A program made the translations under genes and the position numbers. The notes beneath the pieces are model-generated. The model did no database searches and had not been told where the DNA came from. It was given only the letters and a program-made list of their open reading frames with translations. A DNA stretch of 64,000 nt from Schizochytrium sp. TIO01 (lineage: Eukaryota > Protista > Bigyra: Labyrinthulomycetes): contig SMSO01000014.1 in the NCBI GenBank assembly GCA_004764695.1, positions 4,722,845 to 4,786,844 of the forward strand. The letters are read 5' to 3'. This document shows positions 1 to 64,000 of the stretch, one piece after another; the first letter of the stretch is position 1; every line of letters starts with the position of its first letter.

Positions 1-1033
1 ACAAGTACTAGAAAAATGGACTACATAGTGCTAGTCGTCAAGTGGCAAATCATTGAGGATGCTCTGGATGATTAGGAAAACACCCTGGAAGATTTCCACA
101 AGTGAGGCTCGAAGTTGATGTCTTTTTGGTGGAGACGGGATTGTTTCTTTCTGCAAGCACCAGGTATAGAGATCTTCTTGGTGAGGGTCGGCGGAGTTCA
201 AGCTGCACGATCTATTATCATGCTATTACTATATTGTACAGAGGACGCATGTGTAAAGACAACTTTGGTGAGAGCTTAAGAAGCCGGGAAGGGGTTAGAG
301 AATTTGTCTTTGCACAACCACTCAGGTCTTATCAGACTTAACTCCTACTATTTGAACATTAAAAAACTAGAACGATGTTGGATCGAGTGCCTATATTTTA
401 TTGTGTTGTCTACCGTACATCTAAGTAGCACAAAAAAATTGTTGGGTACACTAGCTTGCCTAGAAGACAGCTGACTTCTTCTTGGCATATTTTGGGGCCA
501 TAGGTTGAGGACGAATGAGTTGTCTCACCTTCTGATGACCGGCTCTACATCAGCATATTTACAAGCCTATGAATTGATGACCATTTCGCATCATGTCAAC
601 AACTTATGCGTAAAGTAAATGTATTGCAGACCCAATCTCAAGTCCAGATCGCTTCGAGGTTCCTCGCAGGAGATCGAGCACCGTTTGTGTACGCTCTCCG
701 CTCATGAAATATGGTTCTGTTGCTCGAAAAGATACTTTTGAGTGATGTCTCGTAAAAATACACATAAGTATATGCCTAGTACTTGGTTCCTATGTGTTTA
801 TAGGCAGCGCACACACAATTCACTGTTCTTGTTCCCGTTCTTTTGGCAAGGCGGGGTAATGCAATGCAAAAAACCAACTTTTCTCAAGTATTTTGAGGCA
901 AAGCTGTTCTTCCTTGCTGCACAAGTCCGAGCCTGCGCGGACTCTTTTGCAGGGCGTGTCGAAGTGATCAGCGAGGACGCTGCTGAGCGATTTATCAGGT
1001 TTTGAACGGCCTCACAAACCTTACAGACCGATC

Positions 1034-2717
1034 ATGGAGGGGCAAGCGTGGCATTTGGTGAATGACGGCACGGCTTGGAGCTCTGTCTACCTTGTGTGTG
1101 GCGACGGGGTTCTCAGTTTATTTGAGGAAGACGATGGCGAACCAAGCATCCCAATGCGTTTTGGAGGAATGTCATCCAACGAACTTGTGCTCACTGAAGA
1201 TCAAGAAGGACCTGCAGCAGATGCGCACCTCGGACCCAATGAGGCTGGTGCACCGTCGAATTTTGGCTTCTCGGTCGTCAAAGGGAGTATACACCTGAAA
1301 TTCTGTGCCTCGTCTAAGCAGGATCTAATCAAGTGGAGAAAGTGCATAAAGAACGAATCAGGTGCAAGCTCTGCGCCGCCTCCAGCACCTGCGGATGACT
1401 CTCAGGCACAACAGCTCCAAGGAGAAATTCCACTTCCAGCACCTATGCCTATGCCGTCATCCTCGATGGAGACATCAACAGGTCAGATCAGGAAAGATCA
1501 ATCAGGGCCAGGTAGTGTGAATGCTCCTAACTCACCGATGTCTGGAGGAAGTTCTGAAAATGGCTCAGAAGCTCATGAAGAAGATAATCTTGGCGACGAT
1601 GAGGACAATGGGAATGAGGATGAAGATAACCATGACACTGAGGAGGAGAGCGTTGTAGAGATGACTTACCACGGGGATGAAAACCAACATAAAAGCGATA
1701 GCGAAATCGAAGACGCTGAGGAGAGTTCCCAGCAGCATTATTTTAGTGACCAGGAGATGCGTCGTCGCGAACAAGAGCATCATGGCGAAGACTTTCGAGC
1801 CATGGACGAAGAAAAAAGTGTAGACCCAACTATTTGTGCAGCCCCCGGTGAGGTTGAAAGTGTGCATGGGTCTGTATATAATGAAGGTCACTCACAACTT
1901 GACGAGTTCGATCGAGAGCAGACAAAACTTCCGACTCCTCCTCCACGCTACACCGCAGCTCCACCACCACGGGTAGAAGCGCCATATGTTGGTGCACAGG
2001 AGCCGCACCTTATGCAGACGATTGTGATTCACTATGGTGATACGGAAGTACACATTTCATTTAGAAACCAAAATGATCTCAATCGAGTGACTGTTACAGA
2101 ACTTAAAGGCAGTATGTGCATGAAATTGAATGCAGAGCCAGATGCAGAATACTTCCTTCGCCCTAGTGAAGTTGACCTCTTGCTGGGTAATGCTGTACTC
2201 CGCGAGCATTGGTGCGGGAGAGACTTTGGACTTCGGGGAGGACTACACTTACAATCTAAGCGTCGCACCGCAAGACCCTATGGAAGTTTGGGTGGTGGCA
2301 TCAATACCGTGAGGGTCGTTGCTCAAATCAGAGCCGGTGGTCGAGAGATTCCTGTGCAAGTTCGCGATGGAGAGCGCGTGGAAGATGTTGCTGAAGCCCT
2401 AGGGAAAACAGCTTGGTCTCGATGAGCCTCGCCAGATGGCTTTTTTGATGGAGATTTATCGTCAAAGAGGCGACCGTTTTGCTTCTGAAAACGCTAGTTT
2501 AAAAAACCAGGTTGGTGAGCTTCTGCACCGCACCAAGTCTCAACGCTTGGGTAAGGCGAGTAACCCTGTCTCACAAGGCTCTCAGGAGTCATATGAGGCG
2601 CTCTTGGACAGGGCTGCAGAGCGAATCCAAGCCCTTGAACGCGAGAAGAAGCAACTCGCAGATCAAGTTTTTCAACTTCGCATCTTGAATGCAGAACGTT
2701 TGTCTGTGTTGGAATAA
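1034..2717 (+). CDS. PH-domain protein with acidic linker, ubiquitin-like domain and C-terminal coiled coil; ORFs 1034-2425 and 2436-2717 joined by a +1 frameshift near 2402-2408
   Basis: The N-terminus has a PH pattern (WSSVYLVCGDGVLSLF...FGFSV...LKFCASSKQDLIKWRKCIK). Residues ~327-410 resemble a beta-grasp/ubiquitin-like fold (VTVTELKG...LLLGNAVL...DFGLRGGLHL). Removing one base from GGGAAAA (2402-2408) reads ...VAEALGKQLGLDEPRQMAFLMEIY..., in frame with the 2436 ORF. Confidence 0.7.
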
Positions 2718-3196
2718 ATGACCTTTACACAAATTAAAAATTCGAATAGCATTAAGATTTTGCAACTTCAGGACTCATATATCTATATTCTGTAGTGCAC
2801 GTTGCATTCCAAATTTCCAAACTTTGAAAAGAAAAGAACAAGAATGAATTAGAACTTAGTTTTCCATGGCAAATAGATTCTATGTATTTCACTTTGGTCA
2901 ACCATCACGTTCTTCTTGAACATTGAGTTCAGATCTCATGTTACTGATGCAAGCATTGAGTTTCTTGTTTTTGCACAGACATCACCTTGCTTGAAACAGA
3001 TACGAACTCTATTCTTGAGGATACTTTGTATACAAAAAAGCATTTTCACTAGACTGAGGTTACTCCTTCTATTCTTTCACTTGAGTTCAAACACAATCAG
3101 AGCACATCACTTATATTAGTACAAATATGAAAGTGTAGAAGTGCAGTCCTTCGGCACTCATACCATTATCAAAATAAAATTATTACACAAATACTG

Positions 3197-4669
3197 TTAG
3201 ATTGACTCTAATAACAGCGAAAGGCCAAAGTCGGTTCGAGCTTGCTTACTTGACGCAGTCTTTGATGCTGCTGCTGCTGCTGCTTCTTTTTGCTCGCTGA
3301 TCTTACTTTCATGCTGGGCTATTCGCCTCTCCACTTGTTCCTGCTGTTGTTTTGGCGATTTTGAAAGTAAACTTGGAGAGGTCGGGGATGCACAAGAGGG
3401 AAACAGTCTATCTTGAAGGAGTTGGTAAACCTCTTCTTGTTCAAGTAGGCGCTCAAGAACCCTGCGGCGATCCAGTGATGTGAAGTTATCGAATTGAATA
3501 ATGCGTGCCTCGCGGTCCTCAAGCTGTATAGATTGCTCCGAGCGTACCTCGCCGCCCATCTTTTTAGATTGTGCGCGCTTGGCTCGTTCTTTGCGACGCA
3601 GAATATCCTTTTTGACATCTTCAACACACTGTGAAAAGAGATCTTGAAGATTGGATCGCTCAGTACGCTCGACTACAATTTGTGCGCGCAATTCGCGCAC
3701 CTGCTCCTTCTCCCGTTGAACCTGTTCCCTCAACTGTCTCATCGTTCTCTTGGCAGATGCCGCCTGTTCATCATGAGCAGTGTTCATAAGCATCATCGGG
3801 GCTTCGTATAATTGAGGCTGCTGATCGCCTTCAAAAAGGCTCTTCTGAGATCCTGAGCGTTCGTACGATGGCGTGTTGTAAAATCCAACACTTGACTTAG
3901 ACAGAGCGCTGGATTTTGACGGAAAGTGTTTGTGCGAATCTAAGCCACTATTCATGCCAAGCTGGTTTTGGGAATGACTATTACGAATGGGTGGTGCAAG
4001 TTGTGAAGCTTGGTTATTTGAGGGTATCCCTGACTCCAAGGCAAGGATTTGTGTAGATGAACGTGGGCCGCCAACACTCGCTTCGGGGCCTAGGTGCATC
4101 TCAAGTTCTGTACGTAAGAGCTTGTTTTGCTTTTTAGCTGACTTTAGCTGATTTTCGAGCCATGAACGATCTTCATCAACCGACTCAAGCTTCTCTTCCA
4201 TGAATTTAATTTCCTTTTTCATAGACGTTGCATAAGCGTCGAGCCGCAGAGCTTCTTTACGGAACCAATCACGTTCCTGTGTCAATTGTTTGATTTTCTC
4301 ATCGCGTTGTAGTTCAAGCTCAGCATTTTGAACCTTTGTACGTAGCTCTTGCAGTTCCTTTTGAACATTATACATGTGAGCTCGATATGCAGAAAGAAAT
4401 TCGGTTTCTTGCTTCTTCAATACATCTGATACCTTTTCCGAAAGCGAACCTACGACATGGCTAAGCTGGTGATGGAGTTCTTCAACTCTACCCATACCAC
4501 TGACACTAGCGACAAGGGCTTGGCGTGCCTCCATTGCAGCCATGTTTATTGTAGTGTTTTCTGTGCCTCGAAGAGAGGTAAGAAAAGTCTCTTTGTCAAC
4601 TTCTACATTGCTTGCGCCCGAGCTGGCAACCATTGCCCCATGCGAGGCTCCGTCTGCACCTTCTCCCAT
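3197..4669 (-). CDS. Long coiled-coil protein, possibly cilia/basal-body associated
   Basis: 490-aa ORF, first ATG at 4669 (the track start at 4672 is GTG). Heptad-rich segments FLSAYRAHMYNVQKELQELR...ERDWFRKEALRL and LQDLFSQCVEDVKKDI. The family link to flagellate proteins is from recollection only. Confidence 0.75.
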   Translation of the reverse strand: MGEGADGASHGAMVASSGASNVEVDKETFLTSLRGTENTTINMAAMEARQALVASVSGMGRVEELHHQLSHVVGSLSEKVSDVLKKQETEFLSAYRAHMYNVQKELQELRTKVQNAELELQRDEKIKQLTQERDWFRKEALRLDAYATSMKKEIKFMEEKLESVDEDRSWLENQLKSAKKQNKLLRTELEMHLGPEASVGGPRSSTQILALESGIPSNNQASQLAPPIRNSHSQNQLGMNSGLDSHKHFPSKSSALSKSSVGFYNTPSYERSGSQKSLFEGDQQPQLYEAPMMLMNTAHDEQAASAKRTMRQLREQVQREKEQVRELRAQIVVERTERSNLQDLFSQCVEDVKKDILRRKERAKRAQSKKMGGEVRSEQSIQLEDREARIIQFDNFTSLDRRRVLERLLEQEEVYQLLQDRLFPSCASPTSPSLLSKSPKQQQEQVERRIAQHESKISEQKEAAAAAASKTASSKQARTDFGLSLLLESI

Positions 4670-5495
4670 CACGTCTATTCAAGCTTGTGATAAATCAAGC
4701 TTGAAGATTGAATGCACCAGACTGGTTGTAAATAAAATTGGAAATCCTTCCTTCAAATGAGGCAATTAATTGTCAACGAGCTTTACAAATCTTTAAACTC
4801 TCCGTGCACTTGGTGGCAAAGTCTTGATAAAATCACCTTTCGTCGTATGTGGGCTTTGACACCCTTGGCCCTGTGCTGACGTTGTATGCAGAAGCGCCAC
4901 TTGCTTGTGTCACGTTGCAAGGCTGCGTAACAATCCAAAAAATAATTGCGGCCAGCGTGCAGGGTTTCCAAAGCGGTGGATGATCAAGCACATAGACGTA
5001 TCCTCTTCACAATAGCCGTAGGAGGTTTTTATTGCATACTCTCTTCTCTTTGTCCAAGAGAAATGACACGAGAACACTGCAATTCTTTTGTAAGGTGTGT
5101 ACTGTGGCATTTTCCTAGCAATAGGAATGGTGTCTGTGCCTATTGCGCGTTTCTTCAGAAGATCCGTTGGACCTCTTTATAGACCATTTAGGGGATAGTA
5201 CTTCTCAACGCCATTTTGGCTTTCGCGATCCCCCTTTTACCTTGCAGATTTGATAGATAATAGACTTATGGGAAAGGGACCCGCTTATCAAAGGCAAATA
5301 GAGAAAAGAGAGTCCGGGTCTGGGGGATAGCTGAGTTTCCTATTGAGGTCTGGTGGTTGACGACTTCATCAATCACAATTGAGACTAGCGTTTGCATTTG
5401 AGACTTTCTGGGGTGGTGGCGAAAGGACTCTGCCTGAGCGCACTTGACGCTTATCACGAAGAACTCCACAAGAGAAAACTATTTATCACATCACA

Positions 5496-6998
5496 ATGGG
5501 CAAACATGATAAGGATCGCAAGGCTTCTAGGAAATCGTCGCGACGAACGAAGCGAGATTCAATGACATCAAAGACAAGCTTGAAGTTTGATGACGACAGC
5601 ATCAGTGACGCCGGGGATGCAGGAAAAGGCCATGATGCAGAGGAACGGGGAGCTTTATCAAAAGTTGATCCTGATGAAGACGAAGATGCTGTGTCGCGCC
5701 TGGAGAAGGGTCTCTTGGACAAAAGTGGGGAACGTCGACAAAGGATAATGGCACACACTGGCTTTTGCTTGCATGTGTTATACGATATGAAAGCTATTCT
5801 AGATAGCCTATTCGATATAACAGCATGGAGATCCTTAGGTCGCTTGGTTTTTGCTTTTAGGTCAACCCAATACCAGGACGTCGTGCTTTCTCTTGTTTCT
5901 CTTGTAATCACCAGTACCCTAGGGAGTCAATATGAACGCAAGACAGTGCAGCTTCCGGTTGTTTCACTTGCAGTTGCTGGTAAGTAGAGCGTTATGTTGT
6001 CTGTTTCGAGAAGATGACCTAGATAATGACCTGCGGGGACTATATTGAATTCATAGACTAACGAATGCAACATGCTGTTTGCAATCACTTTCCCATTTGA
6101 TTTGCAAAACACAGTGCTAAGTTTGCCAGTTCCTTTTGCTGGAATTTCGGCAAGTTTCAGGCTTCGGCAAACGACAATTCAGGCAGTTGTACTCTATGCA
6201 CTGGTAGCCAAAATTGTGTATTCTGCTTTGCTTTTGTGGTACTTGCACCGGGCAGTTGCTGCCGATTTGGAGGTTGTGTTCCCTGAGACAGTCTTGGCGA
6301 TCTTGCGAATAATTCTAGGGTTCTTCATCATTGTTTTTGGCATTCTTTCAAGCAACAAAATATCGGAAATGAAACGTCTTCGCAAAACTGTGCTCTTAAT
6401 CGGGCTTGATGGACACGGGAAGTCACTTCTGGTGGATACTAGTTTGCCGTTGAGTATGTCTCGCGCTGGGCGGTTTGGAACACGAACCTCAGACCAATGG
6501 GAAGTAAATCCTACGGCAGGGCTAAGTATGCATGAGTTTCGTAAATTTGATTCTTTTTGGAGAGTATGGGACATGTCTGGCAATGGGCGAGGCCGTGAAC
6601 TTTGGCCGTTTTATTACGGGAGTGTTGATGCAATCTTCTTTGTGATTGACTCTACAGATCTTGAACGTCTAGCTGTGGTTAAACACGAGTTTTTCCGCAT
6701 GACAGAGCATCCTGACGTGCGACGTAAGGCTCCCATTTTAATTGTGGTTCTCAATAAAACAGACCTGTCTGACTCAACAAAGCTGAAAAAAGATATTAAG
6801 AGCAAGAATCCAGAGGATCCTCAATATATTTCTCATGATATGTCAAAGATTTCTCCATCGCAAATACGTCAACTTTTGAAATTCGATACGCTCTCTCAGC
6901 ATTACAAACTCCACGTGCAAGTAGCTTCGGCTTTGCAAGGATTCGGCATGGATGAAGCCTTGCAGTGGCTTGCAAACACTCTTTCATTAAGGCCTTGA
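5496..6998 (+). CDS. Two-exon ARF/ARL-family small GTPase (ARL6-like) with N-terminal hydrophobic/transmembrane region; exons 5496-5979 and 6115-6998, ~455 aa
   Basis: Donor GTAAGT at 5980, branch GACTAAC at 6056-6062 and acceptor CAG ending 6114. The G|TG junction keeps frame. G-motifs are GLDGHGKS, PTAG, WDMSGN, NKTD and SAL. Confidence 0.85.
5980..6114 (+). other. Spliceosomal intron (135 nt)
   Basis: GTAAGT...GACTAAC...ACAG; splicing joins two ORFs in frame. Confidence 0.85.
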
Positions 6999-9900
6999 AT
7001 TGTACTGGGTTTTCAAGATGAATCCTTGGTTTGTTACAAGAAATGATTGATTTATCTCAAGGAAAGTGATACTTTTCTGAGCGAAAGTTTTCTCCGCATT
7101 CCGAGACGACGAGCTCCTGATCTTGGTAATTATCTCAAGAAAGGAAGATATGTGTCAGTGGATGATATCTATCTTGTGGCGTAGTACCTACGAGGCACTT
7201 GACAATTTGCAATAGTAATACAAACAAAATTATAGGATGTCGTGTTTACAAATAGGTAGTGTTCGTTACTCAGAGTTGTCTTGGTAGTTTTTGAAACAAG
7301 AATGTGCTACATCAATATGTTCTGGCTGTTAATTCTATTAGTTCTTTTACCCTTTAAATCTGAAATCATTAAAATTTTCCAAAGTGTGTTCGGAGCTTGA
7401 TCATGGCACACGCATTTCAGACTTCCTTGGTAGTTCTTGATGGACTCCGAGGGTGTTTCCATGCATACTCCTTGATCTTATCATTAATAACACTTCTTCG
7501 CCAGCGTTCCGAGTTGCTCGAGGCAGATTTCCTAGCCAATAGCAAATTAAACCAAGGGATTGCACTCCCTGACTACAGACAGCACCCTCCATATGCTTCT
7601 AATCTCGAGTACCTTCGGTCCCTGGACTTTATCCATTTTGGTGCAAATTAAAATTCCCGTTAACGTTTCAAGTTCAATTTATCAAATGGCGGCTAAGGTT
7701 TTCGCCTTGCCCACGCTCTTCCAAGTTCGTCAGTTATTTCTATACTTCTACATTAGAATTCATGTGCAGCGTGATGGTTCTTCAAATCCTTGAATTCGAA
7801 TTTCCTTCCGCGCACCTTTAGAAAATCAGGAGTGGTGCACACCTTCTTCCCCACACCCCTTGTGGTTAAATTGCTGTTTCGAAACTCTGCAGGAAGGCAT
7901 TATTGCTGGCAATCTGCCTCTTCTAGCAGGCCGGTTTTCTTCTCTTTTGCCTCATGAGCTAAGAATTTTGCTGTGAGGTCGAACATCATGATGCCATGGC
8001 CTGAAGATTGATTGTTGCATTCACTGTGTTTAGACCTATCTTGATTAGCAAAAGAGCGAGAAGTTCGAAGTTCTCTGCTCCCACTTGTATTTTTTGCCGT
8101 GAACCGCAATCTTGTTCTGTTGATTTTACAAGTTAAAAAAGAAAAAGAGAAAGAAAAGAATTAAAAAGCATTACAAGTCGTTTAAATTAAACTAATATTT
8201 TTTTCTTTTAAATACAAAAATGCAAAATAAACTTAATAATAAAAATAAAAATGCTACATGTTCTCGTTCTAGATGTGATATCCGAACCTACGGATGGGGC
8301 CACAGTATAAAGCTGACGCTGGAGACACTGCTCCATCTGTGAACAACCTCCCTGCCTGTGCTTGTGTCAATAGAATATTTTGCTCAACATTTCATCTTGC
8401 AGGGCTCTTTCATCTGGGGACGCACCGAGTAAACCCCCCAACTAAAAACGCTTTCTTGTAGTGCCGTACTGATCAAACCTTCTGCTGCAACTGCAACCCT
8501 TTCAAAAGACACGATTTATCATCAGGATCAGGGTGTAAACGTCTACGGCACTGTAGAAGGAAGAGCGAAATGATAATCATAGTAGGTAGGTACTGCTTCT
8601 GCTTTTTTCTTTTTACTACAGCGCGTGCAGCACTTCGAAATGCAGCGCGTGCAGATAATATTTACTTTGACGGGTTCTGTTAACAAAAATGGCTCAGGTT
8701 GCGAGGCGCTCAGAGAGGGAAGGCAAAGAAGAAGGAAGTCGGGGGCGGCCCTCGCTCGCACACATCATGATGGTTTTGATTTATTCCTTTCCAAGTTCCA
8801 GACACCACTGCTCGCCGCAGAAGCAGCTCGTGGCAGTAGGTTTATTCGTTGTGCAGCTCAGCTCGAGCAGCTCTCAATCCAGACGAAGAACATGAGTTAA
8901 AGCGGCTCGGAATAGGAAGCAACTTCAGAGCTCCGAGGTAAAGTTAGAACAAGTTTTCCAGATAGATTTGTCAGAACCTCAGGGACGAGGTTCTTGATCT
9001 TCGACGAGCTCGCCTTCAGAAGCTGGTAGTTGCGATAGTAGATCTCATTTCATCCCAGAGCGCACACACTGGCAATTATGGTAGGTGGCCTACGAGGCGA
9101 GTTCTACGTCGTGAAAGCCCATCTATTTGAAAGAACGAAGAGACTTCAGAATCCTGTCCTGAGGAGGATATCGTCGCTAATATTACTTTTATTAGGGCTC
9201 TTGATATTGTAAGAAAGCCACAGTCACCGCCCTATATTAAAAAATAAATAAAAAGTAACTTGAAGTAGCAGCTTTTTCACCATCTCAAATGAGTAGGATA
9301 GTTTGATGGTGCCTTCTAAATGTAGTGCAATGTCCTTCAAGAAACTCTTAGCAAGGGTTCAACAGCTAGAATCCGAACAGAAAGAGAGCGAGTGCGTGCG
9401 AATCCCGCAATCCCTCGCTCGCTTCGCACACCAGGGAATATTGATTGCCCGATTGAATACTCACGAGTCACGAGCCATGATTGTCGTGTCCCTCCAGAAT
9501 GTTCCCATTGGTTTAAGGTGACACCATCAATCCCTTGAGGGCTCTTTGGTTTGGGCTTCGCCACGTCATACTTCTATATGAGATGGTTTTCACGAAAATA
9601 GTGTGGGACCGGCATGAATCTTGGGCGAGGCTGGCGATGACGAGTTATTGACCATCGTAAAGTGTTTGAGCTTACCCAACCTTTAGTTTCTTCTAGAGAG
9701 CAAACTTTGGCAGCGCAGCAACGAACATGTCAGTGAGTATCCAATGCAAAGTTTAGGATGCTTTGCGACAATGGTTACATCATATCCGAGTCGTGGGGCA
9801 GGAGCACACCGGTGCATATCGAGAGCTTCTTTCGAGTAGTGCTAAAGAAGTCATGGATGAAAACCCAAGCTAACAAGCTATTGAAGTAAATAAGTGGCGT

Positions 9901-10082
9901 TTCACGGTTAGAAGATTATTAAGCACCAAGTAGCAAACTTTGGTCTAAACGCTCACAGTGTAACTTGAGAGCGATGATTGTGCAAGCTCTCAATTTTAAA
10001 GTAATACACACACTTTTCCCATTATTTTCAAGGTATTTTAACTTGAAACAAACTTCTTTCAAGTAAAAAACTCTTCAATTGG

Positions 10083-10109
10083 AAAAAAAAAAAAAAAAAA
10101 AAAAAAAAA
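10083..10109. repeat. Poly(A) tract (27 nt)
   Basis: Read directly from the sequence. Confidence 0.95.
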
Positions 10110-11451
10110 GAATGAAGAAGAAGAAAGAACAGCGTCTAGAGTGATTCAGGTAAGCCATGGAATCAACCCGTGATACGACATAGACTCAAAAAAGAAAGCC
10201 CCGAACGAGAAAATCATTCATTCCCTGTGCAAAGGAGCAGGATCTGTAATTAGGGTCGCAAATTCGCCATTCGAGAAATTAATCCTTGTAAGCCTGCGGA
10301 GTGGCTCATTATGAATTCAATCAAATAATCCAACTTGAATTTAAAAGTTGCTCGTTCCAGTAACTAGTACAGGGTGCAGTCCTCCGGGAAACTCTGTATG
10401 GCGGGGTGTGCCTTCATGAAGACGGACGGTTTGCTGCTACTGCCTACCAACATTTGCCAAAGGTAAGGAACGCTTAGTATATGTTATCATGATGCATGCG
10501 TTTCTTTCAACGTAGTGACGTAAGGTATCTTAATTTAGGACTGGCAAAAGTCGCTTAGTTTGGGGGTAGACAGACACCCCGTTCCGAAGATACGCTCGGG
10601 GGTAGTTTGTTCAAGCCACCGGCATGAGGTGTGTTACAAAAGGAGATATCATCTTAATTTCGGCGGCTTTCAATCGTCAACTTAAATTTCAATCCAAGCA
10701 CAATTTCCTCACACAACTGCGTTAATGGAGTGTTGCGAACGGCAATACATTCTTCATACGTCTGCCTTGACGGAGCCCCTGTTTCCCTGCACTCAGTAAA
10801 CCATGGTGGGTATCTCCCTACCTACTGTTTGCTTGTTGCTTGCTTGCACGAATGCAACTTGAAAGTCGAGGAATGGACATAATCTTGGCAGGAGGTTTTT
10901 GTCTCCTGAGATCGACCCTGCCACGCGCAATCGCACTGGATCTGACACTGAGTACCTCCAATTAGAATCAAGCCAACCTGAAATTATCAGCATGGACGTT
11001 GAATCCGTCGATTGTCTGCAGTATCTTCAAGTTCGCCACAAGGGTGATGAAGACATATATGCTTCTTCAGAAAACATAAAAGGATGGATCCTGGGTACTA
11101 TAGTGGTTCTTGTGTGTTTTGCACACCTTGCAGAGGGACTATAATCTTCGGTCCTGCGATTCATGTGCAAAAGAGCTCGGAACTCCTTCTCCTCCAGACA
11201 GCGTGAAGATCGTGCAGCTCACAGACCATGCTGCAATCAATCGCCGGACCTCTGTTCCATCAGGCAGTCAATGTCATCCAACTTGAGTCGCTAATTAATT
11301 AGTCTTTATGATCTGCTTTGGAAGGGACGGGTATCTCCAACCTTGAGACAGATTAAAAGGATAATTTGCGCTTCCGATGTGTCGCAGGGGTCAGTCAAAC
11401 CGGCCAAAAGACGCTTGCAGCAGACAGACAAGTGGGTAGAAAAGGGATTAA

Positions 11452-11829
11452 GAGAGTGAGCGAGAGAGTGAGAGAGTGAGTGAGTGAGTGATTGAGTAAG
11501 TGACCGCATCGTTTCGTAGTCCGCAGGTCGTGAGTCGTGGGCACACCATTCTAATTTGACAGTGAACACGACGACATTCGACCTACTACCAAACTCCATT
11601 TTTGCCAGAAACATTTTATTACTTATTTATTTATTATTTATTTATTCATGTGTTAATCCAAAAATAAAAAAAAGATATCTATATACTAAAAATGATTTTT
11701 AATTTTTTAATGAAAATCAGATTGCCTTACTCACCCACTCAACTTGTTCCTGCGATTGAGCGAGAGATCGCAGGCACTCACTCTCTCACTCACTCACTCA
11801 CTCACTCACTCACTCACTCCCTCACTCCC
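11452..11829. repeat. Inverted pair of microsatellites: (GAGT)n at ~11452-11502 and (ACTC)n at ~11776-11829
   Basis: Read directly; the two tracts are complementary and flank an AT-rich core. Confidence 0.8.
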
Positions 11830-12714
11830 ATCGCACACGTACCTCCGCCCTCGCCTCATCCTGATCACGTTGGCTTTGGGCAACTCACTCGATGACGGCA
11901 GTATTCTGCGGCAGCATTGAACATCGCCAAGGGGCGGGCCATTATTGATGCTTGCTAACAAAAAGTTTAATTGGAAATAAATAAATAAATTACGAAGTGC
12001 TAGCGTACTTGGTAAGGAGGGAGGGTACTTGCACAAGTAAGTAATCATAGTCCAAGTTTTTTTATTTTTATCAAGCAGATTTTACAATGCTCTTCTTCAA
12101 TTAGTTATTAAAAAACAAAGTGTAAGAAAGAGAAGAAAACAGGTAAAAGGTCAATCAATAAAATATTGCAAAAGCCAGACGCTCACATGTGTGTTGTCTC
12201 ACTTGCTCAGGCTATAAAATTCGAGGTCACAGCACCCAGGTAGATCGGAGAGTGAGCAGGTTCAAGCCCAACGCCTACCTTGAGCTTCTTCCCGTGACTC
12301 CTGGATGCAATCAGGCGATCATCATCATCTTCATCTTTAAACTGTCACGACTCAATCTGTCTGCATCTTCAATTTGGTTTGGTTTTTCCAACTAGCTACA
12401 ACTCTCTACACTATTAAGGACCGATTGATCAACGTGTGCATACGGTACCTACTCGCCAATTTGGCAGAGCACAACGCTCTCGTCTCGGCAATTACGACCA
12501 CGTTTGCACGGCGATGATGCTCCTGCTCGATCTACCTCCACCTCATCCATCTTATAAACTAGCAAATCGCACTGGTGCTGCTGGTCTGTTATCGATTCAC
12601 CATTTCTTCAACTTGCGAGCCTTCAGGACAAGCAAAGATCACAATCAATCAATTCATCTTCAATCCAAGTTGGAAACACCAAACAAAATGCACACCCTCT
12701 CTCCTCTGCTTTCA

Positions 12715-12766
12715 CAGCAGCAGCAGCAGCAGCATTAAACAACAGCAGCAGCAACACCACCACCAC
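12715..12766. repeat. (CAG)n/(CAC)n microsatellite
   Basis: Read directly from the sequence. Confidence 0.9.
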
Positions 12767-15333
12767 TGCTAGCTAGTACCTCGTGGCGTGCTTTATGGCG
12801 ATCGACGCCATGATCCTCGCCATCTACTTCTTCTTCTTCTCACCCCATCCTTGATGACAAATCAAGTCTCTCTCGCTCCTGAACAGCTCTTCCCTCGCCC
12901 GCTCCGCAGCTTCAGCCCCTGAGCAAGCTCGCGAATCGCCCCACCAAATCACCGTTCTGATCTCACATTCTTGTGCATCAATGCTCTCGTCGTGTCCGAG
13001 TTGTCTACTACACTACAATAAACAAGAATAAATTAAAGAGCTGCTCGGCGCTCGATCACTGCAAAATGTGCGCCAGTTCCCACGAGCAGCAGCTCTGCAG
13101 CTTGCTTTCTCAGCCTTCTACGCTTCGATAATCAGTCAGTCAATCAGATCAATCAAGATTGCGATGGGTCGGTCAGTCAAGAAGAGCCTAGCTCCGCGTC
13201 TTCAAGTACCCTCGTCCGAGCCTCGAGCGCGATCTGCGTCAAGAGATCGGCGTCCACCGCGAGCGCGTGAATGCTCTCTTTCTTTCTTTCTTTCTTTCTC
13301 CACGCGCGCCGGTAATCGCACATTCTTTTATTCTGTTGTCTTTGTTTTGCTTTGCTTTCTTTTTCTTTTTCTTTTCTTTTTCTCTTTGTTTTCTTTTGTT
13401 TCCTTTTCCTATTTTCCCTTGATCTTCTCGATTCTCTCACAGCTATAGCTACCTACCACTACGTACAGCTATGGCTACATACAGCTAAGCAGCACGCTGT
13501 ACAGACAGACTGCCATCGCGTGAATGAATGAATGAATGAATGAAGTGCTTTTCTTTTCAGTTGCGCAGAAAAGCACGTTTTGCGAAACTCTTGATAGCGA
13601 GGAGGATCGAAAACGAATTTGCAAGGCAGGCAGGCAGCCAGCCAGGAAGAGAGAAGGCCTGCCATTCTGCCTATTACAATGAATGTATGTATTGTACGTG
13701 CTTGCTTGCTTGCTTGCTTGCAAGATAGGGCTAAAAGCGAAGGAAAAAGAACTTTGAAAGAAGCGCGCTAGGGGTGGGTAGGACTCGCTTAGGTGAGGCT
13801 AGCCGTTCTTATCGCGCTGTCTATCCCAGCAGTTGTAGAGTTTCCGCTTTCTCCAAATGTGATCCTTTCTTCTTATCACGATTGCTCTATTCGTCTCGAG
13901 TTCTGAGCCTCTCGATGACGATGGTGAGCATGACGATAACGGCGATGCTGTCATTGCTGCTGCTGCTGCTGATGATGCTGATGATGGTGGTGGCGGGTCC
14001 TAGGCCATCTCCAGCTACGCGTTTCTTGCTTCGGTGTATCAGCCAGCTCGGCTTCTGTCGGCGAACTGAGCTGTCCTTCTCGACGAATCGCTATCCTCCG
14101 CAAAAGTTCTGCCAAAGGTTTGTTCCATTTCGAACTAAAAACAATCGATGAAAGAAAGTAAATGATTTTACATTTAAAATAGGAAAAAGAGGTAAATAGA
14201 CACTTAGCTAAGAAAAACAGGCTTTAAAGTAAACATAAAACAAATAAAACGATGATTGATTGATCTGCAAAAGCAAGAAGGAAAGACTGACTGCCTGCTG
14301 CAAATTGCTGTTGACCTGAATGCAAATGAATGAATGAATGAATGAATGAATGATCTCGTACTCTACGACACTTCGGCGGCCTCTGTAGATCGCTCGCCTG
14401 CTCCCTCTCTCCCTCGCTCCGTCCCCTCTGAGCGAAGCAAATAAAGGAGCCACAGGCAAATTGTCCATCTTTCTGTGGATAGATCAATCGCACACACATT
14501 CGTTCGTTTGCTACCTACTTTCAGTACCTGAAATTGAAACTAGAATAGGTAATTCGAGGCAATCTTGCACATATACATATATATATTTACATAAATAATC
14601 CCAAAGACAGGAGCCGCACTTTCCTACGATTGATTTTTTAATTTATTAACCTTTTTAAAACTAATTTAATTTGAGAAGTAAATGAAAAAGAAGAAAAGAA
14701 ACACCTCCTGCTACTAAAAGTTCCTCTTGTGACGAGTCTTCGTCCATAACACAACACACATAACAAATTGATTGAGAAACAAAGGAAACAAGCAGAGGAA
14801 GCTCCTACTAGCAGCGGTAAGGGACTCTTACGCCGGCAAGTTAGGGGAACGTGGGGAACTCAGTCTGCACATCCGGAGGTGGCCAACTCAGCGTCCTGCG
14901 CCTCCTCTGTGACTGGGTACACTGTAAATTTTTTATTCACAAAGGGGTGTGCTCTCCCCAGTGCGTAACTTCCCACACTCTGATTGTTAAAAAGGTACTT
15001 CCTCAGAGGTTCTGCAGAAAATACTCCCGCTACAGGCCAATGTTTGTTAACATCAATACAACAGACGAAAGTATTTGTCGAGAGTACACAGTGATAGAGG
15101 GGGAGAGGGAGTGAGGGAAGCTGTGGGAGTGATTTTGAGAGGAGAAAGGTGAGAAAGATATAGGATATATTTATAGACAGAGTGGTTGAGAGGAGAGGCG
15201 TTGGTATCTGTGTGGTTCTCCTCTCATCTTCCACTGGGACAAAGTCTTCCTCATGCTTCGAAGTCGTGCAGACCCACTACTACATTTGAATTCTACTTTC
15301 GTCTCTTCTTGACACCACTTCTATCTTGACACC

Positions 15334-16869
15334 ATGGTACGTTCACGGTCACTGAGGCCTCCGTGCAGGCTTTCTGCCTCAGCTGGTTGATACCTTCTTT
15401 ACCTCCGCGTTTGGTCCTGCGTATGTATCCATCTGTCGATGCGCCTCGTCGATTGTTCGATCGATTGATTGATCCATTCTTCTCTTGAGAGGGTTTTGTT
15501 CATTTTCGCTCACTCTTCTTGCGAGAGAGAGAGAGAGAGAGAGGTGGATCCTGTTCCTCTTCTGAAGACTCGCTGAGACGCTTCTTCTCCTGGTCCTTCC
15601 CTGGCAATGCCCGTGGCTAGCCTCTCCCAGGCTATCGTCCGTCTTTGTGTGCGTCTTCGACTTTCTGTGAATGATGGAATCGATTGATTGAGCTGTAAAT
15701 GTTTTCGTTTTTTAACATTGTGGATTGAGAAGATCAATCTCTCATAGAGAATAGATATATACATTATACTATGTGTATGTATATATATACCTATGAGAGA
15801 TAGATACATTCGCTTCTCTGTGCTTCTCTTTCTGTTTGTCTTCTTCTGTGTGTGGCACTGCTCACGAAGCAAGGGGAGGCGAACGTATGCGATGCCGGAG
15901 GCAAGCTGCCACACTGCAGCTTTCATAGCGGAGAAAGGAGTCGCTGTCAAGCAGGCGGTTCGAGTCGGTCCAGACTGGCAGTTTCTTCTTCATCAATCTT
16001 TTGCTCTTTCTTACATGCGTTGTGACGTACTATTATATGTATATGCATGTATGAATGTCCGCCTCCTACAAGGCAAGTCAAGTTAGAATCTGCCTGATGG
16101 GACCCGATGGGACCGGCGTCTTCTGTTGGAGATAGAAGGAAGGCCTTGTGCCTATCTTTTATAGACCATGAGGACTTGACGCTTCATCAGTAAAGTTTGT
16201 GTAAACGCTCATGCAATTGTAGAGAGCCAGGGGACGACAACGAGGGACTGCTGATATGGCGCGCGATTAGGAGAGAAGATGGCAACTATTATATAACGCT
16301 TAAAGAAAGAAAACCCGAGGCAGTGTGACGAATATGAGAATAAATGTTGATTGATGACTAACCTGCCGTGAATCTATAAACTGTAACCTCTACTTTGTGT
16401 TTCGGGTGTTTGATGTTGGTTGATTTTAAAATCACAGTCGGGCATCCAGTGCGAGGACAACTGTGTGACGGAGTTCAACAGGTTTAAGCTCCAGAACAGC
16501 CAGAAGGGCGAGAAGCGCCGCTACCTTATCTTCCGCATTCAGGACGAGAAGATCGTGCTCACCAAGGAGGGCCACGAGGACGAGACCTGGGGCGACTTCC
16601 TCGAGGCTCTCTCTGAGGTTGACAACGATGGTGCCTACGGTATCTTTGACTTCCACTGCAGAACCGACGACGACCGTATTCTCATGAAGGTTCTCTTTGT
16701 TGCCTGGAGCCCGGACACCCTCCCGGTCAAGCCCAAGATGCTTTACTCTTCTTCCCGTGAGCAGTTCAAGTCTGAGCTCGGCTCCGGTATCGCCTACTCT
16801 ATCCAGGCCACCGACATCTCTGACCTCGACGAGGAGGAGATCACCGAGATGGTCAAGAAGGGCCGCTAA
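15334..16869 (+). CDS. Cofilin / actin-depolymerizing factor; coding exon 1 is the ATG only (15334-15336), exon 2 is 16438-16869, 144 aa
   Basis: ADF-H motifs (SGIQCEDNCVTEFNRFKL, RYLIFRI, YGIFDF, KVLFVAWSPDTLPVKPKMLYSSS, IQATD). The track ORF starts at TTG inside the intron. ACCATG|GTACGT at 15331-15342, branch GACTAAC ~16356 and CAG ending 16437 give MSGIQC... Codons are strongly biased to GC3. Confidence 0.92.
15337..16437 (+). other. Predicted spliceosomal intron (1101 nt) immediately after the cofilin start codon
   Basis: GTACGT donor directly after ACCATG, GACTAAC branch and TCACAG acceptor. The donor choice is inferred. Confidence 0.75.
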
Positions 16870-19691
16870 ACGTGGTCATGACCCCTGCCCATATGCTATA
16901 TGCACCACGTTGCGTTGAAAAGATTGTGATTACAATAACAACAACAGCCACAGCACACTGTTGTCGCCGTCGCCGTTAGTTTCTTTTCGCAGTGTTTTTA
17001 TGCTTGCCTTTCGTCAACACTTGAACAAACACATTGATTGCAAAATCACCTAAAAAGCATTTCAATTTCTCATAAATCTGTTGTTTTTGTCGTTGTTATA
17101 TATTTCTTTGCTCATTCTGCACTCTTTTATCATTTTCCTCTGCCTCTTTCCTTTCCTTTCGCGAAGTCGCCGTCTATATACAACTTCCTCTGGTGGTGCG
17201 ACCCCAGCTTCTACCTCGACAGCATACTCATTATCCAATTTCCAAAGATCTGATTTGCTTCGTTCATGTGAGAAAGTTGTTCTGATTCAAATTTGGTTTA
17301 GACAAGACAAGTGCTTGATGCTCTACTCTAGAGATCGCGGATTGCTGTTCATGTATCTGTGATAATTGATAAAGTGATTTGGTTGCAATGAGGGTCAGTC
17401 ATTACGACGAGGTTTTTTACTTAAGCCAAACGATTTCACCTCATCACCTCTGACTGGGTTTGACTGCGATTTTTTCATAAATAATGTACACGTTCCTAAC
17501 CCAGCTTTCTTATATTCGCGCAACCTAACGAATTGGGTGTATCTCTGTCTTACTGGTCAGGTATTAAATAAATTAAAAGAAAGCTATGTAGCGATCACCG
17601 GTCTCCACTGTGAACACCTCAAATTCCTGTTATGGAGAAATGGTTGACAGAATCCCGCTTCTGAAAATTGGCATCAAGAATTGTATTTCCTACTTCATGC
17701 CACAGACGCGATACTCTGCCAAATTGCTTTTGCGCGGCTGGGTGCATCATCAGCAGGTGAAACGCTCCAAGTCTTTTGACCATTCTATTAACTAGCTCTG
17801 TATTTCACTGAGCAAATGCACCGGCTAGTTGTCCTTACTTTTATTTAATACATCATGTCATCGTAAAACCCTGAGCCGTCATTGAGGTGCAAAGAGTTCG
17901 AGGCTTGTTCATCGACCCAGTAGTGGAGCGGTCACTAAATTACAAGCAAGCAAGCAAGCAAGCGAGCGAACCTTCAGACAGGCACCTGATATTATGGTTG
18001 TTGTCGTTGTCATTGTCATTGTCATTGTCGTTGTACCCCTTCGTATGTGCAGCCATGATCTCTATAGTACTAGGCATTGCTGGGATCGCCGTTGAGGGCA
18101 GTTGGCACTACCTTAAGGTGACTTAGGTGCAGCTATTGGATGGAGGGAGAATATATAGATGTTGTGACGAAAGGCCTCTCATTGGCAGGCGGCGGCGGTG
18201 CCTTGTTGATCAGTACTTACTACCGTGTGCTGCGAGCTCCAAGTCCCTTTGCAAAGGTTGAAAATTCGTTGTTGTTTGCTCTTCGATTTCTTTTTCATTT
18301 CTCTAAAACAGCGCTTACCATACATACATATCATTCATTCATTCACTTTGAGTGTTTTTTTGTTTCGACAAACGAAACAATTTTACTTTTTTCCTGTTAT
18401 TGAAAGCAGGAAGAAAAGGTCTCATGTATTTGCGCCATCAAACGAAAAGAGTTGTTTCCAGCAACCCTGTGAACGGCTTGCAAGCAGGAGAGGATGCCCA
18501 TGCTTGCACTCACTCACTCCATCCTACACCCTGTGACCGGCCTGTTTCGTGGCCAGCCTCAGCATCGACAGCGCTAGATAGGTCATGAACACCATTAAGG
18601 CGACACAGCGACAAAGAAACGAACTCACTAATGAAACAACCAACACCTATTAGTGTTGCAGGTAGACAGGTGCTACGTGGCTACTTTGGGGTCGAGCGGA
18701 TGTAAAGTCTACTGTAGATTGCAGAGCACAAAGTGCGTTTTAAAAGTGCTCTATAGTATCTTGCGGCTTGCAAGTGAGGTATAGACGTTATAGGCTATAG
18801 TGGCGGCAGGAGAGGCGAATGCTAGTAGCGTCAGGGAATGAAGGATGAATAGAAAAAATTGTTAATTTATTTTAAGACAGAGGAATACCGAGTGATCGTG
18901 TGTGAGCGGTAAAGCAAGAAGCCCGGGCAACCTCTTGCCAAACGCGAGCTAGGGAAATCGAAATAGCATTGGAGCTTCTCTCAAAGGCACCGCTCTCTGC
19001 TTTCCCACGTGGCTCCGAGCCTCTGTCTCGGTCGTGCCTCATTCACCTCTTTTCCTCTGGGCTCTCCGGAAAAAGAGAGGAAAAATAACGAGAAAGAAAA
19101 GAGGAAATACAGGAATAAATACATACATACATACAAACAAAGAAACAAACAAACTGAGAAAAGCGCTCTCTAACAGAGCTCTTTTCGACGCAGACAAACA
19201 AGCGCTTCGGTTGATCGTGGGGCTCGAGGACGCTATTGAGGTCCTTGAGAGGAGCCAGGCGTCCCTTTGGGTTAGGAAAGGATCTGGCAGTAGACTCTAC
19301 AGGTATCAGAAGAGGAAAAGCAGTCCTTGGCACCAGTGCCAGGTGGCCTCTTTCTTTTCCGAAGATCTTGCCTTTTCACAGCATCAACCCTGCGTCAGGT
19401 GGAGTTTCTTTGGACAAGTGCCGTCTTTCAGGCAGCGTAGATAAAGTGTTCTTCGAGTCGTGTGTGTAGGAGTCTCGAGTGCTACATTTTCTAGTGTTTC
19501 TGTTCTTGTCTATTTTGGTTGCAAATAACTTGCTACTCTGTGGAGCAGAAGGTGAAATTGCAAGTGCAACCTATTCAAGTGGGTCTTGTGAATCTTGAAG
19601 CTCTACACAGCCGAAAAACTTAATTTCTTTGAGAAACTTGTAGATCTCAAACAGTTCCTTTTGCAAGACAAATAACACCCTTTTAGGCACA

Positions 19692-20852
19692 ATGATGAAC
19701 AAGGATGAAGCCCTCAGGGCACGGCAAATTGGCCACAAATACCTGTCAGAAGGAAACTATGAGAAGGCTATCAAGTTTCTTGAAAAGAGTGTGAGCATGT
19801 TCGATTCACCAGAAGCACGTGCGCTCTTAGCAAAGGCAAAACGAGGCCCTGACTCCAGTACAAACGCGAGTAGTGGGGCGAGCACCGCTAACAGTAGCAC
19901 CGGGGGATTTAGACGCCGCACAAACGCAAGTAGTGCTACCTCCTCGTCGTCGTCTTCAACTTCAAGTACTAGCGCACCCCAGGATACACGGCCATACACT
20001 GCAGAGCAGGTGCGCGTTGTGAAGGAAATTACTCGATGCAAGGACTTGTACACAATGCTTGGTGTTGAACGTTCAGCAACGGCGGTTGAAATCAAAAAGG
20101 CTTATCGTAAACGCGCAATTAAGGTGCACCCTGATAAAAACAGTGCGCCTGGTGCGGATGAAGCATTCAAGAGCATCAATAGGGCTTTTAGCATCCTTAG
20201 CGATGGCCAGAAAAGATCTGAATACGATACCTATGGCGAAACTTCAGACAACCCAGCGCAGTATGCCAGAAGACAACACGCTGATGATTTTGATCCAACT
20301 GACATTTTTCGGGAAGTATTTGGTGCCCAATTTGGTGGGGGTATGGGCGGTCCTGGCGTTCGCATGTACCATTTTGGACCCGGAGGTTTTCAGCGACAAG
20401 GTGCACGAGGGCAGGCTACCAACGCAGATCGGGCAGCTGGATTCTTGCAGATCCTTCCCATTCTTATTCTCTTTCTTTTGAGCTTTATTTCCCTTCCCCA
20501 AGCAAATGAGGGCACTTTTTCATTCAAGGCGACTACGCGCTTCCCAATTTACCACAAGACGGCAGAACCACACATCTATCCGGATATACCATTTTACGTA
20601 TCGCAGGATACACACAAGCGATGGCGTATGGATCCCCGCATGCGTTTTCATGTTGAACAGGATGTTATGCAAAATTACCATTCGCACTTGGAAAACCAGT
20701 GTCGTACGGACAAGAAAGACTACCGCCGGAGGAAGCTGGCTTCAATGGACCCAGCCAGCTGTGTGGAGCTTCAGAACATAAAAGATTTTATGCTTCAGAA
20801 AACTTCCAACAGCCGCATGAGCGGCAAGCGGCGAGTACAGTCTGATCCCTAA
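19692..20852 (+). CDS. DnaJ/Hsp40 ER-membrane co-chaperone, DNAJB12/14-like
   Basis: N-terminal NKDEALRA...KFLEKS helix, J domain with HPD (KVHPDKN), G/F-rich linker, one TM segment ([16 protein letters not shown]) and a luminal DUF1977-like tail. Confidence 0.92.
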
Positions 20853-21687
20853 ATGATGCAATTGGCTCTTCTCCTTTGTTTCTGAGATTTTTGGTTCCCA
20901 TTCTCCTCAATGTCTTTGTGTTGGTCCTTCTTTGGCCGTTGCAAGTTTTCTCGATTTAGTGTTTTCTGTGACTGAAAAACAAACAAACTAGATTAACATA
21001 ACGAGTGCGGGAAAAGTTAAATGCTTGTCCCCTGCTTGTTGTTGTGAAGGTAGAGGAGGGAGGGCTGTTGAATACCACCCACTAATTTACCCCAAGTATA
21101 AACGATAATGTGTGCATCGCGCGAGGAGCGCTGATTCCCCCCCTTCTCTTTTAGATTCCTTGCTGTGTTCGTTGTTGTTTATTTGATTTCAGTAATTCTT
21201 TTCATCGACACTTTTGCATTTAGACTAGCTGCATCTATTGATGTGTTTCTGACTTCTATTACGTAGATCGTTATCCCCACGACTGAGAGGATACTTATAT
21301 ATACCTAGTACAACATTATGTGTGACAGAAGTTTCAATCTGCACCATATAGCGATTAGAAAGAACTCACACTTCTTTTCCAAAGGTAAAGTAAAAACGAA
21401 GGTGATAGTGTAATCAGCTAAATTTTCATACTCGATCAAATCTTGCTCGAATATTATTACTTCAACGTGTAGCAATGTACAATCATACTTCCTTTAAACT
21501 CTATCATACTTTAGAATATTAAGTTCATTGATAAGCTTGATTTCTAATCATGTTCTGCAATGACCCAGAATTTGAACTGGATTGTACAATGGTGGTAGAT
21601 CTTTGAGTTCGGTTACATTCGACCAGGTAATGCTCAAGTCCCGGCAACACAACATGTTTATTTTAAAACTCGTTTCCTCCCTCCAAA

Positions 21688-22377
21688 TCATTTCTTGCCC
21701 GGCGCATTTCGCTGTGCAGGGTTGGACTTGAATGCAGCACTACTAAGGTCAACCTTTTCACGCTGCGATTTAGTTGCTTCAGACCACCACTCAAGCTGGT
21801 CAAAACCACGGCCGCTATATCCTGCCCATTGGTTTTCATCTACCTCAGGGAGCAGCGTGCCATCAGTATCCAACACTTTGTGTGCTTGCGGCACAAGGAT
21901 TTGAGCAGAAACAGAGAGGCATCCGAGTTCACCAAGATAGGTTCTCATGTTAACAGCAGCGCGAGCGCCGCCCCATTGACCCATAGAGTAGGCCACGATA
22001 AGGCTCGGTTTGTACGAGAAGAGGCTGCTTCCAAAGTGGTTAAGCATGTTTGCAAGTGCAGGTGACATCGAGTGATTGTATTCTGGGCTCACAGTCACAA
22101 AGCCGTCGGCATCAGCAATGAGCTGAGCGAGCTCATCAGCACGACCTGGCGCACGACCTTTTGCGTAACTAAAATGAGGCCTAAAAGAGCTTGGATCTTC
22201 GTCGAGAGGCCATTCTAGAGGGTCCACCAGATCAACAGAGTGCCCACGAGACTCGAGGCCTCGTACGCAGAATTTTGCTACGCGCTCGCCAACTCGGGTA
22301 GGTTGTGGGGCTCCTTTCGTACGAACAGAGCCCAAAAAGACTAGAAAGCGTTGCGGTTTCGAGCATCCACGCATCAT
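21688..22377 (-). CDS. NADPH-dependent FMN reductase / quinone reductase (flavodoxin-like fold)
   Basis: Motifs FLGSVR, ADGFVTVSPEYNHS and YSMGQWGGARA. First ATG is at 22377 (the track start is TTG). Confidence 0.9.
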   Translation of the reverse strand: MMRGCSKPQRFLVFLGSVRTKGAPQPTRVGERVAKFCVRGLESRGHSVDLVDPLEWPLDEDPSSFRPHFSYAKGRAPGRADELAQLIADADGFVTVSPEYNHSMSPALANMLNHFGSSLFSYKPSLIVAYSMGQWGGARAAVNMRTYLGELGCLSVSAQILVPQAHKVLDTDGTLLPEVDENQWAGYSGRGFDQLEWWSEATKSQREKVDLSSAAFKSNPAQRNAPGKK

Positions 22378-24950
22378 TTTGAACGTTTCGCAGGCTGCGA
22401 GAGTCTTCAAAGGTATGGTTTCAACCACGCAGAAAGTCAACAAGCAAGGCTCAATCAATCTAAGCAACTTCGAAACCCAGTGTAGATAAAGCAAGCTCCC
22501 CGTGAGGCAGCTTGAGGACGCGAAGGCTTTCTACTCCTGTATTGTGGCCACTACGAGCTACGCTCCTTGGCAGCACCACTGGATGGTTTGTTCACGGCTG
22601 AAGTACTTCAAGCCTGAGCAAGCAAAGCGCAGGGCTTCAGGTTGACGGTGCTTTTGTTATCTCCGAAATTGAATCTCGAGTTTTTATCTCAGTTCCGCTG
22701 TGTGGAAGCATAAAGGAAAGAACGTGGTTTCGGTGAAGAGTATTGCGTTCATTGCGTTATGCTGAGTCTCCGCAATGCTGCTTACTGGTAAGTCGCGAGC
22801 TAAGTTTGTCCGTGTGGTCAGTACTCTACACCAAAAAGAACAATTAGTAAAACAAGGTTTGAGGAACTTTTCCAGTACCTAGGAAAGAAGAAAACAAGGT
22901 TGAGGCATCGTCAACTTACTTTTACTGGGTTCTCGTCTTCAGAAAGAAAGTCTTCAAGTGAGGTCGCCCTTGTAAGACTTGAAAGGTCGTCTTGGAGCGA
23001 GAAGATACGTTGCTATATGCACGACTCAGAGGGTCAGTTCTTGAGCCTCTATTTGTAGATGTAGGAGATAGATGGATACCTTTTATTCAAGTGATCAACA
23101 CGGAGTATCTATTTCCTTCTGTGGTTTTTGTTTTGACACTGTACTCTTGTATGAATGTATTTCTGGAGAGATATTTGGACGTCCAGCTACGTCAGAGTCT
23201 AGTAGCCATGTTTTCCTTGGGAACCGAAGTCATGGCCTAGAGTACGAGCAAACTTCGACTATCATGGCGCTCTTGTTGCGCAAGTAAGGAAGCTAGTTTC
23301 TTGCTTATAGAAGAAAGATAATCAATCCTCTTGACTTGGAAATCTTAATCTAAATGGTTTTTGTAGACAAAAAGTGTAGCACCTCTAGAGTAGTGATCCA
23401 TGGCTTACTTTCGAGAGATTTGACTTCGCTTACAATCGCAACGAGATCTTTAGAGCACCAGGATGATAGAGAGACCCAGGCACATCTACAATATTTCCAC
23501 TTCGCGGGGCAGAGAGTGAGTTTGGTTTAATCATGGTAGTCGAACATCGCCTCAGCTCACGCAGCATTGGTGCGAAGAAATTAGGACTTTCAAGTTCAAC
23601 AAGCATCGCTGTATTGCTTTTCGCAATTTCCCCTTCAAAGAACCCAGGACGGAGTATTGAAGAAATCCTAGTCAGTAAATTCGCAGTGTGAAACTGCTTC
23701 AGCAAAATCATTCGAGCGAGCAAGAATTACGCAACCGCAACCTTGTCATAAGAGTGATTGGCAAGGGACAGCTAAACCCTGATATGCTGTTCATTACTCC
23801 CAAACCACTTCATCTTCAATCACATCTATGATGGCGGTCTCGAAGGCCCACACGCGCTACCTATTTGGAATGTAGTCGCAAGAGCACGGGCATTCTAAAA
23901 AGCACGCGGGTAATGTCCTCATTATACACACTCGCAAGACCAAGTTTGAGGAGGTGTAAACACGAAATCTCAAGGTCTAAAAGTCTATTGAGGTGCGAAG
24001 TTCTTCAACCAAAGAGTGAGAGGAATGGAAATTTGCGTGGTCAATCTATTTATGCACCCTCCATGAAACCTTCCCATGTGTGAACTCTTCTGTAAAGACG
24101 AAACCGATCTCGATTGGTTTGGGCACCAATGTGCTCCGTCACTAATTTTCGTAGACCCAATACGCTCAATGAAAGCGCGTGTGCAGGTCTTCAAGACCCG
24201 AGGCCTTGCATCCACGAAGCAGTGTTGCGCTGCGCTTTTAACTTTCCTCTGCGAGGGCCGGGGCGCCCAAGCTCGTTTGAGCTTTGGGCTCCTTGCGCAC
24301 GCACACCGATCGTCCGAACGAGCGAACTTTTCAGGGTGTATGAATAAATGAGTAAGCTGCCAGGAGATTGGTCTTCCTCCTCAATTGCTACGTGGCAAGA
24401 GTCGCCATGAAAAGATTGAGCTTGAGACGACTAAGAGATAGATCTCTGCTTTGATGTGGAGCTTGGGATATGAAAACGGGGACAACAAGAGCTCGACGCT
24501 GCCTCTACTTTGGCAGATAGGTGAGATAAGCGCTTGCCGACATGGCGAATAGAGTCACTTGCAATTGCAGTGGGACATCAGCTTTGACTGAGCTTTGGCT
24601 GATCGACTCACGTCGTCTCTCTGCAGGAGTGCAATAGGCTTGAACTCCAGTAACTAGGTACCTGCGACGAGGCGCCTCAAGGTTCTTTCTGTGTGCAAAA
24701 TAGCGTACACCTGAATGCCAGAAGGAATGGTACTTTTACAAAATACTTGTATTTTTTTTAAATAACTTTTTCAGCCCCAAAGAAGAAAATGCAAGCCCCA
24801 ACAGAAAAAGTTGTTTGCAAGCAGAAAAGAAAAGGCAACTGCTGTAGACCTATCGGATAGTATCTCCCTTGGCCTGTGCTTTCCACCGAAAGTGAGAGCT
24901 TTGTGTGGAGCTTGCGCTTGAGCTTGAACCCGAGGCAGCAACGATCTTGC

Positions 24951-25013
24951 AAAAAAAAAAAAAAAAAAAAAAGTGCTTTATTACTCTTTTTTTTTCTTCT
25001 TTTTTTTCTTTTT
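24951..25013. repeat. A22 tract followed closely by a T-rich tract
   Basis: Read directly; it lies upstream of the LRR-NEL gene and may act as a nucleosome-excluding promoter element. Confidence 0.8.
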
Positions 25014-25328
25014 CCAAAATAAAATAGTACTAGGCCCTGCTAATGCGTAGATAGGGCTGTTGAAGCTTTAGGGAAAAGGCGTACGAACTAAAGTGAGCAA
25101 ATCCTGCACGTGCGCGAAAGACCTCGATTTCTTCCTTCCCTCTTTGTGGAGTTTGTAGTAGACGAGCGTAGCAGAATACCAGCGATGTTCAAGACAATCT
25201 TGGCGTCAAAGTTTGAAGGCAAACCATAGAGGACAGGAAAGAATCATTGAGGGAAGCCGGCGAGAGAGCTTACTTGAAGGAATGAGCTGGGGACTCAAAG
25301 TGCTAGCTAGCGTTCTAGTAGTGGTCAG

Positions 25329-25444
25329 GTACCTTCTATTTTATGTTGAAACATCATCAATTGAGAATTGATGGATCGATCGATCGATAATCAATGCATG
25401 TAAAATCAGAACTAAACTTGAAAAACAAACAATCAAACACTCAG
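25329..25444 (+). other. Predicted 5'UTR spliceosomal intron of the LRR-NEL gene (116 nt)
   Basis: CAG|GTACCT donor at 25329, AT-rich body, branch-like ACTAAAC at 25411 and CTCAG acceptor ending 25444, 5 nt before the ATG at 25450. Confidence 0.55.
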
Positions 25445-25449
25445 CCGCG

Positions 25450-28400
25450 ATGAAGCGGCTTTCGCGGAGGCTCTCCCGTGTGCGCACAGGCCGCGGGGCC
25501 CGCGACGCAAGCTTGCAAGATGGGCCTTCGGCCGCAGAGCAAGAAGAGTCCGGGGATGTGCGGAGTACTCTTCAAGATGAGCACGTGCAAGAAGATGAGA
25601 ATCACCTTTCGTCACCAATATCACAATGGGGGCCACAACAGCGGAATTGATGAGGGCGACAGTTTTGAGGACGATGAGAATCGTGTGGAAGACAGGATTG
25701 CAGCTTGGGGTGATGAAGAAGGAATTGATGGTGTAGAGCAGATCAGAAGAGGAAGGCTCGTTGTCGACCTTTTAAGGTGCGCATCGGAACCAACAGGATT
25801 TGATGAGGGAGCCTTCATTTTAGAGAAATTAAGGCAGATTCCAGAGGCAGCACCTTTCGCTCAGATACTTGTATCACAGATCTCGTCAATTCAGGCTTTT
25901 AAGGAGCTCACAGAGGTAGATCTTATTCGACTCGGTGTGGACTCCCGTCTCGCACGAAGTATGATTGCCATTGCCAAGCAGAAATGGCACCGTGGTGAGA
26001 GCCTAGACCTGTCCATGGAGGACATTACAAGTCTTCCACCGGGACCATTACATCTCTTCGCAGACGTAAACCTCAGCACATGTATCCTTGAGGAGCTCCC
26101 CGACGACCTTACCGTAAATGGCAAGCTCAATCTGAGTTTTTCAAGCAAACTTAAAGTCCTGCCTAGCAATCTCCACGTTGAAGGCGATCTTCTTGTTGAG
26201 CGCTGTATTCGCCTTCGTGAGATTCAAGAAAACATTTTTGTCGGCGGCTCACTGGTCCTTAAACGCTGCGAGGCACTGGAACGGCTGCCCATCCGCATGG
26301 AGCTTCTCAAAGACCTCGTTCTTGCTTCCTGCAGGTCGCTCACAACCCTACCTGACGATTTACATATCCACGGCCACCTCAACCTAAAGCGTTGCGAGAA
26401 GTTTAAAATTTTGCCCAACAGACTCCAGGTAGATGGAAGGTTAACGCTACGCTACTCTGGTGTTCGTGCCTTACCTGAAGATATAACGCTCAATGGTGAT
26501 CTTGATATTGCTGATTGCGACGGCTTTCACCTATGCGAAGGGTTCGAGCTTGGCGGCTCACTTTTGCTTGATGAATGGACATTCGGTGATTCTTTCCCTC
26601 GTTCTTTGCATATCAAGGGTAGCTTGGATCTTGAAATTATGTCTTTGGCTAATCTCCCACCTGTCCGAGTTGACGGCACGCTACGCATCGGCTCTTCCTT
26701 GAGAACGATTGAATCACCTTTGTATGTTGGTAAGCACCTCGCGATGATCTCTTGCTCTGCAGAGATACCCCAAGGAACCATAGTAGAAGGTAGAGTTGAC
26801 TTCATACGCTGCCATGGACGCCGTGAGCTTCGTGGTGTTCACGTTGGATCGGCGCTTGTTTTGCAGTCTTGCTCACGAATCAAACTTATTGACGATATCG
26901 AGCTTGACGGGACTCTGCGTATTGAAGATTGCAACTCTCTAAAACGAATCGGTTCAAACGTCTCGGTGAAAGGTGGTGTTGTCATTCGAAACTGCCACAG
27001 ACTTAACACGCTTCCTGAAAACTGGCAAATCTACTCCCTCGACATTGTTTCTGCATCCCTTACTGCCCTTCCCTCAGGTTTACAAGTCAAGGAGTTCTTC
27101 CGGGTTTCAGAATGCCCTATTGATCACCTCCCTGATGACTTGGATGTGGGGGGTAGCGTGGAGATTCTCTGTGATGTAGTAGAGCTTCCGCCATCTCTGA
27201 GCAAAGTGAATGGAGACCTTGTTATTCAATCGAAAAATATTCTAGAACTCCCAAGTCCCCTTCGAGTCGCTTCATCGCTCCGTGTATCATACTGTGAGAA
27301 ACTTAGACATCTTGACGGTGACCTTCGTGTCGGCTTTGATGTATCCGCGAATAGCTGTCCAGCACTCCACACGCTCTTACCAGACAGCTTTCACGCCTTG
27401 GGGTCCGTGTCTGCAACAAGTTGTTTTGCGCTCACCAAGATTGGACAAAACGTCCAAATTGAAGGTAACCTCAGTCTCGAAGATGCCGTTCAACTGCAAG
27501 AGTTAGACAATATCTACATTGGGCAATCTTTGTTCATGAGTAACTGCTCGCAATTACAACGCGTTGGCGACAACGTAAGCACTGGACTTGATATGATCCT
27601 TCGAAACTGTATCTCATTGACACGAGTGCCACGCAAGGTAAAAACTGCGGGCGTATTTTCTCTAAATGGGTGCACTTCCATGGAAACCTTGGATTGTGAA
27701 CTAGACATTGGTTGGGATATTGATTTACGAGGAACTTCAATTACACAACTTCCCAAAAAAGGACATGTGCGTGGGGACTTTTTTGCAGAGTACCTCAAGA
27801 TTGAGGAGTTGCCCGCCAAATTAATTGTAGATGGCCACATTGGCCTTCGGGGGTGCACTCTGCTCACACGCATTCTCATGCCTTGGAATACAGTGTACTC
27901 TATCGATTTGTCGAGTACCAAGATGATCCGTCTGCCAGACAATCTGCACATTAAGGGTGACTTACTTTTGTGTAAGAATGATATGGAAACCCTCCCTGCG
28001 GGGCTTCGTGTTGAAGGTCAACTTAATGTTTCTGGGTGCTGGCGCTTGCGTTCCTTGCCTGACGATCTCTATGTTGGTGCATCAATATTTGCTAACAATT
28101 GTACTCTGTTATCCACGCTCCCCAAGGTTGTTCGTGTACAGGGCGATTTTGGTCTGGCAAACGCCGTCGCACTTACCGAACTTCCAGACGAGCTTGAAGT
28201 ATCAGGTCGCTTGGACTGCAATGGCTGCTCGTCGCTGTGGTCTGCAGGGCAAGAACTGACAGTGTATGGAAGCTGTACATTCGCCATGTGTGTGAGTTTA
28301 TCGGCTTTGCCAGAAGATATGTATGTCGGTGGCGACCTCGATTGCTTTGGATGTGCTTCGATTGAGTCTTTACCCCCTGAGCTTTATATTGGCGGGGCAC

Positions 28401-29593
28401 TGGTTCTTGCCGAATGCATTGGTATTTCTACATTACCTTCCAGCTTGCTTAACTGGGGACCCATGGCTGGAGGTGGTCGCCATGTGATTGATGTTACAGG
28501 GACCTCGATCTTTGAAGAACATTTGGATGAGTTGCGCGCCCAAGCATCAACCTCTGTAAATCTAGTTGTCACTCGACCTAATGCTTCTCCAGAACGCAAC
28601 TTTACAAACTTACTGAAAGCGGTGGAGTTCTGGTATGCTGCTGCTATGGGGGCTGGGTCCTCTCCTGAAGATCAAAACCAAATCCAAGAAGATGGGCTAA
28701 AGTTGGGCGATATGGTCAATGAAGTGGTACCTAAGATCAATTTGCGCGATATTCTACTTTTCCTTAGCAAACTCACGGTCGCGAAGGAATATAAGCGCGA
28801 GGATCTTCGCCAGTCACTCGCCAAGCGTGTTGTCGATGTTTTACATCTCTTGGCCGACGAAGAAGATGCGCGTGAGGAACTGCTAACTCGCATGGGTGAC
28901 AGTGTTGACGCATGTGGCGACAAGCCTATTCAAGCACTCAATCAAATGGCTGTGATTGTGCGCACGGTACATGCAAGGGGGCGTCGCGAGGCATTACGGG
29001 AGTTAGCAGTTGGCATTGCTCGGCTTGAAGTTGTGCAGCGCCACGCCCAAATGAAAGTAGATTCCTTCCACCGCCCTGTGGATGAAGTTGTCATCTTTTT
29101 GCGCTTTGAAGTAGCTTTGGCTCCCGAACTGGACCTGCCGGTACCAGCTGTGGACCAATTATTTCCTAACTTTGTACTTGTTACTGATGATGAGCTAAAT
29201 GCTGCTAAGGAAGAAGCCTTGCAAATTACAGGCCAAGGGGAAGCATTTGAGGCCTGGCTCTCGCATTGGTCTGAATGGCAGCGCCAGTTGCGTCTCGAGG
29301 CTGCGAAAGAACTTTCGTTTGAGCGACTCAAACGCAATTCACGTCGGTTCAGTTTATCGTGGATGGATCTCTTTGGGAATCGCATGGACGATCCTATCCG
29401 TATTGGGAAAAACTCAACAATTTGGAGCATGCAGGATCTCCTTCGCCACTGGGTTCGAACGGGCATGGACCTGAACAATACGCCCCGAACTATTGAAGAG
29501 ATCCGCCACATGTCCCGCTGCAAGTCACTTCCGCGTAAAGCATCTCAAATTCCGGAGCTTCTCACGGTGCAGGAGCTCGATGCTGAGACTTAA
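25450..29593 (+). CDS. SAM-like + leucine-rich repeat + NEL (IpaH/SspH-type) E3 ubiquitin ligase + U-box-like protein, ~1380 aa; probable +1 frameshift at G5 25628-25632
   Basis: ~22-aa repeats LPxxLxVxGxLxLxxCxxLxx span ~26000-28450. The C-terminal region matches NEL motifs: FLSKL, DACGDK (C-x-D), RLEVV, DEVVIFLRFEVALAPELDLP, VTDDELNAA and FEAWLSHWSEW. The track start at 25478 is GTG; the ATG at 25450 is in a different frame. Confidence 0.85.
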
Positions 29594-30308
29594 GAAGGCT
29601 ATGGACATAACAAAAATAAATGCGGTTTAAGTGAATAAAATGAATAGTAATAGTTTGCGCTTTTTCTGTTGTGTTTGTTAATTCAAGAAAAAAGTTAAGA
29701 TAGAGAGGACTTTAAAGGCAACATTCTTGACAAAAATTGGTGTACAATGATTGAAGGCTTTCCTATCTCAGTCCATGGAATTAATACTTTCAAAATTTGG
29801 TACGCGCTTCTTAATTATTGCATATGTATCCGATTGTGTTATAAAAAAATAGTCCTCCTTTCCGAATTTCCTACACTCCAAAATTGGCGCAACGTCTTTG
29901 ATGTGAATCATCTTAAAAAAGGTTATTCTGTATTCTTGGAAAAATTAAAAAAAAAATATAATCCTTTGTTCGTGTTTTAACTTGAAACGATGATCTCTCA
30001 AAATTTAGCTTGCGCAATATGCCGCTTAAGCACCTGGTATGTAAATCCATAAAATGACCAGGATACCATCTGAAGAGCTGTGACTATTCTGTTCGTTCAT
30101 GCGCTATCATTCATGATATAGAAGGCACTGTGGTACCTACAAAATAATTTGCTTTCCTGATAATTTAACATGTATGAACGTTTCTTGTAAGTAGCATCTC
30201 TCGTCAACTTTGAACAAACATCCTCAAGGACTTATCCAAAACCATCAAACAAAGCTCGAGAGCGCCAAACAAACTCAGTTTACACTAATAGTCGCGCAAT
30301 ACGCCCCA

Positions 30309-30962
30309 ATGGCAGGCATCGAGGATGGCCACCACGAGGGTTGGCGTCGGTGGATGGATGCCGCCGAGGAAAAGGCCGTTCGTGAGGCATCGAGTAACGT
30401 GTCAGAGCACCTCAAACAGGTCTCCACCGCTCCTCTCCTAGCCTTGCACGAAGTTCAAACTCATATTCGTGAGCGGGGACTCCTTCGTCAAGTGGTCGTG
30501 CGTGATGAATTGCTGCAGACACTCACGAATTTGCGAGAGGGGGCGGCGAGTGCATCAAGGTCTTGCGGCGAAATGGGTCAGAACGGCAGCAAATGTGTTA
30601 AAGCCGCTGCGGACCGCGTTGAGAAGCTATCCGGGCGCATTGCTGTTCTCCAAGAGCGCCTTGAAATTGTTTCAGACATCCACCGTGATGTGCAGAAGCC
30701 CAAGGCTGCTCCTTCGAGACTACGACGTGCCTGGCAAAGATCAGGGCTTGGACGACGGGAAGAGACCTCGGAAGCGGATTCATTGCCAATTGGCGTTGGC
30801 CAAGGGCTTGACAACGAGCTGATCCATGGAGAGGTCGACATCGACGAATATGCTATGCAAATATCAAAACTTGCTCGGACCTTTGCAGAGCTTGAGGAGG
30901 CGAACAATAGGAAACTCAGCAAGCGGAATAGCAGTGGCAGTGCAAGTGGTTCTCAAAAGTAG
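30309..30962 (+). CDS. Putative BORC subunit 8 (BORCS8/MEF2BNB)-like coiled-coil protein
   Basis: First ATG at 30309. VSEHLKQVSTAPLLALHEVQTHIRE resembles the BORCS8 motif (..LANEPSVALYRLQEHVR..) as I recall it. Confidence 0.55.
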   Translation: MAGIEDGHHEGWRRWMDAAEEKAVREASSNVSEHLKQVSTAPLLALHEVQTHIRERGLLRQVVVRDELLQTLTNLREGAASASRSCGEMGQNGSKCVKAAADRVEKLSGRIAVLQERLEIVSDIHRDVQKPKAAPSRLRRAWQRSGLGRREETSEADSLPIGVGQGLDNELIHGEVDIDEYAMQISKLARTFAELEEANNRKLSKRNSSGSASGSQK

Positions 30963-31657
30963 TCTTAAAAATGGGTTTTAGGAAGCACCGCAATGGCCTG
31001 AGAATGCAATCAACGAGGTTGTTAGTGGAGAGAATAGAGAAATCCGATATTTCAAATATCTAAGTGTATTTGCTTATCAGATTATTCTCGGGTTATGGCG
31101 GTGGTGCAAATCGTATCAACAATGAACGTTGAGGGAAGACATTAGTGACTTTTATGTTTTGTCTCGCCTAGCTAACCCACAAAAGACCATACGATTGTAG
31201 GGGAATAGCAACGTAGGTTAAAACTTTCCCAGTGTTATCAACAAGTGACTGCCAAGATAATGTTCCAATGTATATATGTTAATATCGTTCTTCAATTTTA
31301 AAAGCCAAATACTATTGTTAGTCATTTGCGCGAGCAATATTTTCAATTATGAGTACTTTCCTAAAGTTTAATTTGGTCTCGAATGTGCGCCACGTGTTGT
31401 GCTAAGGCTCTGTTCTGAGGCAAAGAAATGAAAGATAAAAACCGGTTCATAAATGAATGAAATTAGGTAGCTGCGAAATTAATAATAATCCTACAATGCT
31501 TCCAATTAGTCGATCAGTCTATGCTCTATCATTCATCCATTAAATAGGAGCCAGTATCGAGCTCATTCCCTGTTAAACAAAGTACATATGTCAAAATAGA
31601 CACGGCAAGTGGCTTGAGGCACTTGTTCTCAAAGAAAAAGTTTGTCTACAAGAAGGT

Positions 31658-34324
31658 CTAACGACGGCCTACCTTGGCTTGGACGCGAAGCTGCTGTTGC
31701 TTACGCAAGTTTGAGATCATTTCTCGAAAATTGTTGTATAGGTCGTCTCCGACAGCGTTTGCATCCACGGTCAATATTCCTCGAGTGCTCGCACTGTTTG
31801 TCGTTGAAGATGATTTTGCAGATTGCTTGGTAGCGGCTGTGTTGGAGGTTTTTGTGCGCGTTGGAGTAGTGGCTCGAGAACGTGCTTGATCTACAGTCGG
31901 ATTTGGTGATGAAGAATCCTGTCCACTCTCGGGTACAAATGCAGAATTCGTTTTTCCAGCACCAGACTCAGCTTCGGCTTGTTTTCGAGCCCGTGCACAC
32001 GTTTCACGACAATATTGAGTGAAGCGGCTCTGAGACCACTTTGCAAGCATCGCACCGTCCATAGCAGGTGGTGGTGCAATGTGCGCAGGTGCTTTCGAGG
32101 CCCACCATTCACGAACCTTTTCAACCGACCATTTGCGAGGATCTGCAGCCTTTGCTTCATTGTATGCTCGGTTGGCTTTTAGAACAGATTGGCTTGCTAC
32201 ATCTTCGACAGGTAGTTTGAAGTGTTGAGGCTTCTGCTCGCCACGGGACTCTCCCATCATGACTGAGACATTTGTGAGAGTACTCAAAGAATGTTCAGTG
32301 TCACCAGAGCTAGGACTGACCGTAGCGATGATTGAGGTTTTCCCCTCAGGGTCTGTCAATGCTGACTTGAGAATACGTGTAAGCATGCTTGCACGAAACG
32401 GAACAAAGGCTTTGCCTTCCGCCTGCGCTCGAAAACAGTCTTTGAGCACCATCAAAGACTTATTGATTTCTGCGCCTTCCCTTGCAAGGCGCGCGTCATG
32501 ATGAAGGGAGTCTTTGTTTCGCTCTGAGCCTGCCAAGTCCACTAACATGAGCTGGCCATCCCTGTCTTCGTACTTGATATTGATTTGGCAAAATGCGTGT
32601 GAACGGGATGAACGATCATGTACGCCTGTTTCACAAGTTGCGCGTGCAAGCTGGCCAAGCTCAATGCATTCTAAGAGTTCTTCTTGGGAGTATACAGGCT
32701 TCGTTGTAAGACCTGGTAAGCGCAGAGATCCATCGCCGTCTTCAAGCATGCGCACTGCACTACCGGCATTGCTTTCATTCGCTACCCCAGCAGAGGGGTT
32801 CCCAGTGTAAGATTCCTCAGGATCAAGCAACGTCTCTGCAGACGGGTACTCTTGACTGTGATCGTGAGTTTCATAGGGGTATAAACCTGCATCTGAGGCT
32901 CGCGGTGCCAATAAATCGCGACATTGGGTGCCGTAGAGCTCATACATGGTAAGATAAACTTGGGCGCGATTTGCAGATCCCAAAACATGAAATATTGTTT
33001 GTGCTGCAAGGGTAAGAATGGCCGTCATGGTGTACGTTTTTCCTGAGCCGGTTTGTCCAAAGACGAAAGCACTCGCAAGCTTGCCTGCAAGTGCATGCTG
33101 CACAAGGCCAATTGTGGTTTCTCTGTACACCTGAGCGTTAGAGGTGAACTCATCAAAGACGCGATCGAATGAGAAAACCTGGGGCGTCATTTTCATTCCA
33201 CGCATATCAGCTTTCATACGTGTATCAAAAATAACAACTGCATTTGGTTGGAGAGCGCCAGTTGCATCAACAACGTCAAAGTCCTGGTCGATTTCCTTGT
33301 TAAACATTGGTCTTTTGCGCAAGAACACTTGAAGGCGTTTAGAGGCTTGCTTGGGCGATAGAGCACGAGTTGCTGCACTTGTGACGACATCGGAATGTTT
33401 GCGGCGGCCTGCTCCGGACTGGCTTGTCAACGTGGTTTCTTGTTGGTCACGTTGTCTTCGATGAGGTTGCATTGCAGCAAAGTTAAGGCGAACAGGGGTC
33501 ACTGGTGATGCTTTTGGCGGGACTTCCACAGATAAACTTTGTGCAGTGTGTTTGCTGCGAAATCCCTTTGGTGTTGCGGAGTGCTGTCGAGAGATTCTGC
33601 GATGAGTTTTCTGAAGATGCTCAAGGAAAGCCGCTCCCCGTTGTGCATCTCTTGTACACATCATCTCAAACCAGTCCACCATGCGCATTTCGTCTTCTTT
33701 TAAGTGCAATGGACTCTTTGGCGGCGGTGAGCTGGGCGGCGGTGGAGGTGGAGGTGGCGGCTGCGAATCGTCTGAAGTGGTTCGCATATTTCTTAGCCCT
33801 TGGTTTGGAGACGATGGCGGTGGAGGTGATGCGGTTGAGGACATGCTTGAGTTGCGTCGTCTCGTCGAATTTCTTTGATTACGTCTACGAGGCGAGTGGT
33901 AGCGCTGATGTTGACGTTGTGGATGTTGGCCAGATCTTCTGCGCTCCGGACTGTTTGAAGCGTTTTGCCTTGACCTTGCATGTTTCTGCTCTTGATAATT
34001 GCGCGTTTGATAATTGGTCTCATCATCCAGATCATCCAGGTGAAGATCTAAGTGATGATTTTGGTGTTGGTGATGGCGATTTCGATGTGGGCGTTGATGA
34101 TGGTTTAGATGCTGTTTCTGTGCAGCTGAGGCGGGTGACGAGGACCTTTGTGTCAGGAGCGTGCCGTTGGGTCCAAGTTCTGCTTCTTTGCGAGCTCTCC
34201 AAGTGCGGATAGCGCCCATGAAGTCCTGGCGGTGATGTTTGCGAGACGTGCGCTTGTCATAATTCTTGCGAGGGTCGAACTCTCCTCCGCCTTCGTCCAC
34301 AAGCCTGCTATCTTCGTTGCCCAT
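31658..34324 (-). CDS. Kinesin with internal motor domain, kinesin-13-like
   Basis: VFLRKRPM, FSFDRVF, P-loop GQTGSGKT, SSRSHA, LVDLAGSER, AEINKSLMVLKDCFRA and VPFRASMLTRILK. The motor is central. First ATG is at 34324 (MGNEDS...). Confidence 0.93.
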   Translation of the reverse strand: MGNEDSRLVDEGGGEFDPRKNYDKRTSRKHHRQDFMGAIRTWRARKEAELGPNGTLLTQRSSSPASAAQKQHLNHHQRPHRNRHHQHQNHHLDLHLDDLDDETNYQTRNYQEQKHARSRQNASNSPERRRSGQHPQRQHQRYHSPRRRNQRNSTRRRNSSMSSTASPPPPSSPNQGLRNMRTTSDDSQPPPPPPPPPSSPPPKSPLHLKEDEMRMVDWFEMMCTRDAQRGAAFLEHLQKTHRRISRQHSATPKGFRSKHTAQSLSVEVPPKASPVTPVRLNFAAMQPHRRQRDQQETTLTSQSGAGRRKHSDVVTSAATRALSPKQASKRLQVFLRKRPMFNKEIDQDFDVVDATGALQPNAVVIFDTRMKADMRGMKMTPQVFSFDRVFDEFTSNAQVYRETTIGLVQHALAGKLASAFVFGQTGSGKTYTMTAILTLAAQTIFHVLGSANRAQVYLTMYELYGTQCRDLLAPRASDAGLYPYETHDHSQEYPSAETLLDPEESYTGNPSAGVANESNAGSAVRMLEDGDGSLRLPGLTTKPVYSQEELLECIELGQLARATCETGVHDRSSRSHAFCQINIKYEDRDGQLMLVDLAGSERNKDSLHHDARLAREGAEINKSLMVLKDCFRAQAEGKAFVPFRASMLTRILKSALTDPEGKTSIIATVSPSSGDTEHSLSTLTNVSVMMGESRGEQKPQHFKLPVEDVASQSVLKANRAYNEAKAADPRKWSVEKVREWWASKAPAHIAPPPAMDGAMLAKWSQSRFTQYCRETCARARKQAEAESGAGKTNSAFVPESGQDSSSPNPTVDQARSRATTPTRTKTSNTAATKQSAKSSSTTNSASTRGILTVDANAVGDDLYNNFREMISNLRKQQQLRVQAKVGRR

Positions 34325-35814
34325 GGCGACTCTATTTTCCCCCAAACAAACAGGTCGCTGGTGTGCAAGCACACCTAAAGTTACCTCGACTGCCGATCCA
34401 CCTCGGCTTCTGTCTCTAGTGTGTCCAAACACTCACGATAATCTTGAGCTTGAAGTTCCGTTTCGTGTCACTAAGATTGCTCATCCCATCTCTCGCAACA
34501 TCAAAGTTCTTCAAGTTGGTCGTTAAATTCATTCCATTCTCTCCTTCTAATCTTAACTACTACTATGAAAAAAACGTTGTTGTCTCATATTCATTGATTC
34601 TCTGTAGGGTAGTCCTACTAAGTACATAGTCACCATCAAAACCAGGGTCAGCGGATCAAATCATTGTGCAATGAAACGCGCTCTCAGATGACTTTGGGGT
34701 GGGTGGTATTCTCTGACGTGGTACGAGCGCAATTCCTGAGCACCTTGCGACCCGATGAATTGACTGCAAGACCTTGGATAATTCTTGGTGTACTCACCAA
34801 ACAGTGTTGGCATGAAGAAGCTAATACTGGGATCTAGAATTCGTTGATAGTTATTATGAAGACAAAGAAGCTTCCGCGCGATACTTGAATGCATGAGATA
34901 GAAAATGCATAGACACGCAAGTACTGCTGCTGACACTGCAAGAACTAACGATGCCGCATGCAATTTCAAAGACTATCAGAGGATGTTGATTGATACGTGC
35001 TTAGGTTGATAGCAGACATTTGTCGAGCACCAGGTAGCCTTCTAAAGAAAAGTCTATTGTAGCAATGGAGGCGGCACATGTTGTCTCCTCTGCTTTAAGA
35101 AAGCATGCCTACCTAGGTGGTACCCAAATACGGAGCAGGATTGCATTTCAACTCTTCCCCCTTTGACCCGGAAAATATTAAAAAAAAATATATATAAAAG
35201 TGAATAACAGGAAAACACAAGAGCGCACACCATGGCGTATTATTTCAAGTTGCGAATTCTGAAGAATTCCAGTTGAGAGATTCGCACGTTCTTACCTGCA
35301 ATTTTCTTGATTCTCGGCAATGCGCAGATATTTGCAAGCCCTCTTGTAGCAGTTGCAGGTGGCTGCTGGGTTTCTTCTTATCTCTGCGAGGCTCACGATG
35401 CTATCTATTCTTCAAGTTCTTCTTCACGTAGGTACTGTATCCATATCTAGAGGTAGTTAGGTTGTGTTTTTATACTGGTCTAGTACTACAGAATGTTTGC
35501 ATAACTTCATATTCGACTTCGTGTCATCAGAAATTCTCTCGCAAAAGCCGAGCTTTCAGAGAAGTACCCGTCAACAAAACTTCAACCCAGGTGATTTAAT
35601 CGCAAAAGCTCATTCATTAGCAGAACTTTATGCTCTACGAATCCGCTTCTTCCATGACCAAAAGCTTCAGTAGCAGCAGGAGCATCAACGAACTTTTGCG
35701 CTGCATTGTTATGCAGGCAACTATTCCTTTCTACAGATTGCCTCAGTGGATGTCAAAGGGATACCTAGGTATCTCAGCTCTCGTTCCTGGCCGGCAGCAC
35801 TAGACACTGAGGTA

Positions 35815-35868
35815 GCTAGCTGCTATCCATCGTAGTCACTGGCTAGCTGCTATCCATCGTAGTCACTG
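35815..35868. repeat. Perfect 27-nt tandem duplication
   Basis: GCTAGCTGCTATCCATCGTAGTCACTG x2. Confidence 0.95.
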
Positions 35869-36274
35869 AGTCTATCCTCAGAAATCTCCAGGAACCAACG
35901 CTGACCTGGACAAATCGTAAACAGTCAGCAGGCGTCAATGGACGCTTTCTATACAGACGCGGCCTGAGGACGCGGCTCCTTGCCAGCACATAGTCAGACC
36001 CCGTTCTCACTTGCCAGCAACAGTAATGAATCCCTCCGCGCTGCGAGCACTAGATCCTGGGCACTTTGGAGATGTCTCGTCTCGGTCTGCTCTGCTATGG
36101 CTCTACTTGGAACGCTTTGCTTTGAAGCTGACCTTTCCAGGATGATTCATCGTCAATGTGCTGCTACTCTCGCTGAAGCTTCTGGAGCTGCTCAGGGTTC
36201 CTACGTGCACTAATGTATTCATCAATCAAGGTTCCACAACGAGATCGCGAGCTCAAGCACACCTTGCGCCACAC

Positions 36275-36325
36275 GCAGCAGCAGCAACAGCAGCAGCAGC
36301 AGCAGCAGAAGAAGAAGAAGAAGAA
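36275..36325. repeat. (CAG)n(GAA)n compound microsatellite
   Basis: Read directly from the sequence. Confidence 0.9.
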
Positions 36326-37723
36326 GTGGGACTGTCTTGAACACCTCGTCCCAGTTCAAGCGTTTCGAAGAGATCCCGGAATTCCTGCTTCCAGCTTTGC
36401 AGAACAACGCAGCGCCCACTGGAGGCAAGTAAAACGATCGAGAAGGTGCGCAGCAAATGGCGCCCGGAGAATCCCCGCTCACTCCATTCCATTTCGTTCA
36501 TGCTGGCTTGGCGTAGTTTTCCCCCGCGATGAGGTAGGCATTGAGGCAATCCTCTGCGGCAGAGTGGGTAAACCACCTGCTTTGCCATGGACAGGGCAGG
36601 CATTCACCTCCCTTGCTCTTACGGATTTCCCACTTATTTGACGGAATTCCTTGTTTGGAGATCACCCGGCACCGGGCCGCTCGCAAAGGACGGGCGTCTC
36701 CCGGATCCAAATTCTTGGACCTCCAGCATATTCAGCGTTTCTGCGTAAAAGAAAACAGCTAGCCAGGCACTGACACCTTTTCACTATCTATTTAATTTTA
36801 AAATAAAAAATTGAAAGAAGAGTAATAAACAAATAGATAATTTTGTTTTTTATTTTTATCAAGAATGTGACGGTCTTTTTGAGATTAAAAATAAATAAAT
36901 TTTAATTTTTTTAAATAAAAATTAAATACATAAAGAAAAAGCGTTAAGAAGAAATGAATTACCCTGGGCAGTAGTAGGTACATAGGATCTTGTCTAGCTA
37001 GGTATTATGGTGATTGTACTAAGGGAGTGAAAGGAAGAAGGTAATATAATATACTTTCGGCCCCAATCTTGAGAAGGGGTTTCTTGATGTTAGGCTGAAG
37101 TGCCGTAATTGTGAACATCAAAGACATCGCTCGCCAACTACCTTTGGGTCGCGTGGCTGCTTTCTTTCCTCAAGTTTTGTAGCACCACAATGAAAGAGAG
37201 CAGCCAGCCAGCCAGCCAAACAAACAAATAAACAAACAAATAAACAAACAAACAAACAAACAGTCAGTTCAATACCGTGACTCAAATGATCAAAGACTAG
37301 GCACACGTATAGTCCCTCCCTAGTAGTTTCTCTTCTCAGTTCAAGCCTAAGACCATGTTAGGCGCCGCCGTAGTTCATTTCTTTCTTTCTTTCTTTCTTT
37401 CTTTCTTTGTTGTTTGCTTATGCTAACAAAAGTCTCACGTTGAAGAGAGAGAGAATGAGAGAGAGGGAGAGACGGAGAGAGACGTTCCACGGAAGATAAC
37501 GAGAAGCGGCGCGCTCGCTTCGATGAATTTCGTTCAACTCCACCCGCGGATCTTCTTCTGCGATCAAACTAGCGAGGCGTCTCAGGCATATCAGGCAAGC
37601 AAACTAGCGAGCCGGCGAGCTCACCACCAGTCTGAGAGGATTTACATCGAAAGATCCTGAAGAATATCGAAAGATCCTGCTTGACCCGGGAAAGAAGCCC
37701 AACTTAGCGACATCTTGAAGCCC

Positions 37724-37879
37724 CATCTTGGAGATCATCTTGGAGATCATCTTGGAGATCATCTTGGAAACCATCTTGCAGATCATCTTGCAGATCATCT
37801 TGCAGATCATCTTGCAGATCTTCTTGCAGATCTTCTTGCAGATCTTCTTGCAGATCATCTTGGAAACCATCCTGGAAAC
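37724..37879. repeat. 12-nt minisatellite, 13 units
   Basis: Variants CATCTTGGAGAT, CATCTTGGAAAC, CATCTTGCAGAT and CTTCTTGCAGAT. Confidence 0.95.
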
Positions 37880-38479
37880 CACCTTAGTCACCGAAAAGGC
37901 CTCGCGCTCGAAGCTGTCTGTTTGGCTGTCTGCCTGGCTGGCTGGCTGGCAGGGTGGCACCGAAGAGACCCGTGCTCGAGCCCTGGAGGGGGTCTCAGGG
38001 CGCCTGTCTGTGGACGCCGACGACGAAGAGGAGGGGGAGGGGGTCCATCTCTAGGCTCTCGATTGCCATCTGCAGCAGAGGTTGAAATGGGATTTCTAAC
38101 ACGCAAAACCCCGGCAACTACATTCATTTGATTTTCAAACTCGAACTTTGAGTGAGGTGGCGAGGCGGCAGCAGCCCGAGTCCTCGTCTGAGGCGTGGTC
38201 CGAGTGAACGAGAGAGTAAGTGAGTGAGCAGTTGAGCGCTCTGCCGGTCCTCGGGCTCTTCAGCTTTGTCGCCGCTGTGGCAGGAATGCTTTGAGGGTCC
38301 ATGAACCAACCCGAAGAAGCCCGCCATGAATGCACGCAGCGCAAGCATTGCAAGCAGTCCAAGCAATGCTTGCAAGCTTCTTCAAGTTCGAAGCTGCTGG
38401 CCCATGCTCGCAGCACGCATTCACGTCGAGGCCATGCTGTTATCCTGAGAGCTCCACGACGACTCGAACTCCACGATGA

Positions 38480-38598
38480 TTCGAATTGCTCGCTGATTTG
38501 AATTCGAATTGCTCGCTGATTTGAATTCGAATTCCACGCGGATTTGAATTCGAATTCCACGCGGATTTGAATTCGAATTCCACGCGGATTTGAATTCG
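38480..38598. repeat. 23-nt minisatellite containing the palindrome GAATTCGAATTC
   Basis: GATTTGAATTCGAATT(GCTCGCT/CCACGCG); four full units at 38495-38586 plus partial units on both sides. Confidence 0.95.
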
Positions 38599-40866
38599 TG
38601 ACCATCAGACTTCGTCTCGTAAAGAGAACCACCAAAGTCTTTGGCGGGCTTGAGTAGCCTAAGATAGAGCGAAGCCCTCGTTTGCGCTACACTACTTTAC
38701 TACTGTATGTTTTCTGGAAGACTTCGCTTCTTGCAACTAAAACACTTCCAATTCTTCAAATTTGTCTGTCCGGAAATTCAAAAGGATCTTTTTCTATTTC
38801 TTTTTCTTTTATTCGTGTAAACAAAACAAACCTTCCTTCCTTCCTCCAAAAAAGCTCGAGTGAAAGTTTTGCTGCTTTAAAAACGTTTTTAGAGATACAC
38901 TTTTAAAAAGAGTGTTATGCGCCGCGAAGAAAAGTATTTAGTTAGTTATAAAAGATCAAATGTTAGACTCACCTACGATAAACCTTAGCACCTGTAGGGG
39001 GAAACTGCTCGCAGAAGATAAGGAAATCCAGTGACGCGCGGAAAGGGAAGCACGAATGCAATTACGGAGGCACGCTCGCAGTTGCGTCACAACTGTGGGA
39101 AACCTGTGCCCCGCAGATGCGCACAGACCTCTCAACAATCCCTCAGTGGGCCTCCAGCCCTTCAGTCTGTCTGTCTGTCTGCCTGTCTGTCTCTGTCTTT
39201 CTCAATTGGCTCCTTATTTTTCCTTTTACTTTTCAAAAGTTCATTTTCATGGTTTTTTACATCGACGAAGGAGAACCGCCATACATCCCCAAAAGAAGAG
39301 ATGGTCGCCTCTTCGTGGCGGAGAGCTCAGTCCTGAGCTTTCTCGCGGCGGCTGGAGCGAGCTTGCTTTCCCTCGAGCGCATTGACTGACAGCTTGCATT
39401 TTGGCACAGCAGATCGCAGTCGGTCACAGTCGTCGCTCCGGATCCTGCTTTAGGCTCGACGGTCATTTCATTTCATTCACGCCAGCCACGCTTGCTTCGT
39501 TTGAGCGAGTTCGCAGCGTCAGGAGATCAAGGTTTCCTTCGTGGCGCTGATGGTCGCGACCTGGCGGCAACGGAGCCCAACGATCGCTCGATCACCTCGC
39601 GGCTCGCTCAAGGCGACTGTAGATTCCCAAGCTCCATGCCAAGCCTCCCTGAGACGCAGCAAACAAACCAACCACGCAACGAGCTTGCTTCTTGATTCAA
39701 ACCAAACGAGCCCGAGAGCGTCGTCCTGCACGGCGAGGAGATCGCCACCGCGGCCTTAGGAGCAGAGCTCTAACGAATCCACAGGCTGAGAGCGAGTTTG
39801 ATTGAACTCACGACGGTCTGGCCAGCGAGCCAAGCTAGCTAGCTAGCTAGCTAGCTGGGCAGCCAGCGAGCGAGCGTGTGGGCGCTCGATTTGGCATTCA
39901 TTCCTTCGTTCATGCTGGGGTGTGCGGGACGATCTCCGAGCAGCTCAGGCGCACCCTGGAGGCGTCGAGCTCGAGGTTCATGGAGACAGAGATGCCCTGT
40001 GCTTTCAAATCCTGAAGGGTCGGAGGCTTGATTGCCTGGGCACGACCTGCTTTCGGGCGAAGACGGAGACGGAGACGGAGACGGGGATGGAGATGGCTAG
40101 ATAGCTGTCCTTCTGCCGCTGCAGTGGCGATGGCGAAGGCGTGTTTGGTTGGGTGTGTGCCTAGCTGGGTCCTCTGCAGTCTTGATTTCGAACTCGACGT
40201 GGACATGCTCGTGGCCGTCGAGAGCAGCCACCGCCCGGAGCGCTCTGGCAGTGGGCAGTCAAGACAGTCAAGAGTGTTCGCTCACATGATGGTCATGATC
40301 CAAGGCTGCAATCCAGAGTCGATCGGTTGCAATCGATCGCGAAGCAGCGGTGTGTGCCTGGCTGCCTGGCTGCTTGCTTGCTTGCCCTCGTATGTCTCTA
40401 AATCAATAGCCCCGCTTCCTCAGGCTGTCTGCAAGTCCGTGGCACTACTTCGGAAGCCTCTCTGCGAAGCGCGTTAAACGTGGAGCGGCATAGGAAGTCT
40501 GATACGAACGAAGTTGATTGTCCTTTACATTCTGTTGAAAGACATGGGTCCCTTTTCGCTCGATTTCTCGCGGCTTGAAGAGTTTTCAAGTCTTCTTGAG
40601 TTGATCTGTTTGTTTGTAGCGACGACGCACAACGGCGATTAATGGCATTACTTAATCTGGCAAACACCTCGAATTAACTCGAGTAGACTCGAGTAGAGCA
40701 GGTAGCTAGCAAGCTAGCTAGCCCAGGCACGACTCCGAATCAATCGTTCGGTACGACTTACTCCCATGTTTGCGCACGCCTCGTTTCGGCGCCTGGCCCT
40801 CACTGCATTGTCCTCGAGACTCTGAGTTTTCACGAAACCATTCACGAAACACCTGCATAATTCTGG

Positions 40867-40934
40867 GTAGGTAGGTATAGGTAGGTAGGTAGGTAGGTAG
40901 GTAGGTAGGTAGGTAGGTAGATAGATAGATAGAT
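40867..40934. repeat. (TAGG)n/(TAGA)n microsatellite
   Basis: Read directly from the sequence. Confidence 0.9.
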
Positions 40935-42433
40935 GGTACCTCCCTCCCGAAAGGTTTTGTGATTGCCAACTTGAGAGCCTCCTCGACAACGATGATGGTG
41001 ACACAAAAGAGGTGGTTTAATCGTGGTGACGATTGATCCTCACAATCGGAAGCCAAGCCCCTTCTACAACTCCATCGTCATCATCATCATCATCATTCTG
41101 AGCTATCTAGGTTAAGTAGGTACCTACCTACCCACTCTTTACTCCGTGGCAAGAAGGCACACTCCAGAGCAGGGGCGGTCCAGGGATTCCATCGTGCCTG
41201 AGACACCGCCTTTCTGTTGCTGCTGCTGCTGCTGCTGTTGTTGTTGCTGTCGATTTGCTGTCACCAAGCAGAGTCAGTCCTCAGCTGCAAGCAAGTTTCC
41301 TACCCTTGAACAGGGCGAGGCGGCATGCGTCAGGCTTGTTGACAATTGAATCACCATGGATGGCATCGAGCCGTTCCAGGGTCCCCTTCCCAAAACCAGC
41401 AGAGCCGCCTGCAAGTGCCAACCAAGAGCAGCGAGAGCGATCTGCACCACCATCTGCTCAAGATCTCTCTCTCTCTCTCTCTCTCGCACACACCCAGTTA
41501 CTACTTGAAGGTACCTTGGTACCTCCTACCTGGCCAGAGTAGAAGAGAACCGCTGCAAACCGCCTCAGCAGTTTTCAAGGAAAGGAAAGATACCAACTTT
41601 GAGAAGTCCGGAAAGCAAATAAACTTTCAAGACGGCGTACGACGATCATCATCCATCGATGATCGGCTGCACGGATCGTTCAAGGGGAGACTCCGAGAAT
41701 GCAAGCGTGATGGCTATTATCGACGAGGTGGAGATCCACCAGCAGTACCTGGAAACCGATTAGCAATGCATGCTTTTGCTTCGTTTCGCTTGAGTTCTGT
41801 CTTACAGCCAAGCCAAGAGGTTTTCACCTCTGGGCTCTGGCTGGATGGCCATAGTACCTGTGCATCCGTCTATCATCTGCTTGCTTGCTTGCGCTTGGAA
41901 CGCTTCGTTTTGCGGCGGTGACGGTGATGAAGAGTGGGTTTGTTTCCGCTCACTCAAGGGTTCGTGCTCTTCCTTTAACTCGAGCGAAGAACAAGAATAT
42001 GCCAACTAAAAACGTGCCGCGCTCAGGTCGGTCTGTATGATGGATGGCGCTGAGGCAGCGGCACGCGATCGAAGGAGGTTGGTACCTCTGAGTCTCTTTC
42101 TTTCTTCTTGGGACTGCCGTTGTCTTCTTCACAGTTCAAGAACGACAAAAGCATCCGCGCTTTGACTAAAAGAGAGGGAAGAGAACCGAGCAAGCAAGAG
42201 TGTGCGGGCGTATCCATCGCTTGTGATCGCCGTGCTTGCTCTGCTCTTCAGATCTAGGGATAGGTACTTTCCAGTAGCCCCGCTGTTGTTTTTCCTGCGA
42301 CTGTTCGTCTGCCTTGGCGTGCACGCTCGTTTCGCAGAAGGGTCGCTTGGATGATCAAGCGTTCAAGTTCTTTCGCAGCCACCGCCGTCACCACCACCCT
42401 CGTGATTAGCATGATATATCTGACTGCTAGCCT

Positions 42434-42610
42434 TGATTAAATGATTGAATAAATGAATGAATGAATGATCAATTGATTTAATGATTGAATGAATGAATGA
42501 ATGAATGATTAATTGATTTAATGATTGAATGATTGAATGAATGAATGAATGAATGATTAATTGAATAATTGATTAAATGATTAAATGAATGAATGAATGA
42601 TTGAATGATT
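42434..42610. repeat. Degenerate (GAAT/GATT/AAAT)n tract
   Basis: Read directly from the sequence. Confidence 0.9.
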
Positions 42611-45600
42611 GCAGGAGATCTTGGACTCAGGGGTCTGCCAAATGAAGTCTCCGAGAACCGCATTGAGATCGAGATCGAGCTCGAAGGCCCCTACGCTGCT
42701 AAACTTGCCTGCCTGCCAGGTAGCAAGTACTCTTCTGCCCTGCGTGATCTCTGAGTTGCAAATGCTCGACCTCCACAAATGCCTTCGCGACGAAGGGTCT
42801 CCCGAACAGCCTTCTTCAGCTTTCTCTTTCCATCGCTTCTCTTTGTTTTCTTCCCACACAACTTGACAACAGTTTGTTACTTAGTTAGTTAGTTACTTCG
42901 TTAGTTAGTTAGTTAGGTAGTTATCCCACTTAAAACCCGCCTCCGTACCTACTACATACCTCTAAACAAACAAACAGATGAACAAACAAACAAACAAACA
43001 AACAAACAATTAATCAAACAACAATCAAAGAACTCTTTCTCAATTCGAGTTGCCGTGAGAGGAAGCGGCTTGATTGCCGAAGTATGGCTATTATCCCACT
43101 ACTCTAAGCCGCAGAAAGAAGCCAAGAAAGGGGGCCTTAGAAAGTTTAAGTTTCTTTCTTCTTCTTCTTCTTCTTCTTCTTCTAGCTCGTTCTCTCTGAT
43201 ACTACTGGAAATGGCTTTGCTCGGCGACGGTTTCCTGCGCAGAAGAGAAGAGGGGGCCTCGTGGACAGGAACTTTGGGTACGCGTGCGTGCGATGCCGAG
43301 ACCGAGTGAAGCTGGAGCTCGCAAGAAAGCACTACGCCTCATGAGCGAGGAAGGAACAGAAGCGCCTCATTCCTGCCTCAGCTTGGCTTGGCAGTTTTCT
43401 TTTGATTTTATTTTATCTGCAAAAGAGAATCGCCGCAGATCACAGAGAGAGAGATAAATAGAGAGATAAATAGAGAGGAATGGAGTGAATTCGAGGATTC
43501 CTTTCTCAGAATGTCTGTCCAGAAGAGAGCGAAAAGCTACGCTCGGCCTGAGGTCAGAATATCTCTTCTTCTGCTGCTGTTCGTTTCCTCGTGGCCTCTA
43601 GAGAAGCGGAACAAATAATGAATGAATGCATGAATGAATGAATTAATAATCGTGATTGAGATGGCGAAAGAAATCATAAAAGGTTACATACAATTCGCGA
43701 CCGTTGATCTGTTGCATTTTAATCTTAACAACATTAAAAATAACAAATCCAAAACATGTCTCTGTGAAAGAGAGGGGAATCAAGTACGTAGATCAGCCAC
43801 GATTTGCCTTACTGCCGTTCGTTCGTTTGCATATGTCGAACTTTTTGATTGAAAGCTAAGGCTAAAATCGAAGAAAGGGAAACGACTCAAGAGCCGTACT
43901 CAGTACACGTGATTTGGCCACATGACTACTTTAACTAAGAGAGTCCTGGTTACCGCCATTATTGGCAAAGCTCTGAAAAGATCGGCTTAGATTGAATAAA
44001 TGAATAAATGAATGAATGAATGAATGAATGGAGGAAGGATTTGGGCTCTCGAGACCTGCGAAATCAATCGTCATGCGAAGCACTCGTTTCTCCAGGAGGG
44101 GCGTGTGCTCACGAGGGCCGCTTGAGACTTCGAAGAGTCTCCGAACTCCTCGTCCTGCGAGCATTTCGATTCAATATTCACAGGATTTTCAACTCGATTC
44201 TAGTTCGAAGTTCGTCGCTTTCTCCGCAACCAAAATCTTGAACAGAATGAGTTTTCCTTTTTATTCACAAACAAACAAAAGAAACAAACAAAGAAGCAAA
44301 GAAACAAACTGAAAACAGAAGAATGAATAGCAATCATTCGAACAACGGAGAGACTGACTGAGAAAAACTCGCTATCTTAGAAAAATTAACATTATTGAGC
44401 TCCGAGCAGGCCTGGCTCGCTGCGGGAGTTGTATACAATGAACCTGTCCCGACTGGGGGGCGGCAGAGCTATCATCTTGAGCGACTGCGGGATGCGATAG
44501 AGGAACCCGCTGCCATATCACTCTGGGCACTGTGGGTGTCGGGGCGAGCAGCAACCTCCATAGTGGGCCCCGCAGCACTCCGGCTCCGGCGGCTCCCGTC
44601 CCTGCTTTCAGTGGGAAGCACACCCTGGGAGCGCCGACAGGGATTTCTTTCTTCATTCAAAAACCGACATATTGAACAAACACAAATTTAAAATTTTCTA
44701 TTTTTATTTTTATTAAATTAAAATAAATGTTCATTCTTAATTCTAAAAAAAGAAATGAATAAAAAAGCAGAAAAATGAAAAAAAAAAGAGGGCATACATA
44801 AGAACTTAACTGGGTAGGTCCGTGCTCTGTTCTTCTTGTTACCTGCTCCCATCCCAACAGGTTTTCCTCCTATAGAAAACACAAGTTCGATCTTCTTTGA
44901 AGTTCTTTGAAGGGACAGACAGACAGCAGTTCCTCCGCCATCGTTCCACAGCTTCTTCTTCTGCCGCCAAACTCGGCTCTTCGCCGCCTCATCGGCCGGT
45001 ACACACCTTTCGCCCACGGCTTTCGCGCTTCGCTGTAAACCCAGCCAAAACAAACTTGAGGCCAAGACCTCGATAGCTCAGTGAGAGAAGAAAGCAGCGC
45101 AAGAAGAAAGCAAAACACACATAATACATATACACATACATGTATGATGTGTGTAAATATAATGTTATATGAGCGTGTTTATGTGTATGCGAGAGAGTGT
45201 GTGTTTTGCTTTACACGTTGTGTATATGTATAAGCGCGGAGGACCATCACAGCAGCATCCCGCCTGCCATGAACCTCTCCGCCTGCGTGGCGTCCATGCC
45301 GTGGGGATTCCTCGGTGCTCGAGATTGGGCCGGCCGATCACCCGTGCGGGCTCGTTCCCCCCTGCAGGCCTCACGCGATGCGAGCGGCCTGGGTCGACTC
45401 GGCTCGAGGGGTTTTTGTGGCCATGGGTTCTGTGAAGATCCGTCGCCTCTTGGAGCCCCAAAGAGACCACGAAGTCATTAATTGGCATGGGCGGCGGAAA
45501 GAGCGTTGCGCACTGTATAGGCACGTGCAATAATACGCGCAATCAATAAGGCGGCCTGCATAGCCAAGAGCAGCGGTGGCAGCACTTAAGGAGGCAGAAA

Positions 45601-48600
45601 GAGAGCGCTGCTTTACCGTTCTCTGCAGCTCTGGAGACAGTTCTTTGCGCGCTGTATAACTAACTCACTAACTGTTTGGAGGGAGCGAATGAAAATGAAA
45701 TATTCTTTCATGAATAAAAATTGGGTAATGTCCAATGGTGGTTTGAGGTAACGACCCTGGTAAGTGGAAAGATGATTCGTCTGTTTATTCATTTGTTCAT
45801 TGATCCACCCCACATACTTGGATCCTTTCAGCTCAGCAGCCCTACATTTAATTCTTTGTTTGTGAAAAGAAAGACACTGCAGCAGCTGCGCACAGCAGCC
45901 AGGGACAGAGGCCTTTCCTGCACTTTTGTCCCTGTCTCCACGATCGATCAAACGATTAAACAAACAAACGATCAATCAGTCAACCAATCAGCCTCACGAG
46001 AGCTTTTCGCTGCCGATCGTCAGTTCTGCGAAAATAACAATTGCATTCCTTCCTTCCCTCCTTCTTCCAGACCACCCATCATTTAAAAAGTACCTATCTA
46101 TCCTACTCTGTCTACTAATCGAAAAAAATACAACAAAAAAAGCATTTGTTTTCTCAATTTAAAAAGGATGTTCCGAGGATAAATAAGGTCATCATACCTA
46201 ACTTGACTAAAATTTAAACTTAAAACAGGGAAAGGAACAACTTGAAACTTAGAAAGAATGAAAAGTTTTTCCAAGTGGCATGAGCACCGCATGCCTGGCT
46301 TAGGATGGCCTAGTGTTTAGGGTAAGAGGCCGCAACCGCGGGAGGTCCTATCTCATAGGTAGCTAGGTAGCTAACCGCTATCTGTGTATTACTAACCCAC
46401 AAAAGTTCATAGATAGATAGATAAATATGTAGATAAATAGGCGAGGAAGTAGTAGTGGGTAATAGGAGACAGCGGCGAAGAAGGTAAAGAGCGGTATTTT
46501 ATTTTATTTTTATTTCTTTGAATGGAACTGAGTGGAATTGGGTGGAATTGGCTGAAGCAACGAACGACCCATCATCAGAAAGCACAGGCCATGGACCACT
46601 GGTGCTCGAGGCGTGGGTGGCGGCGGAGACGGCGCTCAATTGGCGCAGTTGATGCAGAAAGGCGCAGTTCAAGGCTGAACGAGCTCCGCGGGACGCTCTC
46701 TCCCCTCGTCTCGTGGCCACTCGCGGCTTCTGCGAGGCTGTTTGCAGGTCCTCTTGAAGCAATGCGGCGAGAAGTGCCATCGCAATGACGACTCAGTCTT
46801 CTCTCTCTCTCTATATATATATATATCCAATCAATCCTATGTTCTACAAGTTACAACTAAATCAACCCAAAAAGATTTCGAAAGGAATGGGGAATGAGTG
46901 CTCTGTTTCATTTGAAAAGCACTAAACAGCCACTAAACAGGCGCTAAGAGGTGCTAGATGCTATCTAGCTAGCTAGGCTTTGCTGGCTGAATGTACTACG
47001 TAGGTGCTAATAGCACAGATAGCGCCTTTCAATTTTCAATTTAATTCAAGTTTTAAAGTTTTTTTTTAAAAAGTTTTTTTAAATATATAGAAATAGAAAT
47101 ATAAAAGGAATTTTGTTTTTCTTTCTCGTTCGCAAAATGGTCTCCAAAAGCAGATTTGGATATTTGAGAAAGGAAGAAAGGTGGAGATGACGCATGAGCT
47201 GGAAATTGAAACAGACAGCGAATAAATTTACTCGAGCTATTCCTGTGTATGAGAGGGAGGCCTTTTGCTAACGCAGGCACTAACACTTCGTGGCTCTGAA
47301 GGGCTTAATACGGAAAGCAAGGTGGTCAGAGATGGAGAGCGCGCGTGGCTTTCCCTCGATTTTTATTGCTTCCGTTCGCACTCCTTCCAATGCAATCGCT
47401 GCTGTCTTCAACATACCATTTATATTACTTTATTTCTTTATTTCTTTCTTTCCAACTTTCTTTCAATTCGGTTAATAGACGGTTGGAAGCAGGCGTACTT
47501 AGAAGGTCCTACTCATTTAATTATGATGCGCGCGCCACCGACTACCGGAGAAAAAGGTTTACCCGTTAGGCCAAAAGACCTTCCCCTGACCCCCTTTGGT
47601 GCGGTTGCCCCGGAATGCAGCACCTTTCACGAGGTGCACTGCAGCAAAGGAAGTGCCGGGGAAACACACCTCGGGTGCCTGTACTACGGTGTGCGCAAGT
47701 GTCTCCTCATCGAGTGAGGATTGTTTATTGATTTCTTTGTTTTCTCTGATTTGTTTGTTTTCTACTTGATCATTTTTTAGAGCTCGTTTATTAAAAATGA
47801 CGAACAGATTAGTAAATTCTATTGGCCAACTACCTCAGTATGAAGCAGCAGTACAAGTGCTGACTTAGTACTTTCGTACGCATAGACATAGAGACATACA
47901 TACATATAAAAATACATCATACCCACGGTGTCCACAGCCACAGAGCACCTCGAATTCTTGGACTAGATGGGCAGTTACGGCTGTTGCTCTCCAAACCAAA
48001 GCCAACTCAAGCGTCGATGTTCTCATTCGAAGACGGCTCAACCTCAATTTGGAGCGACGAGTTTATCGACGTGAAGAAGCCAACACAAAAACAAACAAAA
48101 AATCAGTGATTAGGCATACATGCATACATACATAAATACATTTATAAGTAGCGGCACACGAAATCAACGTCGCCTCAGCAATGCCGGAGATGAGGTGCTC
48201 TGAAGCGGTATCTTGGACCACCTCTTCTTTCGCTCCTCTGTCTGGTAATCTATTCATCGTGAATTGAACTCCCAAATCAATCAAAAGATGAAGAAAGAAA
48301 TGAATTACTCTTGAATAAATTAAAGTGCATCGATTACCTTTCAAGTAAATAAACAAATGAATAAATGAATTAATTAATTTATAAATGAATAAATAAAAGC
48401 TGCTCTTGCTGTCTCCAAGATCACTCACCGCGATCCTGCGAAATCCTCCACAGCGACTCGTTCTATTGTTTTCGATAGACGCGGCGTAGCGGCTTTATTG
48501 GCTCCTGCCGTGTAGACGGCGGTAAGTGGCGCCTACGCACCCTGTGATTAGCAGCTGTAGATAGCTATTACTCCTCATGTGCTCTGTTGTTTCGCCAGGT

Positions 48601-48915
48601 TGGCCTGAGACGAACTCGCTCAATAATTCATTGATTCATTCATCACTCACTCATGCATTGATTCATTCGATCTATTGACGTCGCTGATCTGTGGCCCGAA
48701 TGAGACAAAGTGCTCCATGTTCCACCATTGAAAGGCCTTCGAGCATGAATGCGGGCTTGTTCGAAGTTGACGCGTTGGGCTTTGGCGATAGTTTGATTTG
48801 ATCAGAAATGGCCAAAGCAATCGATCGAATTTGACGTGATGGCCGATAGTGCCTTATTTTTAGTCTTCTTCGTGAAAGGAAACGAAACTGATAACACGAA
48901 ATGGGAGCGTAAGGA

Positions 48916-49150
48916 AATGAATGAATGAATGAATGAATGAATGAATGAATGAATGAATGAATGAATGAATGAATAAGTACACGAGTAAACAAATGAATAA
49001 ATAGTGAGTAAATAAATGAATAAATACGTGAGTAAATAAATGAATAAATACGTGAGTAAATGAATGAATAAGTACATGAGTAAACAAATGAATAAGTACA
49101 TGAGTAAACAAATAAATAAATTCATGAGTAAATAAATGAATATACAAATG
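48916..49150. repeat. (GAAT)n microsatellite grading into a 24-nt higher-order repeat
   Basis: About 7 units resembling GAGTAAAyAAATGAATAArTACrT start at 48983. Confidence 0.9.
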
Positions 49151-50174
49151 AATAAAGAAATAAATGGATAAATCATGCGTAGGACTGGCGCCGTCTCGAG
49201 CCAGTGCGCAAGAGCTGCACGTGTATCGATCAGATCAGATCAAATCAGATCAGATCAGAGGCCCTTTGAGACAAATGAGAGCCTTCTCTGATCGAGAAAG
49301 CTGGTTTTGAGACCGAGTTCTTGAGTTTTGTCTTATTTATCTATTCTTTCTCTCATTCGCCGCCTTTCTGTTCAGTTTCTTTCTGTTTTTTAATGTATCT
49401 TTTACCAGCTGGTTTGAGACGATTCCTGCTCGCGCCAGGGAAGTGTTTGTTTACGACTACCACTACCGCTACTGCTATTATTACTACTACCTGCAGAAAC
49501 AAGAGAAAAGTAGAAACATTATTCTTTCATTTCTGTCCGTCTGCTTCTGCGAACAGCGGCTCATTAAAATACGCTGGAAGCTTGATTAAAATACGCCGTC
49601 ACCCCATAGGACTCCTACCCCTGGGATAGAAGTAACCCTACGCACCTTTTTAGACACTGACTCTGCGGCGCGTCAACAGAGAGGAACTCCTGAGAGAGAC
49701 GGCGTGGGTCAGCGTCGGCGAGCAAACGCGTGTGCGTGCGAGAATGCTAAGATATATTAGCGCTAAATATAGCAGTCGCCGCTCGCAGCTCACATTCTTT
49801 CAGTCTCTTTTTTTTTCCTTAAATTAAAATGATCATTATTTAGTTATTTTAAAATTAAATTTAGTGTGACTTACAATAAGCATTACAGCTAGCCAGTAAT
49901 TAAATAACAGCTATCTATCCGTAGTGAGAAGACTAGTGCTTGGACAGCCTGCGCAAGTCCCTTGGTCCCCGCAGTGCGAGTCAGTCTCATATGATAGAAA
50001 GCTCCAGAAGAACTCCTTTTATTTTTCTGTTTGTTTGCCGATATATGTAGCAATGGAGGTATTCTATATTTTCTGCTTGCTTTTAAATGAAATGCAAAGT
50101 AGGAAAGAATGTTAGTTTCGCGTGGTTCTCTGTGAGGGGGAAGAGAGACAGCGGCCAAGAAAGAAGGGTGATTG

Positions 50175-50220
50175 ATAAGCGCAATAAGCGCAATAAGCGC
50201 AGTAAGCGCAATAAGCGCAA
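50175..50220. repeat. 9-nt tandem repeat (ATAAGCGCA) x5
   Basis: Read directly; one unit carries a substitution. Confidence 0.9.
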
Positions 50221-51014
50221 CAGAGGGAGGAGACGCCCGAGCGAGCGACCGCCAATTCTAGGGAAAACGAAGGGGAGAAGGAGACACTTGTTTTTGTTCT
50301 TCTTCTCCTTCGCCTAGTTTTCAAATCCTTGATCGATTGACTGATCGATTGACTGATCGATTGACTGATATCCTCGAGTTTAAGCTCTCTGTTTGCTGTT
50401 TCTATCTGAGTTCTGAGCCCTCTCGCGGCAAGAAGGAAAGAAAGAAATAAAAAAGGAAAGAAAGAAAGAAAAAGGCATTCGATGATATGACCAGTCAAGA
50501 CAGAAGAAAGAAATGTATTCGAGCACGGGCCTGTGAGCGCCTGATTCTTTCTTTCTTTCATTCTTGCTTTCTTGCTTTGTTCTGCGTGAACATCGAAGGC
50601 AGCAGAAAGAGAGAAAGAATGAATGAAGCACCGCAGGCTCTCTCGGTGTTGCCGCCGTCTGTCTGAGCCTGATCATGGACGCTCAGAGTTGATTGAAAGA
50701 GTGTCTCGCTAATGAAACAAATTCAAGAAATTCAAGAACAAATTAAACAACCAATTAAACAAAGTCTTGTTGCATTCATTATTTATTTGCTTACTTCTCG
50801 TGGCACTTGCTTGCAGAGGAGGGCAGGAGGAAAGAAAAGTGAGGCGTGAGGCGTGAAATGAAAGGAAGTGAGTGCGCTGAGTAGAGTGGCTGTTTACTGA
50901 GGATGGATAGTTAGTAACTTGTCAAAGAAAGGTGAGGGGCCCTGCAAAGTGAGAGGCTGAACCTTTTAATGAAAGTTGATTGATATTTAATTTGTTTATA
51001 AATTATTGCTTTGC

Positions 51015-51033
51015 TTTGTTTTGTTTTGTTTTG

Positions 51034-51062
<29 letters not shown>
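51015..51062. repeat. (TTTTG)n microsatellite
   Basis: Read directly from the sequence. Confidence 0.9.
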
Positions 51063-51065
<3 letters not shown>

Positions 51066-51800
51066 GGAAAGAAAAGGTAAGGTAAGGAAAGGAAAGAAAA
51101 GAAAGAGCGCAGTCTTCAATATGGTTGGAAAGGGGAAACTTCCTGAAGCAAGCAAGCTTTGTCATCCGTCTCTTTGTTACTAAGCTTGTATAGTTTAATA
51201 TTTATATATATTTAATAAAAAAAAGTATTTTAGATATTTGCTTTGTTTTTTAAAATAATAAAGTATTTTAAATAAAGTATTTAAACATGTAAATAAAGTG
51301 ACAAACTGAGAACTGCCGTACATACATACCGAAAGAAGAAGGAAAAAAGAAGAAAAAAAAAAGAAAAAGAGGAGGACGAGCAGTCGGCACAGCAAACCTC
51401 GAACAGCCCGTCTTCGCGAGTGCAGCGAGACGACGCCTCGAGCAATTGCTAAAATACCTGATCTCTGGTCTGTGCGTGCCGACCCCCCGCCCGCCGACCA
51501 GCCAGACCGCTAACCCCGTGCAGCCAGACAGCTACAGTTAGCTGCTGCAAGCAAGCAAGCAAGCAAGCTTCAGGAGCAGCAACCAGCATAAGTCGCCGAC
51601 GCCTCATCTAGAGAGTCGCCCCCCTCATTCAGGACTTGGCACTGAAGAAGAAAAGAAATAAAGGGAAGAAGAAGAAGAAGAAGGAGGAGGCGTGCACTGT
51701 TCCTCTTTGGAGTTTGTCAAGGCTAGTACTCTAAGTACTTCTGAAGTTTGGTCAACTAGTTGCCTTCGCGAGCACCCAAAACCGAATTGCAGCAGCGAAG

Positions 51801-53204
51801 ATGGAGCTTCAGGATGACAGCATTCCCTCGACCATGTCGAGCATGAGCCGCAAGGAGAACCTTGGAGGCAGGCTCAAGGGTTCCCTCGGCAACTTCAGGA
51901 GGTCGCTTCCCAAGTTTAGCGGCATGAGCTCGCACAGCTTGAAGTCCGCGGCTAAATCCAGCACATCCAGCATGACCTCTGAAGAACTTGTGGAGCAGGG
52001 ATTCGGACCCCACCGCTCCTTCAGCCGCGCTGAAGGCCGCAGCGAGCTCGGTAAGCTCATCTCTCACCAGTACGACGGTGCAGCTGTCCAGTATGGTGTT
52101 GCACAGGCTATCGGCAAAAAGGATCAGGACAGGTACGACATTCGTTTGGGCAACGAGGATGGCGATGAAGTGCACTACTTCGGTGTCTTCGATGGCCACG
52201 GCACATCGGCGCTCGCAGCAGATCTCTGTGTCTCTAAACTCTACGATGTAATTGCAAACTTCGATAAGCGCTCCCGAGGATCCTCCGCTGAGCTTGACTC
52301 TGAGGACGACGAGTCTGTCAGTCCCGTCGCCGTCGAGAAGGACATCTCTCTTCTCTCTCTCGGCCTCTCCCGTCAGCACATCCCCATGACTATGCCCAGC
52401 GATGAGGCAATTGCATTCGGATACCAGCGCATGGACGAGCTCGTTCGTGCATCACGCCACGCCGAGCCTCGCTCTGGTACCTGCGCAGTAACTCTCTTTG
52501 TGGAGTCTGAGCCTGCCGCAAACTTGCTTGATGATGCCGTGCAAGACGAGACTTTCTGCAAGGCCGCCTGGGTTGGCGATTGCAGAGCTATTGTTGTGCA
52601 GCAGGATGGTACCGTCGACCAGATTACTCTTGACCACCGCGTTGAAGTAAACGAAAACGAGCGCATTCGCATTGAGGAAGCGGATCACTCACCACGCAAC
52701 GGTCTCCTGGACAGCGAGCTTTGGAGCCGTGAGAGGCAGCGTGCAGCTCAGTCGGGTGAGGTCTTGCGGCCCCACTCATACATTGGCCGCCGTCAACTCA
52801 ATGGAACCCCCGTGGGCCCGGAGGTCATCTTCAGCCACAGTGGTGGTGTGTCCCTCCAGGTTACCCGTAGCATCGGCGACACCTACGCCGCTCGCTCGGT
52901 TATTGCTGATCCTGATATTGTTTCCTTTACCATCCCCAAGGGTGAGTATGCCCGCTTTGTGCTTGCCTCAGACGGTATCTTCGAGGTTCTGGGTACCCAA
53001 GAGGTAGCTCGCTTTGTGTCCAAGATCTCATCACCCTCTAAGGCCGCTGCTAAGCTTGCGGCCCACGCTAAACAGAAGCGTTTGTATGGAGGCATGGCCC
53101 CCGATGATATTACTGCGATTGTTGTGGATATTAACCCAATGATGCGCCGCAACTTTAAGACTTCCAACCTGAGTAAGCAAACCGGGCTCATCGCAGGCCA
53201 CTAA
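51801..53204 (+). CDS. Protein phosphatase 2C (PPM family)
   Basis: Motifs DQDR, YFGVFDGHG, SGTCA, AWVGDCRA, DHR, VTRSIGD, FVLASDGIF and DDITAIVV. Confidence 0.95.
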   Translation: MELQDDSIPSTMSSMSRKENLGGRLKGSLGNFRRSLPKFSGMSSHSLKSAAKSSTSSMTSEELVEQGFGPHRSFSRAEGRSELGKLISHQYDGAAVQYGVAQAIGKKDQDRYDIRLGNEDGDEVHYFGVFDGHGTSALAADLCVSKLYDVIANFDKRSRGSSAELDSEDDESVSPVAVEKDISLLSLGLSRQHIPMTMPSDEAIAFGYQRMDELVRASRHAEPRSGTCAVTLFVESEPAANLLDDAVQDETFCKAAWVGDCRAIVVQQDGTVDQITLDHRVEVNENERIRIEEADHSPRNGLLDSELWSRERQRAAQSGEVLRPHSYIGRRQLNGTPVGPEVIFSHSGGVSLQVTRSIGDTYAARSVIADPDIVSFTIPKGEYARFVLASDGIFEVLGTQEVARFVSKISSPSKAAAKLAAHAKQKRLYGGMAPDDITAIVVDINPMMRRNFKTSNLSKQTGLIAGH

Positions 53205-54622
53205 AGCCCCTTCCACCGTATCTTAGGACCACTTTTATCTTCCCACATGCATACATACCTATAAACAAGCCGGTGTTACGCCATTCCTTCTTTTACATAC
53301 ACATATACCCCACATCAACGAAGCATCCAACACTAAAATAAGAAAAGACCCGGATGCGATTGTGCGCAGAATTTGGCTCTACAAGCCATTTTGTGATTCT
53401 TGAACTGTAACTTTGTATATTCTTCTACTACCATCATGTTTTGTTCTCTTTTATTTCTCTTCATTCTTTTCGTTCTCAACTTTTCTTGCTCCTGTATCAA
53501 CACGATTATTGTGGCTGTGAGAATTGCCCCTCAGAAGAAGGTTCCTCTTTACCTACTAGTCAAGAGAGTTTCTCTGGTTGAATTTTCCGAAAGCTATCAT
53601 GGTGCCTGTTTTTTTTCGGTGGTGAATGATTATACATATGTGCTTTCACTGGTGTTCAAAACTTTTGGATTAAAATGCCAAGATTCCTCGATAGGATGAA
53701 GTCTATCAGGTTTTAGTTGGCGCAATGTTGTCGCTTCGTTCTCTATACACTCAAGTTATGATTTAAAACTTTCTGATGGTGAACCATGTCTTGTCAAATA
53801 ATTAATTATTTATTTTTGAATATCGCGCTTCATAATAATGAAAAACATGGAGGTAAAACAATAGGCAAGGTACCTCACGAACGATAGAAAATGATGACAA
53901 TCTCAAGGATTCCTATTCCTTCGCATTGGGTCTAAAAGAGCATGGGCAGAGTTTCACTGATAATCACTCCATGAATCGCAGAAGGCTTTCTGTAATTTGT
54001 GTGTCCAAGGTTTTCTTATTTTGAGAGTTCTCAGAACTTTTAAAAGCGATCTAGACGACTTATTAAAAAAAGGGCAATAGCCGTTCGTAGCAAAACAGTT
54101 TAGAGACTTGGGCATATGGTAAATAGTAGCATCTTCTTTTAAAGCACAATCGAAACAATATTTGCCATGCATTCACTTACGAACATAAATGGCGAATGCT
54201 AATATACTAGAAAAACAAAAACTCAACTTGCATTCAATTAAACAACTGCGACTACCGCCAAAGCATCAACTGCCCCACTCATGGACCTCGCACTCCCGTT
54301 CGGTTCATTTGAGCTCCAGGGCTAATAATAACTTAGGTTACGACAGCCATCACAAAATGACCACCAACAAGAAAATAGCAGAATGCAGTCATTGAACAGG
54401 ATTTCTTACTTCATCATTTACGTCTTTTGTTTGTATGTTATATGAGTTACTTCACTTCATTTGCCTCCCTCGGATGATAATTGACTACATGAGATGCAAG
54501 TCCTAGTGAGGACTTCGACGACTCATATTGTAAACCCGGATAGCAAACAAACAAAATCTAAAGCAGGCAGACAGAATATATGCAGCATGATAGTTAATTA
54601 TGATTCCCAACACAATTTTCCT

Positions 54623-55981
54623 CTACACGCTTGCTGATGCAGGAGCAGCTCCCCAGAGAGCAAGTTCAGTGTCGACACTGCCAGTTGCGACTAAGGCAAG
54701 CTTGGGGTGAGCTGCCATACATGTGATAAAGTGAGTGTGTGCATTTGCTACTGTGCGCACGCAGCGCTGCTGTTCAAGGTCCCAGATTCGAATAGACTTG
54801 TCCTCAGATGCAGTCATGAGATATTTTCCATTCGGCTGAAAGGCTACTGCACGAACCCAGTTGTCATGACCTGCGAGGGTCATCAGGCAGATGCCTGAAG
54901 CCACTTGCCAAATCTTCACCGTGCGGTCACGAGATCCCGAGACAACATGGGCGCCGCCAGCAACAGTCAGGGATGATGGGGCTGTGGGAGGAGTCTCAGC
55001 ATGGTTGTTACTAGTTGGGTGTGCAGAACCATTGAGAGCCTTTGATCGGGAAGGGTTCATAACCTTGTCAGCTGGACCCGAGGAAAACGCAACGCATTCC
55101 ACCACGTGTTCATGACCACGAAGTCGCTCCATTAATTCGCCGCCAGGAGCAGCTGCCAAGTTCCAGACAATAACCGACTGGTCACTTGAGCAAGTCGCGA
55201 GCAAATGACTACCCGGATGAACCGCGAGCTTGCGAACCCAATCGTCGTGACCGGTCAAAGTACGAATGCAATATCCACTTGTAGTGTCCCAAATCTTAAT
55301 GGTCTTATCACGAGAGCATGACGCAAGTTGCTGAGGGTTCTCTGGCAAAAACCTTACTCCCGTGACATTATGGTCATGACCCATGAGGGTGCGAATACAA
55401 TCTTGCGAACCACTGGGCGCAAAATCCCACAATTTGATACTCATATCAGCACTGCAGCTTGCCAAAAGAGTTCCATCTATGTTAAAGGCAATATCTTGGA
55501 CCACATTAGTGTGACCCTTGAGGGTACGCTCGAATTCACCGGTCTCAAAGTCCCATAATTTCAACGAAGCATCCTCCGACGCGGAAACCATCATGTTAAA
55601 GCGTGGATGGAATGTTACACATGTGACAGGAGCGCGATGTCCTTTGAGCCGAGAACGGCTCGTTGTCTTCAACAAATAAGTCTCACCCACCTTGAGACCA
55701 TCAGGCCCATTGCCTTGACCCACCGCAAAACCACCCGCCTTACGTTCTGCTTCAAGGTCCTTCACCTTTTGCTCAAGATCTAAAACTTTACGTTGCAGGC
55801 GTACAACGGAAGTCCATTTCCGCTCAAGCAGAGGAACACCGTCTGGTCGAGACTTTACAGGATCCGCATTTCCAACAGCCTGCCCGAACTCCTGTGCTGC
55901 AGACTGGAAGCTTTCATCCGACCGAAGGTATTCCAGAATTGCACCATGCAGCTCTGTGCGTTGCTTCTCGGTAAGCACCAT
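54623..55981 (-). CDS. LIS1: Lissencephaly-1 homolog (LisH + coiled coil + WD40), dynein regulator
   Basis: MVLTEKQRTELHGAILEYL, LLERKWTSVVRLQRKVLDLE and WD40 repeats (GHTNVVQDI, GHEHVVECV, GHDNWVR). Confidence 0.96.
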   Translation of the reverse strand: MVLTEKQRTELHGAILEYLRSDESFQSAAQEFGQAVGNADPVKSRPDGVPLLERKWTSVVRLQRKVLDLEQKVKDLEAERKAGGFAVGQGNGPDGLKVGETYLLKTTSRSRLKGHRAPVTCVTFHPRFNMMVSASEDASLKLWDFETGEFERTLKGHTNVVQDIAFNIDGTLLASCSADMSIKLWDFAPSGSQDCIRTLMGHDHNVTGVRFLPENPQQLASCSRDKTIKIWDTTSGYCIRTLTGHDDWVRKLAVHPGSHLLATCSSDQSVIVWNLAAAPGGELMERLRGHEHVVECVAFSSGPADKVMNPSRSKALNGSAHPTSNNHAETPPTAPSSLTVAGGAHVVSGSRDRTVKIWQVASGICLMTLAGHDNWVRAVAFQPNGKYLMTASEDKSIRIWDLEQQRCVRTVANAHTHFITCMAAHPKLALVATGSVDTELALWGAAPASASV

Positions 55982-58059
55982 CTTTGTTTGCCACAGTCAC
56001 AAACGCAACCAATACTAGCGAGGTCGACGCAGCTACTGTTTTAATGATCTTGCAGGCGGCCCAGCTTCTCGTAAGCTACGCCTGAGACCTTTCCCTCTCC
56101 TCAGTCCGTATACTTCAACCTTTGCTTTAAGGTCTGCTACAACGATCAATCACGACCTGAATGCTTGGTTATCAATGAAAAGCGAAAAGAGAATTTTCAC
56201 CCAAACGATAGAAGCGATACCTGTCTACCAATTCAACAAAGGTTAGTCAATCTGAACTTTACACACAAAATGCACCAAACAAACTGCAACTGGTCGAAGC
56301 TATAATTTAGCAAACAGGACAAGCACTATACTCTAGTCCACAGAGTCGGTCTCCGTTGATCCGAAAATTTATCAAAACTGTCCTTCAAAAACTACACGAC
56401 CACTCATAACCAAATGCACAACAATCGAGCTTTCAATGGATCTACTTATGCGTTACATCCACAGAGACGCTCGTTTCTTCCCTCACCACCAGGTAGAACG
56501 ACCCAAAGCAAGTTGTCAAGCCTTTCAAGGCCGTTGCCACAAGAAAAATACCAGAGAAAACACACACCAAGATGAGATCACCTGACTTCGCGAGCCTGTC
56601 CACTCCTGTCAAGATGCCGTTCGCACTGCTTTCTTGCGCTCAGGCAACGTATGTAATGTATGCTTTCTTCGATCCTGTGTGAAACCACCGACGAAACAGA
56701 CTTCGACGCACGTCTCTTCGACCACAAACAACGTCACTTACCGCCTTACGTCCCCCCAAGCTGTCCCACCAGCAGCTTTTGGGTAGGCTTCGAGCTCTGC
56801 AAGGCTCGAAAGGTCTTCCTCGACTCCGGTTTGCTCACGTGGCGTCACCGCCAGATGCGCAGAAGTAAAACAGTCGATTGAAATCAAAATCAACCTTTGC
56901 GAGAAAAATAAAATAAGCAGATATATATATATATAGCGAACGAGGAGACTAGAAAAAAGACTCCAGAAGCGATATGGCGTTGCTCCAAGACCGACCAAGA
57001 TATCAAAGCTCACAAAGTAAATTTACTGGCCACCACCCAGCGAGCCTACTTGAACTCTGGAAATCTCTTTGCACGAAAATAACGACCTCCGCCTAGCTAG
57101 GCACTCCAACTACCCATCCTCTTCTTGCCATGCGCAAAACGTTCGCTGCCCAATTTTGCCCAATATTTACCCTATATCCCATACACAAAGTAGCATTTTA
57201 CCTACACAGCCCACACCATCTCATGTTCCCTTCATTCCCTAACCCACGGCAGCCGCGGCGCCTTATATGGTCGATACTTAACCTACGAGTCCAGAAAGCA
57301 CGTCCCGGAGATCAAAGGTTCTCTACCACCATTTTTCGTTGGTAGAGACACTCTCCTGGGAATCAGTTTTATTACTAATTTTTTCGCCCCCAATTAGGGG
57401 TTCCCTTCTTTACTTTATGCCTTCGCTTCTATGTCCGACGGGGAGGACAGAGTAGTAGTGATATAGGGGAAAGTCCAGATTGCTTTCCCGCTTTGCTTTG
57501 TACCTCAAAATGTTCGCTGGCTGAATGGGGGAATGAGGCTTGAGAGAGTATAATGTATTGAGTGAAGATGCTAACGTCAGTGGCAATTGCCGTTTGGGGG
57601 ATGCTGTATTAGAAGTCAGACCATGCGATGTTTAACAATGATAGATTTTTTAAAGGGGAGAAGAGCTTTGGATAATTTGTAAAGGAAAGTATTGAAAATT
57701 CATCAATCAGACAAAATAAGACTCATCAATCTACAGGCCTTGTCTCGCACTCAGCCACTAGCTAGCTAAATGTGGTCAATCTCGTCGACGGCTATGTCCT
57801 CTTCAAGCTGGTCCTCAAAACAAAACCAAAAACACTCGAAACGGAAAGTAGTAGTATCATCAAGGCGTGTGTCTGGCTAACTTGAAATTATTACTATATC
57901 TTTCTCTTGGCTAAAGCAACGAGTTGGATTTCCACTAGGTTGCAAGCGCAAATTGCCTTGTTTTAGTCAGAAGCTCTACCTAGACACTGGAGGACAGGAG
58001 CCATGGTGGGTGGGTTACATTCTAAGATTAAAATACTCGCTGGCTGATTCGCAGCGGGC

Positions 58060-59250
58060 TTACTTGTTTTCATTGGCCGCCTTCTCAAGCTTCTTCTGGA
58101 GCTGGATGAGCATATCCTCGGTCATGGCATCAATGTCATACTCCGGCTTCCACTTCCAGTCCTCGCGAGCAAGGCTGTCATCAATGGACTGGGGCCAGGT
58201 GTCAGCAATGTTTTGGCGAAAGTCCGGGGCGTAGTCAATCTCAAATTCGGGAATGAACTTGCGAATTGACTCAGCGAGCTGGGAAGGGGTGAAGCTCATT
58301 GAAGTGATGTTGTAGACGCGCTCAGAGAGAGAGTCTGAGGGGGCCTGCAGAAGCATCATGGTGGCCTTGAGGCAATCCGGCATGTACATCATCGGGAGGG
58401 CAGTGCTCTCGTTGAGAAAACTGGTGTAGCGACGCTCTTCGAGGGCCTTGTAGTAAATCTCAACAGCGTAGTCAGTGGTACCACCGCCGGGAAGAGTCTC
58501 AGAGGAAATCACACCAGGGTAACGCAGGGAGCGGAAGTCGACACCGTAGCGGTTGAAGTAGTACGTGCCGAGAAGTTCCATGTAAATTTTGGTGATACCA
58601 TAAATTGTAGTGGGGCGCATGACAGTGTGGTCAGGGGTGTCCATCTTGGGAGTAGACGGACCAAAAACAGCAATGGTACTGGGAGTGAAAACGCGAAGAT
58701 CATTCTCACGGGCGACCTCCAGCACGTTCTCCATACCGCGGGTGTTGATGCGGAGTGCAAGCTGGGGGTTCTTCTCACCAATCGCACTAAGCATGGATGC
58801 ATTGTGGACAATCATGTCGATGCCGTTTTCGAGAGCGATGCGCATAAGGGCATCCTTCTGCATGACATCACAGTACACAAAGGGGCCGCTCAAGAGGCTG
58901 TTACCATTGCCATTGCCGTTTCCCTTGCGACGAGGAGTACGGATATCGCTGGCAATAACGTTGTCAATGCCATACTCTTGACGCAGGTAAGGCACGAGCT
59001 CCTGGCCAATCTGGCCAGAGGCACCAGTGACAAGAACACGTGTTGTGGACTCGGCCTGGCGAACGCGAGAGGCTTCTCCAGGGTATCCAAAGCTGAAGGC
59101 ACGTTCGGTAGCACGGGGAGGGCGCTCGGAGTCGTCACCGTTATCGCCAGAACTGGCACTAAGAAATCTACGCGATTCACTGGCAGCAAGCACGCGGCGC
59201 TCCTGCTGCTGGAGCACGCGGCGGGTCAAAGAGTTCATCATGATGCTCAT
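58060..59250 (-). CDS. TDH: Mitochondrial L-threonine 3-dehydrogenase (extended SDR type)
   Basis: Arg/Ser-rich presequence, [30 protein letters not shown] (YxxxK), [18 protein letters not shown] and LPMMYMPDC. Confidence 0.95.
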
Positions 59251-62200
59251 GGTCTTGGTTTAAGTTTTGGTTTTAGTTTTGAGTTTCAAGGTGGATTTTT
59301 GTATGTTGCTGCACTTGTCCGGTCTTGATCAAGACGCCAACTCTTGGACCGTGTTTCGACTTCCGCAGCGAACCTTAGAAGGCAATACGCTTGGAGTGAC
59401 TGCCAAGGTTTGTTTGAGGTTTGCTGGTGGCCAGGGCGCAGCTGAAAGTCCAGGCGGTGCAGATTGGATGGGTGCTCGCTGTTTTGTGCCTCGCTCAGTT
59501 CTGCTCTCTCAGAATTCGCTTACAGATAATTTTATTTTTTAAGTAATATGTAAACTATATAGATGTAGGAAAAAGCGCCAAATAGGAGTTACCTGTAGCA
59601 ATGGATGTAAGGTAAAAGTAATTATAACCTTTACAATTCGAGTCCCAAATTCAAGTTCACCGGCTCGAGGCGGCTTGTGGGAGCGATTCCTCAACGATAG
59701 CTGTACGTGTACTGCCACCACGATGCTCAAAAAGATCTGGGAGTCAAGGGCTTTTCATTCCCCCCCCCATACTCTCTTGGAGGCGCCATGTATAAGAAAT
59801 GCCACGAGGGTGAAGCGCTGTGGCGAGGTCCGGTGAGCTGTGCTAATTCTTATTCTTTTTTCTCCAATTTTTATTGATCAAAAATTATATATGATAGGAG
59901 AAAAGTATCATATCATCATTTCGAGTTGGCTGTAACAATCGATAACTAACTAAACTATCAATCTAACTCACTCACTCACTCGCTCCAAGGGAATCACAAA
60001 TCCTCAATCGACAAAGAACCAGTCATACATACCAGGTATGAGGTTTACAATTCACCCGTGGCTCATGCATGAATAGAATAATCCACGTAGTAGAGCGAGT
60101 GAATGACTTAAAAGATGCCAGCGAAGCCACTGAGAGGGCACAAGGGCACACTAAAACGAGAACAGGAGCGGCGACTGGAGCAGCCTCGAAGAACCTGCAG
60201 TTTGTACCAGTCAGTACCTGCAAACCGACCTCTATCTACATTCTATATCTATCAGCACGGACCTTTCTGCTGGATATTGGACGCATGAATAGTCGTATCG
60301 TGCCTTCATACAGTCAGTCATGGCGATGGAGGGAGTTTTTGCTTTTGCTTTTGAGACAGGCCACCTGAAGAAAGAAAGAAAGAAGAAAGAAAGAAAGTCC
60401 ATCCCCGGCAAATATAGCAGAAAACGCGCACTTTTGCTGATCACTAACTGCGATTAAAATGGTCACCTCCGTTTGTAGAAAAAGCCTGCAAACAAATCAA
60501 GTCGCGCCTTACATTGCAGGTGGCAAGCGCCTCTGATCAGCCGTGTGGCCAGCAACCAACATTAAGAATGAGTCCCAGACCACTCCCAGCTAACTCACTC
60601 ACTCAGAACGTACGAGCATTGCAAAGTTTTCAATCATAAACAAACGTAAGGTTGTTTTTAATGATGATGTAGGACATACATGAATGAATTGCACAGTGGC
60701 ATTGCAATCAATGCCTGGGGCTGCGGTGCCCAGGGAACCCAGTGGAGAGACGCACGCACTCGCTTGCAGGTCGCTTACTCTCGCTGTGACACGGCATTCA
60801 ACCAACCTGGTGATGCACAAAAGCGATGATCGATGCAAGCAAGTTATTATTGGAGCGAGCCTGAAGACGATGGCACCTGGCGCCTGAGTCTTGTAATAAT
60901 CTACCCCCTCGAGATTCTTGTGCCCTCCTCATGGACGATGAATGTGCCAGGAATTGGCGGCGTGCTCGACTTGCTTGCTTGCACTCACTCGGCCACGCAA
61001 GTACACAGGCTGGCTAAAGAGGGAGACGACCTTTTCGGTCTCCAGGGCTCAAGGGTTCTCTGGCGCAAGGAAATGAATTGACCTCCATAGAACCCTTCGA
61101 TGACACCAAGAAACGTGCAGGCCGAGGATGCCACAAATCGTGAATGAATGGGTTTCTTGCCACTCACATTGATTCGCATTCAGGCAGTTGAAGGCCGTCG
61201 AAGCGGCGAACTATTTGGAGCACAGAAGTCTTGAAGACCTTGACGAGGAGTTCAGCTTTAGCAGTTGGCCAGGGCATGAATGCACTCTATAAAGGTGGAC
61301 AAGTCAGGGAGCATCTCTGTCAGGTTGTGGCCTGCGAATGGGGTTTTGAGATTCACCGCTTTTGCTCTCAGCTCCCAAGAACGTCAACACAAATAAATGT
61401 TGAATTGGAGGTTCCGGCACAATTCAATATTAATTGGAAGGACCTGGATCTTCGGAGAGCTTGTGCATTGTGATAAAGCATTGAATGAAGAATGCCTGCT
61501 AGATACCTAGTCTCCTTGCCGTGCCGTGCGATTGCTGCCGCGAGCTTCGCTGAAAACCGGTGAGCTCTGCTTCTTCGTCCATTTTAAGTTGGCGATCAAC
61601 CAGAGGCATAACTGACTAACAAGCTGGTCGCGCTAGTCCTTGTAGGAGAGAACCAGAAGCGAAATTTGTATCCTCTTGCCTCAGTTCACAAAACATAGCA
61701 AAATCAATGGGCAGGCTTAGCAGGTGCAAATTCATGACCGCTGTACCTCTACACTCTCGCTAGGCCTTCAAGTCTTTTAAATTGAGCAGAAACTCAAAAC
61801 AGTTGCATCTCATTACCCGCTCAACTAAGTGTGTCTTATGATGCAAGTATGCCAAGGTAGTATCGAGAGAGTGTCAGCGAACGAACTTATAGCGCTGACC
61901 AGCTTGTCAAGAGCGCTCAAAGGCAGGACATCAGCAAGCTTTTCCAGCTTTCAATTAACTTGGTATTAAGCTTGAATAAAACTCGCGCGACGTAATGGTA
62001 GTATTTGACTACTGCTGATAAGCTAGCTCATGGGATTTATTTGCCACTGCTTGTGTAGAGAGTGACCATTTTTATGTAGCGGTAGGGAGTATCTATTCGA
62101 TTGTCAAATCTTTGAAATAGAAGAATAAGAAGAAGTGTCGTCAAGCATACATGACGCAATGCCGTCATGTAAACTAAATATGAAAGGCTGTCTCACGAGT

Positions 62201-63553
62201 GAAAGTGTTTTGTGAAGGACAGGAATCACTATTAAAAAATAGTACGCTTGTGCCCCTGCACGCGCGGGCTTTTGTTTGGCATTGTAGATCGAGTGTTATA
62301 CCATGAGAATCCTGGTGGTCATGTAAAACTACTCACGGCGTTCTAAACTTACTTTTCTATAACAAATGATAGACTTTGGCCCATGGAATCTACTCAGAAA
62401 TATGTTGAGGTCTTTATCATGTTCAAGTAAATTCGTAGAAAGATCGATGAAGTAAATAGATTATGCAAAGATCAACAGATACTCTGAAGATCCCGCTTTT
62501 ATGAAGATGAGGAGGCCGCATCAAGTGTCTCCGAAAGCAGAAATGAAATTGTTTCTTTCAAGTTTGTAGTCTGTTATTACTATCCTGCGACCGTGTATTC
62601 TATGACTGCATTCCTCATAAACAGAAACCTGCATATAGTATGTGGCACACACTGCAAAGTTATTTACATATAAGGGGTCTACTAACCCAAAGTACTTTCT
62701 TAGCCTTTTATCAAATGGGTCCAAGACTACTGATGAAGGAGTGCATGTTTTAAGTATGATCCATACACAATTAAAGTCCTAGTACAATGCGCTTCATGAT
62801 AAGAAGGTTTTCATGCTCATCCCTCCCTCTATAGATAGATAGCACAAAGGAGTCAAACGCGACTTTGGGCACGAATCCTCTTTGACATCTAATGTGTGCT
62901 ACATAGGCCAAGCTTCCTCTTTGAACAGACTCGCACTCTCCCCACAAGTATGATATCCTGCAGCTTGCATCATCTAAAATGAGCTGTGCTGGCTTAGTTT
63001 TCATCTTAACCTGCCATCTGCATGACCTACCTAGCTAGCCTCATCCAATGTCAACTTAGAGTGATCTTATCTCATGGGTTTACCTCTAGATTTTTATTGA
63101 AGAATGAATACCAGAGAGAATAAAAATCATCCCGGACTTTTGCTTTCGCCTTTTACATGGACGCAGAAGCCAAACTACATGAAAGAAGCTTCGGCACTAG
63201 ACCACAAAGACCTTTAACGTGGGCATCACGTATCGTCCACATTGAGCTCCTGCGCCTTGTCCGCACTTAGGAGACGTGACCTGCGTTGTTTTGCGCAAGC
63301 TCTAGCTCAGTTTTCGTTGAAGAAGTCGAGAACAATACAGTTCTTAGTAGCAACACCTCCGACGCCGAACTGGAGAAACTATGGGCCTAGCTCAGGCTAG
63401 ATGACTGCTACTCAGAGAACGTGCGATGAATGAATAGACCCCTTTATAGCCCACTTAAGATTGTGCTGCAATGTAATGTAATAGGTGCGAAAGCAAATCA
63501 GCAACCAGTAGTTGACGAGAACTTAGCTCCTCGCGTCCCCAAAGTCAAGCAAC

Positions 63554-64000
63554 ATGTCTGACGCCGCCCCCGCCACTGACGACAAGCCAAAGCCGGTAAG
63601 TTTTTAGAGATATGATCAAGTGGGCCAGCCACAATACCCTTGAGAAGATGCCATGGACGCAGTTGGCATGATGACGATGGTCTCGGAGAAACTAAAGGAG
63701 TGCCGCGAAACCACTTTGGGTTCCGCGTTCCACGATTATGATCGAGTCATGGGGCATGATTGAGACTGCAAAGGCCCTAGAGTATGAATGAGAAGACTAA
63801 TTGTGATAAGTTGCGCTTCGAACGATATTTACTTCTGTTGTTGGTTATTCATGTATATTAATTAGGTTCTCGGCAAGTCTGGCAAGAAGATCTGCTGCTC
63901 CTGCCCTGAGACTCGTAAGGTCCGCGACAACTGCGTTGTCATCAACGGCGAGAGTGAGTGCAAGGAGGCTATTGAGGCCCACAACGCCTGCCTCCGTGCT
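63554..64000 (+). CDS. COX17: COX17 cytochrome c oxidase copper chaperone; exons 63554-63595 and 63866->64000 (3' truncated)
   Basis: Spliced product is MSDAAPATDDKPKP|VLGKSGKKICCSCPETRKVRDNCVVINGESECKEAIEAHNACLRA..., with CCxC and twin CX9C. Intron GTAAGT (63596)...GACTAAT...TTAG (63865). Confidence 0.93.

Follow-up and report, generated by a model that had tools for sequence, protein, structure and literature searches.

The closest described relatives of the gene reported here are the bacterial NEL E3 ubiquitin ligases (PF14496), among them Shigella IpaH, Salmonella SspH1, SspH2 and SlrP, Sinorhizobium NopM, and Ralstonia RipAR, RipAW and RipV, all of which place an NEL domain behind LRRs. 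Reviews treat the NEL domain as exclusive to host-infecting bacteria. Two further ligase groups are relevant: U-boxes are complete E3s by themselves and use a proline at their E2 face, and in RBR and RING-Cys-relay ligases a RING-type fold recruits E2~Ub while a separate catalytic cysteine accepts the ubiquitin. Here we describe an LRR-NEL gene in a 64,000-nucleotide window (the whole stretch of DNA analysed) of the protist Schizochytrium sp. TIO01. With moderate confidence, we read its product as a nuclear-encoded protist LRR-NEL-U-box protein that likely acts as a cysteine-relay ubiquitin ligase and whose gene probably came, long ago, from an intracellular bacterium.

Results

The gene lies at 25450..29593 on the forward strand, as defined by the ORF, its translation, the database protein P0001 and DNA runs. 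It is intronless and encodes a product of about 1380 aa with the order acidic N-terminus, cap helices, SAM-like insert, LRR solenoid, NEL core and U-box. The long ORF in the window runs from 25454 to 29593 (1379 codons, stop to stop), and the ATG at 25450, given as the start in the first-pass annotation, is out of frame with it and reaches a stop after 66 codons. The 5' end of the frame is split by one extra base at 25605..25607. Because this base is missing from 4/4 DNA runs and P0001 runs through the break in one frame (42 residues match the first frame and 1326/1327 the second), the break is most likely an assembly error. With the extra base removed 25450 is the right start, and the first five residues read from it are identical in the orthologs P0002 and P0003.

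This is a resident nuclear gene of the protist. Pfam recovered the two eukaryotic neighbours listed in the first-pass annotation, as DnaJ+DUF1977 and kinesin, and in addition Arf, cofilin and, below the cut-off, a BORCS8-like gene. The last of these, downstream (30195..30962, forward strand), also follows the ortholog P0002 in Hondaea, and a single short-read contig of 12 kb carries both the NEL gene and the kinesin gene (31658..34432, reverse strand). Continuity with the eukaryotic flanks was examined on short reads, where contigs from four independent runs join them at even depth; the X2 contig (12,091 bp) spans 24186-35000 at a depth of 29.9, compared with 31.9 on the flank. Among the runs listed, 20/24 from 11 studies contained the stretch, none of these being on record as RNA. 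The GC3s of the NEL gene (0.447) falls inside the range of its neighbours (0.395-0.623), with a codon-use correlation of 0.84. No tRNAs or noteworthy repeats were seen near the gene.

The NEL assignment was borne out at the level of both profile and structure. The motifs quoted for it are present in the window sequence, and the proposed cysteine codon, TGT, is at 28913-28915. Pfam NEL (PF14496) matched with 87.1 bits (E 1.5e-24; cut-off 24) over model positions 28-222 of 223, corresponding to 28748-29308 of the catalytic subdomain at 28586..29308 (forward strand). In the AlphaFold model (AF2 pLDDT 90.1), residues 9-249 align with SspH1 348-625 (Z 14.4, rmsd 4.3, 218 residues aligned), and the top nine Foldseek matches were all NELs. 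Of 12 matches to PDB sequences, the best 11 were IpaH, SlrP or SspH1 (best E 1.5e-10), with C-x-D aligned. The predicted catalytic C-x-D motif (28913..28921, forward strand) and a second conserved Asp (29081..29083, forward strand), at the alignment position of the IpaH Asp that lies 60 residues past the Cys, are both in place, in agreement with the earlier claim of intact catalytic residues; the second catalytic Asp is D397 in IpaH9.8 by the numbering of a review (PMC9320238, section 3.3). Within the eukaryote clade defined below, Cys and the motif Asp are each unchanged in 83/83 members despite long branches, and the second position is D in 81/83 and E in 2/83. An ESM Atlas search with the window domain gave one weak lead only (0.75), and bacterial NEL clusters were found there only for the query P0092.

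The two-helix thumb of IpaH and SspH is missing: the structural match stops at SspH1 625, and a small beta/alpha domain follows in the model. Because the thumb of SspH1 comprises residues 623-697 (PMC12506513), the match gives out at 625 and what follows resembles U-box/RING entries, we read this E2~Ub-binding element as replaced, with a degenerate U-box fold predicted at 29351..29557 (forward strand) where it would be. Over model residues 264-332 there are many U-box/RING matches at Z 4.3-6.3, single Z-scores of 4-6 being middling by the structure tool's own note. Foldseek returned the Prp19 U-box (prob 0.91, TMt 0.68), and the family profile reached the Prp19 U-box with E 0.00092, the best sequence match being a Prp19 U-box dimer entry. 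Pfam U-box (PF04564) did not match the window piece and matched weakly in 2/11 aligned members (best E 0.012). The modelled fold is RING-like and without zinc ligands, and the window copy is without the Pro found at the E2 face of U-boxes. Across the clade, W (72/83) and G (77/83) are kept at two positions and the D-P-V core in 55-68/83. The domain is degenerate in the eukaryote clade, bacterial-type U-boxes being closer to the canonical one; the bacterial U-box type is likewise without a thumb and keeps Cys in 64/65 and Gly in 63/65. A complex prediction of NEL-U-box with a UBE2D-like stand-in E2 (giant-virus contig, L137), run without alignments, scored 0.00 and counts neither way.

N-terminal to the catalytic domain, about 40 atypical repeats of 20-22 aa (858 aa / 21), with two strands per repeat and an end cap, form a solenoid at 25985..28560 (forward strand; AF2 pLDDT 92.5). 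The LRR-type repeats of the first-pass annotation are upheld by this fold but not by Pfam, in which no LRR model reached its cut-off (best LRR_EndoS, E 0.0012). All 44 Foldseek matches listed had low TM and were LRR-type or repeat proteins, and VIA structure matches were 8z5u_0 (Z 22.7), LIC11098 (19.9) and the XopL LRR (17.4). The LRR type is unlike that of IpaH/SspH: a profile of the window repeats scored 47-150 bits against three chlamydial U-box-type loci, and against the seven thumb-type NELs listed it gave <=6.5 bits in four and no match in three. A helical N-cap (25697..25798, forward strand), seen in DSSP of the model and by sequence inspection, contains a Trp helix like those preceding the LRRs of bacterial relatives. 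Between cap and solenoid lies a small helical insert (25799..25990, forward strand), weakly SAM-like (Pfam SAM_1 E 0.083, below cut-off; PDB ANKS3 SAM E 1.4), with SAM_2 at E 1.3e-4 in the same place in the paralog P0005. An iterative search with this piece found only P0002.

The survey for paralogues uncovered a large family. The gene is one of 83 sampled clade members, of which those with names are eukaryotic records, chiefly from the thraustochytrid Hondaea; for most rows no organism is named, and membership of the clade was labelled from the first tree, so that its support is partly circular. Seven clusters are named Hondaea (P0002, P0006, P0010, P0012, P0024, P0030, P0043), P0002 being the syntenic ortholog. 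Other architectures occurred among the 115 proteins scanned, SPRY-LRR-NEL in nine and ARM-NEL in four. The cluster of the relative P0019 contains MMETSP transcript entries; the taxid in the header concerned points to an unrelated fungus and was disregarded. Durusdinium and Acer labels were set aside as evidence of range on account of short contigs, fused models and possible contamination, and no paper on either occurrence was found. Our literature search found nothing on a protist LRR-NEL-U-box family, and four supplementary files of an Aurantiochytrium proteome paper held no NEL or IpaH term.

The horizontal acquisition proposed in the first-pass annotation is probable, but descent from the IpaH/SspH type is not supported. 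A tree constrained to unite the eukaryote clade with Shigella/Salmonella/Yersinia NELs was rejected (p-AU 0.00035; 38 rows, LG+G4 quick tree), and the thumb and LRR type disagree with such descent as well. The eukaryote-type clade forms a single branch (support 96 in FastTree and 96 SH-aLRT, both from quick trees in which the root was not inferred) nested in U-box-type NELs including Chlamydiota, with thumb-type NELs as outgroup. The topology test allows both a eukaryote plus chlamydial (p-AU 0.65) and a eukaryote plus unassigned grouping (p-AU 0.44), and the rows most similar to the eukaryote clade carry no taxon. NELs were found in 84/400 Chlamydiota genomes searched and also in many proteobacteria. 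We disregarded a 'Verrucomicrobiae' label on L003-L005 because the genomes drawn for that phylum were those of the chlamydial draw. Three IMG/VR queries yielded no viral relatives, and no plasmid relatives were found. The likely source of the gene is an intracellular bacterium, from which it would have been transferred long ago and then passed down.

Discussion

The architecture suggests a working order for the putative ligase. The U-box would bind a UBE2D-type E2~Ub in place of the two-helix thumb, after which ubiquitin would move onto the NEL Cys as a thioester; the two Asp residues would then drive ubiquitin onto a lysine in whatever substrate the roughly 40 LRRs grip, with K48 chains for degradation the likely product by analogy with bacterial NELs. 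After its transfer from bacteria, the module may have been duplicated and joined to SPRY-LRR, ARM, SAM and TPR binding domains, which would have left the lineage with a class of substrate-selective E3s of its own.

The role of such a class could be immune, with LRR sensors ubiquitinating cytosolic bacterial or viral proteins, a reading that alters the role and not the chemistry. The many divergent paralogs (seven Hondaea clusters), the swapped binding domains and the effector ancestry all fit, and we consider it a credible if lesser possibility for the family. The window copy itself points elsewhere: it is syntenic with Hondaea and well conserved, at 65% over the LRR part and 84% over the NEL, above the 57% of its downstream neighbour, and among the strain differences listed few fall inside the ORF. 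Synteny and conservation above the neighbour are at least as compatible with a stable cellular substrate as with the defence or prey-manipulation role first suggested, and a stable endogenous protein is the most likely target of the window copy.

An active NEL core could instead receive its E2 elsewhere, the U-box serving as a structural cap or, like the Prp19 U-box dimer, as an oligomerisation element. The degeneracy of the eukaryote U-box and its best match to a dimer entry would suit this arrangement, but the thumb is gone with the U-box exactly in its place, and the same pairing of U-box with thumb loss recurs in the bacterial U-box type (Cys 64/65, Gly 63/65), which makes it unlikely. Still more doubtful is transfer in the opposite direction, in which symbionts acquired a NEL-U-box layout that had originated in protists. 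In its favour, the U-box is of eukaryotic type, many of the U-box-type rows lack an assignment and one, P0109, is filed under a plant assembly, and the root was not inferred; against this stand the breadth of NELs in Chlamydiota and proteobacteria, bacterial-type U-boxes nearer the canonical form than those of eukaryotes, and the nested position of the eukaryote clade with its thumb-type outgroup.

We give little credence to a U-box that works as a RING-type ligase beside an NEL Cys that is a relic or does no more than hydrolyse E2~Ub. U-boxes suffice as E3s alone. Bacterial NELs discharge E2~Ub without substrate (PMC12506513); this reading predicts the opposite of what is seen, as the Cys and Asp are conserved (second Asp in 81/83) while the U-box drifted. 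Bacterial DNA brought in by contamination or chimeric assembly, which an intronless gene with a bacterial-type domain might suggest, is contradicted by the four independent runs whose contigs tie it to eukaryotic genes at even depth, the shared downstream neighbour in Hondaea and host-like codon use, and can be dismissed.

A relay ligase from an old bacterial transfer thus stays our preferred reading of the gene. For the broader proposal, that a hitherto undescribed class of U-box-NEL relay ligases, with a RING-type E2 dock feeding a bacterial-type cysteine, came from an intracellular bacterium and became an expanded labyrinthulomycete E3 family, the first native eukaryotic NELs and possibly directed against invaders of the kind it came from, we judge the case evenly balanced. 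A native, expanded eukaryotic NEL family would overturn the bacteria-only view of NELs and show a host-directed weapon domesticated by a host. A natural NEL with a U-box for a thumb bears on how E2~Ub reaches the NEL cysteine, and would add a RING-fold-plus-cysteine architecture alongside RBR and RCR ligases. Because the organisms of the host group are harmless and can be cultured, the claim lends itself to direct testing.

Compared with the bacterial NELs named above, the window protein has the same helical catalytic fold, C-x-D motif and second Asp. It differs in being encoded in a eukaryotic nuclear context, whereas theirs are bacterial genes for type III secreted effectors; in about 40 atypical LRRs against their 8-12, with a SAM-like insert; in the predicted U-box fold against their two-helix E2~Ub thumb; and in belonging to a separate lineage. 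Closer are the LRR-NEL-U-box proteins found in Chlamydiota (among them Rhabdochlamydiaceae) and in metagenomic records without assignment, of which we found no description in the literature searched. These share the cap helix, LRR variant, NEL and C-terminal U-box; over the core their mean identity to the eukaryote clade is about 27-33%, and they differ in a more canonical U-box, in shorter LRR arrays in most and in the SAM-like insert, none being seen. The Hondaea fermentalgiana proteins belong to the same clade and are named in databases as disease-resistance, importin, ryanodine-receptor and nephrocystin proteins, NEL appearing only as an automatic Pfam match; P0002 is a mis-fused gene model. 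With RBR and RING-Cys-relay ligases (Parkin/HOIP, MYCBP2) the likeness is an analogy in working and implies no membership, since the catalytic domain is unrelated, the order reversed and zinc ligands are lacking. With U-box E3s (Prp19, CHIP, Ufd2/E4B; bacterial LubX and AvrPtoB) the protein shares the fold modelled at residues 264-332, here degenerate in sequence and fused behind a predicted transthiolating NEL core.

The window gene encodes an NEL protein

A Pfam search of the LRR-NEL ligase-like protein identified an NEL domain (87.1 bits, E 1.5e-24; cut-off 24), in agreement with the first-pass annotation, whose quoted motifs are present in a 1379-codon open frame at 25454-29593 (+). The Cys codon of the C-x-D motif starts at 28913. 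A PDB sequence search gave 12 matches, the top 11 of which were IpaH, SlrP or SspH1 with C-x-D aligned, and a second Asp codon at 29081 aligned with the IpaH Asp lying 60 residues past the Cys, which is D397 of IpaH9.8 by the numbering in the available text of PMC9320238. From these alignments, the catalytic residues appear to be intact, as had been proposed. Structure comparison gave the same assignment: an AlphaFold model covering the C-terminal 343 residues (pLDDT 90.1) had only NELs in its top nine Foldseek rows, and model residues 9-249 matched SspH1 348-625 by VIA (Z 14.4, rmsd 4.3). In the model of the N-terminal 965 residues (pLDDT 92.5), cap helices come first, followed by an insert with a weak resemblance to SAM domains and then by a predicted LRR solenoid in which each of about 40 repeats contributes two strands. 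The top structural match of this LRR variant (window 25985-26600) was 8z5u_0, a 180-residue chain from a polar flagellar motor structure (Z 22.7, rmsd 2.2, 27% identity).

The ATG at 25450, previously taken as the start, is out of frame with the long frame in the window as given, but an assembly error is the most likely cause of the break, because one base at 25605-25607 is missing from all four DNA runs and database protein P0001 runs through the site in a single frame. Other one-base indels relative to three or four DNA runs were seen at 21661, 22441 (within the FMN-reductase ORF), 23521-23524 and 29842; the window's assembly therefore contains several indel errors.

A predicted U-box fold in place of the thumb

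VIA matched model residues 264-332 to AvrPtoB, Ufd2, LubX, E4B, CHIP, Prp19 and RING domains, each single score being middling (Z 4.3-6.3). A tail profile built from 11 sequences matched the Prp19 U-box (E 0.00092), whereas a Pfam U-box search of the window protein's tail piece returned no match. This negative, the middling scores and the lack of one Pro in the clade (below) weigh against a firm U-box assignment. The available text of PMC12506513 places the catalytic part of SspH1 at 405-622 and its E2~Ub-binding thumb at 623-697. Since the SspH1 match stops at 625 and residues 264-332 are U-box/RING-like, the predicted U-box fold occupies exactly the thumb's place.

The gene is nuclear and resident

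Contigs from independent runs, even depth, host-like codon use and synteny with Hondaea bore out the earlier view that this is a resident nuclear gene and not contamination. In run X2, a contig of 12,091 bp spans 24186-35000, including the NEL gene and the entire kinesin gene, at a depth of 29.9 vs 31.9 upstream, and contigs of X1, X5 and X7 each join the NEL gene to a BORCS8-like ORF; no single contig among those compared joined it to the DnaJ gene. Half or more of the stretch was present in 20 of the 24 runs listed (11 studies), and one compared DNA run may be the source of the window's own assembly. GC3s of the NEL gene was 0.447 (neighbours 0.395-0.623), and its codon use correlated with that of the pooled neighbours at 0.84, a figure helped by gene length. 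A Pfam scan of 23 window pieces, 9 of them without any family, found DnaJ+DUF1977, FMN reductase, the BORCS8-like ORF, kinesin, Arf and cofilin. The syntenic Hondaea ortholog, P0002, carries a fused tail 57% identical to the window's ORF downstream of the NEL gene, which establishes the synteny. This public model merges the NEL gene with the BORCS8-like gene (window 30195-30962) and drops the U-box end, a fusion that is likely an annotation error. The organism is likely a thraustochytrid, as its nearest named relatives are such.

At 21688-22530 (-), near the NEL gene, lies a gene for an NADPH-dependent FMN reductase; its family, PF03358, is widespread in bacteria, and the gene is possibly another transfer. 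The roughly 15 kb at 36000-51000 held no long ORF and no Pfam match in six pieces scanned.

A eukaryotic NEL family

An NEL-domain search returned 591 representatives at E <=0.001 (74 at 1e-30). For the catalytic-core tree, 242 rows were aligned with U-box columns left out, and 202 remained once 11 short fragments and near-copies were removed. An 83-row eukaryote clade surrounded the window protein (support 96), and a quick IQ-TREE of 74 rows, its clade label taken from the first tree, regained it at 96. Named members, a minority of the rows, were seven Hondaea clusters, several Durusdinium-labelled models and an MMETSP entry in the cluster of P0019. The window gene thus belongs to a family. 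Neighbours of one metagenomic locus (L080) were ALG6/8 and Spo11/TopoVI-A. Within the clade, the Cys and C-x-D Asp were each present in 83/83 rows and the second Asp in 81/83 (Glu in two). The clade's U-box lacks one Pro, which U-boxes employ at the E2 face, and carries a Trp in 72/83 rows and two Gly in 77/83 each, counts from which P0077, P0122 and L010 were excluded.

Of 154 proteins collected, 115 were scanned, and 113 had an NEL at E <=0.01; architectures included SPRY-LRR-NEL (9), ARM-NEL (4) and a few SAM or TPR fusions. Some one-off architectures are probably mis-fused gene models, like P0002. A U-box-type NEL, P0130, has an AAA ATPase instead of LRRs. P0085 and P0076, in four metagenomic records, represent a divergent clade member with another, Pfam-recognised LRR type; a viral origin was suspected, and no relative was found in IMG/VR. 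The long-branched P0077 combines a bacterial-type active-site sequence with a eukaryote-type U-box, was sister to the clade in the quick tree (support 87) and may be an early-diverging copy.

The earlier statement that NELs are described as lacking eukaryotic counterparts agrees with PMC9320238, the available text of which restricts them to pathogenic or symbiotic bacteria; only bacterial members are given in PMC13720258 and PMC12591485, where accessible. The literature searched, as far as its accessible text goes, contained no description of an NEL in a eukaryote or of an NEL fused to a U-box, subscription papers and bioRxiv supplements being outside its scope. PMC4209131 reports chlamydial U-box-LRR proteins, and IpaH is absent from its accessible text; neither NEL nor IpaH occurs in PMC4327156, nor the term NEL in the accessible parts of PMC12221091 and four supplements. 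Databases already give automatic NEL matches or IpaH/SspH names to some family proteins. We conclude that these NELs form a real family resident in eukaryotes, with a predicted alteration of its E2-docking architecture.

Origin of the family

Chlamydial genomes, and many metagenomic proteins without a taxonomic assignment, show the same layout of cap, LRR variant, NEL and U-box. In a Chlamydiota survey, 84/400 genomes had an NEL, 9 of these of U-box type by match length. Some chlamydial genomes carry several LRR-NEL-U-box genes (G223, G003; loci L003, L005 and L083), in tandem in G003; G223 had 21 candidates, of which 6 were scored. Locus L010 groups among the chlamydial U-box types yet lacks a U-box. 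The window LRR profile scored 47-150 bits on three chlamydial U-box-type loci and <=6.5 on thumb-type NELs, and U-box and thumb types split on the core alone in three trees (support 98, 92 and 97). Topology tests (38 rows, LG+G4) rejected a group of the eukaryote clade with Shigella/Salmonella/Yersinia NELs (p-AU 0.00035) and did not reject its grouping with U-box types, either chlamydial (0.65) or unassigned (0.44). Transfer of the NEL gene from a bacterium is likely; of the horizontal, IpaH/SspH-like origin first proposed, the horizontal part is probably right and the grouping with enterobacterial effectors is not. The rows closest to the eukaryote clade are proteins without a taxon, and a chlamydial donor is possible.

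Proposed mechanism and comparison with known ligases

In NEL chemistry, ubiquitin passes from E2 to the Cys and on to a substrate lysine, with LRRs selecting the substrate (available text of PMC9320238). Because the thumb is gone, the U-box would dock E2~Ub. The window copy is 65% (LRR part) and 84% (NEL) identical to that of Hondaea, vs 57% for the neighbouring gene, which, with synteny, favours action on a stable cellular substrate. For the family, the variety of binding domains makes a defence role possible.

Compared with SspH1, the NEL catalytic fold is common to both, whereas the E2~Ub-binding thumb belongs to SspH1 and the predicted U-box fold to the window protein. With chlamydial LRR-NEL-U-box proteins it shares cap, LRR variant, NEL and the predicted U-box. 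The enzyme may work in the mode of RBR or RING-Cys-relay ligases, but from unrelated parts.
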